From Octopus bimaculoides (lineage: Eukaryota), in assembly GCF_001194135.2 (NCBI RefSeq), contig NC_068981.1, forward strand, positions 40,753,884-40,817,883: 64,000 bases of DNA, read 5' to 3'. Below are positions 1-64,000 of this stretch, one piece after another (within the stretch, counting starts at the first letter, position 1; each line of letters opens with the position of its first letter). Below the pieces are notes generated by a model. The model was not told the DNA's origin. It ran no database searches and saw nothing but the letters and a program-made list of their open reading frames with translations. A program made the position numbers and the translations under genes.

Positions 1-245
1 CTCTTAATATTTCAGTACAAGATCTTAAATTAAGCGAGTTGGGGTTAACTTAAATAAAAGAAACTATATTGATGTAAATGGTTTCAAAATGTTGGTGGAA
101 AAGAGGATATAGATTTTCCAGTAAACCTAATTAAAGTTGTTCCCCTTCCTTCCCACCCTTTTTGGTTTTTTTTCATTTGTTTATTTGTTACAGAAAGTGT
201 CGCAATTTCGTTGTTCACACCTCCCATGGTACTTTGAATTTTCTT

Positions 246-279
<34 letters not shown>

Positions 280-512
280 GTCTAACCGCTTCATTGCTGT
301 ATTGTAGGTCTAGGTGTACGATTCTTTGTACAAGTATCACTGAGTGATGAAGTAGCGAAAGTAAAAGATAAATATATCAACCTTTGAAAATACCATAGAA
401 TTTGTTGTTCTTAAAAATGAGCAGTTCTAATCAAAATAGTTTTTGTAAATAAACATCGTTTTGTTTTTTATGTAGTAAATTTTAAATGCGAATTTTCGTT
501 TTGTTTTCAAAG

Positions 513-612
513 GCAAATCGTGAAGAGTTTGGCTGTGTTTGGCGGTGCTGTATACTTGGCACGAGTTATAAGTTCTTATGAAGCGTCTATCAAAGCAGAA
601 GCACTTGCATAA
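513..612 (+). CDS. Last coding exon of a candidate TOM6-like single-TM mitochondrial microprotein (QIVKSLAVFGGAVYLARVISSYEASIKAEALA*)
   Basis: ttgttttcaaag acceptor at 512, GTG|gtaagt donor after 626, TAA at 610-612. The peptide aligns ungapped to the recalled TOM6 TM segment NLILNLGLFAAGVWLAR. Upstream exon structure is ambiguous. Confidence 0.5.
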
Positions 613-1277
613 CTTATGCAATAGTGGTAAGTTTTTCAAAAGTACAGGTTTTTGTAAGCATAAGCTTTAATATTGGCGATCGTAAAGACTTTTTGAGGGT
701 TCAATCAAAAATTTAGTCATGATGTTGAGAGGGAAGCAAGGATAAGTTGAATCAACTATGAAGCGTTGGTTGATGAACTCACTTTATGAAATTTAAGTAA
801 TGCACCATATTAAGATAATCATTACCATTTTATGTTCACTTTCAATACAGGCACAGGTTCTATGACACATCATTATGGCCTAAGTTCTTATTTGGAGTTA
901 TTGCACCCCTAGACAGAGCAAAGGATGATGTCTTACACATTCCAGTTTTTAGCATGATTTCTATGGTTGGATGCCATTCCTAAGACCAACTACTTTACAG
1001 TGTATGCTGGATACATTTTATCTTTACTAGCCAGGTGTTTATGTCCTCAGAATAACGTCTGACTAGTCGATATAAAGAACCTCACCCATTATCGAAAACA
1101 AAAAAAAACAGCCTGCTGGATGTTAACAACTGTGTAGAATACGAAAAAAAAATTGCACAAATGAACCTGAGGGGGTGAGGAGAGGACTTTTGGAAAATTC
1201 ACACTGGAATTTTGAATTTGCGATTTTTGAAAAAAAAATGTTTGTAATCAGAATCTCTAGAGCTGGAAACGTAGGAT

Positions 1278-1648
1278 NNNNNNNNNNNNNNNNNNNNNNN
1301 NNNNNNNNNNNNNNNNNNNNNNNNNNNNNNNNNNNNNNNNNNNNNNNNNNNNNNNNNNNNNNNNNNNNNNNNNNNNNNNNNNNNNNNNNNNNNNNNNNNN
1401 NNNNNNNNNNNNNNNNNNNNNNNNNNNNNNNNNNNNNNNNNNNNNNNNNNNNNNNNNNNNNNNNNNNNNNNNNNNNNNNNNNNNNNNNNNNNNNNNNNNN
1501 NNNNNNNNNNNNNNNNNNNNNNNNNNNNNNNNNNNNNNNNNNNNNNNNNNNNNNNNNNNNNNNNNNNNNNNNNNNNNNNNNNNNNNNNNNNNNNNNNNNN
1601 NNNNNNNNNNNNNNNNNNNNNNNNNNNNNNNNNNNNNNNNNNNNNNNN
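1278..1648. other. Assembly gap (others: 8633-8642, 21768-21998, 46693-47193, 50296-50545, 59524-59533)
   Basis: Runs of N. Confidence 1.
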
Positions 1649-1962
1649 TAGTGCAGTTGAGAAAGAAACTACTGGAAACCTGGAGATGCCTTAGTGAGGA
1701 CAATTTATCCACCAGGATAGAGAGTTATAAGTGTAATATTTCTTCAGGAAATATCACAGGAGGTAATGGCATATTGGGTGCAGCTTTTTTGTGCAATTGA
1801 AAAGGATAGTAATATTTTTTTTTACATCCACTGTTCCATGATAGAGAGCACATCTCATTCATACATTCCATTTTGGACAGGGTCTCTACAACTGGACTCA
1901 CTTCCGATCACCTCCCTTATTACAGAATGTACTGGGTGCTTTTTGTTGAGAGGTTGAAGAAT

Positions 1963-2137
1963 GAACTCCTTTTAGTTATTAGAGATCAAGGTAGCCTGTT
2001 GGGTGCTGGTGAATGAACAGAACACAGATAGAGAAGACTAGTCTGACTCTGAAAAACTAAAGTCTTTTTTATATTATCTCTGTTCATTCACCAACACCCT
2101 AGAGGCTACCTAGTCCCCTAATATCTAAGAGGAGTCC
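1963..2137. repeat. Imperfect inverted repeat, 59-bp arms (49/59 matched)
   Basis: 1963-2021 versus reverse complement of 2079-2137. Confidence 0.85.
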
Positions 2138-2771
2138 TGCTTTGCATGCTGTATTAAGAGAAATTCCTGATAGAAAATATTATCTATAATTTTTCCCAAG
2201 CTGTCAGATTATTACAAATGGTTGAAGCTCCTACAACTGTTGGGGAGAAAACATCAGTAGAAAATTGAAGAAATAATTTGGTATGAGCAAAATGTTAATA
2301 GATAACTGAGGTGAGAAATAAAATTAGTTGGGACAGTTTTTCCACATAACACACATCAAGTGTACAATATTTTAAACTCTTGATGTCTCATAGAAAGATT
2401 TTATCAAATGTAAAATTTTGAAAACTTATAAAAGTCTGCTAATCTTTTGCAGGTTCTCTCACGTTAAATTAATGCAGCTGATTCCCAACCTGAATATTTG
2501 TAGAACAGTATGAGCAGGAAGGGAACTACTATAACATAGATAGTTACATAATACTTAATAGAATTCTAACACACTCAGTCCGAAACAGCAGGTGATTTCC
2601 TATACTAATTATACCTATTAGACTGACTAGTAATGTTCTTTTTCCATACTATATGGTTTAGAATTTCTTCAAGCATTTATGATTAAAAAATTATAGTTGT
2701 TAACAAAGAATTGTGTTAAAGAGGCACTTGTCTGTTAGATTTTTCTTAATATTTTCTCTTATTTCTATTAG

Positions 2772-2820
2772 ATATGGGGAAAATTTGGTGTCTGATCTTG
2801 TGATTGACCGAAATTTATTG
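2772..2820 (+). other. 49-nt exon-like segment, probably non-coding UTR exon of the microprotein gene
   Basis: Pyrimidine-rich ...atttctattag acceptor and TTG|gtaagt donor; no recognisable protein. Confidence 0.5.
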
Positions 2821-3317
2821 GTAAGTAACGGTTACGTCCCTTACCCTCATTAACTAAATTTTTGTAAAAGTTCTTTTTTTTTTTCTTTCGAGGTTAATTA
2901 ATGATTAATAAAAACAGGAAAAGAATTCAGGACCCTAAAATTATTACTTAACATCAGATCCTACCAGATCAAGTATACCTATCAAAAGTTTCCTAGTTAT
3001 CATTCCATCTTTTTTTGCTTAGATACAGTGCACCTAAGATCACATTATCCAATGTGTCCTCAAAAGTACATTTGATAAGCACATTTGGTTACTGGGTGCT
3101 ATTTATACCAGATCAATTAACTTTCTTTAAGATGTAAATGTACATAATCATGTAGATTTTTTTTCTTTTTTGTCTGTATTTTACTTTGTAATGCAAAATC
3201 ATTTCTTGTAAAAACACTACCAAATTTAGTGTTGGAGTGATCTGTCTTGCATCATATAATCACTTGGATGTTGCGCGTATGAAACCCACTAATCATTAGA
3301 TCTGACCTCATTGTTGC

Positions 3318-3920
3318 TTTTTTTTTTTTTTTTTTTTTTTTTTTGTGCCGTGGATACATTTTACTGACAATATACATGACACTTTTTCACCAGTATTCCT
3401 TGAGTATTCCATCTCACTTATCCATACCAATGTTGCTTATAAATATTAGAATTTCACTCAACTCATTTCTGTGTCATCTTTTTATGCATGTTAATATCAC
3501 ATGCCCTTACATATCTGAATCTATGTGATATTCAGCCTCTATTTTAGTTCATCCATGTTTACCTTTCACACATGCTAATTTTAGACATGCAATGAATCAT
3601 ACCCACCTCATTTCTCTCCAATTACCCTCAAATCTTTTATGTTCAGTGTCAATGTTTCGTTTAGCATGCAGCAGCATACTTACACATTTTCATAATCTGC
3701 TTTTTGTACTGAGGCAACAGCTCCTTGGGTCTCTTCTACCTTTTTCTCAATCTATTCACTATGATTTTACCACAGCCACTCCTTGGACTGATTAAATTCC
3801 GGAGACAAAAACCTATCAATTACATTTAGTGAGTAGTTTGAACAGTCCATGGATGCCCCTGTTAATTTCTTCTGTACATCTATCATAGAAAGCCCATCAA
3901 GTGTGTCTGTTTTGATGCAT
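3318..3920 (-). mobile_element. Old RTE-clade LINE fragment (RT C-terminal region) adjoining a poly(A) run
   Basis: Frameshifted peptides DVQK..LNVIDRF, GCGKIIVNRLRK.KRPKELLP, ERNEVGMIHCM, HWYG.VR..VKKCH; T-run at 3318-3344 reads as A-run on the - strand. Confidence 0.65.
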
Positions 3921-4182
3921 ATTGGGAGAGAAAAAAACAGTGCTCTTTAAAGTGCTTTACAAAATGTCCTTTGCACCAATTTAGACACACTCCCTTATTG
4001 CCCTTACTAGCAGAGGTGCAGTGAACCAGCTATTCATCCATTGGAAACATAACCAATGGCAATTGTTCACCTGTTGTGTTATAAATCTCTAACCTTTTCT
4101 CTAAAAGATTACTTAAATATTAAATTTGAATTTGTTATATTTTGTCAAACAACAAATTGATTTTTTGCTTTTCTCCCTACAG

Positions 4183-4290
4183 GAAAACCTGATGATGAAT
4201 AAGTTTACCAACTTATTTAATTCCTTTTCGTGTAAATATTTTAATTACTCCTGTCAGCAGTTTTCTATGCAATAAAAAAAAAATCTAATT
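4183..4290 (+). other. Exon-like segment with strong acceptor and AATAAA (4271-4276), probable terminal UTR exon
   Basis: ttttttgcttttctccctacag acceptor; a possible donor gtaaat at 4232 also exists. Confidence 0.4.
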
Positions 4291-4587
4291 ACACTTCTGT
4301 GGATTGGTTTCTTTATTTTTCAATCTTTCATGATTTGCAATACTTCATTGTGGCTCTGGAGTTTTGTAGATACTCAACAGTTGATTAAAACTGAAGTATT
4401 TCTTGGTCTTGTAGAGAGAGGTAAGTCTTTAGGATGCAGCTTTTATTCTTATGTATGTGATATCCAATCTGAATGTTATACCACTGCACAGAATGTTTTC
4501 TTAAAATTATCAAGAGTTACTTGATGCTCAGTTTGGAAAAATTAGTTCCACCTAATTTTTAGCTGTAATATGCACAAGCAAATACTA

Positions 4588-5648
4588 TTGGGTCATCCCA
4601 TGAATGTGTTTTTTATACTTAATTTTATTTTTCAAAATTAAGATGAACAAATTTTAATGTAAATTATACTCTCCTTCATTTTCTACAATGCTTTTCCATC
4701 AATCTGGTAGATTTGCAAGGCCCCTCTTCCAAAATTCACTTGTAAGTGACAAAAAATAATCCAATACTGTTCTTACCTCATCTACAGAATTCATATTTTT
4801 TCTCTCCAAATGATTTTAAAGACTGTGGAATAAATGATAATCAGATAGGGCAGTGTCCAGCAAATATGGTGGATGGAGCATCATTTCCCATTCAAACTGT
4901 TTCAGCCTTTCGAATGTCATCCTCGCTGTATATGGCCGAGCACTATCCTGCTGGAAGAAAACTTTTTTTCTTGAAACCAAAGATGGTCGTTTTTCTTCTA
5001 GCGCTGACTTAAGCCACTCAAGCTGCTCACAGTAGATTTCCTTGTTATCATTTGGTCGGGGTTTAAAAGTTCAAAATGGACTAAACCTTTCATATCTTAC
5101 CAAACAGAAAACATCTTACATGGGTGAGGCCTTTCTTTAGCCTGGGCCGCACATGATTAGACTTGGAAAGCGTGAGGAACCCATTGACCCACAAAGGTGT
5201 CAATGAATGGTTGAATGATCAAATCCAAGCTTTTCTGCTAGTTTCTCAACAGTTACAATGGGATTTTGTTCCACCAGGGTTTGCAGGACATCCTCGTCAA
5301 GCACTAGAGATCTTCCAGGTCGAGGCTTGTCTTCTAGGCTGTAGTTTCTAGAATCACCATTGACACTGGCTTATGTTTATTGTCCGATCCTTGTATACTG
5401 CATTAATATTCCTCGCACTTTCCATTGCATTGTTACCTTTATTGAACTCAAAGTAAAATATACCAAATATGCACCTTTGTCACTTCAATTATAGCTTTAA
5501 AAAATAACTTAAAATTGAACTGCACTAAGAATAAGCACAAGGTAAAATTACTAACTGCTTTTATAGCAAGTTGATACAGGTAGTTTATCCTGTCTCCCCC
5601 TCTGACTTTCATACAATTGAAAAAAACCACATTTATGGGATGACCCAA
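4588..5648 (-). mobile_element. Mariner (Tc1/mariner) element, internally deleted, dead
   Basis: TIRs TTGGGTCATCCCAT.. / ..ATGGGATGACCCAA with TA duplications (4586-87, 5649-50); similar throughout to the 7433-8698 copy. Confidence 0.9.
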
Positions 5649-5679
5649 TATATCAGTATGGATGTTATATATATATATA

Positions 5680-5881
5680 TGATCCTGGCTGGCTCCTGTG
5701 CTGGTGGCATGTAAAAAGCACCCATTACACTCTTGGAGTGGTTAGTGTTAGGAAGGGCATCCAGCTGTTGAAACATTGCCAGATCAGATTGGAGCATGGT
5801 GCAACCACTGGCTCTCCAGACCTCAGTCAAACTGTCCAACCCATGCTAGCATGAAAAACGGGCGTTAAACGATGATGATGA
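5680..5881 (+). mobile_element. Representative of an abundant (GAT)n-tailed SINE or LINE-3'-end family (other copies near 8780, 14160, 26590, 33830, 38130, 39510, 41090, 43220, 43560, 46330, 47195, 52810, 55200)
   Basis: Shared core aaaagcaccca.tacactct..gagtggtt.gc.ttaggaagggcatccagctgt..caacccatgccagcatggaa..gttaaacgatgatg. Some copies carry an internal ~40-bp minisatellite. Confidence 0.85.
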
Positions 5882-6679
5882 TATATATACGAAGAATCGC
5901 TGTTGGCTGAAAGAGTGCTAAATGATCCAGTTGAAATGCTGAACCACACAAGAATGAGAAGGGACTGCAAGTGGTGCTGTGCTGATAGACCTGTCCAAAT
6001 CCTACAAGTATGGAAAATGCAGCCTTGGTCTACGGACATAAAATGATAATGCAATTTTGTTGTATTAAATCTGAACTATCAATTTTGTATTTGCAGCATT
6101 GTATTCTCATTCTTTAACAAGGGAATCTCTGACTGTGCCAAATCCATTAACCTACCATCTTTAATTCTGTAAGGACATTCTGTTGATAATAGACTTTAAA
6201 AATAAAGATACATTTTTGTGATAAGAACACCAAAACTATCACTTTTTCAACCACTCTTTTTAGGCTGCAGCCATGCTGGAGCACGGACTTGAATTTTAAT
6301 TGAACAAATCAACACCAGTGCTTGATTTATTTTTTCTTTTTAACTGGGTACTTATTTTTTTTGGTCTCTTGCGATAGCACTAAGCTGCAGGGACATAAAC
6401 ATACCAACACTGGTTGTCAGGCATTGGTGAGTAGGAAAAGACACGAATATATACATACACTGGGTGCATAAGATATTTGAGAACAGATTTATCTGTTTTA
6501 AGTATAATGCACAGATTGCTATTTTGAAGTAATATTTCTTCCATTGCTAAAAACAGAAACACACACACATATATATAGATATATATGGGATAAATTATCC
6601 TGGCGGATACCGGCTTATTTCATAAACTGGTATAGATGCAGGCTATCCACAACAGCCCAATTACATAGTACTCTAGCAT

Positions 6680-7277
6680 AACTCTTCGTGGGTCAGCAGG
6701 ATTGGAATTACACAAAAGGCCATTGGGGTCCCAAGGGTCCCCCTTTTAATTTTGTGCCTTCCCACACTATCCACAAGGTAATATTTGTTTATTCTTGTAT
6801 ATATGTGTGAGTGCATGATACAGAACAAGAAATTTGGCACTTTATAGGTATATATTTGTAATTATTAGTGCTTAATGGTGGGGAATTAGAATATAATTTA
6901 TTTGAAGAAATCAATATTTTTTATAGTTTTATAAACTATCCATATAGCACTAAATATAAAATAAGACAAAATTATTTAGTATATCAATTCATACCAGTAC
7001 AAATACGAAGAAAATTGTCTTACACTTCATCAGAATACCTAAAAAAAAAAAGAACAAAAAAATAATTTCACAGAAGGCCAATGGGGTCCAGTTTTACCCC
7101 CATTGACCATATTTTATGCTATAACATCCATATGACTGAAAATGTGTACATGCATACATAAACTATTGACAATAAAAGTCATGAGATATAAAATCATTTA
7201 TATAAAAAATGTAAAAGTTGTGTGACTTTTAAATTTTTCTGGGGTCCCAAGAGACCCAGCTTGCCCATGAAGGCTTA
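6680..7277. mobile_element. Possible piggyBac-like MITE
   Basis: Degenerate terminal inverted ends (ctcttcgtgggtcagc / gcttgcccatgaagg-ttaa) and repeated ggggtccca motifs. Confidence 0.3.
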
Positions 7278-7432
7278 AATAGATACTGACACTTGTAAGC
7301 TTCAGTTGTCAGGTGGTTCCTTGTTCCTATTCCGAACTGCAAATATTCCATAGAATATATAATTGAACACTAAGAGGAGAGTTTGAGATGTGAATAAATC
7401 TCCACTCTGCTCTTGGTTTTCAATTGTATATA

Positions 7433-8698
7433 TTGGGTCATCCCATAAATAATGCAGTTTTGTTTTGGGTTTTTTTTTCAAAATTACGATAAAGTTTTTT
7501 AATCTAAAATATACTCTCTTTCATCTACAATGCTCTTCCATCTAGTAGACTTCCAAGGCCCCTCTTCCAAAATTCACTTGTCCATGACAAAAAATACTCC
7601 TCCAGTACTGTTCTTACCTTGTCTACAGAATTCATATTTTTTCTGTCCAAATGATTTTGAAGACTGCAGAATAAATGATAATCAGATGGAACAATGTCCA
7701 GCAAATATGGTGGGTGGGGCATTGCTTCCCATTCAAACTACTCCAGCCATTGGAATGTCATCCTCACTGTATGTGGCTGAGCAGTATCCTGATGGAAGAA
7801 CACCTTTTGTCTTGAAACCAAAGATGGTTGTTTTTCTTCTAGCAATGACTTAAGCTGCTCAATCTGCTTGCAGTAGATCTCCTTTGTTATCATTTTGTTT
7901 GGGTTTAAAAGTTCAAAGTGGACTAACCCTTTCATATCCCACCAACCAGATAACAACACCTCACTTAGGTGAAGATCTTCTTTAGCCTGGGTTGCTCGTG
8001 TTTCTCCTTTCCCTACCCACTTCCTATGGCACTTGACATTTTTATAGAGAACCCATTTCTCATCACCAGTCACTATTCGGTCCAAAGCAAGTTCATTGGT
8101 GAGGCATGACAGCAAAGAAGAGCACATATTCACTCTTTGGAAAGTTTGTGAGGAACCTATTGATCCAATTTGATGACTTTTCTGATGGCACACAGGTGTT
8201 GATAAAGTGTCGAATGACCAAATCCAAGCTTCTCTGCTAGTTCCTCAACATTTATAATGGGATTTTTGTTCCACCAGGGTTTGTAGGATATCCTCATTGA
8301 GCTCTACAGATCTTCCAGGACAAAGTTCATCTTCTAGGCTGTAGTTTCCAGCTCAGAATTTCTGGAACCACCATTGACACTGGCTCACGCTTATTGTCCA
8401 TTCCCCATATACTGCATTAATATACCTCGCACTTTCCATTGCATTGTTGCCTTTATTGAACTCATAAAGCAAAATATGCAGAATATGCTCCTTTGACACC
8501 TCTGTTATAGCTTTGTAAAAATAACTGTTAAAATCGAACTGCACTCTTCAAAACTTGCGCTAAGGATAAGTACAAGGTAAAATTACTACCTGCGTTTATA
8601 GTAAGTTGATGCAGGTAGTTTATTTCACCCCCNNNNNNNNNNCCCAACTTTTAGATCATGCAATTGAAAAACACTGCATTATTATTGGGACGACCCAA
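7433..8698 (-). mobile_element. Near full-length mariner element with disrupted transposase
   Basis: TIRs plus TA TSD; RIVTGDEKW, GWWDMKG, HQDTAQPH (HDNARPH-like) and PYLLDIVPSDYHLF (YSPDLAPSDYHLF-like) split across frames; 10-nt gap inside. Confidence 0.93.
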
Positions 8699-8719
8699 TA
8701 TATATATGTATGTATGTGC

Positions 8720-8756
<37 letters not shown>

Positions 8757-9039
8757 TATGCATATATGTATATATATATATATAGGTATGTATGTATGAC
8801 ATGTAAAAAGCACCATTCAAGTGTGGTCGATGCCAGTGTCAGTGGCACATAAAAAGCACCCACTACACTCTCAGAGTGGTTGGCGTTAGGAAGGGCGTCT
8901 AGCTGTAGAAATCTTGCCAGAACAGATTGGAGCCTGGTACTGCCTCCTGGCTTGCCAGTCCTCAGTCAAACAGACCAACCCATGCCAGCATGGAAAGCAG
9001 ACATTAAACAATGTTGATGATGATGATGATGATGATATA

Positions 9040-9990
9040 CTTTGTTTCTTCACACAGAGAGGAATAAACTTTTCATTAATTCTTTCCTTTATAACTGCAA
9101 CAAGTTCTTTTAAACAGCCTGGCTGCAGCATTGTGCAGAATATGCCCTAGACATCCAACACCTTCCATCGATTCATTCATGCTTTCCTTGAATTTTGAAT
9201 AGACATTATTTGTGCCTATGCACAAACGTCCACCAAAATTAGTATTTGTGTTATCTCCACTAAAAGCTATATATTTCTTCACATCCTGTCCTAACTCAAT
9301 GAGGCTCTCTCTGCAGAAGGTTGCTACTGTTTCCAAGGTCTCATTTGGGAGGGATCTTACTCACAATAATTTTATCGGCAAACCCTTTTCATGTGAAAAA
9401 CATTGCACAATCAACAGGAAAATTTACTCGGCATTGTGGTTACTTGCATCTGTAGATATGCCTTAAGAAGAAGAGTTACTTATATTTTTAACAATCTCGG
9501 CAATAGTGTATGGAGTCACAGCATTTTTTATTATTGCAGCTCATTTAGTCCTAGCACTTGAAAATTTGCATGCAATTTTAGAATCAGGAAATACTGTTGG
9601 TGGTAGTACGTTTGTACAGTCATTTGAACTGAATGACTGATGATGACAGATGATATGAAATGCCATTGCAACTTCTGCAGCTATTATTTTACTTTCTTCA
9701 TCTGAGTTTTTCTTGATCAAGAAGTTTTTTTTTATATCTTACCAGCTTCTTTTGAAGTAGAGGCAATATTACTTTTGAGTTTTGCTGTTTCTATGTGTTG
9801 CTTGATATCAGACTTCTCACCATGTTCAATACTGAAAGTGCAATTACATACACTACAGTTTGCTTCAAAACAGCTACTGCCTTGTTTGATAAATGTCCAT
9901 TAGCTGCAATATTCATCTTGAAATTTACACTTACCTTTTGGCATATGGGGATGGATGGATTGGTTTTTCGGTTAGAAAGAAAGTGAGCCG
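9040..9990 (-). mobile_element. hAT-type transposase remnant
   Basis: Peptides FPDSKIACKFSSARTK, FSGDNTNTNFGG and GVGCLGHILHN (CxxH motif); stops and frameshifts present. Confidence 0.7.
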
Positions 9991-11171
9991 TGGCAAGTAG
10001 GAACACCGGGATCCAAACAAAAGCTCCCTAGGACGAAAGCCCCATAGTTAAAGTGTGAAATTGGAGAAAAGCCACCTCGGTTATATTTTTCAGTTATTTT
10101 TTCATTTTTTTCTTTTTTCTTTTTACTTGTTGCAGTCATTAGACTGTGACCATGCTGGGGCACCATCTTGAGGAACTTCTAGTCGAATGCATCAACCACA
10201 GAATTTTTTTTTATGATTTTCAACCAGCGCATGAGGTTAAGCCTAGAAGGTCTCCCCACATGCTAGAAATAACAGCCAAATCTCTTGAAAATTTTTATAA
10301 CCCCTCGGTTATATTTTTGGTTATTCTTCGATTTTTTTTAACTGCGGCCATACTGGGGCACGGCCTTGAATTTTTAGTCGAATGTATCGACCCCAGGATC
10401 TTTTTAAGGTGATTTTCGACCAGCACATGAAGTTAAGCCTAGAATGTCTCTCCACATGCTAGAAATAACAGCCAAATCTTAAAAACAATTTTTTTAATAA
10501 TTTCACGTAAACAAAAACGGAAAGCGCACTTGTAAAGAAAAAACTTTTATTTTCCAAAATTCCAATTTTTAAGTAAACAAAATATATTCAATAGAAAAAA
10601 AAAAAAAGAACAATAGAAAAGCAGGACACAAGACTCTTTACTACTCAATGTACATATTGTCTGAATTCTAACAGAAGGGAAAGCATTTACTTCAAGAAAT
10701 GTGTGGAAACATAAAAACGATAAGAAGTACGTTTGAACGATAAGCCTTCGGTGTCATAATTCTGATAGACAGGAGAAAGTTCAAAAGATCAGCTCATTCT
10801 CATTAATCTGTAAGTGCTGGGAGAAGAAAACAAAAGACTCAATTTAAATTTTAAAATGCTGATTTCTCTCTGACTAAAAATTCTTCAAGGTGGTGTCCCA
10901 GCACGGCCGCAGTCTATTAACTGCAACAAGTAAAATAAGTTTTAAATTCTGATGTCGATACGTTCAACAAAAAATTATTCAAGGCAGTGCCCCAGCATGG
11001 CCACAGTATAATGACTGAAACAAGTAAAAGGTGATAAAAATAAAAATAAAAATACCTGAAAAATATAACCGTGGGGCTTTTGTCCACTTTCTCACTTTAA
11101 CTATGGGGCTTTTGTCCGAGGGGCCTTTGTACGTGGGGTTTTTGTCCGTGGGAGCGTTTGTCCTACACTCA
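9990..11171. mobile_element. Foldback/MITE-like element with ~160-bp inverted arms
   Basis: 10030-10190 approximates the reverse complement of 10960-11118; GGACAAAAGCCCC-like motifs at both ends; internal direct duplication 10200-10290 / 10390-10480. Confidence 0.65.
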
Positions 11172-11384
11172 GTAACAACACAATTTGTTGACAGTATCAA
11201 GTTGCAAACACATCAGTTTTGTGTAAAGTGCTAGCATCACTAGTTTCCTCGTTACATTTAGGTTTTTTTCATTAAGAGAATATGAAAAAAGAAAGCACAA
11301 TTACTGACAACTAAAAACCGTAAGAAGGTAGAAAAAGTATTTTTTTATTACGAGATTTGAAAATGAACTAAATACAGGACATTT

Positions 11385-11473
11385 GGGGTGTCCCTGAAGG
11401 GTCAGTACGGGGCAGGGGACAAAATTATCAAATATGGGACATATCCCGTATATAAGGGACATCTGGCAACCCT
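11385..11473 (-). mobile_element. hAT-like terminus (AGGGTTGCCAGATGTCCC with GGGACA subterminal repeats)
   Basis: Typical hAT end sequence, oriented to match the transposase remnant at 9040-9990. Confidence 0.5.
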
Positions 11474-11999
11474 TGACAAGTCATTTGTCTGACTCTCTAC
11501 AGGGATTCTACAAGTAGACTGCAATTGTTCCTTACTTCTTCTTCTTTGTTTTCTCGGTACAGATTGAAACCACCCTATCTAGACATTTTATTTCTTTTCA
11601 TTAATTACTGTATTAAAATTATCTATTAACCAATCTTTGAAACACTCGCTTCAAGAGGGTCTTGTATATTATGGATCTTTATGTATGTTTCCCCGTTGTG
11701 CCAACAAATAAAATAAAGAATTATTCTTTTCTATTCTAGGCACAAGGCCCGAAATTTTGGGGGATTTAACCAGTCGATTAGATCGATTCCAGTACGCAAC
11801 TGGTACTTAATTTATCGACCCCGAAAAGATATGACTTCGATCAGGGAAATATTGATGTCTAGCAAAATTACCTTCGTGTGAAGAGTGCCAAATTAGTTAA
11901 CTCCCTTTCCTCGATAATTGTAAATATCTCCTGTAGCAGTTTAGAGTAATATATTAGCAAGTCAGGATATTCCTTCTGGGAAATTAATCCTCTACAAAA

Positions 12000-12700
12000 A
12001 GTAAAATAAAGAAGCTTACGGAAAAAATATAAACTTGGCAAAAGCCAACCTATGTTCCACAATAAGATATAAATGAAGAAAGCAGTCGACAGTTTTGATT
12101 AATGTGTTGATTTTGGACTTGTCAGATTTTTTTTTATTGAACCAGCGCTTAGAGACATCTAAACATGGCATCAACTGCAACGATGCTTTACCAGGAATTA
12201 GAGCAGGTAAGTGTTCAGTAAACAGTAATATAATGTTTATACGCAGCAAAACATTTTTGTTTGGCACTTACAAGATACTCGTTTTCTTTTTTTCCATTTA
12301 TATATTTGCATTATGTTAATGACATAAAATTTCATAGGGGTGTGGTCCATCATCCGAAACTGCCAAAACAGTCGAGGAGACTTGGGTAAGTTCAAATACA
12401 GTGAGGAGTGTAGAATCGTAACACTTCTTGCTTTCTTTTCTTCAGAGAAAGTTCTAAACCCCCGAATCATTTGGGTTTACATTCCTCCCGACATTTGAAC
12501 TTAGCTAACTTTTCTACTGACTAACTGTTGCCGAAGGAGACCTTCACTAGCGCCTCATCCTTAGACTCCTGATTTTCCCTTACTAAACATAATCTGTAGA
12601 GTAGAAGGAAATAAATAAATACGAAGCATAAATTAAGTTGTAAATTTTTATATCAATTCGAAAGCAAATATTGCCTTAGACTATATATATATTTATATCG
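12000..12700 (+). promoter_or_regulatory. CpG-enriched region around EXOC5 coding exon 1, probable promoter-proximal zone
   Basis: Non-repeat sequence with visibly more CpG dinucleotides than the CpG-poor introns (judged by eye, not computed). Confidence 0.35.
12165..12206 (+). CDS. EXOC5: EXOC5 coding exon 1 (MASTATMLYQELEQ)
   Basis: aaacATGg start context, GAGCAG|gtaagt donor, phase 0 into EPFN of exon 2; the start could alternatively be the ATG at 12183. Confidence 0.85.
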
Positions 12701-15700
12701 TTTGAACTGAGTCTGTATTTACTCATTCTGTAATTACTTTATTTATTATCCAAATGTATATCTTAACTTAAGTGATTACCGTTTTACAAAATTAAATTTT
12801 AAAAATTGGACAAAACAGAGAACACAATTGAAAAAATTAAAGAGAACGGAAAAAAAGAAACAAACCAAAACAATTCACCACCTAGGATTGAAATGTTGGG
12901 GGTACTGGGAAACGTCTCTAATGGCTATTAAGGCACGCTTGCAGTGTTGCCACAGGTGATGGTGAGGCTGATGCACTGGAGCAGCCAAGTGCCCTCACGA
13001 GCCTCACCACATACCTCTGCTGGGCGAGTTGCCAGTGAAGACAGGAATCTCGCAGTTAGTGGTCCAACCCCACCAAACGTCTCAAATGCTACATGATGGA
13101 AAATGTAGTTGGCTAACAGATCGCAGTATTTCAGGATTTTGTTCCACTCGGCCGCAAAAGCTGTGGATCTCGCTCTGACCGCAGCATTCAGGATGTGAGA
13201 AGAAGCAAAGGGGTCTCTAACTGTGACATCCCAGACAAGGCATCTACCTCGCAACAGTGAGGCCATCAGTTCTTTTCCCACCACATCTGGACAATCCAGA
13301 TGGTTCCAAGATGGAGGGAATGTTTGCCCGAGCCAAGCTCCTCTTGAGTATCAAGTTCAACTCCATATGACGTGCAAAGCAACCAGCATTCGGGTGGCAA
13401 GAAAGACCATGGAGGCCTGTGGAGTCGAGGAGCCTGCCGCAACAGCAGATCAAACCCTTGCATACATTAGCTCCCACTCTAAGGGCAATGGAGACACAAA
13501 GTTCGTTCAAGCTGAGTAGGCCACCAACATTAGCCACAGGGATGGCACCAATCCAGTCACCTGAGTACTTAACGCTAGTAGACAGTAATTGGCACCTTGA
13601 AAACTGGTCCGACTGGATAAAGAGGGAGTCGAACTATTATTTGTACTGAGAGATTTTGAGATAACAATTTCTACATTTTAGTGATAAAGGTGAATTGTTA
13701 AATTTCTAATTCAAAAGGCTACACCACATCTTAGTTGCTAACAGCTGAGAGATTTGCACCAAATACTGACTTTTTAATGCTCAAGAAAGAAAGTTTATAT
13801 TTGTGAAACAATTGTATAGGCCAGGAAGTTAGATGATTTTAAGTAGGAAGGCTGTCAAATCACAACCCACTTCAGGTAGATGGTCCTGCTTGATTTGTAG
13901 AAAAGGTGTGGGTAGAAACTCCATACAACGTACTTAGTGTAAGCTATGGACACACAAAAGGTCAGCAATATCAAAGGAAGGTTAACCGGGAATATAGTTT
14001 TTGCATGTGGCAGATGCAATGGAGCAATAAACACTGAAGATGTACAAAAAATATATTCTATCACATGCCAGGGAGAGAAACTAGGAGTAGTCAATAGCTT
14101 CCACTACCTAGATAACCAAGTCTGTAGCACCATCCGAATGTAAAAAGCAACAAACATGGCCAATGCCAGTACCCCCTGACTAGCTCTTGTGACAGTGGCA
14201 TGTAAAAAGCACCTTCTAAACGTGATCGATGCGAGGCCCGCCTGACTGGCTCCTGTGCCGGTGGCACGTATAAGGCACCCACTACACTCTCAGAGTGGTT
14301 AGCATTAGGAAGGGCATCCAGCTGTAAAAAACATTGCCAGATCAGATTGGCGCCTGGTGCAGCTGCTGGCTCTCCAGGCCTCAGTCAAACTGTCTAATCC
14401 ATGCCAGCATGGAAAATGGATGTTAAACGACGATGGTGATGAACATAGTTCACAAGATGGACAAGATGTATCTGAAAAAACAAATACTTCACATCAAATC
14501 ATGCTTACAAATTAAAAGAATGTGTTTCTGCTGTCAATAGACAAATAAAAGCAAGAGTACTGCTATGTCATATTGACAGAGATAACAACCAAATTTCCCA
14601 TAAATCACATCTTACCATCTTAAAAGATTAAATTTGATGATGTAGTACTACATACTCAGACCTGGTTGAAACCGAAACGGTAATGATTTTCGATTACAGG
14701 CCTTCTCATACAAAGCTGTACTATAGCTAAATAACAGCATAGTGTTATAGAATATATAATAAAAACTGATTAAATTGTAGCCTATTTGTTGTGTAAATAC
14801 TGATATTTAATATAGGAAGAATGCATGTAAAATAGTATGGAGAAACATATTTGATATAGAAATTGTGATCAAAGCAGAGACTGGTTTAGTTTGTGGCAAG
14901 GAAATGTTTTCATGAAATCAAACTTTTAAATTACCTTATTTTAACATATATAAGGAACCCCCTAATTTTGGGGGCTTAAAATTTGGGAAAAAGGTTTTGT
15001 AAGGGATTATCATTCAACCACAGTAGTGGTTGAGTATATTCTTAAGTCCACCATTTCGTCAATTGCAGCAGCTTCCAAGCTTCACCACTAATTTACTTCT
15101 CAACTAAATTGCAAGCTGTTAAGTTTTAAAGAGGACACCTCCTCAACTACACTTTGGCACAAATAGTTTGAGATTGGCATAAATAGTTTGGTTCAGTAGA
15201 AAAAAAAGTTACATCAAAATATCTGTGACCTCAAGGGGGTGGGGGGAGTAAGGCAGATATTCATCTTCAATTAACATAAATTTTAAATTAAAAGTATACC
15301 TTTCTTAGACTTAAATGATAGACAAATGCATGAGGAATTCAGAATTGCTAGTCGCATTGAACAAAAATTAGTAGAAAAAGAGTTATGAGGTAAAATGTTA
15401 CGAAATTTCAAGTAAGGGAGTAATGCTTAAGCAATAAGAATAAAGAATATATTTCTAAAATGAATGTTTTCTTTCTAAGGCGACGAACTGGCAGAAACAT
15501 TAGTGTGCTGGGTAAAATGCTTAACGATATTTCGTCTGTCTTTACGTTTTTGAGTTCAAATTTCGCCGAGGTCAACTTTGACGTACAGATTATTTAATTA
15601 ATTTTTTTTAACTAAACACTTTCAAACTTCCAATACTGGTAGAATGTGTCACATTGAACAGGGTTTACTCTTAACGTTTTTGAAAAAATTTTTGACTATG

Positions 15701-18700
15701 ATTTCAACACTTTTATCACTTCATTACCATAATAGTAAGAATATCAAAAGGCAACTGTCAACAAATGTTCTTCATACTTTTAATAACATTGTACCAGTTT
15801 TAGATATCAGTATTATTGTTTATGACAAGTGGTGAGCTGACAGAACCATTTGTATGCCTGGCAAAATGCTTATTGGTATTTTGTCTGTCTTTACGTTCTG
15901 AGTTCAAATTCTGCTGTGGTCAGCTTTGCCTTTCATCCTTTTGAGTCGATAAAATAAGTACTAGTTGGACACTGAGGTCAAGGCAATTGATGTGGACCCT
16001 CCCTCAAAATTGCTGGCCTTGTGCCAAAATGTGAAACCAATCTTATTGTTCATGAATATTTGTGCATTAATGTTTACATGTGGCTAATGGTGCTGTTGTG
16101 TTATAGGAGCCCTTCAATCCACATGAATTTGTGGAACGTTTGGCTTGGCGTACTATGGGAACCAGAGCACAGACTAACTGTGATGAGTTTGATCCAATGA
16201 CACTGCATGCAGCATTTGAAAGAATGATTACTGACTTGAAAGAGAAAAATTTACAAGTTCACAAAAAAGTTGAAAGATTAGAAAATGCCTGCAAAGAAGA
16301 AGAGAAACGTCATTGGCAGCGTGTTGCTGAATTACAAAGAAAGAACCAAGTATGATTATATTCCTCTTTTCTCACAATATTCTTTCAATTGCTTTTGTAA
16401 ATTATAAATGGTATGTGTAAATTTGTCATTTAAGAAATTATACTAAATTTATTACAATTGAAATTGTGTAATTATACACGGAAGACAAGCCAACAAGAGA
16501 GCCACTGTGGTTTCTTAACCTGCTAGAGACAGCCAAATTTCCCACAATATAGGAAGGATGCATTAAGTAATATAGTCCTTGATGCCTGATGACAGGGGGA
16601 AAAAATGGGCAGAGCTGGACTATTTTTCTATCACATGTCCACTTAGGCTAACCCAGAGTCAAACAACATTGTATACATTTTGAAATATTGTGTTTTGTCT
16701 CTGTTTTTAAAGTATCTGCTACAGATTCAGGCATATTGTAACCTGGCATGTCATCAGTGGTATGTAAAAGGGTTGACATGAGGAAGTGCAGCCAGTCATA
16801 AAACACTGCCTTAAAAGCTTTGTCTAATCTATGCTAACATAGGAAAAGTGAATGCAAAAACAACAATATTGGTATATCTGTATTGCTCACTTACTTTGTT
16901 TTATTTTCTTGTTTTAGAGTTCTTATTCCAAGTTTCAAGAATTAGATGAACGAATCAATTTTGTAGCTACGAAAGTTGTCCACCTTGGAGACCAACTTGA
17001 AGGAGTAAACACACCACGAGCTTGTGCTGTTGAAGCACAGAGATTAATGAATTATTTTTCAGAGTTTTTATCAGATGAAGATTTGAAATCTACTGTATTT
17101 ACTGATCCTTTCCAGGTAAATTATTTCTTTTGCTAGGGTTTATTTTAGGTCTTTTTGAAAACATTTTAAAATCAAAATATTATCTTCCTGTGTGAAATTG
17201 GAAACAATTGATGGTTATTTCTAAAAACTGGAAGATTTTCTAAATGATCAAATTTATCATTAATGGTCTGTTTAACTGACATAATTATCCTCTAAATCTG
17301 CTTGTATATATGACCATTTTTGTGTCATTTAAAAACTAGTCAAATATGATAATCCTTTTATAAATTGTTTATTAAATACATTGGGGTTGAGCCATTTAGT
17401 CATTATTAGTGCACAGACACTGTTAATAATAGTAATAATAATAATGATAATCCTTTCTACTAAAGGCACAATGCCTGGAATTTGTGGTTGTGGGGATTAG
17501 TTGATTACATTGATCCCCAGTTTTTCACTGGTACTTAATTTATTGACCCCCAAAAGAATGAAAGGCAAAGTCAACCTCAGCAGAATTTAAAATCAGAATG
17601 TAGTGACAGGTGAAATACTGTCAGGTATTTCTCCCACCGTGCTAACGATTCTGCCAGCTTGCCACCTTAATAATAATAATTTTGAGGGAAGAAGGTTGGT
17701 TGCATGAACCCTAGTACTTGACTGGAACTTTATTTTATTAACACCAAAAGGACAAAGCAAAGTTGGCAGCAACAAGATTTGACTGCTGAATTTAATAGAT
17801 CAGAAGGAATATCACAAGGATTTTGTCCAATGCACTAACAACTCTACCACTTTATCACCCCTGATTGTTTGTAATTTAGGCACTAAGCCAGTAATTTTGA
17901 TGAGAGTTAGCTAGCCGATGCCATTGACTTCAGAACTTGACTGGTATCTTATTGTATTAACCCTAGAATGAAGAAAGGCACATTTGACCTCAGCAGGGTT
18001 TGAACTCAGAATGTAAAGAACTGGCACAAATACTGCAAGACATTTTCTCCAGTGCTCTAACAATTCAGCCACTATGATGATAATAATATGTGTGTGTGTG
18101 TGTGTGTGTATTTAAAGGCTACAATGACTCTATTATGATGCAGTGTCCTAGCACATTAAATATTTAATCATTTACCAAGTAAGTGCAACTCAAGAAGATT
18201 TATCAAATATTTACTATGTTAATACTTTAATGATTGACCTATTCAAAGATCTCCTGCTTTTAAATCTTAACTAAAATCATACATTTCAAGAAAATAGCGT
18301 TACAGTACATAATAACATTGTTATTTGTCACTGTAGACACAGCGTAGCTATGTCATGAGTTCTTATTTTATCAGCCTAGAAGAATAAAACATTATCAACT
18401 CAATTAAGGGACTCTAATTCATATTAGAATAATTCAACACATCTAATATGAAACCATTCCATTCCCTGAGTTCTATGCAATTTTGTAGCGACTGATTTGT
18501 TTTCTATAGAAGAGTTCAGAGTATTACTATCCTGCCTCTACATTTTTGTTTTTTTTGTCTTTTGAGATATCTTTATTCATGATGTGATATTTTTAAAGAA
18601 CTATATAATAAAAAAATATATATCTATTCCTTCCTTAGCTCCAGTTAGCAGCAGACATTATTCAGAAGTTACATCTTATTGCACAAGAACTACCAAATGG

Positions 18701-20220
18701 TGAAAAGTATGTTTGTTAAATTTTTATTCAATTTTAGTTGATTACATGTTTTGCATTTATGTTTTTTTGGGATCACTTCTGAAAGGTTGGTGACATACTC
18801 AAAAAAAAATTGTGCGGAAAATTTGTACTTTGTTCAATACTTTGTTCTCTAAATCACACATTACTTCATCAATATACCTTAGGTCTGTTCCTCTCAAAAT
18901 TTTTATTGACTTGATCATGAGAAATTAGCAATCATTGATAGGCTAAATCATCGACCATTATCAGCATCAAAAATGGTTATTGCACTTCTGCATTGTCTTT
19001 ATTCATATGTGGCCATACTGGCGCAATGCTTTCTAGGGTTTTAGTCAGACCTATCAACTCTAATTATCATTATCATCATTTGTTTGTTTTTCTGAGCTTG
19101 TGTGGATTACATCTCACCGCCTGTTGTGGCCCTTAGCCACAGATATATGTGTATACCTTTATGATAATTTCTAGAAATGTTCAGTAGTTTATTCAGATAT
19201 ATCATAAACCAAAGAAATCATTATTGTTATGCCAATCTATGCATTTTTACTTTTTAAGAAGAGTTAATGTACTTTAAAACTGAATTGTCTACAAAATATC
19301 AATATTTTAAAACAGTTTTCATTTCCTTTTTTGAAGGTTTTTAAATGTTGATAATTAAATAACCTATTTTTGGTCTAAAAGTATCGTGTCCATTCTTGTT
19401 ATCTGCAGTTGATATAGTGAATATTGTGCCTTAAGACTAAGAAAAGTTATTTACTTTTTAATTTTTTTAATTTAATTTCAGATTTGTGAAAGCAAGACAA
19501 AGAATATCAGGTTTGTATTTATAGACATTTAATTTCCAACAATGTTTAAATAGTTTTGTCTATTCTTAGTAAAAACAAAAATCTGAAATTATAAAAAATA
19601 ATATTGGACCAACTTGGAATATGTTTTTTTTTTAAATGTTATAGTCTTACTGCTCTTCATTTCCAACACTCTGAAAGTAGTATGTTGTTGCTACTTTGGC
19701 TGTCAGTGGCAGTAGTTACTTATAATTGATTTGTCATGACAAGGAACAAGGGTCTATACCAGTGGTTCCCAACCTGGGGTCTGTGAACTAAATTCAAAAT
19801 TTCACATAATATATATATACATAAGGATAACCATATTAAAGGGGATCTGTGGGAAAACTCATTTAAATAAAAGGGGTCCTTGGTAGTGATATGGTTGGGA
19901 GCCATACACACACACTAAACTCTGAGTTTCATATTTCTCATTATTGGAGCAGCAGTATACATACCAATATGCCAAGAGCAATGCATGACTGAGCTGGTGT
20001 TCTTGGGGAAAGAATGCAACTTCTTAATTCATATGTTACAAATGGTTACAATGTCTAAGACAATAAAAATCTTCAAGGCCTTAAGATTTAAAGAATGATG
20101 AACAAAAAATGCTTTCTTTCACAAACCTTGCTATTAAGCAGGTGGCCAGTCAAAATTAACTTTGAATGAAAAAGAGAAAAAGAATATACAAACATATGCA
20201 GATACACACACACACACACA

Positions 20221-20268
<48 letters not shown>

Positions 20269-23200
20269 CTCTTGCACACACAGAAGCATGAGAAATAGAG
20301 CTGTGACATTCGGTAGAGAATCAAACATTGTTAAACTTTATTCATTGAGAGCTTAGCTTGCTCTTTTCTTCAGGCTTTTTTTTACATGCTGTGTCACTGA
20401 TATTTTATTTGTTTACTTATTAACCTGAAATCTTCCCACAAGCAGAGGAGAATGCCTTGAGAAATAATTCTGTGGTTGCTTGACTTGCTAGAAATACCAA
20501 AGAAATCTCCCTCAAATTACACTTCCCGATAACATGAATGAAAGCCACATTGGATCATGTTGTCCTAGATTTACTTTATGTAAAAATGTGATGGTATGGC
20601 CATAGCTTGGATGTTTTTGACCTCAGGTTTGCTCACTCAGAGCTTTCTCTGCCTAAACTCCTATATATCATCATCCTTTGAATCTCTACATTAGGACAAA
20701 CACCTCAGTGGTGCCCCACAAATTTAATAAGTTCTATGAAAGTTTATTTAGCTTGTACCAGTATTAACGAAATTGCAAAGGAACATAGGTACCACAGTTC
20801 TTCCTCTAAGGGACCCCCTTATAAACACTTATGAAATTTATACATAAATATTTGCTTAAAATAACATATGTTTTACATTTATTTATTTAACAGTATTTAG
20901 CAAATAGGTTTATTGTCAATTAAAAGATTTCGATTAAAAGACATATATAAAATCAAATTGCCCATAAAAAGTATTTGCTGTCCACAGACCTCCTGTCTTG
21001 TCCTTACAGACCCCCTGTGGTCTGCGGACCACAGTTTGAAAACCCCTGCTCTAAGGGATACAGTCTTTATTAATTTTTTTTTAGTGTTAACATTGCTTTC
21101 CAAATTGAATTCTGAATATTTTTGTGTGTGTGTATATGTGTAAGTATATAATTTGAGTATCTCTATCTTAAGCTTTAATTCTTTGATGGTTATAATTGGC
21201 AAGTAACTATTTTACTTTCATTCTGTTCTAACTATATTGTTGGTTTGTAGATAAATATAACCAGGTGGAAAATGAGTTGATTGAAGAATTCAGAATTGCA
21301 CATCATGAAGGGGACACTCGCAAAATGAGAAGAGTTGCTGCCGTGCTACAAAATTTCAAGGTATTCATTGATTATGTGATCACCTATATTTACAAATTCA
21401 ATAATCCCTTACCTGGCAAAGACAAGTTAACTCGTCTTCACCTAATTTGTCTTTTTCAAAGTGCGACAAGTAAACTCATCCAAAACATGTAATTTCAAAA
21501 ACAGCCACAGATGAGTTTATACATCAATCTTCAGCATTTCTCAGTTTTTTCTGTTTCTTTTTTTTTTTTCAAATTACACCTAGATATCAAGCTCAGAAAA
21601 ATATATATATGAAAAAAAGATTTTTGAGAAAACATGCTAAAAAAAGGAGTAAAATAAATGCGTATTCTTCTTTACTTTTGATGATAAAGTTTTAAAAAAA
21701 GCAATACATAAAAAAAATATTTAAAAAGTATGGGAAGATGAGCTATCTCATTTTTGCTGAAAATAGTNNNNNNNNNNNNNNNNNNNNNNNNNNNNNNNNN
21801 NNNNNNNNNNNNNNNNNNNNNNNNNNNNNNNNNNNNNNNNNNNNNNNNNNNNNNNNNNNNNNNNNNNNNNNNNNNNNNNNNNNNNNNNNNNNNNNNNNNN
21901 NNNNNNNNNNNNNNNNNNNNNNNNNNNNNNNNNNNNNNNNNNNNNNNNNNNNNNNNNNNNNNNNNNNNNNNNNNNNNNNNNNNNNNNNNNNNNNNNNNCA
22001 AAGCATAGAAATCAAGCCAGACTTGACATGTTCAAGCACCAGGCTGTTAAAGCAGTGGCTCCCAAGAAACAATACTCAAATCATGACAGCCCATCTGACC
22101 CATACCAGCATAGAAAACAAAAGTAAAAATGCTGATCATGATGATGACTGCTCTTTACACAGTAATTGTGAAGGAGTTATTTTTACTGAGGTTGATCCCA
22201 GTGGCTATAAATAGAATTTGAACTGCTGACTTGGCTGTTAATATACAGAATCAGTTGAATTTTGAAAAATAGTTTAGTTTATCATTTTGGCTTTTTTTTT
22301 TTTAATATTATATTTTGCCTGTTGTAGTTTAAAAGAAATCATTTATATAAATGATGAATTTTACTTTTATGATTTTATATTACAATAAATATTTCATAAT
22401 CATTTAATGTTTGCCATTTGACATTAATATTTTTTGGTTTCTTTTCAGAGTTACAGTCAATGTATTGAATCTTTTATAGAAGAAACACAAAAGGTAACTA
22501 TAATTCTTACTAACGAAATATTTTAGTTATTGTTGTGGATGTTTTTATTTTTTCATTTATTTATTTTTTTTAATATCTACTCCCACATATCTTGATTTTA
22601 TTATATATTTTTAACTTGACAAATCTATAAGCAATGTGATTTGCATTTTTATATTAACTTCATTTAAAAAATTATATTCTCTTATTCATTTCTGTATTCG
22701 GTATGCAATTTTCTTGATATGAACTTGTGCTGAAACAGATTTTGTTATATCTTGGAAGGGTCATTATACCAATAATAAATACACACACTGATTCTACTTC
22801 ACAATCAAACAATTAATTGGTTGAAGGTTAACAAATCAACTAATAATGAAAATAGAGTGAAATAGAATCAGTGTGCTTGACATAATGATCCTCCAAAGAT
22901 ACAGCAAAATTTTCTGATTCTTTTCTGATAGCAGCTTTCTATTGATATTATTTTTAGCATCAGTTTTACAATAATTTTTTCCATGGTGGCACAGTTGGAT
23001 GTGTTTGCAACACAACAGCCTTCTTAAATCTCTCTAGTCTACATCTGATGTCTTTGTTACCACATTAAGTATTGTTTCTTACTATACTATTATTTATAAT
23101 TTGGACATGTATAGATACCAGCCAATATTAAGGTCACAGATCAAACTGTTTGAATTTTCTTTGTGTTCTGCACCATAAAAGATAACATAAAATATCAGAA

Positions 23201-25928
23201 AATGTCAAATCTATATAACATTTGTGGTAGTGTAGATTAACCTATATTTTTAGATTTAACAAAACGACCTTTTCCTTATCTTGGTATTTTATTATCTATC
23301 ATTATTTCTTTCTTTTTTTTTTAATCATCTGATATTAATTTTTAGCAACAGAAGCAGTATTAGTACCAAAGACAATCTTTAAAGACAACTTAACATGGAT
23401 GTTTTGTTAGGACACTAAATACTACATTATTAGCCTTGCAAGAGCCTCTCATATAAGCACTCGGTGCATGAAAGCACACACACAAAACATAAGCAAGAAT
23501 CATCTGTTATGGATGCCAGAACTATCCAATATATACACACACCACACATACATTTACTGTAGTGGGATAGGTTTTACAAATCATGACATTTGCATATTTC
23601 TGGAGTAATTCTTTTTGCAGCTAGACATTCTTCTTACATCCTAAACACTCAACTCTAAAATTATTGTGAAACTTTCTGTCAGATATATGTTATACTGAGA
23701 CAGCTGTATGTTTAGCTAATGACCACAGTCCAATATCCCTAGTATTACAGTTTGAACTTATGAATATGAGGTTCAGTAAACCTTTTACGATACAGTTTTT
23801 TTTAAAATTTAATTGTTCATTTATTTTAATTAGTTGACCTAATTGACATTTCTCACTTGCATATCATATTTCACTCCCTCTCTCTCACTCACACACGCAC
23901 ATTGAGACCTAAGTGCAGTTTTTTGGAAGCTTGACCAGAATTAAGATTTCTCTCTTTTTTTTTTTTTTTTGGTGGAGGTCAGTTTCCATTTTTACTCCAT
24001 AGCCAAGGGAGGAAGGTCAGGATTCATGCACTCTTTATTTTTCAATGTTTCTGTGACTATTAGGTACAAAAGAGGAAATTATCCTCAAACTAAGCAATGG
24101 TTTAACACTCAGAATGCAGTCAACTGGAACAAATATTACAAAGTATCTTATCTGATATTCTAATAAATCTCTCACTCCACTGCCATATAGTTGTTTTAGC
24201 CTTTCTCTTTCCACCTCCTTTTCATCCCTCCATCTGGTTCTTAGTTTTTTTCTTCTCTTCCTGTATCTTTGTAATCTGTCTTTCTCTCCTCGTTGGTCTG
24301 CTCTTTGCCAGTGATTCTCCACTCCCTGTTGTTTCCAGTCCTAATCTTTTTCCTTCCCGATAGATTATATTTGCCAAGTTCTCAAGCTTTTGTTCATCAT
24401 CCCCTTTGAATTTGGTGGTCATTCTTGCTACCTCGTTGTCGTATTTCTTATAACTCGCTGCATCATTTTCCTTCGGTCACTTAATCTTTAGCTTCTTCAT
24501 GCTTATCTCAATGGATAGAGTTTATAAACTCTCCATGCAGCCTTCAAAAATGATAACCTCAACCCTACCAGCTCATAAAAACCCCGAAGAAGTTCTACCC
24601 CATATAGTAAGAATATTACTTTTTTCTTAGCATTTAACCATATTCTGTGCTATGGGATAGCACAGAAACATGTAGGTTTTTTTAAAATTCTTTTTGAGCT
24701 TTACAACTTATAATCAATTTATTTGTATTGTAATGTTTTTAAAAATTTTTCAACATTTTTTTAACATACAAATAAATTTTTCACACATCCAATTCTTTTC
24801 ATTTTCTCTCCTTCATTATATATATGTGTGTGTGTGTGTGATGAATCTTGCAGGCATGAAGTGGATTCGATCCACCATAGCCAAATTTAAATTAACAGTT
24901 CAACAGAACTTTTCTCACAGTAAAACAATAGTTTTTCTGTGACAGCAGTTTTACATTTGCCAGATTGCCTTAGCTAGGCCAAAATAATGTCTTCACCATT
25001 TGACCCTTCTAACTTCTCCTAGACCACCAAAAGCTAGAATTAAGATAACAAGTACCACCAACTAAATCCATTGTTCTCAACGATATGTCTATCCTTCTGG
25101 ATAGTTATAAAAGCAAGAACCCCAAGCAAAGATCAGTTAGTCACTTGGTGACGACTGAGTTAGTCGGCTCGTGACAGCTCAATCAGTTAGTTAATGAATG
25201 ACAAACTCGAGTCAGAGACAGCTACCATCAGGTAGGGAGCAGAACGCTAGAATCATGATCCGAAGCAAAGTAGCTACTAAAGACTTGTCAAATGGAGAAT
25301 TGAAATTTACTGTCAGCAGCTATGAGACCCAACTTCCCACACTCTCTCACTTTCACTAACTCACTTTGTCTTCTCTGCACATTACCATATCTCTCTCTAT
25401 GGTTTACTACTACAATACAAGCACACAGGCCGAAATTAACTTTTTTACTTCACACACTCTAGAATTTTATCACCTCCCCATTGAGGCAAGGTATATTCAA
25501 TGTAGCGGTAAATAAATATTTTCTTCACAACTTCAATCACTGTTCTTTCATCTTTATATAATAGCAATCAATGGAGAACTAATCCTTACAAACAGATTAC
25601 ATCTATCCTGCTGTGTATCAACTATCGTTTATCATATTATTGCTTACTAGGCAGCGAGCTGGCAGAAACGTTAGCATGCCGGGCGAAATGCTTAGCGGTA
25701 TTTCGTCTGCCGCTACGTTCTGAGTTCAAATTCCGCCGAGGTCAACTTTGCCTATCATCCTTTCGGGGTCGATTAAATAAGTACCAGTTACTCACTGGGG
25801 TCGATATAATCGACTTAATCCGTTTGTCTGTCCTTGTTTGTCCCCTCTGTGTGTAGCCCCTTGTGGGCAGTAAAAAAAATAAAAATAAAAATATTATTGC
25901 TTACTAATTAATTTCATCCATTACACAC

Positions 25929-25962
<34 letters not shown>

Positions 25963-27717
25963 GCACACATCAGGATTCTTTCAGTTTCCATCTACCAAAT
26001 CCACTCACAAGGTTTTGGATGGTCCAAGGCTATACTAGAAGACATTTGCCCAGGGTCAGTAATGTTACTATGCCTAGAAAAAGAATATTTACATAAAATT
26101 CGTTATCAGTAACAGAAGCAGTAGTATTCCAAGGTACCATTCTGTACATCTTTTTAGCTCTACATGTCTATGTGAGAAGCTTCTTCAAGATGAATACCGC
26201 AGTAGTGTGGGTCTTCTAAACTATATCCATGTTAAGTAAGATTTACACAAAATCCTCCACTTGACATTTTTGCCAAAAGAATTTCATTATATAATTGAAT
26301 TTTCTAACATTTCAATCCATTTTTACTTATTTTGATTCAAGTTAATGATTTCTTATTTATATTTCAGGGATGCTTCACATCAGATGATATCTTTGATGAG
26401 ATTCTGCCACTGTGTACCAAAACAAATGAATTAATCAACAGCGTTTTTGCCAATCCTGAAATTGTAATGGGGAAATTAGTACAAAAAATCTATCTTGGTA
26501 AACTTCAGGTAATGTAAATAATCTCCTTAATATATAAAGCAGCTACATTTTTATTATATCGTCATAATCATTTTCATTTTTTGTTCACTCTCCATGCTGG
26601 AATGGGTTGGACTTTTGTCATGCCTGTACCAGCAAAAGAAAAACATGTAAAATGATGCAGACATTAAATGCTAGCATGGAAAGCGGACGGTAAATGATGA
26701 TCATGATGATGTGTATGTATCATCATCATCATTTAACGTCCATTGTCCATGCTGGCATGGGCTGGACAGTATGACCGGGCTGGCATGCTGAAAAGCTGCA
26801 CCAGACCCCATTCTGATTTGGCATAGTTTTCTACGGCTGGATGCCCTTCCTAACTCCAACCACTCCGAGAGTGTAATGAGTGCTTTTACATGCTACCGGC
26901 ACTGGTGCCATTTGCATGACACCAGTATCTACCATGACTTCAATTTTGCTCAACTAAATGGGTCTTCTTCTCAAGCACAACATAAGGCCAAATGTCTTGG
27001 TCATTGCCTCTGTGAGGCCCAACACTCGAAAGAAACTCAGCCAGAATATACTAGAATCAATTTAATCTTTTTCATAAAAAGATTGGCTACATACTTACTC
27101 AAGAGAAATCAATAATATATTTCATGCTTATTCTAGAACAATTGAGAGATGATGTACTTGGCTATTATCAAAAAACTTTTCAAAAACACACTTAAGATTT
27201 TAAAAATTACAACTTAAAAACAAAATTTCTTGTAGGTTATCTTTTTAATTAACTATATTTTTGTTAACTTTCCAGGAAACTATTTCTAAAAAGTTGGACA
27301 GCCAGACTGACCCTGAGCAGTATTTAACTAATTTATATGATCTTTATACAAGGTAATCTTATTCATTATTTTACCCTTCTTTTCTTCAAAATAATAATTT
27401 TCTGGGCTTAATTTTTGGTATATTTATATCCACACTTTATTTTGATTGATTTCATCTCCACTCATCATCTTTGAATGTATATATAACCACTGTTTTGATT
27501 TGATCTGGTAACCTTTATTTTTGAAATAAATGTAATAATGTTATTCTACATTATAAACATTGAATTGAAACCCAAAAGAAACCCAGCTAACTGACAGGGC
27601 ACAAATTATATATCTAATCTTTTTAGGGCAACAACATTACATTAGAGAACATCTACCATTCTGTATCAAATTTTATTTTATAATTTATTTTTGCTTTTTT
27701 AACTGTACTTTCAGTAA

Positions 27718-27804
<87 letters not shown>

Positions 27805-30800
27805 TTCATTAAAAACATAGTTAATTCCTATGAATAATAATATTTTCATTGACTAAGCTGACGAAACTATATGTAACTACCTGTCAACAAATCGCAAGGG
27901 CATCTATTTACAATTAGTGTTTAAAAGGTCAACTCTTGATGCCAAGCACTGATAGCGTGAAAAACACATTCTTTTTAGTTTTAAACGAAAGCTAGTACTG
28001 TTTATAAAAAAGATACTTCCAGCAATAATTAGTATGTAACACAAAGTGGATAACTAATTTTCACTTAGTTATAAGGAAGCTGCTGTAAAGCAAATCTTAT
28101 ACCAAAAGTTCTGTGTATCTGAATAAAACAATTTTTCTACTACTCTTATTTTTGCTATTTTAAATTGATTCTTTTGTTTGTTATTTTTCAGGACAGCTAA
28201 GTTATCAAATGACCTATCCAAGTTCAAATTGAGTAATGACAGTTCTTTTCTAAATAAACAGAAAAAAAGTATTTTTCACAAACATCTTGAAGCATATATA
28301 AGGTAAGGCTTTAGAATTATTATTTAGTTCTCTCTATTTATCCTTCCCTACCATTATTATTATTATTGTTGAATTAGATGATATGCTAATCATAGTTGGG
28401 GTTTCTAATGTTATTGCCTCATGATTTTAATATTTATTTTCCCATGGGTTGGTTGGGTCTGCAGCACAACATATCATTAGAGTTAATCCATCACTCAGTT
28501 TAACAGCACTTCCTGGTCATGGATTCTTCTCTGTCGCAAGCATTTGGGGCTAGCATTCTGCTTTAAGTACAACTTCCTCCTCTCTTCTCACCATTTTCAA
28601 AGACCCTGGAAAGATCATAAGCTCAGCCCTTTCTCTTGTAACTAGGTCATAAAAATTATTTTTTAAATCCTGCATCATTATCTCATTGGGTTCATACATC
28701 CTGAGATCTGTTTCACCATTTCCAGCGTTTTCCTCAGTTTTTAGATAATTGTTTAAACTAAATATTCAAACATAAATATAACTTCACAATACACAAGATC
28801 AAATTGATGTAATGATTTTTTTATTTTTATTTTAGCCATGAAATTAAATTTCTGCATGAACGCAGTTCATTATTATTGCAAAGATATTATAATAGTAAAA
28901 ACCATCAAAAAAAGAAAATTCAGTCTGGTGGGTAAGTTTTCCATTAATTGTTACAGGATTTTATCTAAGTTTACATTTGTCCTTGTATAGACTGTGCAGC
29001 TTTCTTTCCATTGATTTCTAACACTGGTACAAAGCAAGAAGTTTTGGGAGAGTTTTGGGAAGTATCTTTTTTATAACTGATACTTATTTGTTGGTCCCCA
29101 CAAGGATGAAAGGTAAGGTCAGCCTTGGTATGATTTGAGCTAAACAAAGGAATGTAACTAAATGTCACAAGGCATTTAACCCAACTCATCACTGCTTGTG
29201 CTTTTGTTTATTAGATAGTCTGAGAAGAGAAGTGATCATTGCTTTATCAATTCCTCAAAGACTAAAAGAGGAGTAAGAAACTGAGATTAACACTATTAGT
29301 ATTTAGTGCCCTCAATTGGCACTCATCTTTTTCTTGCTTATTATGCACAGAAAGAGCATAAATGTGAAAATACACCCTCCCAGATGTGTGAGCAGTTCTC
29401 ACTCTTATAGAAACATCCTTATGTTCTGAAGAGGATTCCTGAAACTTCATCATTATTATCGCTCTTGGGACACTGAAGTTTGAATCAAGCATGTTGTGGT
29501 ACTTCAACCACTCATCAGTAGGTTGCAATGAAATTTTAAAAAGAAATATGCATTACACAAATACATATTATGGAGGCATTGTTTTACAGCCAAATGCCCT
29601 TCCTTTCTTGTCACTAACTCATTCCTGTTTTTCAAGTAACAGAGCTTTCACTCTTCTTTGAAAGTAGAGATACCAGATGATTTGTTGTTAACAACTAACT
29701 TTCAAAAAACGCCAACTATAGCTCAGCAGTTTTCCATGCAGGGCACAGAATGCAAAGATTCACACTTAGCAAACACACGCAGACACATATATATATATAT
29801 ATATACAAATGGCTTTGTAAAGTTTCCATCTATCAAAGGCATTGATTGACCCTGGGATAGTGTAGAAAACACTTTGAACTGCTTAAATACACTGCCATGC
29901 CTGCCCCTTCAAGTATATGTGTTTGTCTTTGTGTGTATGCATGCCCACACACACACATACACACTCACTCACTCACTCACTCACTCCACAAAAACAAAAT
30001 ATACTCAGGAAAGATGTGGTTAACAACCAGATTTCTTTCTTTTTTTTTTTTTTTTGCATTTGCCTGTAAATATAGACATTTGTTTTGTAGTAAATATATT
30101 TTTAGCATCAATTGTGATGTTGCTCTATTTTTCCCTTCTAGCTTCCGGAGAGAATTTCAGGCTGTGATTAATACTGTAAATATCAATATTGGGCCAACCA
30201 TTGAAAATTACGGAGGTGAAATATTTCTCTCACAAGAATTAGCAATGAATATTTTACAGGAAACAAAGTTAGCTTTTAAGCGCTGCAAAGTTGTAAGTAC
30301 ATTTTTACATTAATTAATTTTGATTTATCTTTTACTAGTTTCATTCATTAGACTGCAACCATGCAGGGACACCACCTTGAAGAATTTTAGTCAGGCAAAT
30401 CAACTTTAGTACTTATTTCTTTTTTGAAGCCTTGCTACTAATTCTGTTGATCTCTTTTGCTAAACATCTTGGTTACGGTGACATAAACACACTGACACCA
30501 GCTGTCAAGTGTTGGTGAGGGACATACAGACACAAAGGGAGAAGGCAGTCGATGGTGTGTATTTTGGAGAGATTAGAACGAATGGTGGCGTGCATAAGGT
30601 GGTAGGATGTAGTACAGAGTATGGGTAGGATGGTTGAAGCAGAGTGGAGAGTGGGGTGGAAATGGAGGCAGAAACTTCTAGGGATGAGGAGGTGATGAAG
30701 GTAGCAACTGAGAAAGGAAAGGTGACTGCAGAAGCATGTTGTTTTGAAAATTAGTAGGGAAAGGTTAATAGAAGGTTGAAAGCAGTGGAAAGGTTTTTTT

Positions 30801-31957
30801 TAGTTGGAGGAGGAAAGGTTTGTAATCGGGTATGATTGAAAAACGAGAAAAGAGAGAAAGGAGAAAAAAAAGAAAAAAGAGTGGGGAGAGAGAAAGGCAA
30901 TAAAGACGTGATGAGGAAAAATTCAAAAGGCATGAGGAGAAAAAATGCAAATGGCGTCAGGAGAAAAAAATACAAGAGGTGGGAGAAGAAAAAAAAGGAG
31001 AGAAAGAAGGAAGAAGAGAAGACAAAAGGGAAAAAGAAAGGGAGGGAGAGAGAGGCAAGGTAACAAGTGCAGATTGAGAGAAACGACAATAGGAAAAAGC
31101 AGAAAGTACAAAAAAGTTTAGAAAAGTTCAAAAGGTTCAAACGTCATGGTGTATTGGAGTGATTTCCCATCAAAGGAAGACTCCAGTGTAATCCATGGGT
31201 AGGAGAGGTGCAGCTGAAATGTAGGAGTCCAGGTGTAGGAGAGTAGAAGAGAATCCAGGTAGAATAGTCTAAGAAAAGTTCGAAGTGGAGGTGGAGACAG
31301 GATAAAACTGGTGCGACCACAACCACATATCCTCCTTCCAGATTCCAGAAAGACAATTCATCACATCCTTGGCCAGTCACGTGTGGCGCCTCAAAGATGA
31401 AGGGACCCCATATGTTATCAAGTGAAGAACCTTAGAGCAGCTGGAGCCCTACATAAATCCCTTGTTTCCCCTCTTTTGACACACAAAAAAAAAAAGATTG
31501 TCTAAGGGTGATAACCTGTCCTCACTAACCCCGGACTATTTATTCTTTGATGATTAACTGGCCAAATGACTGTAATGGATACCTGCCTCCCAGAGGTTGA
31601 GAGTTGCATTTGTCTTCAGCTTTAGAGTCTGATGAGACGTTCATGAGGCTAAAGCCTTTGTGGATACAAACCTATTGGTCACTCTGTGACTGGACATAGA
31701 ATTACTTATAAATATATATATGTATATATATGGGAGAATTTACGAAAAAAAATAACAGCAGACGAGGACAGGTGGTGTAAACAACAAAAAGATGTATTAG
31801 TTTAACATATAAATATTCATCTTTGGCAAGCAGTATTTTTATTCTTCTTTTATTCAAATATTTAATATTATACCTATTAAGGTAGAAGTCTTGCTAACCA
31901 CCTCATTATTACTGTTTTTAACAGTAATAATGCTTTCATATAGTTGCTTTTTTATAT

Positions 31958-31999
<42 letters not shown>

Positions 32000-34900
32000 T
32001 TGGAATACTTACAAGAATTGTTGGATCAATTATCAGTTAGGAGTAGATTTTAGTTTTCTGCTAGTTTCAACTGATGCAAGTTATGCCCTTCTCCAATTCA
32101 TTGTTATTGTTGTTATTGTTCCCAGTCAGTCCTAATTGAGTAATTCTGCAAAGAAAGGTATCCCAGCCTTGACCATTCCAATTTTTATTCAGTCATACGA
32201 TATCTAATAGTACATTATCCAATGTGCTCTTCCTTTTTTAAGACAGTGTAATTGTCGAAAGATTTGGCTACTGTTTTCTTGCAGATCAAGTAATGCATAA
32301 AGATTCCCTTATTGCATTATTCCCAACTTGGTAGTATTTTAAGATATGTAAGTGTTGGGTTGGACCCTTGTCTGCTCATACTCCAAAAGTCAGTTTTTCT
32401 CTTTAAAATTTTATTTTTGCATATTGTTTTGTTGTTTATTTATGTGTGCATGTGCGTAAGGGAATATGCTTATGTTTCATAATGTTGATATATTTACTTT
32501 CAGATTTCCAGTGCATCAGACCTACCTTCAAATGCTGTCAAAATTCTAGAAACACTCATCCAATATCTTGTAATGGAACATATAGATTATGCAGTTGAAT
32601 TAGGTCTACAAGGTAATGTTTTAAAGAAATTTCACCTAAAGGAAATTTTAAAGGAATTTCACTTACAAGAAATCATAACACAAACAGATTCCATGTGATA
32701 AATTCTAAAAACTCATCAGTAGTAAAATCGTTTACATTATATAATTCCAGAAACTTTGTTACACCTTCATTTATTAAGACAGGTAGATACAGAAAATAAT
32801 CTTTTCTACTCTAGGCACAAGGCCCAAAATTTTGGCGGGGTGGTGGATAGTTGAGTAGATTGATCCCAGTACACAACTGGTACTTAATTTAACTTAATTT
32901 ATTCACCCCAAAAGAATGAAAGGCTAAGTCAACCTTGGCGGAATTTGAACTCAGAACGTAAAGACAGATGAAATACCGCTAAGCATTCGCCTGTCATGTT
33001 AACGTTTCTTATTTCTTTATTGCCCACAAGGGGCTAAACATAGAGGGGACAAACAAGGACAGACAAAGGGATTAAGTTGATTATGTTGACTCCAGTGCGT
33101 AACTGGTACTTAATTTATCAACCCCAAAAGGATGAAAGGCAAAGTTGACCTCGGCGGAATTTGAATTCAGAACGTAGCAGCAGACAAAATACTGCTAAGC
33201 ATTCGCCTGGCATGCTAACATTTCTGCCAGCTCACCACCTTAGTTACAGAAAATAATAAAGAAAGAAAGCGTAAGGAATCATACAGCAGAAAAGCAACAT
33301 TTTTCTTATCTCCTTGAAAAAAAAAATTAGTATCTAAGATGGCCAAATGCTAAGTATAAATTTGTTAACTATCTCATCATCATCATCATTGTCGCGGACG
33401 TTAAACAACAACGATGATGATGATGAGATAGTTAACGAATTAATATATTTCTTTTGGTGTTCTTCACTCTTTCTTTATAAATTTTTTTCATTTACACCTG
33501 TTATTTATCAGTCTGTCTGTCCATCCATTCTTTGACTTGTATGTTGTCATAAACACAGGCATGGCTGTGTAGTAAAGAAGCTTACTTTGCAACCAGATGG
33601 TTTTGGGTTCAGTTCCATTGTGCAGCACCTTGAGCAAGTGTCATCTAATATTGCACCAAGCCAACCAATACCTTGTGAGCAAATTTGGTAGATGGAAACT
33701 GTGTGGAATTCCATCATATATATATATATGAACCTGGTGCAGCCCCTGGCCTTATCAGCCCTCATCAAACCATCCAACCCATGCCAACATGGAAAACAGA
33801 CATTAAATGATGATGATGGTATCATCATCATCCTTTAACATCTGTTTTCCATGCTGGAATGGGTTGGACAGTTTGACCAGAGCTGGCAAATTGGGAAGCT
33901 ACACCAGATTTTTGTCTGATTTGGCTGGATGCCCTTCCTAATGCCAACCACTTTACAGTGTGTGCTGTGTGGTTTTTAGCATGCCACTGGCACAAGTACT
34001 TTTTACTTGAATGTGTGTTTTTCTTTTGTCTCCCTCCCACCACTTAACAGGTGTTGGTTTGTTTAGCAAAAGAGACCAATAAAATATGTACCACACTTAA
34101 AAAAAACATAACTACTAGGATCAATTTGTTCTATTAAATCTTTTAAGGCTGTGCTCCAGTATGGCCACAGTCCAATGACTGAAACAAATAAAAGATATAA
34201 GTTCACATTAAGGCTTAACAACTTTGTGTTATTCTGTATTTTTCTAGCTAGAATTTTACATCCATCATTCACTGTTTTTATTCTCCCATTTCTATTATCT
34301 CATCTGACATTACATACAAAGTAGCCTAAATTTGTACTTAACCATTTTGGTAAGTACCATAGAATGGTAGTTGGTGACACAGAGCTTGAGTATGCTACCG
34401 AGTTTAAATTTCCAGGTGGAATTCATTTGCCTCAGGCCTAAACATGCCACTGTCTGGTCTTTAAATTTTTTGTAAATTCACATTATTATGAGCAAGTGTG
34501 ACTATATGGCTGAGAAGTTTGCTTCCCAACCACATGTGTTTGGGTTCAGTTTTACTGCATGACACCATAGGCAAGCGTCTCCTATTATTGCTCCAAGCCA
34601 ATCAATGCCTTGTGAGTAGATTTGGTTCACAGAAGCTAAAAGAAGCTCCTCATGCATGTGTGTGTATATAATTGTGTGTGTGTGTGTCCTTGTCTTGATA
34701 GTGCATAGCAGTTATAAATGATTGTCACTATCATACAAGTAGTGTCATTCATTTCCAATATTCTGTAAAAATGTGTCTGATCATGGGAAAATATTAATCT
34801 TGCTTGGTGACAGGAAAGTCATCAGACTGTAGAAAATTTGCTATAGTAAACTCTGTCCAAACCTTGCAGGCATAGAAAAATGTATGTTGAAATAATAATA

Positions 34901-37900
34901 ATGATAATGATGATGATGATGCTGTTGCTGCCTCCCTCTTCTTCCTCCTCCTCTTCTTCATTTTTACCTACAGACATTGACTTGCTACTGTTCATGCTGC
35001 ATATCAACCATAATACCATCAATCTGTGATGGCTTGCAAAGATTATAATGTATCCAAAAACTTTCCAGTGTCTTAGATGAAAGCATGAACATTGCAACTT
35101 CCTATTTACTTCCCTCTGAAACATTTCAAGTTTTGCCTGTAAATTAGTTTAGGATCAAAAGCTTAAGAATTTTTTTTTTTTTTTTTTTAACTTATTGTTC
35201 TAATAGGTCAGTGGATTACAGAATGTTACATTTTTTTCTGCCATTTGTACTGACAGCACTAAATGTAATCAGTAACATTATTATTTCCTGAACTATTCAA
35301 AGTAACACTTTCAATAAATAATATACCCAGTCATATTCTTATTCGCATCACACCACATTCATTAAATACATTCATTTAATCAGAATCCTTAACCTAGAGA
35401 CGCTATAGGTGCATGGCAAGAGTACATTCGTTCATTAATAATTTTCTATTACAGCTATTCCATTGGCTGATGCAAGGACCCTTCCTGAGATATATTTCTT
35501 CGATGTCACTGGTCAGGCAAACACTCTTTTCCATCTTTTTGAAAAGCAATTTATGGACAGTTTAGTACCATTGGTTCTGTAAGTATTAATCAAATATAAC
35601 TGAACCTTTCTTATGAATTGTATTTTATTGTATTTTACAAATAATATCCAGGTTCATTAAGTAACTTCTCATATTTTTTAAGTATTAGTTTTAAAATCTT
35701 TGGCTATATTTTGTTTAATTAAATTAACATATAAAAAAGCTATAAGTTTTTGCCCATTTATCAGTATGATTTCCCTTTAGTCATAACTAAATGATAGAAC
35801 AGTTACTGTTATGTTCTAACTGAGTACACCATGTCATGTACTCACAAGCAGAATCTAATGGTTTATTGCTGAGACTGTCTTACATTTAACCACTACATAT
35901 TAGAATATGAAGCATGATTGTCAACTAAAGAGATGCATAGTATATTTGTAGATTGCACTGACTAGTCAACTACCCATTTTCGATAGGTTTAGTCTGTCAA
36001 AGCTGATCTGCAATTACACAGTATCACTGGTAACAGTAACTAGCTAATAAGGGCAATTCTATGTAGTTGTTTAATATGCAACCACATAGAGCCTATTATT
36101 GCATTAATAGTATGGTGGAGTTAACAATTATAGTAGATCGTTTCACTTTGCTTTGCATCACTCTGAGTTGATAAAACAATATCAGTAGGCACAGACATGG
36201 CTGTGTGGTTAAGAAACTCACTTTGCAAAGTGATTTCTTCTATAGCCCAGGGCAAACCAATGACTTTTGAATAAATTTCATAGATGGAGACTGTGTAGAA
36301 GTTCATCCTATATATTGATGTGTAAGTGTTTTTGTGTCTACGTTTGTTTCCCTATCATTACTTGGCAATTATTGTTCGTTTGTTTACATCCCTATAATTT
36401 AGTGGTTTGACAAAAGAGACCGATATATTATGCACCAGACTTTACTGAGGGTCAGTTTGACTAAAGCCTTTCAAGGTGGTGTACCAACACCAAAGTACTA
36501 ATACATGCTAACCTCCCCAGCATCCATACCATCTTGATGCAGTCTCAGCTTTGCTAGGCAGGGCACGTAGCTCGCATGTCAGACGATCGATTACCAAAAA
36601 GATTGCTCTTTGGCGAGCTGCAAAAAAGGGAAAGTGCTCACAAGGCAGCCAGAAGAAGCGCTTTAAGGACACACTGAAAACCTCACTAAAAGCCTTCAAC
36701 ATTGACCATGCAACTTGGGAGCAGTCTGCTCTAGACAGAGAAAGGTGGCGATCAGCTATCCACAAGGGTGCCAATACATGCGTGACAAATAGGACCGCTG
36801 CTGCAGAAGACCACAGACAAGCCAGGAAGAACAGAGCTAACAAACCTGTAGCAGGCAATACCATTCCCTGTCCACACTGTCAAAGACTCTTTCAGGCGCA
36901 GATTGGCCTCACTAGCCCACCTCCACTCCAGGATGACTAGATGGTCTTCATCGCATCAATGGACAAACTACCAACATTGCCACAGTCCAATAACTGAAAC
37001 AAGTAAAAAATTAAAGATAAAAGTGTTCTAGATTCCAATTGAGTATAGCCTTCCCAACAAGTTTCCACACTTTCATTTGTATCCTACAGAGCAGTATTGC
37101 TATTATTGAGGCAGTGGATCAATTAAAGTAATGAAGTGCAAGGCTACCATATTTACTTGTGTATAAGTCACACTTCTAATTTAGTGTTAAATCTTGATAA
37201 AAAAATTTTCACTTTATAGGTTTAGCTTTTGCCCCATGTATAAGTCATTTCCCAGCTTTTTTCATTTAATATCAAGTATAAAATAGGGTGACAAGTAAAT
37301 ATGGTCATTGCTAACAGATTGAACTACTATTTGTACTCAAATCTTATGAGGATCAAGTTTATCTGTTAATTCTTCTCCAGGTCTCAGTTGGTTTATGGAG
37401 TGGCAGAACTGTTATAATAGACAAAATGTTTTATATTCTGTATTTAAATCCCATTGAAGTCAGCTTTATCTTTCATCCCTTCTCATTCAGTGAAATAAGT
37501 ACCAGTCAAATACTGGGGTTGAGTATATTGACAAACCCCAGACTCCCCTCAAAATTGCTGGTCTCATGTGTATAATTTTTTTGTATAGTAAATTCTAATG
37601 ACTGAGTTTTTTTCTGAAAATTCATGTCTTTTACTAATATAGGAATTTGTTAATATTTGAATATTTTACAGCTCTTCACCTAAGCATAGTACTTGTTTAC
37701 AAAGGAAAAGGGAACTTCGTGATCAGCTAGAAACTAAAATTGATCTTGGTTTAGACAGGTAAATACATTTTACAGTACTAATAATGTGACAAAAATTACT
37801 GCTGTGTAAATATATATTGTTGCTATTATGCAAAAGTATCGGAAGTCCAAAACGTTGCTTTTTCAGAAAACGTAAAAATAGTTTCACCATTCCATTTTCC

Positions 37901-40900
37901 TTTTACACTAGCAACAGTTTCAACCTAACAATAATACTTTGTTGGATGCATAAGTCATAACTCCATGCATGTATGATACTTTCAATCAGAAATATTTTTG
38001 CAAAACTGTTGTATGTGGGACTTACTACACTTTTGAAAAATGCTAAACCATTGTACTACACTTTGACAATTTTCATATCTTGACATTTGAAGCAGCTAGA
38101 GATATGATAGTTTGAGCAAAAGAACTGGCTATTGCATCATCATCATCATCATCATCATCATTTAACATCCTCTTTCCATGCTGGCTTGACTGAGGGCTGG
38201 CAAGCCAGAAGGCTACACCAGGCTCCAATCTGATCTGGCAAAGTTTCTACAGCTGGATGCCGTTCCTAATGTCAACCACTCCGAGAGTGTACTGGGTGCT
38301 TTTTACGTGCCTATAGTAGAAAGGATTATTATTATTATTATTATTTGTTGAAGACAAGTGGCAAGGAAAGTAGTTGGGTGCAGGAAGAGTGTTGAGTAAA
38401 CTAATATTAAGTGTACAATATTTGCTGGCAGAATAATCAAGTGTATCAGACAAAATGCTAGTAACGTTTCTTCTTGCTCTTTACATTCTCAGTTCAAATA
38501 CTACCATGGTCCATTTTGCCTTTCAACCTTTTGGGGTCAATAAAATAAGTACCAGTTGAGCACAGGGGCCGGTGTAATTGACTTACTCTCCCTTCAAAAT
38601 TGTTGGGACAACATTAGATAGAATTATTATTAATGTTATTATTGAAAGTTGATGTGACGGTTAGGTCTTTCAATATAAAGTTATTAAACTTTAGATATAT
38701 CTACTCTTCTTTTAGTGGGTGTGTGTGTGTGATTTAATCTTTGATATTTCTTTTCTAGATCAATCTCTGCAATTATTGGAGCCATTCGCCATATACTTGT
38801 AGCAGAACAGAAGAAATCCGATTTCAAACCAGACTTGGAAGCAAATATGCAAATGCGTTCTGAGGTAACTGTTTACAAACGACAAAAACGTTTTCAAAAG
38901 ATGTCAATAGTTTGGTTTTACTTTAGACATGGATAACCAGAACAGAGTGGGAAACAGAGAATTATGCTGGAGATTAACTCCCATACCTCTACCCTTTGTT
39001 ATCTTTAGAACAAGCCTTTTATATATATTTATATAAACACATACACACTCACACACATGCACATAATTTACAAAAGTGATGACTAATACTTTCCAAGTGT
39101 TAATATTTTATATGATTACTTTTTTCTTCCTTTTGTAGGCATGTGCAAGGACTGTAATTTTCCTACACAGTCAGATTGAAAGTATTCGGCTAAGTTTAGA
39201 CGGTAAAAATGTTGATGTTGTTCTTACTGAACTTGGTACACGATTCCATCGTCTAATATTTGAACATTTCCAACAATTTCAATACAACTCTTTAGGTAAG
39301 TTTGAATTCACCTTTAAATTCATTGGGGTAGAAGAGGATGTGATAGGAAGGAGACGGGGTGATGGGAGAGTGGCAAAAGTGGGAGTAATGTGTGTGAGAA
39401 AGAATGCTACTGAATAGCAACAAGGAATGTGACAGAGTAAGCCTAAACGTTTGCTTGCACTATTGACAAAATAAGGTATTGTGGTGAAGAATAAATTGAA
39501 ACATTTAGCATCACCAGTTCAATTAATGTCTGTTTTCCATGCTGTATGGGTTAGACAGTTCAACAGGAGCTGGTAAGCCAGAGAACTGCATCAGGCTCTA
39601 ATGTTTGATTTGACAGGATTGCTACAGCTGGATGCCTTTCCTATCACCAACCACTTTGCAGAGGCTAAAGTGATGATAACTAATATTGATGTAACTAATT
39701 ATATGTTGATATAAAAATAGTAAAATTAAGGGAAAGTTGGACTTCTTTTAGGACTTGTGGGGAAATTTCCTGCTACAAAAGACAATATACTGATGTTATT
39801 ATTAAGCCCCTAGGTCAACCTTGAACAAGTAGATATTTGATCAAAGGCATTTAAACCATGAACATAGGAGTATCTAGATATAAATTAGATGTCATTTCCT
39901 TAGATTAATCAGTGTTGATTTTTCTATGTAATATATGAATGATTGATTTTTGTGTTTAATTCTGTTTCAGGTGGAATGTTGGTTATCTGTGATGTCAATG
40001 AATATAGAAAAGCTGTCAAAGAATTCAAGATCCCTCTCATCAATCAGTTATTCGATAAATTACATGCTTTGTGCAACTTGCTAATGGTTGTACCAGAGAC
40101 GTTGCAGCAAGTTTGTACTGAAGAGCCATTGGTAAAACAAGAAAATTTCTTTTTTCTATGTTCCGGTTTTCTGTACTGTAATTTTCTATTTATGTCTAAT
40201 TTATTTGAAGCTATCCAACTGCTATTAATATCAGTGTATGTGAAGACAGAGAGAAAAAATATATTTTAAAGTTCTAATCGTGTGTGTGTGCGTATGCAAA
40301 GCATTTAAAATTTCTATAAATCACAATGCCTCTGATTACCTTTCATAGTAACTATGCATTTATAACAAAACCAGGGCTGCATCCTCAAAGAACCATTCAA
40401 TTAATATACAAATCAATATGCTACAAACCACTTGTCAACCAATACTTTATATCTTACCTGTTTCTCCAACCATCGTATCAATCAGTAAAATTTCAAACTT
40501 AAACTCTGATTGTATTAATTTGACTATCTGAAATGTGTCTGCTAGAATTGCTTGATATTAACTGTTTATCAACTATGTTTGCCTCAGTGGTCTAGATCAG
40601 GGGTCCTCAACCATTTTTTACCAATGGACCACTTTTGATTCTTATTTTACTTGGGTGGACCCCCATAGCCATTCAATGTTTAAAAAATCCTATTGTATTT
40701 TTATGATTAAATATTATTAGGACTTGTGTAAAAATTGTTAAAATATTTTGTGTGTTGTGGATGTATAACCAATTTATTGCACATAAACTTTACTGGTCTG
40801 AAGCACAATTTTTTTATGGTCCCTGAAAAATTACCATGGATCCCCCCTCCCCCAATTTACTATATTGCATCTGTGGATCCCTCAAAATCTTATATGGATC

Positions 40901-41930
40901 CTGGTTGAGAACCCTTGGTCTTCATTAAGCATGCCAGAATTAATAAACATCAACTGTACTGACTTCACTGGAAGCTAGTTGTCTGCCAGAATTGGTACCA
41001 ATTGTGTTTACCTCATTGGTCTAGAAGGTGTCTGCCAGAATTAATAAACATCATGTTTCGACTTCTCTTTTCTGAAAGTTGTCAACCAGAAATACTAAGG
41101 AAGGGCATGCAACCATAGAAACCATGCCAAAGCAAACGGTAGACCTTAGCACAATCTTCTGGCTCACCAGTTCCTATCAAACCATCCAACCCATGCCAGT
41201 GTGGAAAACAAGCATCAAATAATGATGTCAATGTATTGACTTCTCTAGGTTGGAAGGTATCTGCCAGAATCACTTGCTCAAACCTTCCTTCTGATATATT
41301 CTTTTACTAGTCTCATTTGTATATTCTATACTGGATCATCACCTTCTAGGGTATAGTCAATTATGTTGATGCCCATTGCTTATTTTATCAAAAGATAAAT
41401 GGCAAAGTGTACCTGGGTAAAATTGAATTTAGAACATAAAACAACATAATCAAATACCACAAGGTACGTTGTCCGATGCTCTGTTGTTTGATAAGAACTG
41501 CTGTTTGTTTAAACTGTATGAGATTTCCAGAACTTGTTTTGTTTATAATAGAAAGGTTGCTGCACTAGTTTTCACATTCTTTCTTTCTTCTTCTTCCTCC
41601 TCCTTTTTCCTATGGCCTTGGTAATAAGCATGACAAAAACAAACATGAGATTTAGATGCAAACAGATAATGCATTTAATATCAATACAATATAAAGAGAT
41701 AGTACATAAATACAATAGAATTGCAATACATATGGCAAAACAATTTCAGACATCACACTGTGTGTCAAAGGTGACATACTGGAGAAAGAGAGAGTGAGAG
41801 AAAAAGAGAGAGAGAGAGTGTGTGTGTGTGTGTGTGGATGTGTGCATGCACAGATATGCTCTCTCTCTCTCTCTCTCTCTCACACTCGCACATGCATGCA
41901 CATACACATACACACATTCACATTCTCCCT

Positions 41931-42001
<71 letters not shown>

Positions 42002-42391
42002 TCTCACCCCATTTTTGTTTCTCTTTGTAGACTGAAATTACTCATGAAATACTTTGAAAATTTAAATTTTTGGTGAATAGGAGAGGAAAAATGATAAAAG
42101 TACTCGAAATAAAGTTTTAATGAACTATGTAACTGCCTACAAATAATCTAGGTTAAAACAGATAAATCTATGCAAATCATTATGCTGATAGTGAACATAA
42201 TAAAATTTCTGAGAAAACTAGTTATTTTTCATTTACACATCAAGCATATTATTAAGATTTCAATATTTTCTTCATGTACTAACCCATTTTTCTTTCTATT
42301 TCAGGCTGGACTTGACAAATCTGTTATTTTGGCCTTTGTACAACTTCGTGTTGATTTCCGATCATCTAAGTTGGCATCATTACTAAAATAA
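12165..42391 (+). CDS. EXOC5: Exocyst complex component 5 (Sec10), complete 19-exon CDS, 713 aa
   Basis: join(12165-12206,16107-16349,16918-17115,18639-18706,19482-19510,21251-21360,22449-22493,26368-26508,27276-27352,28192-28302,28836-28931,30142-30292,32504-32612,35455-35578,37672-37758,38759-38864,39139-39295,39971-40131,42305-42391) = 2142 nt, all GT-AG, phases compatible. Diagnostic peptides EPFxxxEFVERLAWRT, HLGDQLEGVNTPR, AADIIQKLHLIAQELP, EQKKSDFKP, LDGKNVD, LHALCNLL. Confidence 0.97.
12928..13560 (-). mobile_element. CRE-like non-LTR retrotransposon 3' fragment (zinc knuckle plus restriction-like endonuclease)
   Basis: CCCGRLLDSTGLHGLSC..ARH, LEPSGL.R.GGKRTDG, LVWDVT, KILKY, AFETFG, GNTASV; one frameshift near 13250. 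Confidence 0.8.
13860..14130 (+). mobile_element. RTE-clade LINE fragment with Cys-rich insert
   Basis: GRWSCLICRKGVGRNSI..CKLWTHK, FACGRC, LGVVNSFHYL. Confidence 0.75.
15480..16040 (+). mobile_element. Two older copies of the same tRNA-SINE (15480-15590, 15828-16040)
   Basis: Similarity to the 25650 copy, including gagttcaaatt and gcctttcatcc motifs. Confidence 0.8.
16107..16349 (+). CDS. EXOC5: EXOC5 exon 2 (EPFNPHEF...QRKNQ)
   Basis: ttatag acceptor, gtatga donor, 81 codons. Confidence 0.97.
16918..17115 (+). CDS. EXOC5: EXOC5 exon 3 (SSYSKFQELDERI...TDPFQ)
   Basis: ttttag/gtaaat, 66 codons, contains HLGDQLEGVNTPR. Confidence 0.97.
17450..18070 (-). mobile_element. Cluster of three tRNA-SINE copies in reverse orientation
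   Basis: Reverse complement matches of the 25650 family (ggtacttaatttat..gaaaggcaaagtcaacctc..). Confidence 0.8.
18639..18706 (+). CDS. EXOC5: EXOC5 exon 4 (LQLAADIIQKLHLIAQELPNGE)
   Basis: ccttag/gtatgt; an in-frame alternative AG lies 6 nt downstream. Confidence 0.95.
19482..19510 (+). CDS. EXOC5: EXOC5 exon 5, 29-nt micro-exon (FVKARQRIS)
   Basis: tttcag/gtttgt; required for phase 2 to phase 1 continuity between exons 4 and 6. Confidence 0.85.
21251..21360 (+). CDS. EXOC5: EXOC5 exon 6 (KYNQVENELIEEF...QNFK)
   Basis: ttgtag/gtattc. Confidence 0.95.
22449..22493 (+). CDS. EXOC5: EXOC5 exon 7 (SYSQCIESFIEETQK)
   Basis: tttcag/gtaact, 45 nt. Confidence 0.92.
24160..24570 (-). mobile_element. 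HERO/R2-like non-LTR retrotransposon ORF fragment
   Basis: KIK(W)PKEND..YKKYD.EV, KLENLANIIYREGKRLG, RRERQI, KLRTRWR..ERERLKQLY across two frames. Confidence 0.6.
25650..25890 (+). mobile_element. tRNA-derived SINE, young copy with 16-bp TSD
   Basis: A-box-like TGGCAGAAACG, B-box GAGTTCAAATTCC, A-rich tail, TSD ATATTATTGCTTACTA at 25634-25649 and 25891-25906. Confidence 0.9.
26368..26508 (+). CDS. EXOC5: EXOC5 exon 8 (GCFTSDDIFDE...GKLQ)
   Basis: tttcag/gtaatg, 47 codons. Confidence 0.95.
27276..27352 (+). CDS. EXOC5: EXOC5 exon 9 (ETISKK...EQYLTNLYDLYT)
   Basis: ttccag/gtaatc. Confidence 0.95.
27720..27800. repeat. (CT)n microsatellite
   Basis: Direct reading; other (CT)n tracts at ~50232-50295, ~57550-57643 and ~59457-59523. 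Confidence 0.98.
28192..28302 (+). CDS. EXOC5: EXOC5 exon 10 (TAKLSNDL...HLEAYI)
   Basis: tttcag/gtaagg. Confidence 0.95.
28836..28931 (+). CDS. EXOC5: EXOC5 exon 11 (HEIKFL...QRYYNSKNHQKKKIQSG)
   Basis: ttttag/gtaagt. Confidence 0.95.
30142..30292 (+). CDS. EXOC5: EXOC5 exon 12 (FRREFQ...FLSQE...QETKLAFKRCKV)
   Basis: ttctag/gtaagt. Confidence 0.95.
30500..31140. repeat. Purine-rich (GA) low-complexity tract
   Basis: Strong strand asymmetry; generates spurious K/E/R-rich and F/L/S-rich ORFs. Confidence 0.7.
32504..32612 (+). CDS. EXOC5: EXOC5 exon 13 (ISSASDLP...EHIDYAVELGLQ)
   Basis: tttcag/gtaatg. Confidence 0.95.
32805..33242 (-). mobile_element. Tandem pair of tRNA-SINE copies
   Basis: Two successive reverse-complement matches to the 25650 family. 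Confidence 0.8.
34490..34830 (+). mobile_element. Second tRNA-head SINE family (copies also near 33555 and 36195)
   Basis: ggctg.g..gaag..tgcttcccaaccac.tg..ttgggttcagt..cactgc.tg.cacc.t.ggcaag core followed by (GT)n. Confidence 0.65.
35455..35578 (+). CDS. EXOC5: EXOC5 exon 14 (IPLAD...QANTLFHLFEKQF...PLV)
   Basis: ttacag/gtaagt. Confidence 0.95.
36490..36968 (+). mobile_element. 5'-truncated RTE (BovB-like) LINE with 8-bp TSD, nested in a short repeat
   Basis: AGHVARMSDDRLPK, KKRFKDTLK.SLK, TWEQ.A.DR..WR, CPHCQRLF..QIGL; TSD TACCAACA at 36482-36489 and 36969-36976. Confidence 0.85.
37146..37305. mobile_element. Tc1/pogo-like MITE
   Basis: Perfect 15-bp TIR ACCATATTTACTTGT / ACAAGTAAATATGGT. 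Confidence 0.65.
37672..37758 (+). CDS. EXOC5: EXOC5 exon 15 (SSPKHSTCLQ...KIDLGLD)
   Basis: ttacag/gtaaat. Confidence 0.95.
38759..38864 (+). CDS. EXOC5: EXOC5 exon 16 (SISAIIG...EQKKSDFKP...SE)
   Basis: ttctag/gtaact. Confidence 0.95.
39139..39295 (+). CDS. EXOC5: EXOC5 exon 17 (ACARTV...LDGKNVD...ELGTRFHRLI)
   Basis: ttgtag/gtaagt. Confidence 0.97.
39971..40131 (+). CDS. EXOC5: EXOC5 exon 18 (GMLVICDVNEYRK...LHALCNLL...EPL)
   Basis: tttcag/gtaaaa. Confidence 0.97.
40598..40917. mobile_element. hAT (Charlie-like) MITE
   Basis: TIRs CAGGGGTCCTCAACC / GGTTGAGAACCCTTG; degenerate 8-bp TSD gtctagat / gtcttcat. Related ends occur near 19765-19885 and 20985-21050. Confidence 0.7.
41931..41999. 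repeat. (CA)n microsatellite
   Basis: Direct reading. Confidence 0.98.
42305..42391 (+). CDS. EXOC5: EXOC5 terminal coding exon (AGLDKSV...FVQLRVDFRSSKLASLLK*)
   Basis: tttcag acceptor, TAA at 42389-42391. Confidence 0.96.
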   Translation, partial: AGLDKSVILAFVQLRVDFRSSKLASLLK

Positions 42392-42626
42392 ATTCTGTAT
42401 TTTCCATGGCTGTTATATACACATGCAATCTTACTATTTAATTCTCTACTATAATATTCTTTCAGCAATATATATATTTGCATGTACAAACTTCAAGAGA
42501 TTATAGTGAATCTAAGTTTGAAACAAAAATTGTCCAGCTTTTAAACATGTGTTGTAGATATTTAACATTTGTGAGAGCCTGTGTATTTCATGCGTACCAG
42601 TTGTACACTTTTTAAGAAAAGTTACT

Positions 42627-42675
42627 AATAAAATCAATAAAGAAATATTTTAAAAATAAAGAGTTTTTAAATAAA
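42627..42675 (+). terminator. Cluster of AATAAA poly(A) signals, probable EXOC5 3' end
   Basis: Several AATAAA hexamers ~235-285 nt after the stop codon; which one is used cannot be told from sequence. Confidence 0.5.
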
Positions 42676-45144
42676 ATATTTCAATTTACAGCAGTACATT
42701 CTACTCATTATTTTGTAAGGAAACATTTGCTTATTGTTAAAAAATGTTGATTTCTTATACTGTTAAAACTTTATTTAAATTTAAAACCATCCATTATGAC
42801 ATTTTATTAAAGTTTCTCTATTGTATTTTACACCATAAATACCACTGTATATTGGCTTATTTATTCATATTAAAGTGTTCGATAATTATACATTTTATCT
42901 ATTCTTTTTAACTTTTATCAAGATGAAAGATTATGAGTTGACAAATTATGTACAAGACTTAATGCCATGTTAATGTATTAATTTCATTCCTTTAAGTTTG
43001 AGTGTAGGCCCAACATTGCTTTACATCTTCTTGTTGATAAACTACTACATGTTTATCTTCATGTTAGCTATGATTGAAGACATTCTGCCTTTGACTGTCC
43101 CACTTTTTTGATTATTCAAATTCTGTGGCTTAAGTAGCCCTTAAGTGCATAGTAAGGTTTAGTTGGAGTGCATGAGCAAGTTGTTTCACCCTAAGATAAA
43201 ATGTCTTTGAATGGCTGAGTTCCTTTTGAGTGTTGGGCTTCACAGAGGCAATGACTGAGACCTTTGGCATTATGCTGTGCTTAAGAAGACCCATCAAGCC
43301 GAGCAAAATCGCAGTTATGGCAGATACCGGTGTCACGCAAATGGCACCCATGCCGGTGACACATAAAAGCACCCATTACACTCTCGGTGTGGTTAGCATT
43401 AGGAAGGGTATCCAACCATAGAAAACCATGCCAAATCAAACTGAAGTCTGGTTCAGCCTTCCAGCTTACCAGCCCTGATCAAACTGTCCAACCCATGCCA
43501 GCATGGACAACGGACATTAGATGATGAATGTGCATTATTGGGCCCTTCACTCAAAACATGATGTAAAGTGGCTGGCATTCAGAAGGGCCTCCAGCTGTAG
43601 AAACCATACCAAAGCAGACATTGGAGCACAATGCAGTCCTCAAACCTATCGGATCCTGTCAAATCATCCAACCCATGCCAGTATAGAAGATGGCCATTAA
43701 AAGATGATAATTATTATAATGATAACTATTGCAATTTAGCTGTGAGTGAACCATTTGAGCTTTCATGATTGTTGGGTACAGTGCAACATTATTTAGAAGA
43801 GGGATCTCCTACTTAGCTGTCTCATTTAGGTCCCTGGTAAAGCATATTTGAGACTAAGTGTAGTCAGAACAGAACTGGTAGAGATCTGACCAGTTAATTA
43901 GCATGAAATACCCGAGGGTTCAGACATCAGAGATTGTTGAAAGGCAAACTTGCTTGGTTTAAGCTTAGACATGACAGGTATGTTGCCTAACCTTAAATCA
44001 TAATCTTGGCCTTAACTGTACTGTCTTTTCCATTATGTACAAAAAGTACTATCCTTGATCAAGGAAAGTACTTCAAAAAATTGTATTGGTATCTTTTATA
44101 GAAGATTGTATTTTTATTTATAGGTTTAAATGTTTTGTTTTCCCCCATCTCCACCCTTCCCCCAACAAATCTACTCAGATTTAATGATCAACTGATTAGC
44201 TATTCAGTTCATGTTTTTAAAATGTCCTTTGTGAGATATATTTTATACATTAAAGTCATGCATGACCTATGCAAATAATCAGTTTACAGTACACAACAAA
44301 GAAGTTAATTTTATTATTATTGTTCACACAAATATACTTTTGTCCTTTCTTTTTTCCAGTTTTATAAAAGTTTGATGTCTCTTAGGAAGTTATTTAATCC
44401 CTGTGGAAAATTAAAAATCTATAACTAAAATTAATGACTTGCTCAGCATTTAATTAAATATTCTTTTACTATCAAATCTATTAGTATAAAGTTCACTTTA
44501 TTTCCTTTTTTTTTTTATGTTTCATGAAGAGAGATCTGATGATAATAGCAAATCTGGCTAAGATAACCCTGGCAAAGAAAATGTTTTAATGTCATTTAAA
44601 AAAACCATTAATTATTCTAAGAATGAAGGGTGTTTTTAAATCCCTATCATACTTTGGTGAAATAGCGAGGGGATAACATAGTGACATTAAAGCTGGATGA
44701 TGATAGTTGGCAGAGATACATGAACAGTAAAACAGGTTCAGTAAATGTATTTTTGATGAAGAAGAAGAGTCTGGTGATGGAACAACATAGAAATGATGGA
44801 AAAAGAGAAACAATTGCATAAATAAAAAGCTAAGACCATTGCACTAATAAAAGACACAAAACGAGCTTGATAAATATCAAAGATGGTAGTGTTGCTGATG
44901 GGAAGATTGTCAGTATATGAGCCTAGTAGCTGTGAGAATAATAAAAAAGTATATTTTCAAATATACATTGAATTGAACAAAAATCCCATATTGCTTAAGA
45001 ATGTTGTTACCAATTAGGAATTCAGAGACAGTAAGTTAGTTGAGATTTGGAAGCTTTTTTGTTTACGCAGGTTAATTTATCAATTCTTTGATTGCTTTTT
45101 TTAATTCACACAATTAAAATACAACTATTACCAATTAAGTAGCG

Positions 45145-45400
45145 ACAACTCCCTCTTGTTCATCATAGTCCTCCAGGCAATAACAGAGGAATTTAAGAGA
45201 GGCTGCCCCTGCAAGCTCCTCTATAATGATGACCTTGTTCTTATAGCTGGATCACTATCAGAACTAGAGAAGAAATTTCAGGTGTGGAAGCATGGTCTAG
45301 AATCAAAGGGTCTTTGAGTAAAGCAGACAAATCACAAATCCCTTTAGGTAGATGGTCCTGCTCAATATGTAGAAAGGCATAGGTAGAAACTCCATAAAAT
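45145..45400 (+). mobile_element. RTE LINE reverse-transcriptase fragment
   Basis: LLFIIVLQAITEEF..GCP..LLYNDDLVLIA (YADD-type motif)..WK.GLESKGL, then RWSCSICRK.IGRNSI. Confidence 0.85.
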
Positions 45401-45401
45401 G

Positions 45402-46184
45402 TACTCTCCTTCATTTTTTACAATGCTCTACCATCTATCTGGTAGACTTGCAAGGCCCCTTCTCCAAAATTCACTTGTCCGTGATGAAAAATACTCCTCC
45501 AGTACTGTTCTGACCTCGTCTACAGAATTCATATATTTTCCGTCCAAACGATTTTGAAGACAGCGGAATAAATGCTAATCAGATGGGGCAATGTCGACAA
45601 ATATGGTGGATGGAACATTGTTTCCTATTCAAACTGCTCCAGCCTTTGGAATGTCATCCTCATTGTATGTGGTTGAGCATTAGATTCAGAAAGTTTATGA
45701 GGGACTCATTGACCCAATTGCTGACATTTCTGATGGCACACAGGTGTCGTTGAATGACCAAATCCAAGCTTCTCTGCTAGCTCCTCAACAGTTACAATGG
45801 GATTTTGTAGCATCAGGGTTTGCAGGACATCCTCATTGAGCTCCACAGATCTTCCAGGATAAGGCTCATCTTCTAGGCTGTAGTTTCTGGCTCTGAATTT
45901 CTGGAACCACCGTTAACTCTGGCTTACACATATTATCCAATCCCCATATACTGCATTAATATTCCTCACACTTTCCATTGCGTTGTTGCCTTTATTGAAC
46001 TCATAAAGCAAAATATGCCAAATATGTCCCTTTGAAAAAATAACTGTTAAAATCAAACTGCACTCTTCAAAACTTGTACTAAGAATAAGGACAAGGTAAA
46101 ATTACTACCTGCATTTATAACAAGTTGATGCAGGTAGTTTATCCCGTCCCCCTCCAACTTTTAGTTCAAGCAATTGAAAAAACT
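45402..46184 (-). mobile_element. Third, deleted mariner copy abutting an RTE fragment
   Basis: High nucleotide similarity to 7510-8670; internal deletion near 45680; TIRs lost. Confidence 0.85.
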
Positions 46185-47640
46185 GAACGTGTGTGTGTGT
46201 ATGTGTAATATTTCATATACATATATGATGAATTTATATAAACATATGTTATGTATGTATAGATAGATAGATAAGACAGACAGATAGATGCCAGCATGGA
46301 AGGCAGATGTTAGGTGATGATGATGAGGTTATATATGTATCATCATCATCATCATCATCGTTTAACGTCCGCTTTCCATGCTAGCATGGGTTGGACGATT
46401 TGACTGAGGATTGGTGAAACCAGATGGCTACACCAGGCTCCAATCTGATTTGGCAGAGTTTCTACAGCTGGATGCCCTTCCTAATGCCAACCACTCAGAG
46501 AGTGTAGTGGGTGCTTTTATGTGTCACCCGCACGAAGGCCAGTCAGGCAGTACTGGCAACGGCCACGCTCAAAATGGTGCATTTTATGTGCCACCCGCAC
46601 AAGAGCCAGTCCAGGGGCACTGGCAACGATCTCACTCGAAGATCCCACGAAGGCCAGCCAGGCGGTACTGGCAACGATCACGCTCAAAATGGNNNNNNNN
46701 NNNNNNNNNNNNNNNNNNNNNNNNNNNNNNNNNNNNNNNNNNNNNNNNNNNNNNNNNNNNNNNNNNNNNNNNNNNNNNNNNNNNNNNNNNNNNNNNNNNN
46801 NNNNNNNNNNNNNNNNNNNNNNNNNNNNNNNNNNNNNNNNNNNNNNNNNNNNNNNNNNNNNNNNNNNNNNNNNNNNNNNNNNNNNNNNNNNNNNNNNNNN
46901 NNNNNNNNNNNNNNNNNNNNNNNNNNNNNNNNNNNNNNNNNNNNNNNNNNNNNNNNNNNNNNNNNNNNNNNNNNNNNNNNNNNNNNNNNNNNNNNNNNNN
47001 NNNNNNNNNNNNNNNNNNNNNNNNNNNNNNNNNNNNNNNNNNNNNNNNNNNNNNNNNNNNNNNNNNNNNNNNNNNNNNNNNNNNNNNNNNNNNNNNNNNN
47101 NNNNNNNNNNNNNNNNNNNNNNNNNNNNNNNNNNNNNNNNNNNNNNNNNNNNNNNNNNNNNNNNNNNNNNNNNNNNNNNNNNNNNNNNNNNNNGTTATAT
47201 ATGTATCATCATCATCATCATCATCGTTTAACGTCCGCTTTCCATGCTAGCATGGGTTGGACGATTTGACTGAGGATTGGTGAAACCAGATGGCTACACC
47301 AGGCTCCAATCTGATTTGGCAGAGTTTCTACAGCTGGATGCCCTTCCTAATGCCAACCACTCAGAGAGTGTAGTGGGTGCTTTTATGTGTCACCCGCACG
47401 AAGGCCAGTCAGGCAGTACTGGCAACGGCCACGCTCAAAATGGTGCATTTTATGTGCCACCCGCACAAGAGCCAGTCCAGGGGCACTGGCAACGATCTCG
47501 CTCGAAAATCCTACGACGGCCCCGCACAAGAGCCAGTTCAGGGGCACTGGCAATGATCTCGCTCGAAAAATTTCATGTGTCACCCACACAAGAGCCTGTC
47601 ACCCATACATATATATGTGTGTGTGTGTGTGTGTATGTTA

Positions 47641-49200
47641 GTCATTATTCAGTTTTATCTCAAGATTTCTTGTCAATAGAGAAGGAGCTGGTTTTTTAAC
47701 CAAGATCCAAGGCTCCTTCATTGGAATTTCAACATCAACAACAGGGTATTTGTTTATGTATGTATGTATATGTGCAGATTTGTATGTTTTATGCATGTAT
47801 TCTCATGCAGATATCTGCATATCTTGACATGCTCATATATACCTAAATGATAAACTTCTGCAAAGTTTTACAGATTTTTACAGTTCCAGTGATGGATTGG
47901 ATTTGTAGTCTTCGAAGTAGCTTTCTCCTTTCTGGTTTTGAGAAGTCAAATTTCTCAAGATTGGTATTTAGGCATGGCGTTACATATCCCAGTGCCCTAA
48001 TAATTACAGGTATAAACCTGAACTTGTAATCTGGATAGAGTAACTGCAGATTTCTTAATAGTTCAGTGTAAGTATTCTCTTTTTTACTGATCTTCAGCTT
48101 TATGTTAACATCCACTGGTTTCCACAACTGTACACAGTTTCTCTTCTCTATCTCAAATCATTATATCAGGTCTATTGTATTTACATTTTATTGAAGTTTT
48201 CACTGGGACATTCCACCAGTACTCCTTTTTATTATGAGTATTTGTGGCTTCCACCACACTGTGCGTTCTTATTTCTTTGTCCTTGGGGTTATTCTTTTGG
48301 CACATCTCATTATACAGTGTCCAAGCAAAACATCATGTCTCATCGGTAGATAATATAGTGATGACATTTTTGGACAACTTCTTATGATGTGGGTGATATC
48401 TTTGGTGTTAACTCCACAAAGTCTGCATCAGTTGTCACATTTTACTGCTTGTCCTGCATCTCTGTCCCTTTTGTACATCAGGTATATGGTTGATATTTCT
48501 TGTTCCTGGATTGCAAATGCATACCCTCCAAAGTGGGAGGTAGTAATCTGGTTGTTGGTTCATGATAGACTGCTTTGGTGATCAATGTTACTATTATCTC
48601 TGAGCTTTCTATTAACATATTCACGCATGATCTTCTGCTCATATATGCTCATCTTTTTATATGATGATATGTTGTGGTAGAGTTGTGCAACTTCTTAGGG
48701 CATGTATTTAAGGATATCAGACAAGGAATGCTGCTCAAGGAGCTGCCTTCCAAGTCTTATGATGTTATCAGCCTCATGTATGCAAACTTGTTCAAAGGAT
48801 GCACTTCAACACTTGGTGGTTAGAAGATGCAGCTGAAGAGAAATGATACGACATTTAAAGGCATTTTGGATCGATGTTAAGCCTCTACCACCTTGTTTTC
48901 ATTTTAGGTAGAAGCAGTTTATGTCACTGTTAATGTGGAAACAATGTGTGCTTGTTAGTATTTTCCAGCTTTTCACATCAATAGCTCAGATCTCATCAAG
49001 CATCCAATCAAGCAGCGCATGAGAACTGGCACTGCAAACACATTGTGGGCCACTATTTCATTGACTGCAGAGTGTTCCAAGGTCCAAATTTTCTTATCTC
49101 AATTAGAAGCTCAACATCTTTTTACAATGGTTACTTTCAACTGACATGAATTATTTATTGGACAGACATTGTTTGGTATCACCAATCTATGTATTTGACT
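47641..49200 (-). mobile_element. R4/Dong-like non-LTR retrotransposon 3' fragment
   Basis: FHINSDI..FYL..KQGGRGL and REL-type C-terminus PVDVNI..K..KE..Y..L..FIPVII.ALG..LQ..SITGTVKICK. Confidence 0.75.
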
Positions 49201-50017
49201 GCAAGATATATGTCATAAATATATACTAGAAAAAGAAGTAGTTAAAAAAATTGAGCCATGTGTCTGTCACACTAAGATTCACAGATTTCTTAACTGAGAA
49301 AATAACAAATAAAAGTACACTCTGAAAAGGAAATATATAAGATTTATATATGGGTTTAAAAGTTCACATAAGTTATAATGATACAATTCAATTATGAAGA
49401 GTGTATGGTCAACAGTATAAAATTCCTTGCAAGAATTCCTTACACTGATTCCATGTACATGCTTAGAGGGCTTCCAATTGTTTTACATAAAGTTATATGT
49501 ACTGACAAATGGCTCTTTTGGAAGCCAAACATTATAGAATACAGTTATTGGAACTTTTCAAAAAATCAGTAGCATGAGAGTATTTTATTCTCAAGAATAT
49601 TTTCAAGAAGTTAATCAGAGTAGATTAAAGACCTGAGTTAGAAGTTTGTATATGCTCTAGTTAAAATCTACAAAGTTTTTGGATAGACATGCCTGCAAGA
49701 GAATCACCCAAATAATTATATCAAAAAGTAGAGAAAATTAACAGGACACTTAAGGTGTTATCCAGAGTATTTAGAACACCATGAAAATGATACTTTTGAA
49801 TTCAGCTCCACAAGCTACTGGTTTAGTTACAGAAAATGAAACTGATAAAGCATGAAAATGAGATTGTTAATTTAACCTATATTAATATAATTTCCATCTA
49901 ATTAACCAAAAATTATAATTTGCTTATTTAGTCACCTACAGTTTGATAAGAACATTTACCAATATACCTTGTTTTGCACATACTGTATTCTCTGCTCAAT
50001 CGCCAGGTATCTTAGAC

Positions 50018-50146
50018 ATGGCTACTACACTGAAAGAGATATGTGTTGGTCTTCCCCAAGATTTGCTTCCAGAAAACCGTCCTAGAGATTTTTCTGTTCC
50101 ACATGCTCCAGTTCGAACACCCAAACTATCTAACGAAGAAAAGAAA
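50018..50146 (+). CDS. UROC1: UROC1 coding exon 1 (MATTLKEIC...HAPVRTPKLSNEEKK)
   Basis: gacATGg start; possible acceptor cgccag at 50006 would imply an upstream UTR exon; gtcagt donor. Confidence 0.95.
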
Positions 50147-50241
50147 GTCAGTGATTAGTTTATTTATTTATTTATTTGTCTTTTATATAATTCCCTAAGA
50201 ACTTACAGCCAATTTGTATTTGGTTAACACATTTCTCTCTT

Positions 50242-50295
<54 letters not shown>

Positions 50296-50545
50296 NNNNN
50301 NNNNNNNNNNNNNNNNNNNNNNNNNNNNNNNNNNNNNNNNNNNNNNNNNNNNNNNNNNNNNNNNNNNNNNNNNNNNNNNNNNNNNNNNNNNNNNNNNNNN
50401 NNNNNNNNNNNNNNNNNNNNNNNNNNNNNNNNNNNNNNNNNNNNNNNNNNNNNNNNNNNNNNNNNNNNNNNNNNNNNNNNNNNNNNNNNNNNNNNNNNNN
50501 NNNNNNNNNNNNNNNNNNNNNNNNNNNNNNNNNNNNNNNNNNNNN

Positions 50546-50589
<44 letters not shown>

Positions 50590-53500
50590 GGAATCTTATA
50601 TGTATACCAGTCTGCCTAAGTAATGGATCTGCAAATACAATATCCCTACATATCTCACATCTATTTTCATTCCTTCACTCTCTATTTCGTATCTTATCTA
50701 AATTAACTATTGCTTAACCATCTTCTCACACCGCCTCCGATGAAGGGATATAATAAACATCCTGGAAACAGCTGTAATACCTATTTATAAATGTTCTAAA
50801 ATCTACACAGGCTTGGTTTTTTTATCTCATTACAAAAAAATGTTTATATATATATATATATAAAATACCATTAAAATTAATAATAATATCCTCGAAAATA
50901 TATGTTAATACAACATTATCATGGTTATCCAAAATTAGTGAAATTGCAACTGAACATCTGAAAAAATTTACCAATTAATAAGCACTAACAAAAAGAAATG
51001 CCTAAATTGAATCCAGCTAGTAGTATTCAGTGCTCTAACTACACATCCATGTTAAGTTGGATATAAAGATTACCTTTTGGTATTTATAATCTGTCACTAA
51101 TAATTATATATATAAATATACAAATATATTTGTGTATTTCCTTCTGGTTTGCTGTTGTTTCATAGTAGAAGACTAAACTGGGAATACAGCCCAAATCTGA
51201 ATCTGCAGTGTATTTCAGCAAAGATTTGAAAATATACAAGTTTCTTGCCTACCCTCTCTTTCTTAAAACAGTATATCAATTTCATTGCTTTTAGTATTTC
51301 TTATATAATAAACAGATAAAGCTTCTCACTTCATGTAAAAATATAATTTGTTAGTATCTGGACAGATCTTTATCTAAGATATCTGACGAACCCACAATGC
51401 AGTAGGGGGCACAAAGAAAAGCAGCTCCAACCAACTCATAACTTCACCAGAAACAGTACAGAAAAAAAAATCAATCATACAGAAAGGTGGTGCTCTAGCA
51501 TGGCCTCAGCCTCTAGCTGGATAAAAGATAACAAAATGTATATATATCATCATTATTTTATAGTTGTTTCTTCATGTTCACATGGTTTAGATTGTTCTTG
51601 CCACATTGTTTTGTCATTTCTTGTGGTCTTTTTCTCCTGCAGATTTGTTCTACTTTGTTTTGTTTTTTTCTTTTTCTAGTCATGATAGTTCTTTGACCAA
51701 AATTCTATCCTCCATATGCACCACATGTCTGCACCAACTCAGTTTTCTATTTTGCACACATTTTACACTTAGCTCATTTGTGATCCATCATTTGTGATGC
51801 AGCCAGTCACCAGGGGGGCCACTCTAGACACTTTCATAGTAACCCATTGCCACTGGTCTTTGTTCTCTGTTATGCACAACAGGTTTGCAGTGTTGTGACC
51901 TGTCCAGTCCTTAATATTGTCAAACCAGAATTTTCTCTGTCTGCCTCTCTTTTGTCTTCCCTCAACTGTGTCCTGAAGAATGGTTTTAGACAGGGAGTTG
52001 TGGCAAGATAAATGCCACAGTGCTAAAAACAGAATTTCTGGATTCACTTGTTAAAACTAGTTCTTTCTTAACTACATTTAAAGCTTCTTGGGTAAAAACA
52101 TGCTTTTTTTTTCTACCAGAATATGAAGACATCATAATGAAGAAATGTCTGCTGTATCAGTTAACTTCTTTAGTCATAATATAAACCTTGAACTTGCCAA
52201 ATTATACTTCAAAAATAAAATTTCAGTATGCTGATATTTTGTCAGATTGTACCAGTTTTTGTTTAATAACATTTCTATATTCAATTAACCCTTGAAATTT
52301 CCTCGAAATTTAACTTATGCATATACATTATGTATTTTATATATTATGATTATTTCTACTAGCTAGCATTGCAGAATGCTTTACGATACTTTCCACCAAA
52401 ATTTCACCAAGTCTTAGCACCAGAGTTTGCAGCAGAACTTCAAGACTATGGCCACATCTATATGTACCGCTTTCGTCCCATCTTGAATATGAAGTAATCA
52501 TTACTTTTATTAATTTCTTTTATTATATTTTTAATATGAAACAATTATTGTAATTAGGATACTGGATTACTAACAAAAGATACACAAAAACTGTTAAAAT
52601 ATATTTAAAAATAAATACATGTGCCCATAAATACACATATATACATTGATATCAGAAAGGTAGTGATAAATAAATATTGTTTAGTTAATCATCTTAATTT
52701 CAGCTGCTTAAAATTGATTACAAAATGCATTGATCATGATTTTAGTCACAAACTAAATAAAAACAAATCATAATTATAAAGTTTATAATAATTATATTAA
52801 TTATAAATCATCATCATCATCATCATCGTTTAATGTCCGCTTTCCATGCTGGCATGGGTTGGACGGTTTGACTGAGGACTGGTGAGCCAGAGGCTGCACC
52901 AGGCTCAATCTGATCTGGCAAAGTTTCTACAGCTGGATGCCCTTCCTAATGCCAACCACTCCGAGAGTGTAGTGAGTGCTTTTTACGTGCCACCAGCATG
53001 AGGGCCAGTCAGGCGGTTCTGGCAACAACCACGCCCAAAAGGTGTTTTTACATGCCACCTACACGGGAGCCAGTCCGGCAGCACTGGCAACGACCACACT
53101 CGAATGTTGTTTTTCACATGCCACCAGTACATGTACCAGTAAGGCGATGCTGGCAATGATCACACTTGAATGGTGCTTTTCACATGTCACTGGCACAAGA
53201 GCCAATCCATGGCCCTGGCAATGAGCACGCTCAGATATGCTTCTTTTAACATTCCATTGGCACGAGTGCCAATCAGACAGTACTGTCATTGGCCACATCA
53301 GCGATTTTGATTTGTTTACACTTGCTTCAATAGGTCTTCACAAGCAAAGTTCATTGTCCAACGAATGAGGGGTACTCATAAGTGGGCCAGTTACACCCCA
53401 CGACTACATGGTTAGGAAACAAGCTTCTTAACCACTGGGTTTGTGTGTGTGTATGTATGTTGGTGAAGGATTACCAATACATTGGTGCATCGAACAAAAA

Positions 53501-56500
53501 TACACTGTGGTATTTTTTCTGCCTGAGTAATGTTCTTTTATACTGTCAAGGTCATAGCTATCAATTAAATAAGTATCAAAGTACTACTGTCATTACGATT
53601 CACAAAAAATCTTTGAATGCAGTGCCCCAGACTGACTGCCAAGCAAAGTCTGAAACAAATAAAAGAATAAGTGAATAAATGAATACATATTAAATCTAAA
53701 AACGAGATTATATAACTACTATTGTTTGTTGTTTTCTTTTCTCCTTCCGCCCACCTTCTGTATGAAGGGCATACCCGATTAGAGAATATCCTGCAAAATG
53801 TCTCCAAGCTGCTGCCATCATGCACATGATTATGAACAACCTGAATCCAGAAGTTGCACAGTTTCCTCATGAACTTGTTACTTATGGAGGTAATGGACAA
53901 GTATTTTCCAACTGGGTTCAGGTGAGTATATTGAATAAGTATTTCTCCTATTTATTCATTTCTGTTTCACTTTCTAATTTTGCCATTATTTATTTATTCT
54001 TGTCAAATGAGTGAATGACTGAATAATCTGTATAGAATATTACTTGTACCAAACGAAATATAATTAAAAAGACTAAACAGAAATAGGATGAACAAATAAG
54101 AAATTATATGTATACATGTTGTTGTTGCTTAGTACTTGGTTCTCAAAGTTATATTGTAAAGAACAATCATCACATTCCTGTGAAATGAACCAAGAAAATA
54201 TAAAGACTGTGAGAATGTTTTCTATAATTTCTCAATGCTGTGAAAGAGTGACACTTTTTGATCAGCTGTTCTTCAATAATTCATACCAAACAGGTCTGAA
54301 GAAGTTGCGAGATATACACCATTCTCTTATGTTTATCAGTTTTAATTAATTTAACCAATGAAACTAAAGTGTTTCTTTTCTATTTGTAGTTTCTGTTAGT
54401 TATGTATTATTTGTCTAATATGACTGAAGAACAAACACTTGTGATGTATTCTGGACACCCGATGGGATTGTTTCCGAGCAACAATTCAGCACCTAGAATG
54501 ATTATAACCAATGGAATGGTAAGAAATCCACAGAGATAAATTAATTTAAAAGTTTTTATTATTCTAAACTGAGGAACCTGAGGTTCAATAAGATGCCATT
54601 TATATGTTTGCCTCATTGCTACAATTTAGAGTTGTGCCAATCTGTTTATATGAGTTCAATTCCTTCTCTTCAATGAAAATTTGGAACAGATGAATGAACA
54701 ACTAATGAAGCAATTATAGGTAATAAGGTTTGAAAAAAAATAAGGCAGCATGCACTTGATCCACAGAGCTTCACTCAATAATACACATTATGTTTCATTT
54801 CTTTCTATTGTCAGAACATCACTGAAAGCTTCTATATTCAGAAGCAATCATATGTGCTCCTGCACACAATCTATTCCTCAACCAGACCTCTCCACAACCC
54901 ATCTTCCCAACACCCCCTTCCTTCCACCTTGCTCACCAAGCGCTGCACTTCCCCCACCCTTGCTCACCAAATGCTTCACTTCCCCTCACTCACTTTCCCT
55001 CATGTACCTACCTGCACATAACATTCCCCCATTGAATCTCTTCCCCAAAGCATATTTCCTCCTCTCTTCCCACTCTCCCCCTGCCTGAGGTAGCCATGTT
55101 TCCTGTCTAGTGCAAGACTCCTTTTTCTGTCTCTCAACACTACCCAACCACCCTCAATTGAGGGGTTAGTCATACAAATTACTTGGTGACCTCACTGCTG
55201 CTGCTGCTGGTGCTATGTAAAAGCACTCACTACACTCTATAAAGTGATTGGTATTAGGAAGGGCAACCAACCATAGAAACCATACCAAAGCAATCAGCAG
55301 GGATTCTGAAGTCTTCTGACTTTCCAGTTCCTGTTCGACCATTCAACCTTTGCCTGGATGTTAAATGATGATGGTGTACTAATTCTCTTCCTATTTCTTT
55401 TGCGTATTTGTTTCCATAAGAAGATTCTATATCTTTCTTGGTTTTTCTTAACTTCCAAATTATCCAACATCCATTACTTCTCTCAAACTGTATAATTAGA
55501 CCATTTGAGATGTTTTAGTAACAGACCATCGTCAGCGCCACAACTTAAAAACCAAGAAAAACGCAGTTGAAGTTTCACAACTTTCAGAATGCGATATCTC
55601 TACAAGGAATGAAATTAGGAAGCTGGTTTTGGTCTTAAAATGACTGTGAAGACTTCCTCTAATCATTCCACCTATGTAGAATTATTTATTTATGCATGCA
55701 TCTGAAACAATGACTATGTCTTTCTCATTTTACAGTTCTATAGTTAAGAGATGAGGAATTATGAGCATTATTTACATTATTTACATTTGACAGATATTTG
55801 TCTTCATCTTGTTTGTTGTTAACACAATGTTTCGGCTGCTATACCCTCCAGCCTTCATCAGATGAGGACAAATATCCGTCAAATGTAAATAATGTAAATA
55901 ATGTAAATAATGCTTTCTCGTTTTGTAGAATATACCAGTACTATGAAACGGTGTATCATAGTACCAGTATATTTTAGCCATAATACCTAGAAAAAACATA
56001 CAGAAACCCCCAGGTATTGTTTGTGTGTTAATATACCAAGGTATCTTTAAGAGATAAGTAAGACAAGATAGTAAGATAATAGCCTATTATCATTACGATA
56101 GTAACAAGGAATATTAGAAAATGAGCCATAACACCTTGAAAAACGATACAGGGGCCATACCAAAGTTATTGATTGAGCATGTGTACTTACGATCGTGTGT
56201 TACTAAACTCTCTGGTCTGAGTTCAGGTGAACAAACACCTTGTCAATAGCGTCGAGATACAATTTTTTCAGCTGGATTTTCAACCTTATTGCAAGCCTCA
56301 TTGGTTCTTCTTCCCAACTTTTTCAGATTCTAGACGTTGAGATAAAGAAAATGATATACTAACCTCGAAAATGGCCAGGGTGGCACTTATGGCACTCTAT
56401 TACAAAACACCTCATTTATCAAAAGAACTTAAACAAAGAAAATACTATAGCTAAATCATAGAAAAAAACATTAAGCTTCAACTCAACACTCATAGTCTAT

Positions 56501-57558
56501 ATTTAACCCCTTTTATATAAACCTACCTGTGATTGCTCTTATTCTCCAATACAATACCTCACATTTTAAAGCATAAAAATTATAACCTTTCATCATAATG
56601 CTATGTAAAAAAAGTTTTTTGTTAAGATATGTTCTAAATATTTGCTTAATGATGAAAATTAAGTCATTTTACTGTCCCTCCAAAACTTTGATTGTTAACA
56701 AAATTAGCTGAAAAACAGAAGTAGCATATTGTAAGAAATAATGGGCAAATAAACACTGAAAGAGTTTACAACTAAAACAGATATATCTAATACATGACCC
56801 TTCGTTATTTCCACAGAATACCAATGTTCCAACACTTGATTCAATTTTAACTTAATGTCTTCTTTGTATCCCTATTAGATGATCCCAAATTATTCAAGCA
56901 AAGAAATATATGACAAACTATTTGCTTTAGGAGTGACAATGTGAGTATTTTTTCTATTCTTTTCATTTTTCAGGAAAATACCTGAACATATCTGATGCAG
57001 TATCAATTTCTATGCTCTGTAAAAAGCCTGAATTATTGCAAGACTCTACATAGTTGCTTAATCTACAACAAATAGCAGCCAAATATCTCTCAATAAGCAC
57101 CCTGCTACTGAGGTGTGATTCCTTTATATTTTTGAAAGCAACATTAAATGAAGTCCAAGTCATTGGCTATTCAAAATTGTCCAGTCATAAACAACAAAGA
57201 ACAAACTCAAAGTAGAATGTCAATCTTTAATATGATAAATATATCCATCCACTCTATCCAATCACTACACAAAATTTAATCAAAATATGTATAGAAAAAA
57301 AGTATTTCAAATATTATGAATATTAATGTGAGAAATAAACATGTAAACTGGTCTTTTAATGATGTGTATGATCCACTAGGGATTCTCCTGGCCACTTGAG
57401 AAAATCTATTTCTCATGCACTGTCCATGTATATTGCTCCTGCACAGCTACCATATGCAAAGTCTTGCTCTGTCAGCCTCCCTGTGATTTCTTTGCACCCC
57501 TTGTATGTCCATAGTTTGTGTTGGGTACACTATGTGAAATTTCTATCAACTCTCTCGC

Positions 57559-57646
<88 letters not shown>

Positions 57647-59464
57647 CTATTCACTATACACACACACACTCACACACATCAAATGTTAGCTGTCATTGGA
57701 TATTCAAAATTATCCAGTCAATGTTACCTGTCACTGGCTTCAAAATTGTCCAGTCATGAACAACAATGAACAAACTCAAAGTAGAATGTCAATCTTTAAT
57801 ATAATAAATATATACATCCACTCTACCCAATTTAATGAGTGAAAAACCCAGCCATCTGTGAAGGTGGCAACTCACCATGCACTCACCAACAATAAAGAAT
57901 TATCTATACTTTTTCCAAGGTATGGACAAATGACTGCTGGGAGTTATTGCTATATTGGCCCTCAAGGAATTGTACATGGTACAACAGTAAGTATCATTAG
58001 ATTATTTTATCTTAACTGTTAATTAATTACAGCCTACTACTGGATCTAGTTGGTTTGGCTGCCAGCATTTCAAAAATTAAAATTTATTGAAAATTTTAAA
58101 ATTTGGCATATTAATTTACTTTTCCAAGCTACATTGCAAGAGTTATTTCACTTTTTCCAGAAAAATATTTTAAAAAGTTATGGAGGTTTAAAGTTTGATC
58201 ATTTTCACCCAGTCAAGAAACAGGATTTGGAAGCTGTCATTTTGTGCGTAACTGAACATGTTGTCAACATTCTGAAAATAGAACATGCTTTTATATGAAA
58301 CTGTAAACAAATCAAATTCTGCTTAACGTATGACATATAACCGCTCATAACTTTTTTGAAATTTGGAATTTTCAGAAAATTTTTGTGAATTTGTACTCTA
58401 CGCATGGGAATTATGAACAATTATGCAAGAAATTTTTAATGGGGTGGGGCATGGTTTAAGGCCTATTTAGCTGTTATTTTTAGCACATCTCTCGACCAGG
58501 GTACAAACAACAGATGGACACAAGCAACAGATGAGCACAAGTAACAGAACACAGCATCAACGCACGTGACATCACATAGAATATATTTGTCAACACAGCT
58601 TCTCGCTGGCTAAATTACCCAAAATTTTCAAACTTTAATTGCTAATAACTCTTTATTTATTGATTTATAGCGAAAATGATTTTCACATCATTCATTAGCC
58701 AATAAAAGTGTATAATTACACTGAATATGAAATCAAATCAAACAGAAATTGATGCTGGCAGCCAAACCAACTAGATCTCTAATGATCTGTACCATTGAGA
58801 TATATAGTATTGATATGTGCATCCACAGATGACAGAAAAAAATTCCCTTAACTTTAGCTGGATTAGAACACTTAGTCTACACTTTACATTGAACATTAAT
58901 TACTTTTACCCCCAAAAGGGAAAACAAAATCAACAACCAAATGGAAAGCAAAAGGAAAAAGAGAATGACATAATGAGTGAAAGACATAAACAGTACTAGA
59001 TTATTGCTAGAAAATCTTGAGACCTCAGTCTATATCAAGAATTAAATGTGCAAGAGTGTTTGTCCCTATTTCTGACTATATCTTTATAGTCAGAAATAGG
59101 GACAAACACTCTTGGTTTTAGCTAGTGTCCACATGTGGGATCTGGCTACATAGTAGAATAATTTTACAGCTCAACAAATGTTAGTTTCTTCCTTACCATG
59201 CTAATGGTCAACAATGGGAAAGCATTCTTCCAATAAAAAAGAAAAAAAATTAGTTTTGCAGAAAGTATCCAACTTATTGCTATTGGAATTTTTAATTGCT
59301 CCTTGGTTTCATTTAATTTCATCTGCCCACTTATAATTCATGCATAAACTGGAAAACCATAACATTGGTTTAAATCATTATAGATGCTGGATAAAATAAG
59401 AGCAAAGCAAAAACCTTATTCTTAACTTGATTTGAGCTTCCTCCAGCAATGAAGACATTCTCTC

Positions 59465-59523
<59 letters not shown>

Positions 59524-62421
59524 NNNNNNNNNNTCAGTAAGTGTTATTTCTTATTTACTTCTATCTAGAAATCTAAGGAAATTACTTCTATTCCCTTCAA
59601 ACTTCGCTTTTGTGACCTGGACATCAATGCTTTAAAACTGACTTATTTTCTGTTACTGACCTATTTTCTGTGAAACAGAAATATCATTATAGCAAACATT
59701 CTGCTCAATACCACAGATCTGCTTGTTAATTGCTTGACTTTAACCACTTGAACATACCCTTTAGCGGCTGACAATATGTGCATCTCTGATCATGAGCAGG
59801 AGTAGTGGTGGAGCATCATAGCAATGTGTTGAAAGAGATTCTTTGAAGTTTGAATAATTGTAACAAAAGCAAAGTTTGAAGGAAATATTAGCTATTTTTC
59901 ATACTTTCAAGAGATTAACAAATTGGAAATAACAGTTGCTACCCAAGGACAAAAGTCATGTTACACAGTGTTATGATTCTCATTCATTCAGTTTCTTAAA
60001 AAAATTCTTAATATATGGTCTTTCATTTAAATCTTCTTGTTTTAGCTGACATTACTCAATGCTGCTCGTATGTATTTAAAAACTGATGATCTTTCTGGAA
60101 AGGTAAGATTTCAATATACAGTATTCCCTCACCATATCCCGGTTTATTATTTAAGCTTATGCCAATTTCTCCATGGTTTTGTTTTGCATTTATAATAAAA
60201 TAAATATATTCAAATTATAAAAATAATAAAAAATATACAGTATTGTTTCTACTTCGTGGATTCTCACCTATTGCGGGGTGTTGGGGGTGTAACACCTGCG
60301 ATAGTCGAGAGATTACTGTATTCACTTTTTTTAACTATAGTATTACCATGATAACAATAATTGCTGATGTCTCTTTGTGTTATAAATACTAGTCCAAATA
60401 TATGCATTAACCAGTATCTTCATAATTTTGAATTCAAATTCTGCTTGAATCAACTGAACACCAAACCCTTCAAGATAAATGATTGAATTATTAACTGATA
60501 AATTTCATCAGCATTCAAACCTCAGCCCGTATCAGATTAAATTCCCCAATATCTTGGTTCTATATCTTGGTTATCTATCTTCAATGTCGCAAGATTAATT
60601 ATGCAAATATAAGCTGAGTTATGAGATGAAATAATTCAGGAATATATTACTGTGTTGCTACAGATACAAATATCCCAGAACACATCCCAACATAAAAAAA
60701 GATAATTTGCTTGATTATCAATTACACAGTCACCAACATACTACCACCCCTAACTCACACATTTTTACTATCTCTACCTTATGTTTTAATACTACAATAC
60801 CTTTGCTTCATCTGAAGTAGATAGTAATAAACCACCTCCATTATCCTTACTGCCTCACTTCCCAGAACATATACTAAACACTTTGCCTTCATTGCTACAA
60901 GCTAGTGTACTCTCCCAGCTACATCCACTGGCCTACAGGCATACGTTGAAAGCAGGTACATACTAAAAGAAGGGAAATGCCCAAAGCAGGTCCATTCACC
61001 CAAGTTATTATCATCATTTTCATCACTTTTTAGCAAATTTATTAAATGGCAGCACCTCCCTCCAGCACCATCATTCTTTCCAAGCTGAACTTTAAGAAGA
61101 TGATGAGAACTTGGACAAAGAGGAAAGTGTTTATATTAAGTTTCTTCAGTTCTATCTAAAATTCTATCACTTTCTCCATTGTCACAAAGCAGAGGAAAAT
61201 TGTTTGTCAAATGAAGGTGGAGGAGTGACCCTCAAGATGGCTTCAGTTTTTAATTGGATAATTCTGATAGTAGCAACAGCTGTTCAATATAACTCTACAA
61301 GTCATCAATACCTGGACACTGAATGAGTACTTACAGAACAATTTCATCACTCTGCACATATCTTGATGTAATGACCCAACTCCATCTTTCAAATTCCAAC
61401 TCTGGTGCATATGTCAAAATTATAATGATCATTTTTTTTTTCTACTCTTGGCACAAGACCTGAAACTTTTTTTCAGTAGAAACTAATGAATAAAGAAATC
61501 AAACTACATAAACAAACAGCAGCAAAACTGTTCAGAAATTAAATAACGCTAACATATTAAGTAACAATAATAAATTTAATTTATCCTCGACAATTTTTAG
61601 TTTTACCAATTTTGAATATATTGCTCCAGCTTAAAACCTCTTACCTACTTGACAATTGCATTTCTAGCTCTGCCTTGAAGGAAGCTTTACTTCTTGAACT
61701 CACATTTTTGTGCACAACGATGCTGCTAAACCTCCATTAACAGCACCATATGCAGGTCCTCTCCATTTTCTTTCACACACAGATAATTTTTTCACTGTAG
61801 ACCTTAATGGTCATAAAGACACTATATCAGTGGATGGACCAAAAAATGCCTTCATAGAGAAAACTTTCCCTGTACCCACTGCAGATGACACACACACAGC
61901 ATTACAAACATGGCCCACACACCCACCTTCACATTCTAGGACTACCATTGGGATGGATCAGGTACCAGATAAGGATTCTGGATTATTTTTCCAGTTTTTT
62001 TACTTAATTTTTGAGAGCAGTTGGGTTCATTTTTAGTATTCTCATTTAGTATTCTCGTTTGAAAAAATGTGGCACCTCAAGGAGACTACCGTACCAGTGA
62101 TTGTAGGATCTCTAGGAATGATTAAAAAAAGTACTGAAACCTATTTGAAAATGATACCAGGCTTACCATCCCTACAGGAAGTGCAAAAAATCGTGTTAAC
62201 TGGAATGACTCATGTACTGAGAAGAGCATTATCGCTGTGAAAACAACATCCATTCATGAATTTTTTTTTTATTTATTAATTTTTTTTTTAATACATATTT
62301 TGCCTGTGAATTTGCGTGTGTAAATTGGGAATGCATACAATGAGTTTCTCTGCCCGAGGTGTACGGAAAACACTCGGCGAGAAATGGAAGAAAATTTGAA
62401 GAAAGAAGAAACAAAAAAAAA

Positions 62422-62456
<35 letters not shown>

Positions 62457-63476
62457 GTTGAAGTGAAGACCAAATATATAGTGTGTGTGTTTAATTGGCA
62501 AAATATGACCATCCTCAAGTATAACGATTACTATTATTACATGTTATGTATTATGACTATTACTATTTCCAACAGGTATTTGTCACATCTGGCTTGGGAG
62601 GCATGAGTGGGGCACAGGCAAAAGCAGCAGTTATTGCAGGTTGTGTTGGAGTTGTAGCTGAGGTGGGTATATTATAATTCAAACTTTAACTCTTACAATC
62701 AACTTCAAATGTTAATGATGTGTCTAACAGCAATCAATAGCTGGCCTTCTAATTGTGTGATTTGTGTCTCAATATGGTATTGATGCTATTATTAAACACA
62801 GTATGGTATTTGTATTATGTTTGCATTTGTCTAACCACTTCTTGACAACTGGTGTTGATTTGTCTACTCGCTATAACTTAGCAGTTTGGTAAAAGAGGCC
62901 AATAAACAAATAGAATAAGCACAAAAATGTTTTAATGTCCTGGGGTCAGTTGTTCAACTAAACCTTTTGAGGTAGTGCCCTTGCATAGCTGCAATTCAAT
63001 TACTGAAACAAGTAAAATATAGACGATTTGTACTCTAAAGAGATGGTTTAGTCAAAGCTAGAATTTCCTTTTATCATAAGTTTATTAAATCAGTCTGATT
63101 TTGTACTAAACAATATCAATTTATATTATATTATGAATTGTTCTTATGTGTTTCCCAAAAACATACCTGTTAATTGATATGACAGTGCCTACTGATAGAA
63201 ACATCTCAACAAAGGGATTTAAAAAGCTTTCAAAATATAAGGACCTTGAGATTGAGATATCCAGGACGTGGCAATTAAAAACCCTGGGAATGATAAAGAA
63301 GGGTAATGACAAATTTTTTGGCCGTATCCCTGGGAAACCAACAGTCCATGAGACTCAAAAAATTATGTTGACATCAACTGCTCACATTCTCGGGAAGTTT
63401 CTTTCCATCTAATATATACGTGCCTTAGGTCTTTGGTTGAGACTCGGCTGGAAGATGAAATAAAATGCAATTCAAT

Positions 63477-63528
<52 letters not shown>

Positions 63529-63742
63529 CAACAACAACAACAACAATAATAATAATAATAATGATAATTAACTGCTTTATGTATTTACAGGTTGATAAAA
63601 ATGCCTTACTTAAACGTTATAAGCAAGGTTGGTTATTGAAGATTGCTGCCAATTTAGATCATTGTGTTGATTTGATTCGAACTGGTCGAAAAGAGAAAAA
63701 GCCAACAAGTATTGGTTACCATGGAAATGTTGTGGATTTATG
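50018..63742 (+). CDS. UROC1: Urocanate hydratase (urocanase), coding exons 1-9; gene continues beyond the window
   Basis: join(50018-50146,52363-52493,53768-53921,54390-54518,56879-56940,57920-57986,60046-60102,62576-62662,63591-63742), GT-AG and in phase. Motifs VPHAPVRTP, GHIYMYRF, AQFPHELVTYGGNGQVFSNW, MYGQMTAGSYCYIGPQGIVHGT, NAD-binding VTSGLGGMSGAQAKAA, GYHGNVVDLW. Confidence 0.97.
50733..50780 (+). ncRNA. Degenerate minimal type-I hammerhead motif
   Basis: gcct-CCGATGA-aGGGAT..ATCCTg-GAAAC-AGCT-GTA-atac; core U4 is C and helix I is mismatched. Confidence 0.5.
51790..52040 (-). mobile_element. RTE LINE C-terminal fragment
   Basis: LSKTILQDTVEGRQKRGRQRKFWFDNIKDWTG. Confidence 0.8.
52363..52493 (+). 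CDS. UROC1: UROC1 exon 2 (LALQNALRYFP...GHIYMYRFRPILNM)
   Basis: tactag/gtaatc. Confidence 0.96.
53768..53921 (+). CDS. UROC1: UROC1 exon 3 (AYPIREYP...VTYGGNGQVFSNWVQ)
   Basis: atgaag/gtgagt. Confidence 0.96.
54390..54518 (+). CDS. UROC1: UROC1 exon 4 (FLLVMYYL...YSGHPMGLFPS...TNGM)
   Basis: ttgtag/gtaaga. Confidence 0.96.
55821..55861 (-). ncRNA. Minimal hammerhead-ribozyme core, Penelope-type, probably inactive copy
   Basis: CTGATGA-A-GGCTG-gagggtatag-CAGCC-GAAAC-attgtgtt on the - strand. Confidence 0.6.
56879..56940 (+). CDS. UROC1: UROC1 exon 5 (MIPNYSSKEIYDKLFALGVT)
   Basis: tattag/gtgagt. Confidence 0.95.
57920..57986 (+). CDS. UROC1: UROC1 exon 6 (YGQMTAGSYCYIGPQGIVHGTT)
   Basis: tccaag/gtaagt. 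Confidence 0.97.
58043..58777. mobile_element. 735-bp MITE-like element with perfect 26-bp terminal inverted repeats
   Basis: GATCTAGTTGGTTTGGCTGCCAGCAT (58043-68) / ATGCTGGCAGCCAAACCAACTAGATC (58752-77). Confidence 0.8.
59051..59114. repeat. Perfect 30-bp inverted repeat with 4-nt loop
   Basis: CAAGAGTGTTTGTCCCTATTTCTGACTATA-tctt-TATAGTCAGAAATAGGGACAAACACTCTTG. Confidence 0.95.
60046..60102 (+). CDS. UROC1: UROC1 exon 7 (LTLLNAARMYLKTDDLSGK)
   Basis: ttttag/gtaaga. Confidence 0.95.
60119..60318. mobile_element. Tigger/pogo-like MITE
   Basis: CAGTATTCCCTC.. / ..GAGAGATTACTG ends flanked by TA on both sides. Confidence 0.7.
61620..61900 (+). mobile_element. Gypsy/Ty3 integrase C-terminal remnant
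   Basis: THIFVHNDAAKPPLTAPYAGP..FLS.TD.FFTVDLNG.KDTISVD...AFIE. Confidence 0.7.
62058..62456 (+). mobile_element. R4/Dong-like 3' end with (AAT)n tail
   Basis: EKMWHLKETTVPVIVGSLGMIKK..EVQKIVLTG.THVLRRAL*, then UTR and (AAT)n. Confidence 0.8.
62576..62662 (+). CDS. UROC1: UROC1 exon 8 (VFVTSGLGGMSGAQAKAAVIAGCVGVVAE)
   Basis: caacag/gtgggt. Confidence 0.97.
63150..63565 (+). mobile_element. R4/Dong-like REL domain 3' end with (AAT)n(AAC)n tail
   Basis: LLIDMTVPTDRNIS.K.F.KLSKYKDLEIEI.R.W.LK..QKI.LT.TAHIL; the tail abuts the UROC1 exon 9 acceptor. Confidence 0.85.
63591..63742 (+). CDS. UROC1: UROC1 exon 9 (VDKNALLKRYKQGWL...GYHGNVVDL)
   Basis: ttacag/gtaact. Confidence 0.96.
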
Positions 63743-64000
63743 GTAACTTTTATAAATATTTAAAGTGAAAAAAATATCACTTTGTTGAATTCACCTAAAA
63801 AACTGTTCATATTTCTTTAGATGTAATTTCAAATCAATAGCAAGGCATTATATGTTCTGAATTCCTATTGAGATTATTACAGAAGCTGGACTTAGTCGTC
63901 ATATTTCTTATTTGTCAATGTGGATTAAAAACAAACTTTATTGAGTATTTTGTGCATTATCAAGGTCAGGTGCAAGTTAACAGTTAATGGAAGATTTATT

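Follow-up and report, generated by a model that had tools for sequence, protein, structure and literature searches.

A window of 64 000 nucleotides of Octopus bimaculoides DNA very probably contains, at positions 513–612, the second coding exon, which is also the last, of the TOM6 orthologue in octopus (the protein is named TOMM6 in vertebrates and Tom6 in Drosophila). TOM6 is a tiny helper subunit of the mitochondrial protein-import pore; every animal should have it, and the result is biologically expected. The gene adds a new and so far unannotated member to a known family, and encodes an expected housekeeping component. The initial annotation of this DNA had proposed a TOM6-like microprotein gene here, and the profile searches, structurally proven Drosophila homologue, interface residues and intron position presented below support that proposal. 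The gene is not new to annotation, as the encoded protein is already predicted in two octopus genomes, where it has no name. The assignment would provide a functional name for an octopus microprotein currently labelled 'uncharacterized' or 'hypothetical', and would complete the inventory of cephalopod TOM core subunits.

The window is AT-rich eukaryotic DNA (35% G+C) interrupted by N gaps, and searches of it for tRNA genes and Rfam families found none. As summarized in Table 1, it appears to contain just the last 512 nt of intron 1 and the terminal coding exon. The sequence context of the acceptor is the same in O. vulgaris. The 32 codons at positions 514–609, read directly, translate to QIVKSLAVFGGAVYLARVISSYEASIKAEALA (the codon of Lys44 occupies positions 523–525), and these residues are predicted to form the membrane helix and C-terminal tail of TOM6. 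The exon had initially been drawn from 513 to 626; its acceptor, frame and stop codon are confirmed, with coding sequence up to 612, and its end at 626/627 remains putative.

Table 1. Predicted features of the TOM6 locus in the window (a slash marks a splice junction)
Feature	Position	Strand	Remarks
3΄ part of phase-2 intron 1, predicted TOM6 gene	1–512	+	Colinear with O. vulgaris intron (L001 11223–11713), ~93% identity
(CA)n microsatellite, intronic	~259–280		Inside the intron 1 part (1–512)
Polypyrimidine tract and AG acceptor (511–512) of the terminal coding exon	491–512	+	aattttcgttttgttttcaaag/G
Exon 2, coding part, residues 41–72	513–609	+	G513 completes the split Trp40 codon (TG/G)
Stop codon TAA	610–612	+	Read directly
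Start of 3΄ UTR (613–626), then donor-like GTAAGT (627–632; putative donor)	613–632	+	Kept in O. vulgaris

We found that QIVKSLAVFGGAVYLARVISSYEASIKAEALA is 100% identical to the C-terminus (residues 41–72) of the 72-aa O. bimaculoides protein A0A0L8IED1, which is labelled 'uncharacterized' in UniProt and has the full sequence MDFSNMDFGSMPSSKKIEGPPTPTGVVEFMKSFWTDPLKW-QIVKSLAVFGGAVYLARVISSYEASIKAEALA. This protein was the single match when a 44-aa version of the peptide was searched against 5.8 billion proteins. A word-indexed search for homologues, whether started from the peptide or from the full protein, recovered nothing beyond this O. bimaculoides entry, and an exact look-up of the protein in assemblies found no record. 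The C-terminal half of the protein yields few tryptic peptides.

The 40-residue N-terminus of A0A0L8IED1 is absent from every frame of the window, and we located its exon by comparison with O. vulgaris. The O. vulgaris counterpart is CAI9714854.1, and window positions 1–1197 are colinear with positions 11223–12400 of its genomic locus (L001), with 90.6% identity. In L001, exon 1 (from the ATG to ...AAATG/gtatgt) lies at ~10001–10119 and exon 2 begins at 11714; because the intervening intron is ~1.6 kb long, exon 1 of the window's gene should fall before window position 1. We estimate that this exon (MDFSN...PLKW) ends ~1.1 kb and begins ~1.2 kb upstream of that position, and synteny with O. 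vulgaris suggests that the gene is continuous from exon 1 to exon 2 in the window's assembly. The upstream exon end reads ...TTGAAATG, and the N-terminal half of the protein includes IEGPPTPTGVVEFMK. The CpG-rich zone that had been described as typical of a gene 5΄ end can be understood from the same comparison. The CpG o/e value is indeed raised in positions 1–1000 (0.61, compared with 0.30 window-wide), but the island itself is outside the window. In O. vulgaris, a CpG island (o/e 1.2–1.5) covers ~2.5 kb of the sequence preceding exon 1 and fades across the intron and exon 2, and the zone in the window would thus be the trailing edge of a promoter island.

Assembled reads from a second cephalopod show the junction of exon 1 to exon 2 in use. 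Contig L002 (Logan assembly, run SRR8281680) contains an uninterrupted ORF reading ...CCTTTCAAATG GCAGTTGGTAAAGAGC... (..PFKW QLVKS..), with the junction at ...AAATG/GCAGTTGGTAAAGAGC, whereas contig L003 (run ERR14857108) has the same upstream sequence and then continues as ...CCTTTCAAATG/gtaggtttaag. Because L002 is continuous and L003 runs into gtaggt, L002 is spliced and L003 is unspliced or genomic. The junction separates the second and third bases of the Trp codon, and it fits the window acceptor ag/G CAA ATC GTG AAG; this splice evidence comes from the second cephalopod, not from the species of the window.

These observations bear on the N-terminus given in the initial annotation, which had either joined an exon at 194–228 (ag/AAAGTG...CCATG/gt) directly to 513 or had begun a 40-aa protein at the ATG at 226–228 and continued it via a micro-exon at 314–333 to 513. 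The required AG and GT dinucleotides and compatible phases are present at these coordinates. However, in the annotated octopus proteins and the second-cephalopod transcript ...P[LF]KW is followed immediately by Q[IL]VKS, the known protein contains neither the 194–228 exon nor the micro-exon, and neither version has the conserved F-x-K-S-x-[YW]-x-D-P motif. In addition, 194–228 is less conserved than the neighbouring intron: 31 of 35 nt are identical to O. vulgaris, and each of the four changes is non-synonymous when read in the frame that had been proposed (KVSQFRCSHLPW versus KVLKFRCSRFPW). At 314–333, 3 of 20 nt differ (17/20 identical). We give almost no credence to either of these models, we assign both pieces to intron 1, and we retain the junction of exon 2 to an upstream exon ending in Trp40.

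We compared nucleotide conservation in the coding exon with that of its surroundings. Positions 513–612 are identical to O. vulgaris at 99 of 100 nt, the single change being synonymous, compared with ~93% identity (~91–95%) in the flanking non-coding DNA. The 32 codons were also compared with those of a more distant relative, the 67-aa protein P0014 encoded on contig L002 of the second cephalopod, which gave dN = 0.21, dS = 1.63 and dN/dS of ~0.13. These substitution patterns indicate that the exon at 513–612 is under purifying selection and that 194–228 and 314–333 are without coding constraint.

The family of the protein came to light only when 1.84 billion representative proteins were searched exhaustively with HMMER, and a later profile search extended it. 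It consists of 50–70-aa proteins from cephalopods, a gastropod, a bivalve, an annelid, mites, a horseshoe crab and Drosophila, including members from Nucella, Dreissena, Ridgeia, Tachypleus, several mites and many Drosophila species, all of which are labelled hypothetical or uncharacterized. Two long hits of the HMMER search were set aside as irrelevant: P0002, a repetitive 1166-aa ENA prediction, and P0003, a bacterial peptidoglycan-binding protein matched via a low-complexity or repeat part. The family motif is F-x-K-S-L-Y-x-D-P-F-x-W-x-L-V-K-S-x-x-x-F-x-x-G-V-Y-L-A-R, and 25 invertebrate sequences show no variation at Trp40, Lys44, Ser45 and Phe49 (numbered as in octopus). The octopus and Tachypleus proteins share 56% identity over 34 residues (E = 1e-12).

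We then compared a seven-member profile, consisting of the octopus protein and its mollusc and arthropod relatives, with all PDB sequences. The best match was Drosophila Tom6 (9etm_G, 'Mitochondrial import receptor subunit TOM6'; E = 3.1e-9), and the second was human TOM6 (7ck6_E; E = 0.0034). Three matches had E < 1, and all of them carry TOM6 (Drosophila, human and a human TOM fusion construct). Alignment of the invertebrate family with human TOMM6 using hhalign gave a probability of 94.7%, and the value was 97.9% (E = 4e-13) for 25 invertebrate versus 12 vertebrate sequences whose alignments had been built separately. Moreover, bridging sequences such as FVKSLYGDEFRWSLVKSVGFFCFGVALAREFKGVDLMAPQQPM unite the octopus-type N-terminal motif with the vertebrate-type DLMAPQP tail.

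Searches with single sequences gave negative results. A Pfam scan of three versions of the peptide and of the full octopus protein found no family, including TOM6p, at E ≤ 10; a phmmer search of the PDB with this protein found no TOM6, returning only a spurious designed repeat protein (E = 0.52); and BLASTP of the octopus protein against human TOMM6 (a sequence identical to PDB 7ck6_E and a full TOM6p match) produced no alignment. The membership of the octopus protein in TOM6 accordingly rests on profile and transitive evidence. A match to a TOM6 profile had been named at the outset as a test of the gene, and the answer depends on the profile: the window peptide and the full protein fail Pfam TOM6p (PF15184), and the family profile succeeds. 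The gathering score of TOM6p is 27 bits, which is passed by the invertebrate members from Tachypleus (28.7 bits), P0045 (34 bits), P0075 (27.4 bits) and P0095 (28.2 bits). However, the model is narrow: Drosophila Tom6, which has been proven by cryoEM, scores 13.8 bits and is below this cutoff; failure to match TOM6p is therefore not disqualifying.

The position of the intron provides evidence of a different kind. Junctions were read from the genomic loci of primate TOMM6, the Tachypleus gene (horseshoe crab), the Dreissena gene (bivalve) and O. vulgaris. Every species examined has a single coding intron in phase 2, at the codon aligned to octopus Trp40 and just before the membrane helix. Exon 1 ends in AAA TG/gtatga in Tachypleus, AGA TG/gtgtgt in Dreissena and CGG AG/gtaacc in primate TOMM6, and exon 2 starts with ag/G CAG CTT, ag/G TCT CTG and ag/G AAC TTG, respectively; the split codon is TG/G (Trp) in O. 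vulgaris, Dreissena and Tachypleus, and AG/G (Arg43) in the primate. The acceptor in the window, ag/G CAA ATC, agrees with this arrangement. A common intron position and phase in so tiny a gene gives good support for orthology.

It could be argued that the exon belongs to some other family of small tail-anchored proteins and that its likeness to TOM6 is compositional only, consisting of a hydrophobic helix followed by LAR. Short membrane helices often yield spurious similarity, and the negative comparisons of single sequences with human TOM6 and Pfam TOM6p point in the same direction. However, the similarity reaches a non-membrane segment, FxKSxYxDPFxW, that is common to the structurally proven Drosophila Tom6, and the profile matches in the PDB below E = 1 all carry TOM6 sequence. 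Intermediates that combine the octopus-type motif with a DLMAPQP tail pass the Pfam threshold, and the intron position and phase are common to primate TOMM6. We consider membership in another family very unlikely, and we treat the protein below as TOM6.

Drosophila melanogaster Tom6 (52 aa; PDB 9ETM chain G; UniProt name GEO13367p1) is the closest structurally characterized match in the profile search, with 32% identity to the octopus protein over 28 residues. The two have in common the pattern V-[RK]-S-[IF]-[YW]-x-[ND]-x-[FL]-x-W-x-[LI]-V-K-S-...-F-...-L-A-[RK], both are small and tail-anchored (the octopus protein by prediction), and both are missed by Pfam TOM6p. In the alignment, the lipid-contacting residues Tyr15, Trp21 and Lys25 of the Drosophila protein correspond to octopus Trp34, Trp40 and Lys44. 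However, the N-terminus of the octopus protein is disordered and ~20 residues longer, and its tail is rich in Ala, Glu and Ser (SSYEASIKAEALA), compared with GVELMPSLGPA in the fly.

Human TOMM6 (74 aa; PDB 7CK6 and 7CP9; Pfam PF15184 TOM6p) is similar in length to the octopus protein. The membrane helices match without gaps (QIVKSLAVFGGAVYLAR in octopus, NLILNLGLFAAGVWLAR in human), exactly as had first been reported for this exon, and in both proteins the helix is preceded by a W/F-[LM]-[RK]-x-x-Y/W segment. In other respects the two differ, and their pairwise similarity is not significant. Vertebrate TOMM6 has a 5-residue insertion (RFATD) before the helix, it has Arg-Arg compared with the invariant Trp and VKS motif of protostomes, and its tail reads D-I-D-L-M-A-P-Q-P-G-V, which the octopus protein lacks. 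Fungal Tom6 (Pfam PF17112) showed no direct similarity to octopus TOM6 in our comparisons, and its N-terminal region is unrelated; the literature assigns it the same role and topology within the TOM core complex (PMC9052162). One invertebrate member of the family, P0091, passes the fungal Tom6 model with 21.2 bits (cutoff 18.8).

The C-terminal tail varies among the members in a more general manner. The motif D-[IL]-D-L-M-A-P-x-P is kept in many arthropod members and in all 12 vertebrate sequences retrieved, whereas the octopus tail (VISSYEASIKAEALA) lacks it. Tails rich in Ala and Glu and without this motif are general among the molluscan members, and DLMAPxP is also degenerate in Drosophila Tom6 (VELMPSLGPA).

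We next considered the predicted structure. The hydropathy maximum of the octopus protein is at residues 41–60, and an AlphaFold model based on a 30-sequence alignment (mean pLDDT 73) has a block-mean pLDDT of 93–94 over the same residues. In this model, residues 1–23 are disordered, and a helix at 24–35 is followed by a break at 36, adjoining Pro37, and a second helix at 37–71. A Foldseek search of the model against the PDB returned no match, as expected for a single helix. Tom6 has been described as one kinked helix whose membrane segment lies towards the C-terminus, and as binding strands β13–15 of Tom40 and contacting Tom22 (PMC9052162), and the helix–break–helix arrangement of the model fits this description. 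A protein of 72 aa with a single predicted membrane helix in its C-terminal half and a kinked shape thus agrees with TOM6 in size (~50–80 aa) and topology.

Published work also suggests what the octopus protein might do. Tom6 stabilizes the Tom40–Tom22 core and joins an intermediate of SAM-bound Tom40 and Tom5 during assembly (PMC9052162). Structure 9ETM shows the Drosophila TOM core complex ex vivo, as solved by cryoEM; Tom6 co-purified with Tom40, was identified by MS and was modelled over residues 7–48, and its Tyr15, Trp21 and Lys25 hold a phospholipid at the Tom40–Tom6 interface near the cytosolic face (PMC11707698). By homology with these proteins, localization of the octopus protein in the mitochondrial outer membrane, its binding to Tom40 and its function may be proposed as follows. 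Exon 1 would encode the disordered N-terminus and a short amphipathic helix ending in FMKSFWTDPLKW, and exon 2, beyond the phase-2 intron that splits the Trp40 codon, would supply the membrane helix QIVKSLAVFGGAVYLARVI and a short tail. The 72-residue tail-anchored protein would be inserted post-translationally into the mitochondrial outer membrane, as homology with the human and Drosophila complexes suggests, and its kinked helix would pack on the outside of the Tom40 β-barrel at strands β13–15, as in the solved complexes. There, an aromatic residue together with Trp40 and Lys44 could hold a phospholipid at the Tom40–Tom6 interface, and the subunit would stabilize the Tom40–Tom22 core and its assembly.

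We further analyzed the 3΄ end of the gene. The O. vulgaris model includes downstream exons, and CAI9714854.1 represents a 104-aa isoform. If this were the true product, the window's gene would use an internal donor at 584/585 (GC/GTCTAT) followed by exons at ~2772–2820, 4183–4231 and ~4337–4363. Splice signals at these downstream exons are good in both species. However, the donor at 584/585 is weak, and the third acceptor is CAG in O. vulgaris compared with CAA in the window. When the two octopus species are compared, dN and dS are about equal in the first piece of the extension, and dN is about half of dS in the second, values that are based on very few sites. Furthermore, the short C-terminus is conserved, ...ASIKAEALA before the stop codon corresponding to ...ATIKAEGLT before that of the second cephalopod, and no other family member has such an extension. 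Near-neutral change, the lost third acceptor and the conserved short C-terminus suggest that the extension represents non-coding 3΄-UTR exons or a prediction artefact; we judge it highly improbable that the 104-aa form is the true product, and the 72-aa protein ending at 612 is preferred.

A strong donor-like site, the putative donor in Table 1, lies 14 nt past the stop codon, and in the second cephalopod a strong donor is found directly at the stop codon. Neither AATAAA nor ATTAAA occurs between position 613 and the N gap at 1278. Given the downstream exons of the O. vulgaris model, a 3΄-UTR intron may follow position 626.

Two broader readings can be suggested, and taken jointly we hold them as tentative and somewhat unlikely. 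In the first, protostome TOM6 would form a coherent and readily recognizable subfamily (FxKSLYxDPFxWxLVKS) that curated models miss almost entirely, leaving TOM6 silently unannotated across invertebrates, and in molluscs the DLMAPxP tail would have been replaced by an Ala/Glu-rich helix. If this is the case, the mollusc tail might alter contacts on that side of the TOM complex. In the second, the strong donor near the stop codon would mark a conserved regulatory 3΄-UTR intron, which would then regulate a housekeeping mRNA. With regard to annotation, Pfam TOM6p misses most protostome TOM6, including the Drosophila protein of the cryoEM structure, and a profile from the alignment built here would close this gap. 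By extension, dozens of unnamed mollusc, annelid, chelicerate and insect proteins would receive names.

A strong donor-like motif was found at or just past the TOM6 stop codon in both cephalopods. In the spliced transcript contig of the second cephalopod (L002), it lies directly at the stop codon (TAA/GTAAGG, positions 439–450) and is left unspliced, as the contig sequence continues through it, and in the window (610–632) TAA is followed by 14 nt and then GTAAGT. Three exon-like pieces with good splice signals lie downstream of TOM6 (see the table), and the 104-aa O. vulgaris model (CAI9714854.1) joins them to TOM6 via a weak internal donor (584/585). A comparison of the two octopus species revealed neutral-looking substitutions in these pieces, and the acceptor of the third reads CAA in the window, compared with CAG in O. 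vulgaris. These pieces are probably 3΄-UTR or otherwise non-coding exons, or a prediction artefact.

Features in the window and upstream of the TOM6 start codon
Feature	Position	Strand	Remarks
Exon-like pieces	2772–2820; 4183–4231; about 4337–4363		splice signals good
Interspersed repeat, ~200 bp	5684–5887; 8837–9028; 14183–14442		
Mariner/Tc1-type transposase remnant	7738–8193	–	Pfam PF01359 Transposase_1, E 3.6e-22; 151-codon ORF
ORF pair	46411–46692; 47277–47699		first 73 residues the same (MVKPDGYTRLQSDLAEFLQLDALPNANH...)
CGGAAGTTG	L001 (O. vulgaris locus) about 9955–9965; L002 about 183–192; L003 (unspliced or genomic counterpart of L002) about 517–526		outside window

In O. vulgaris, as in the second cephalopod, the TOM6 start codon is preceded at a distance of approximately 35–45 nt by the sequence CGGAAGTTG, which we take to be similar to an ETS/GABP (NRF-2) site. 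Nuclear genes that encode mitochondrial proteins often have such sites in their promoters.

Most protostome TOM6 proteins in the family alignment (A4) were missed by the Pfam model TOM6p (PF15184); for example, Drosophila Tom6, which is proven by cryoEM, scored 13.8 bits, whereas the cutoff is 27. Each of the invertebrate members that we found is named only as hypothetical or uncharacterized.

Elsewhere in the window, each copy of the SINE-like interspersed repeat had at least four matches, with 80–88% identity and on both strands, within the O. vulgaris locus (26 kb), and ORFs at 12928–13537 on the minus strand look like candidate retroelement remnants. An N gap (46693–47193, 501 N) separates the two members of the ORF pair, neither of which had a Pfam match; their repeated start reflects a duplication in tandem or, alternatively, an artefact of the assembly. 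With respect to composition, the CpG observed/expected ratio was about 0.7 at 10001–13000 and 25001–26000, compared with 0.3 window-wide. Positions 30001–32000 were strongly skewed towards purines (GC skew +0.27, AT skew +0.11), and a minus-strand ORF rich in Phe, Ser and Leu (30751–31140) arises from low-complexity sequence.
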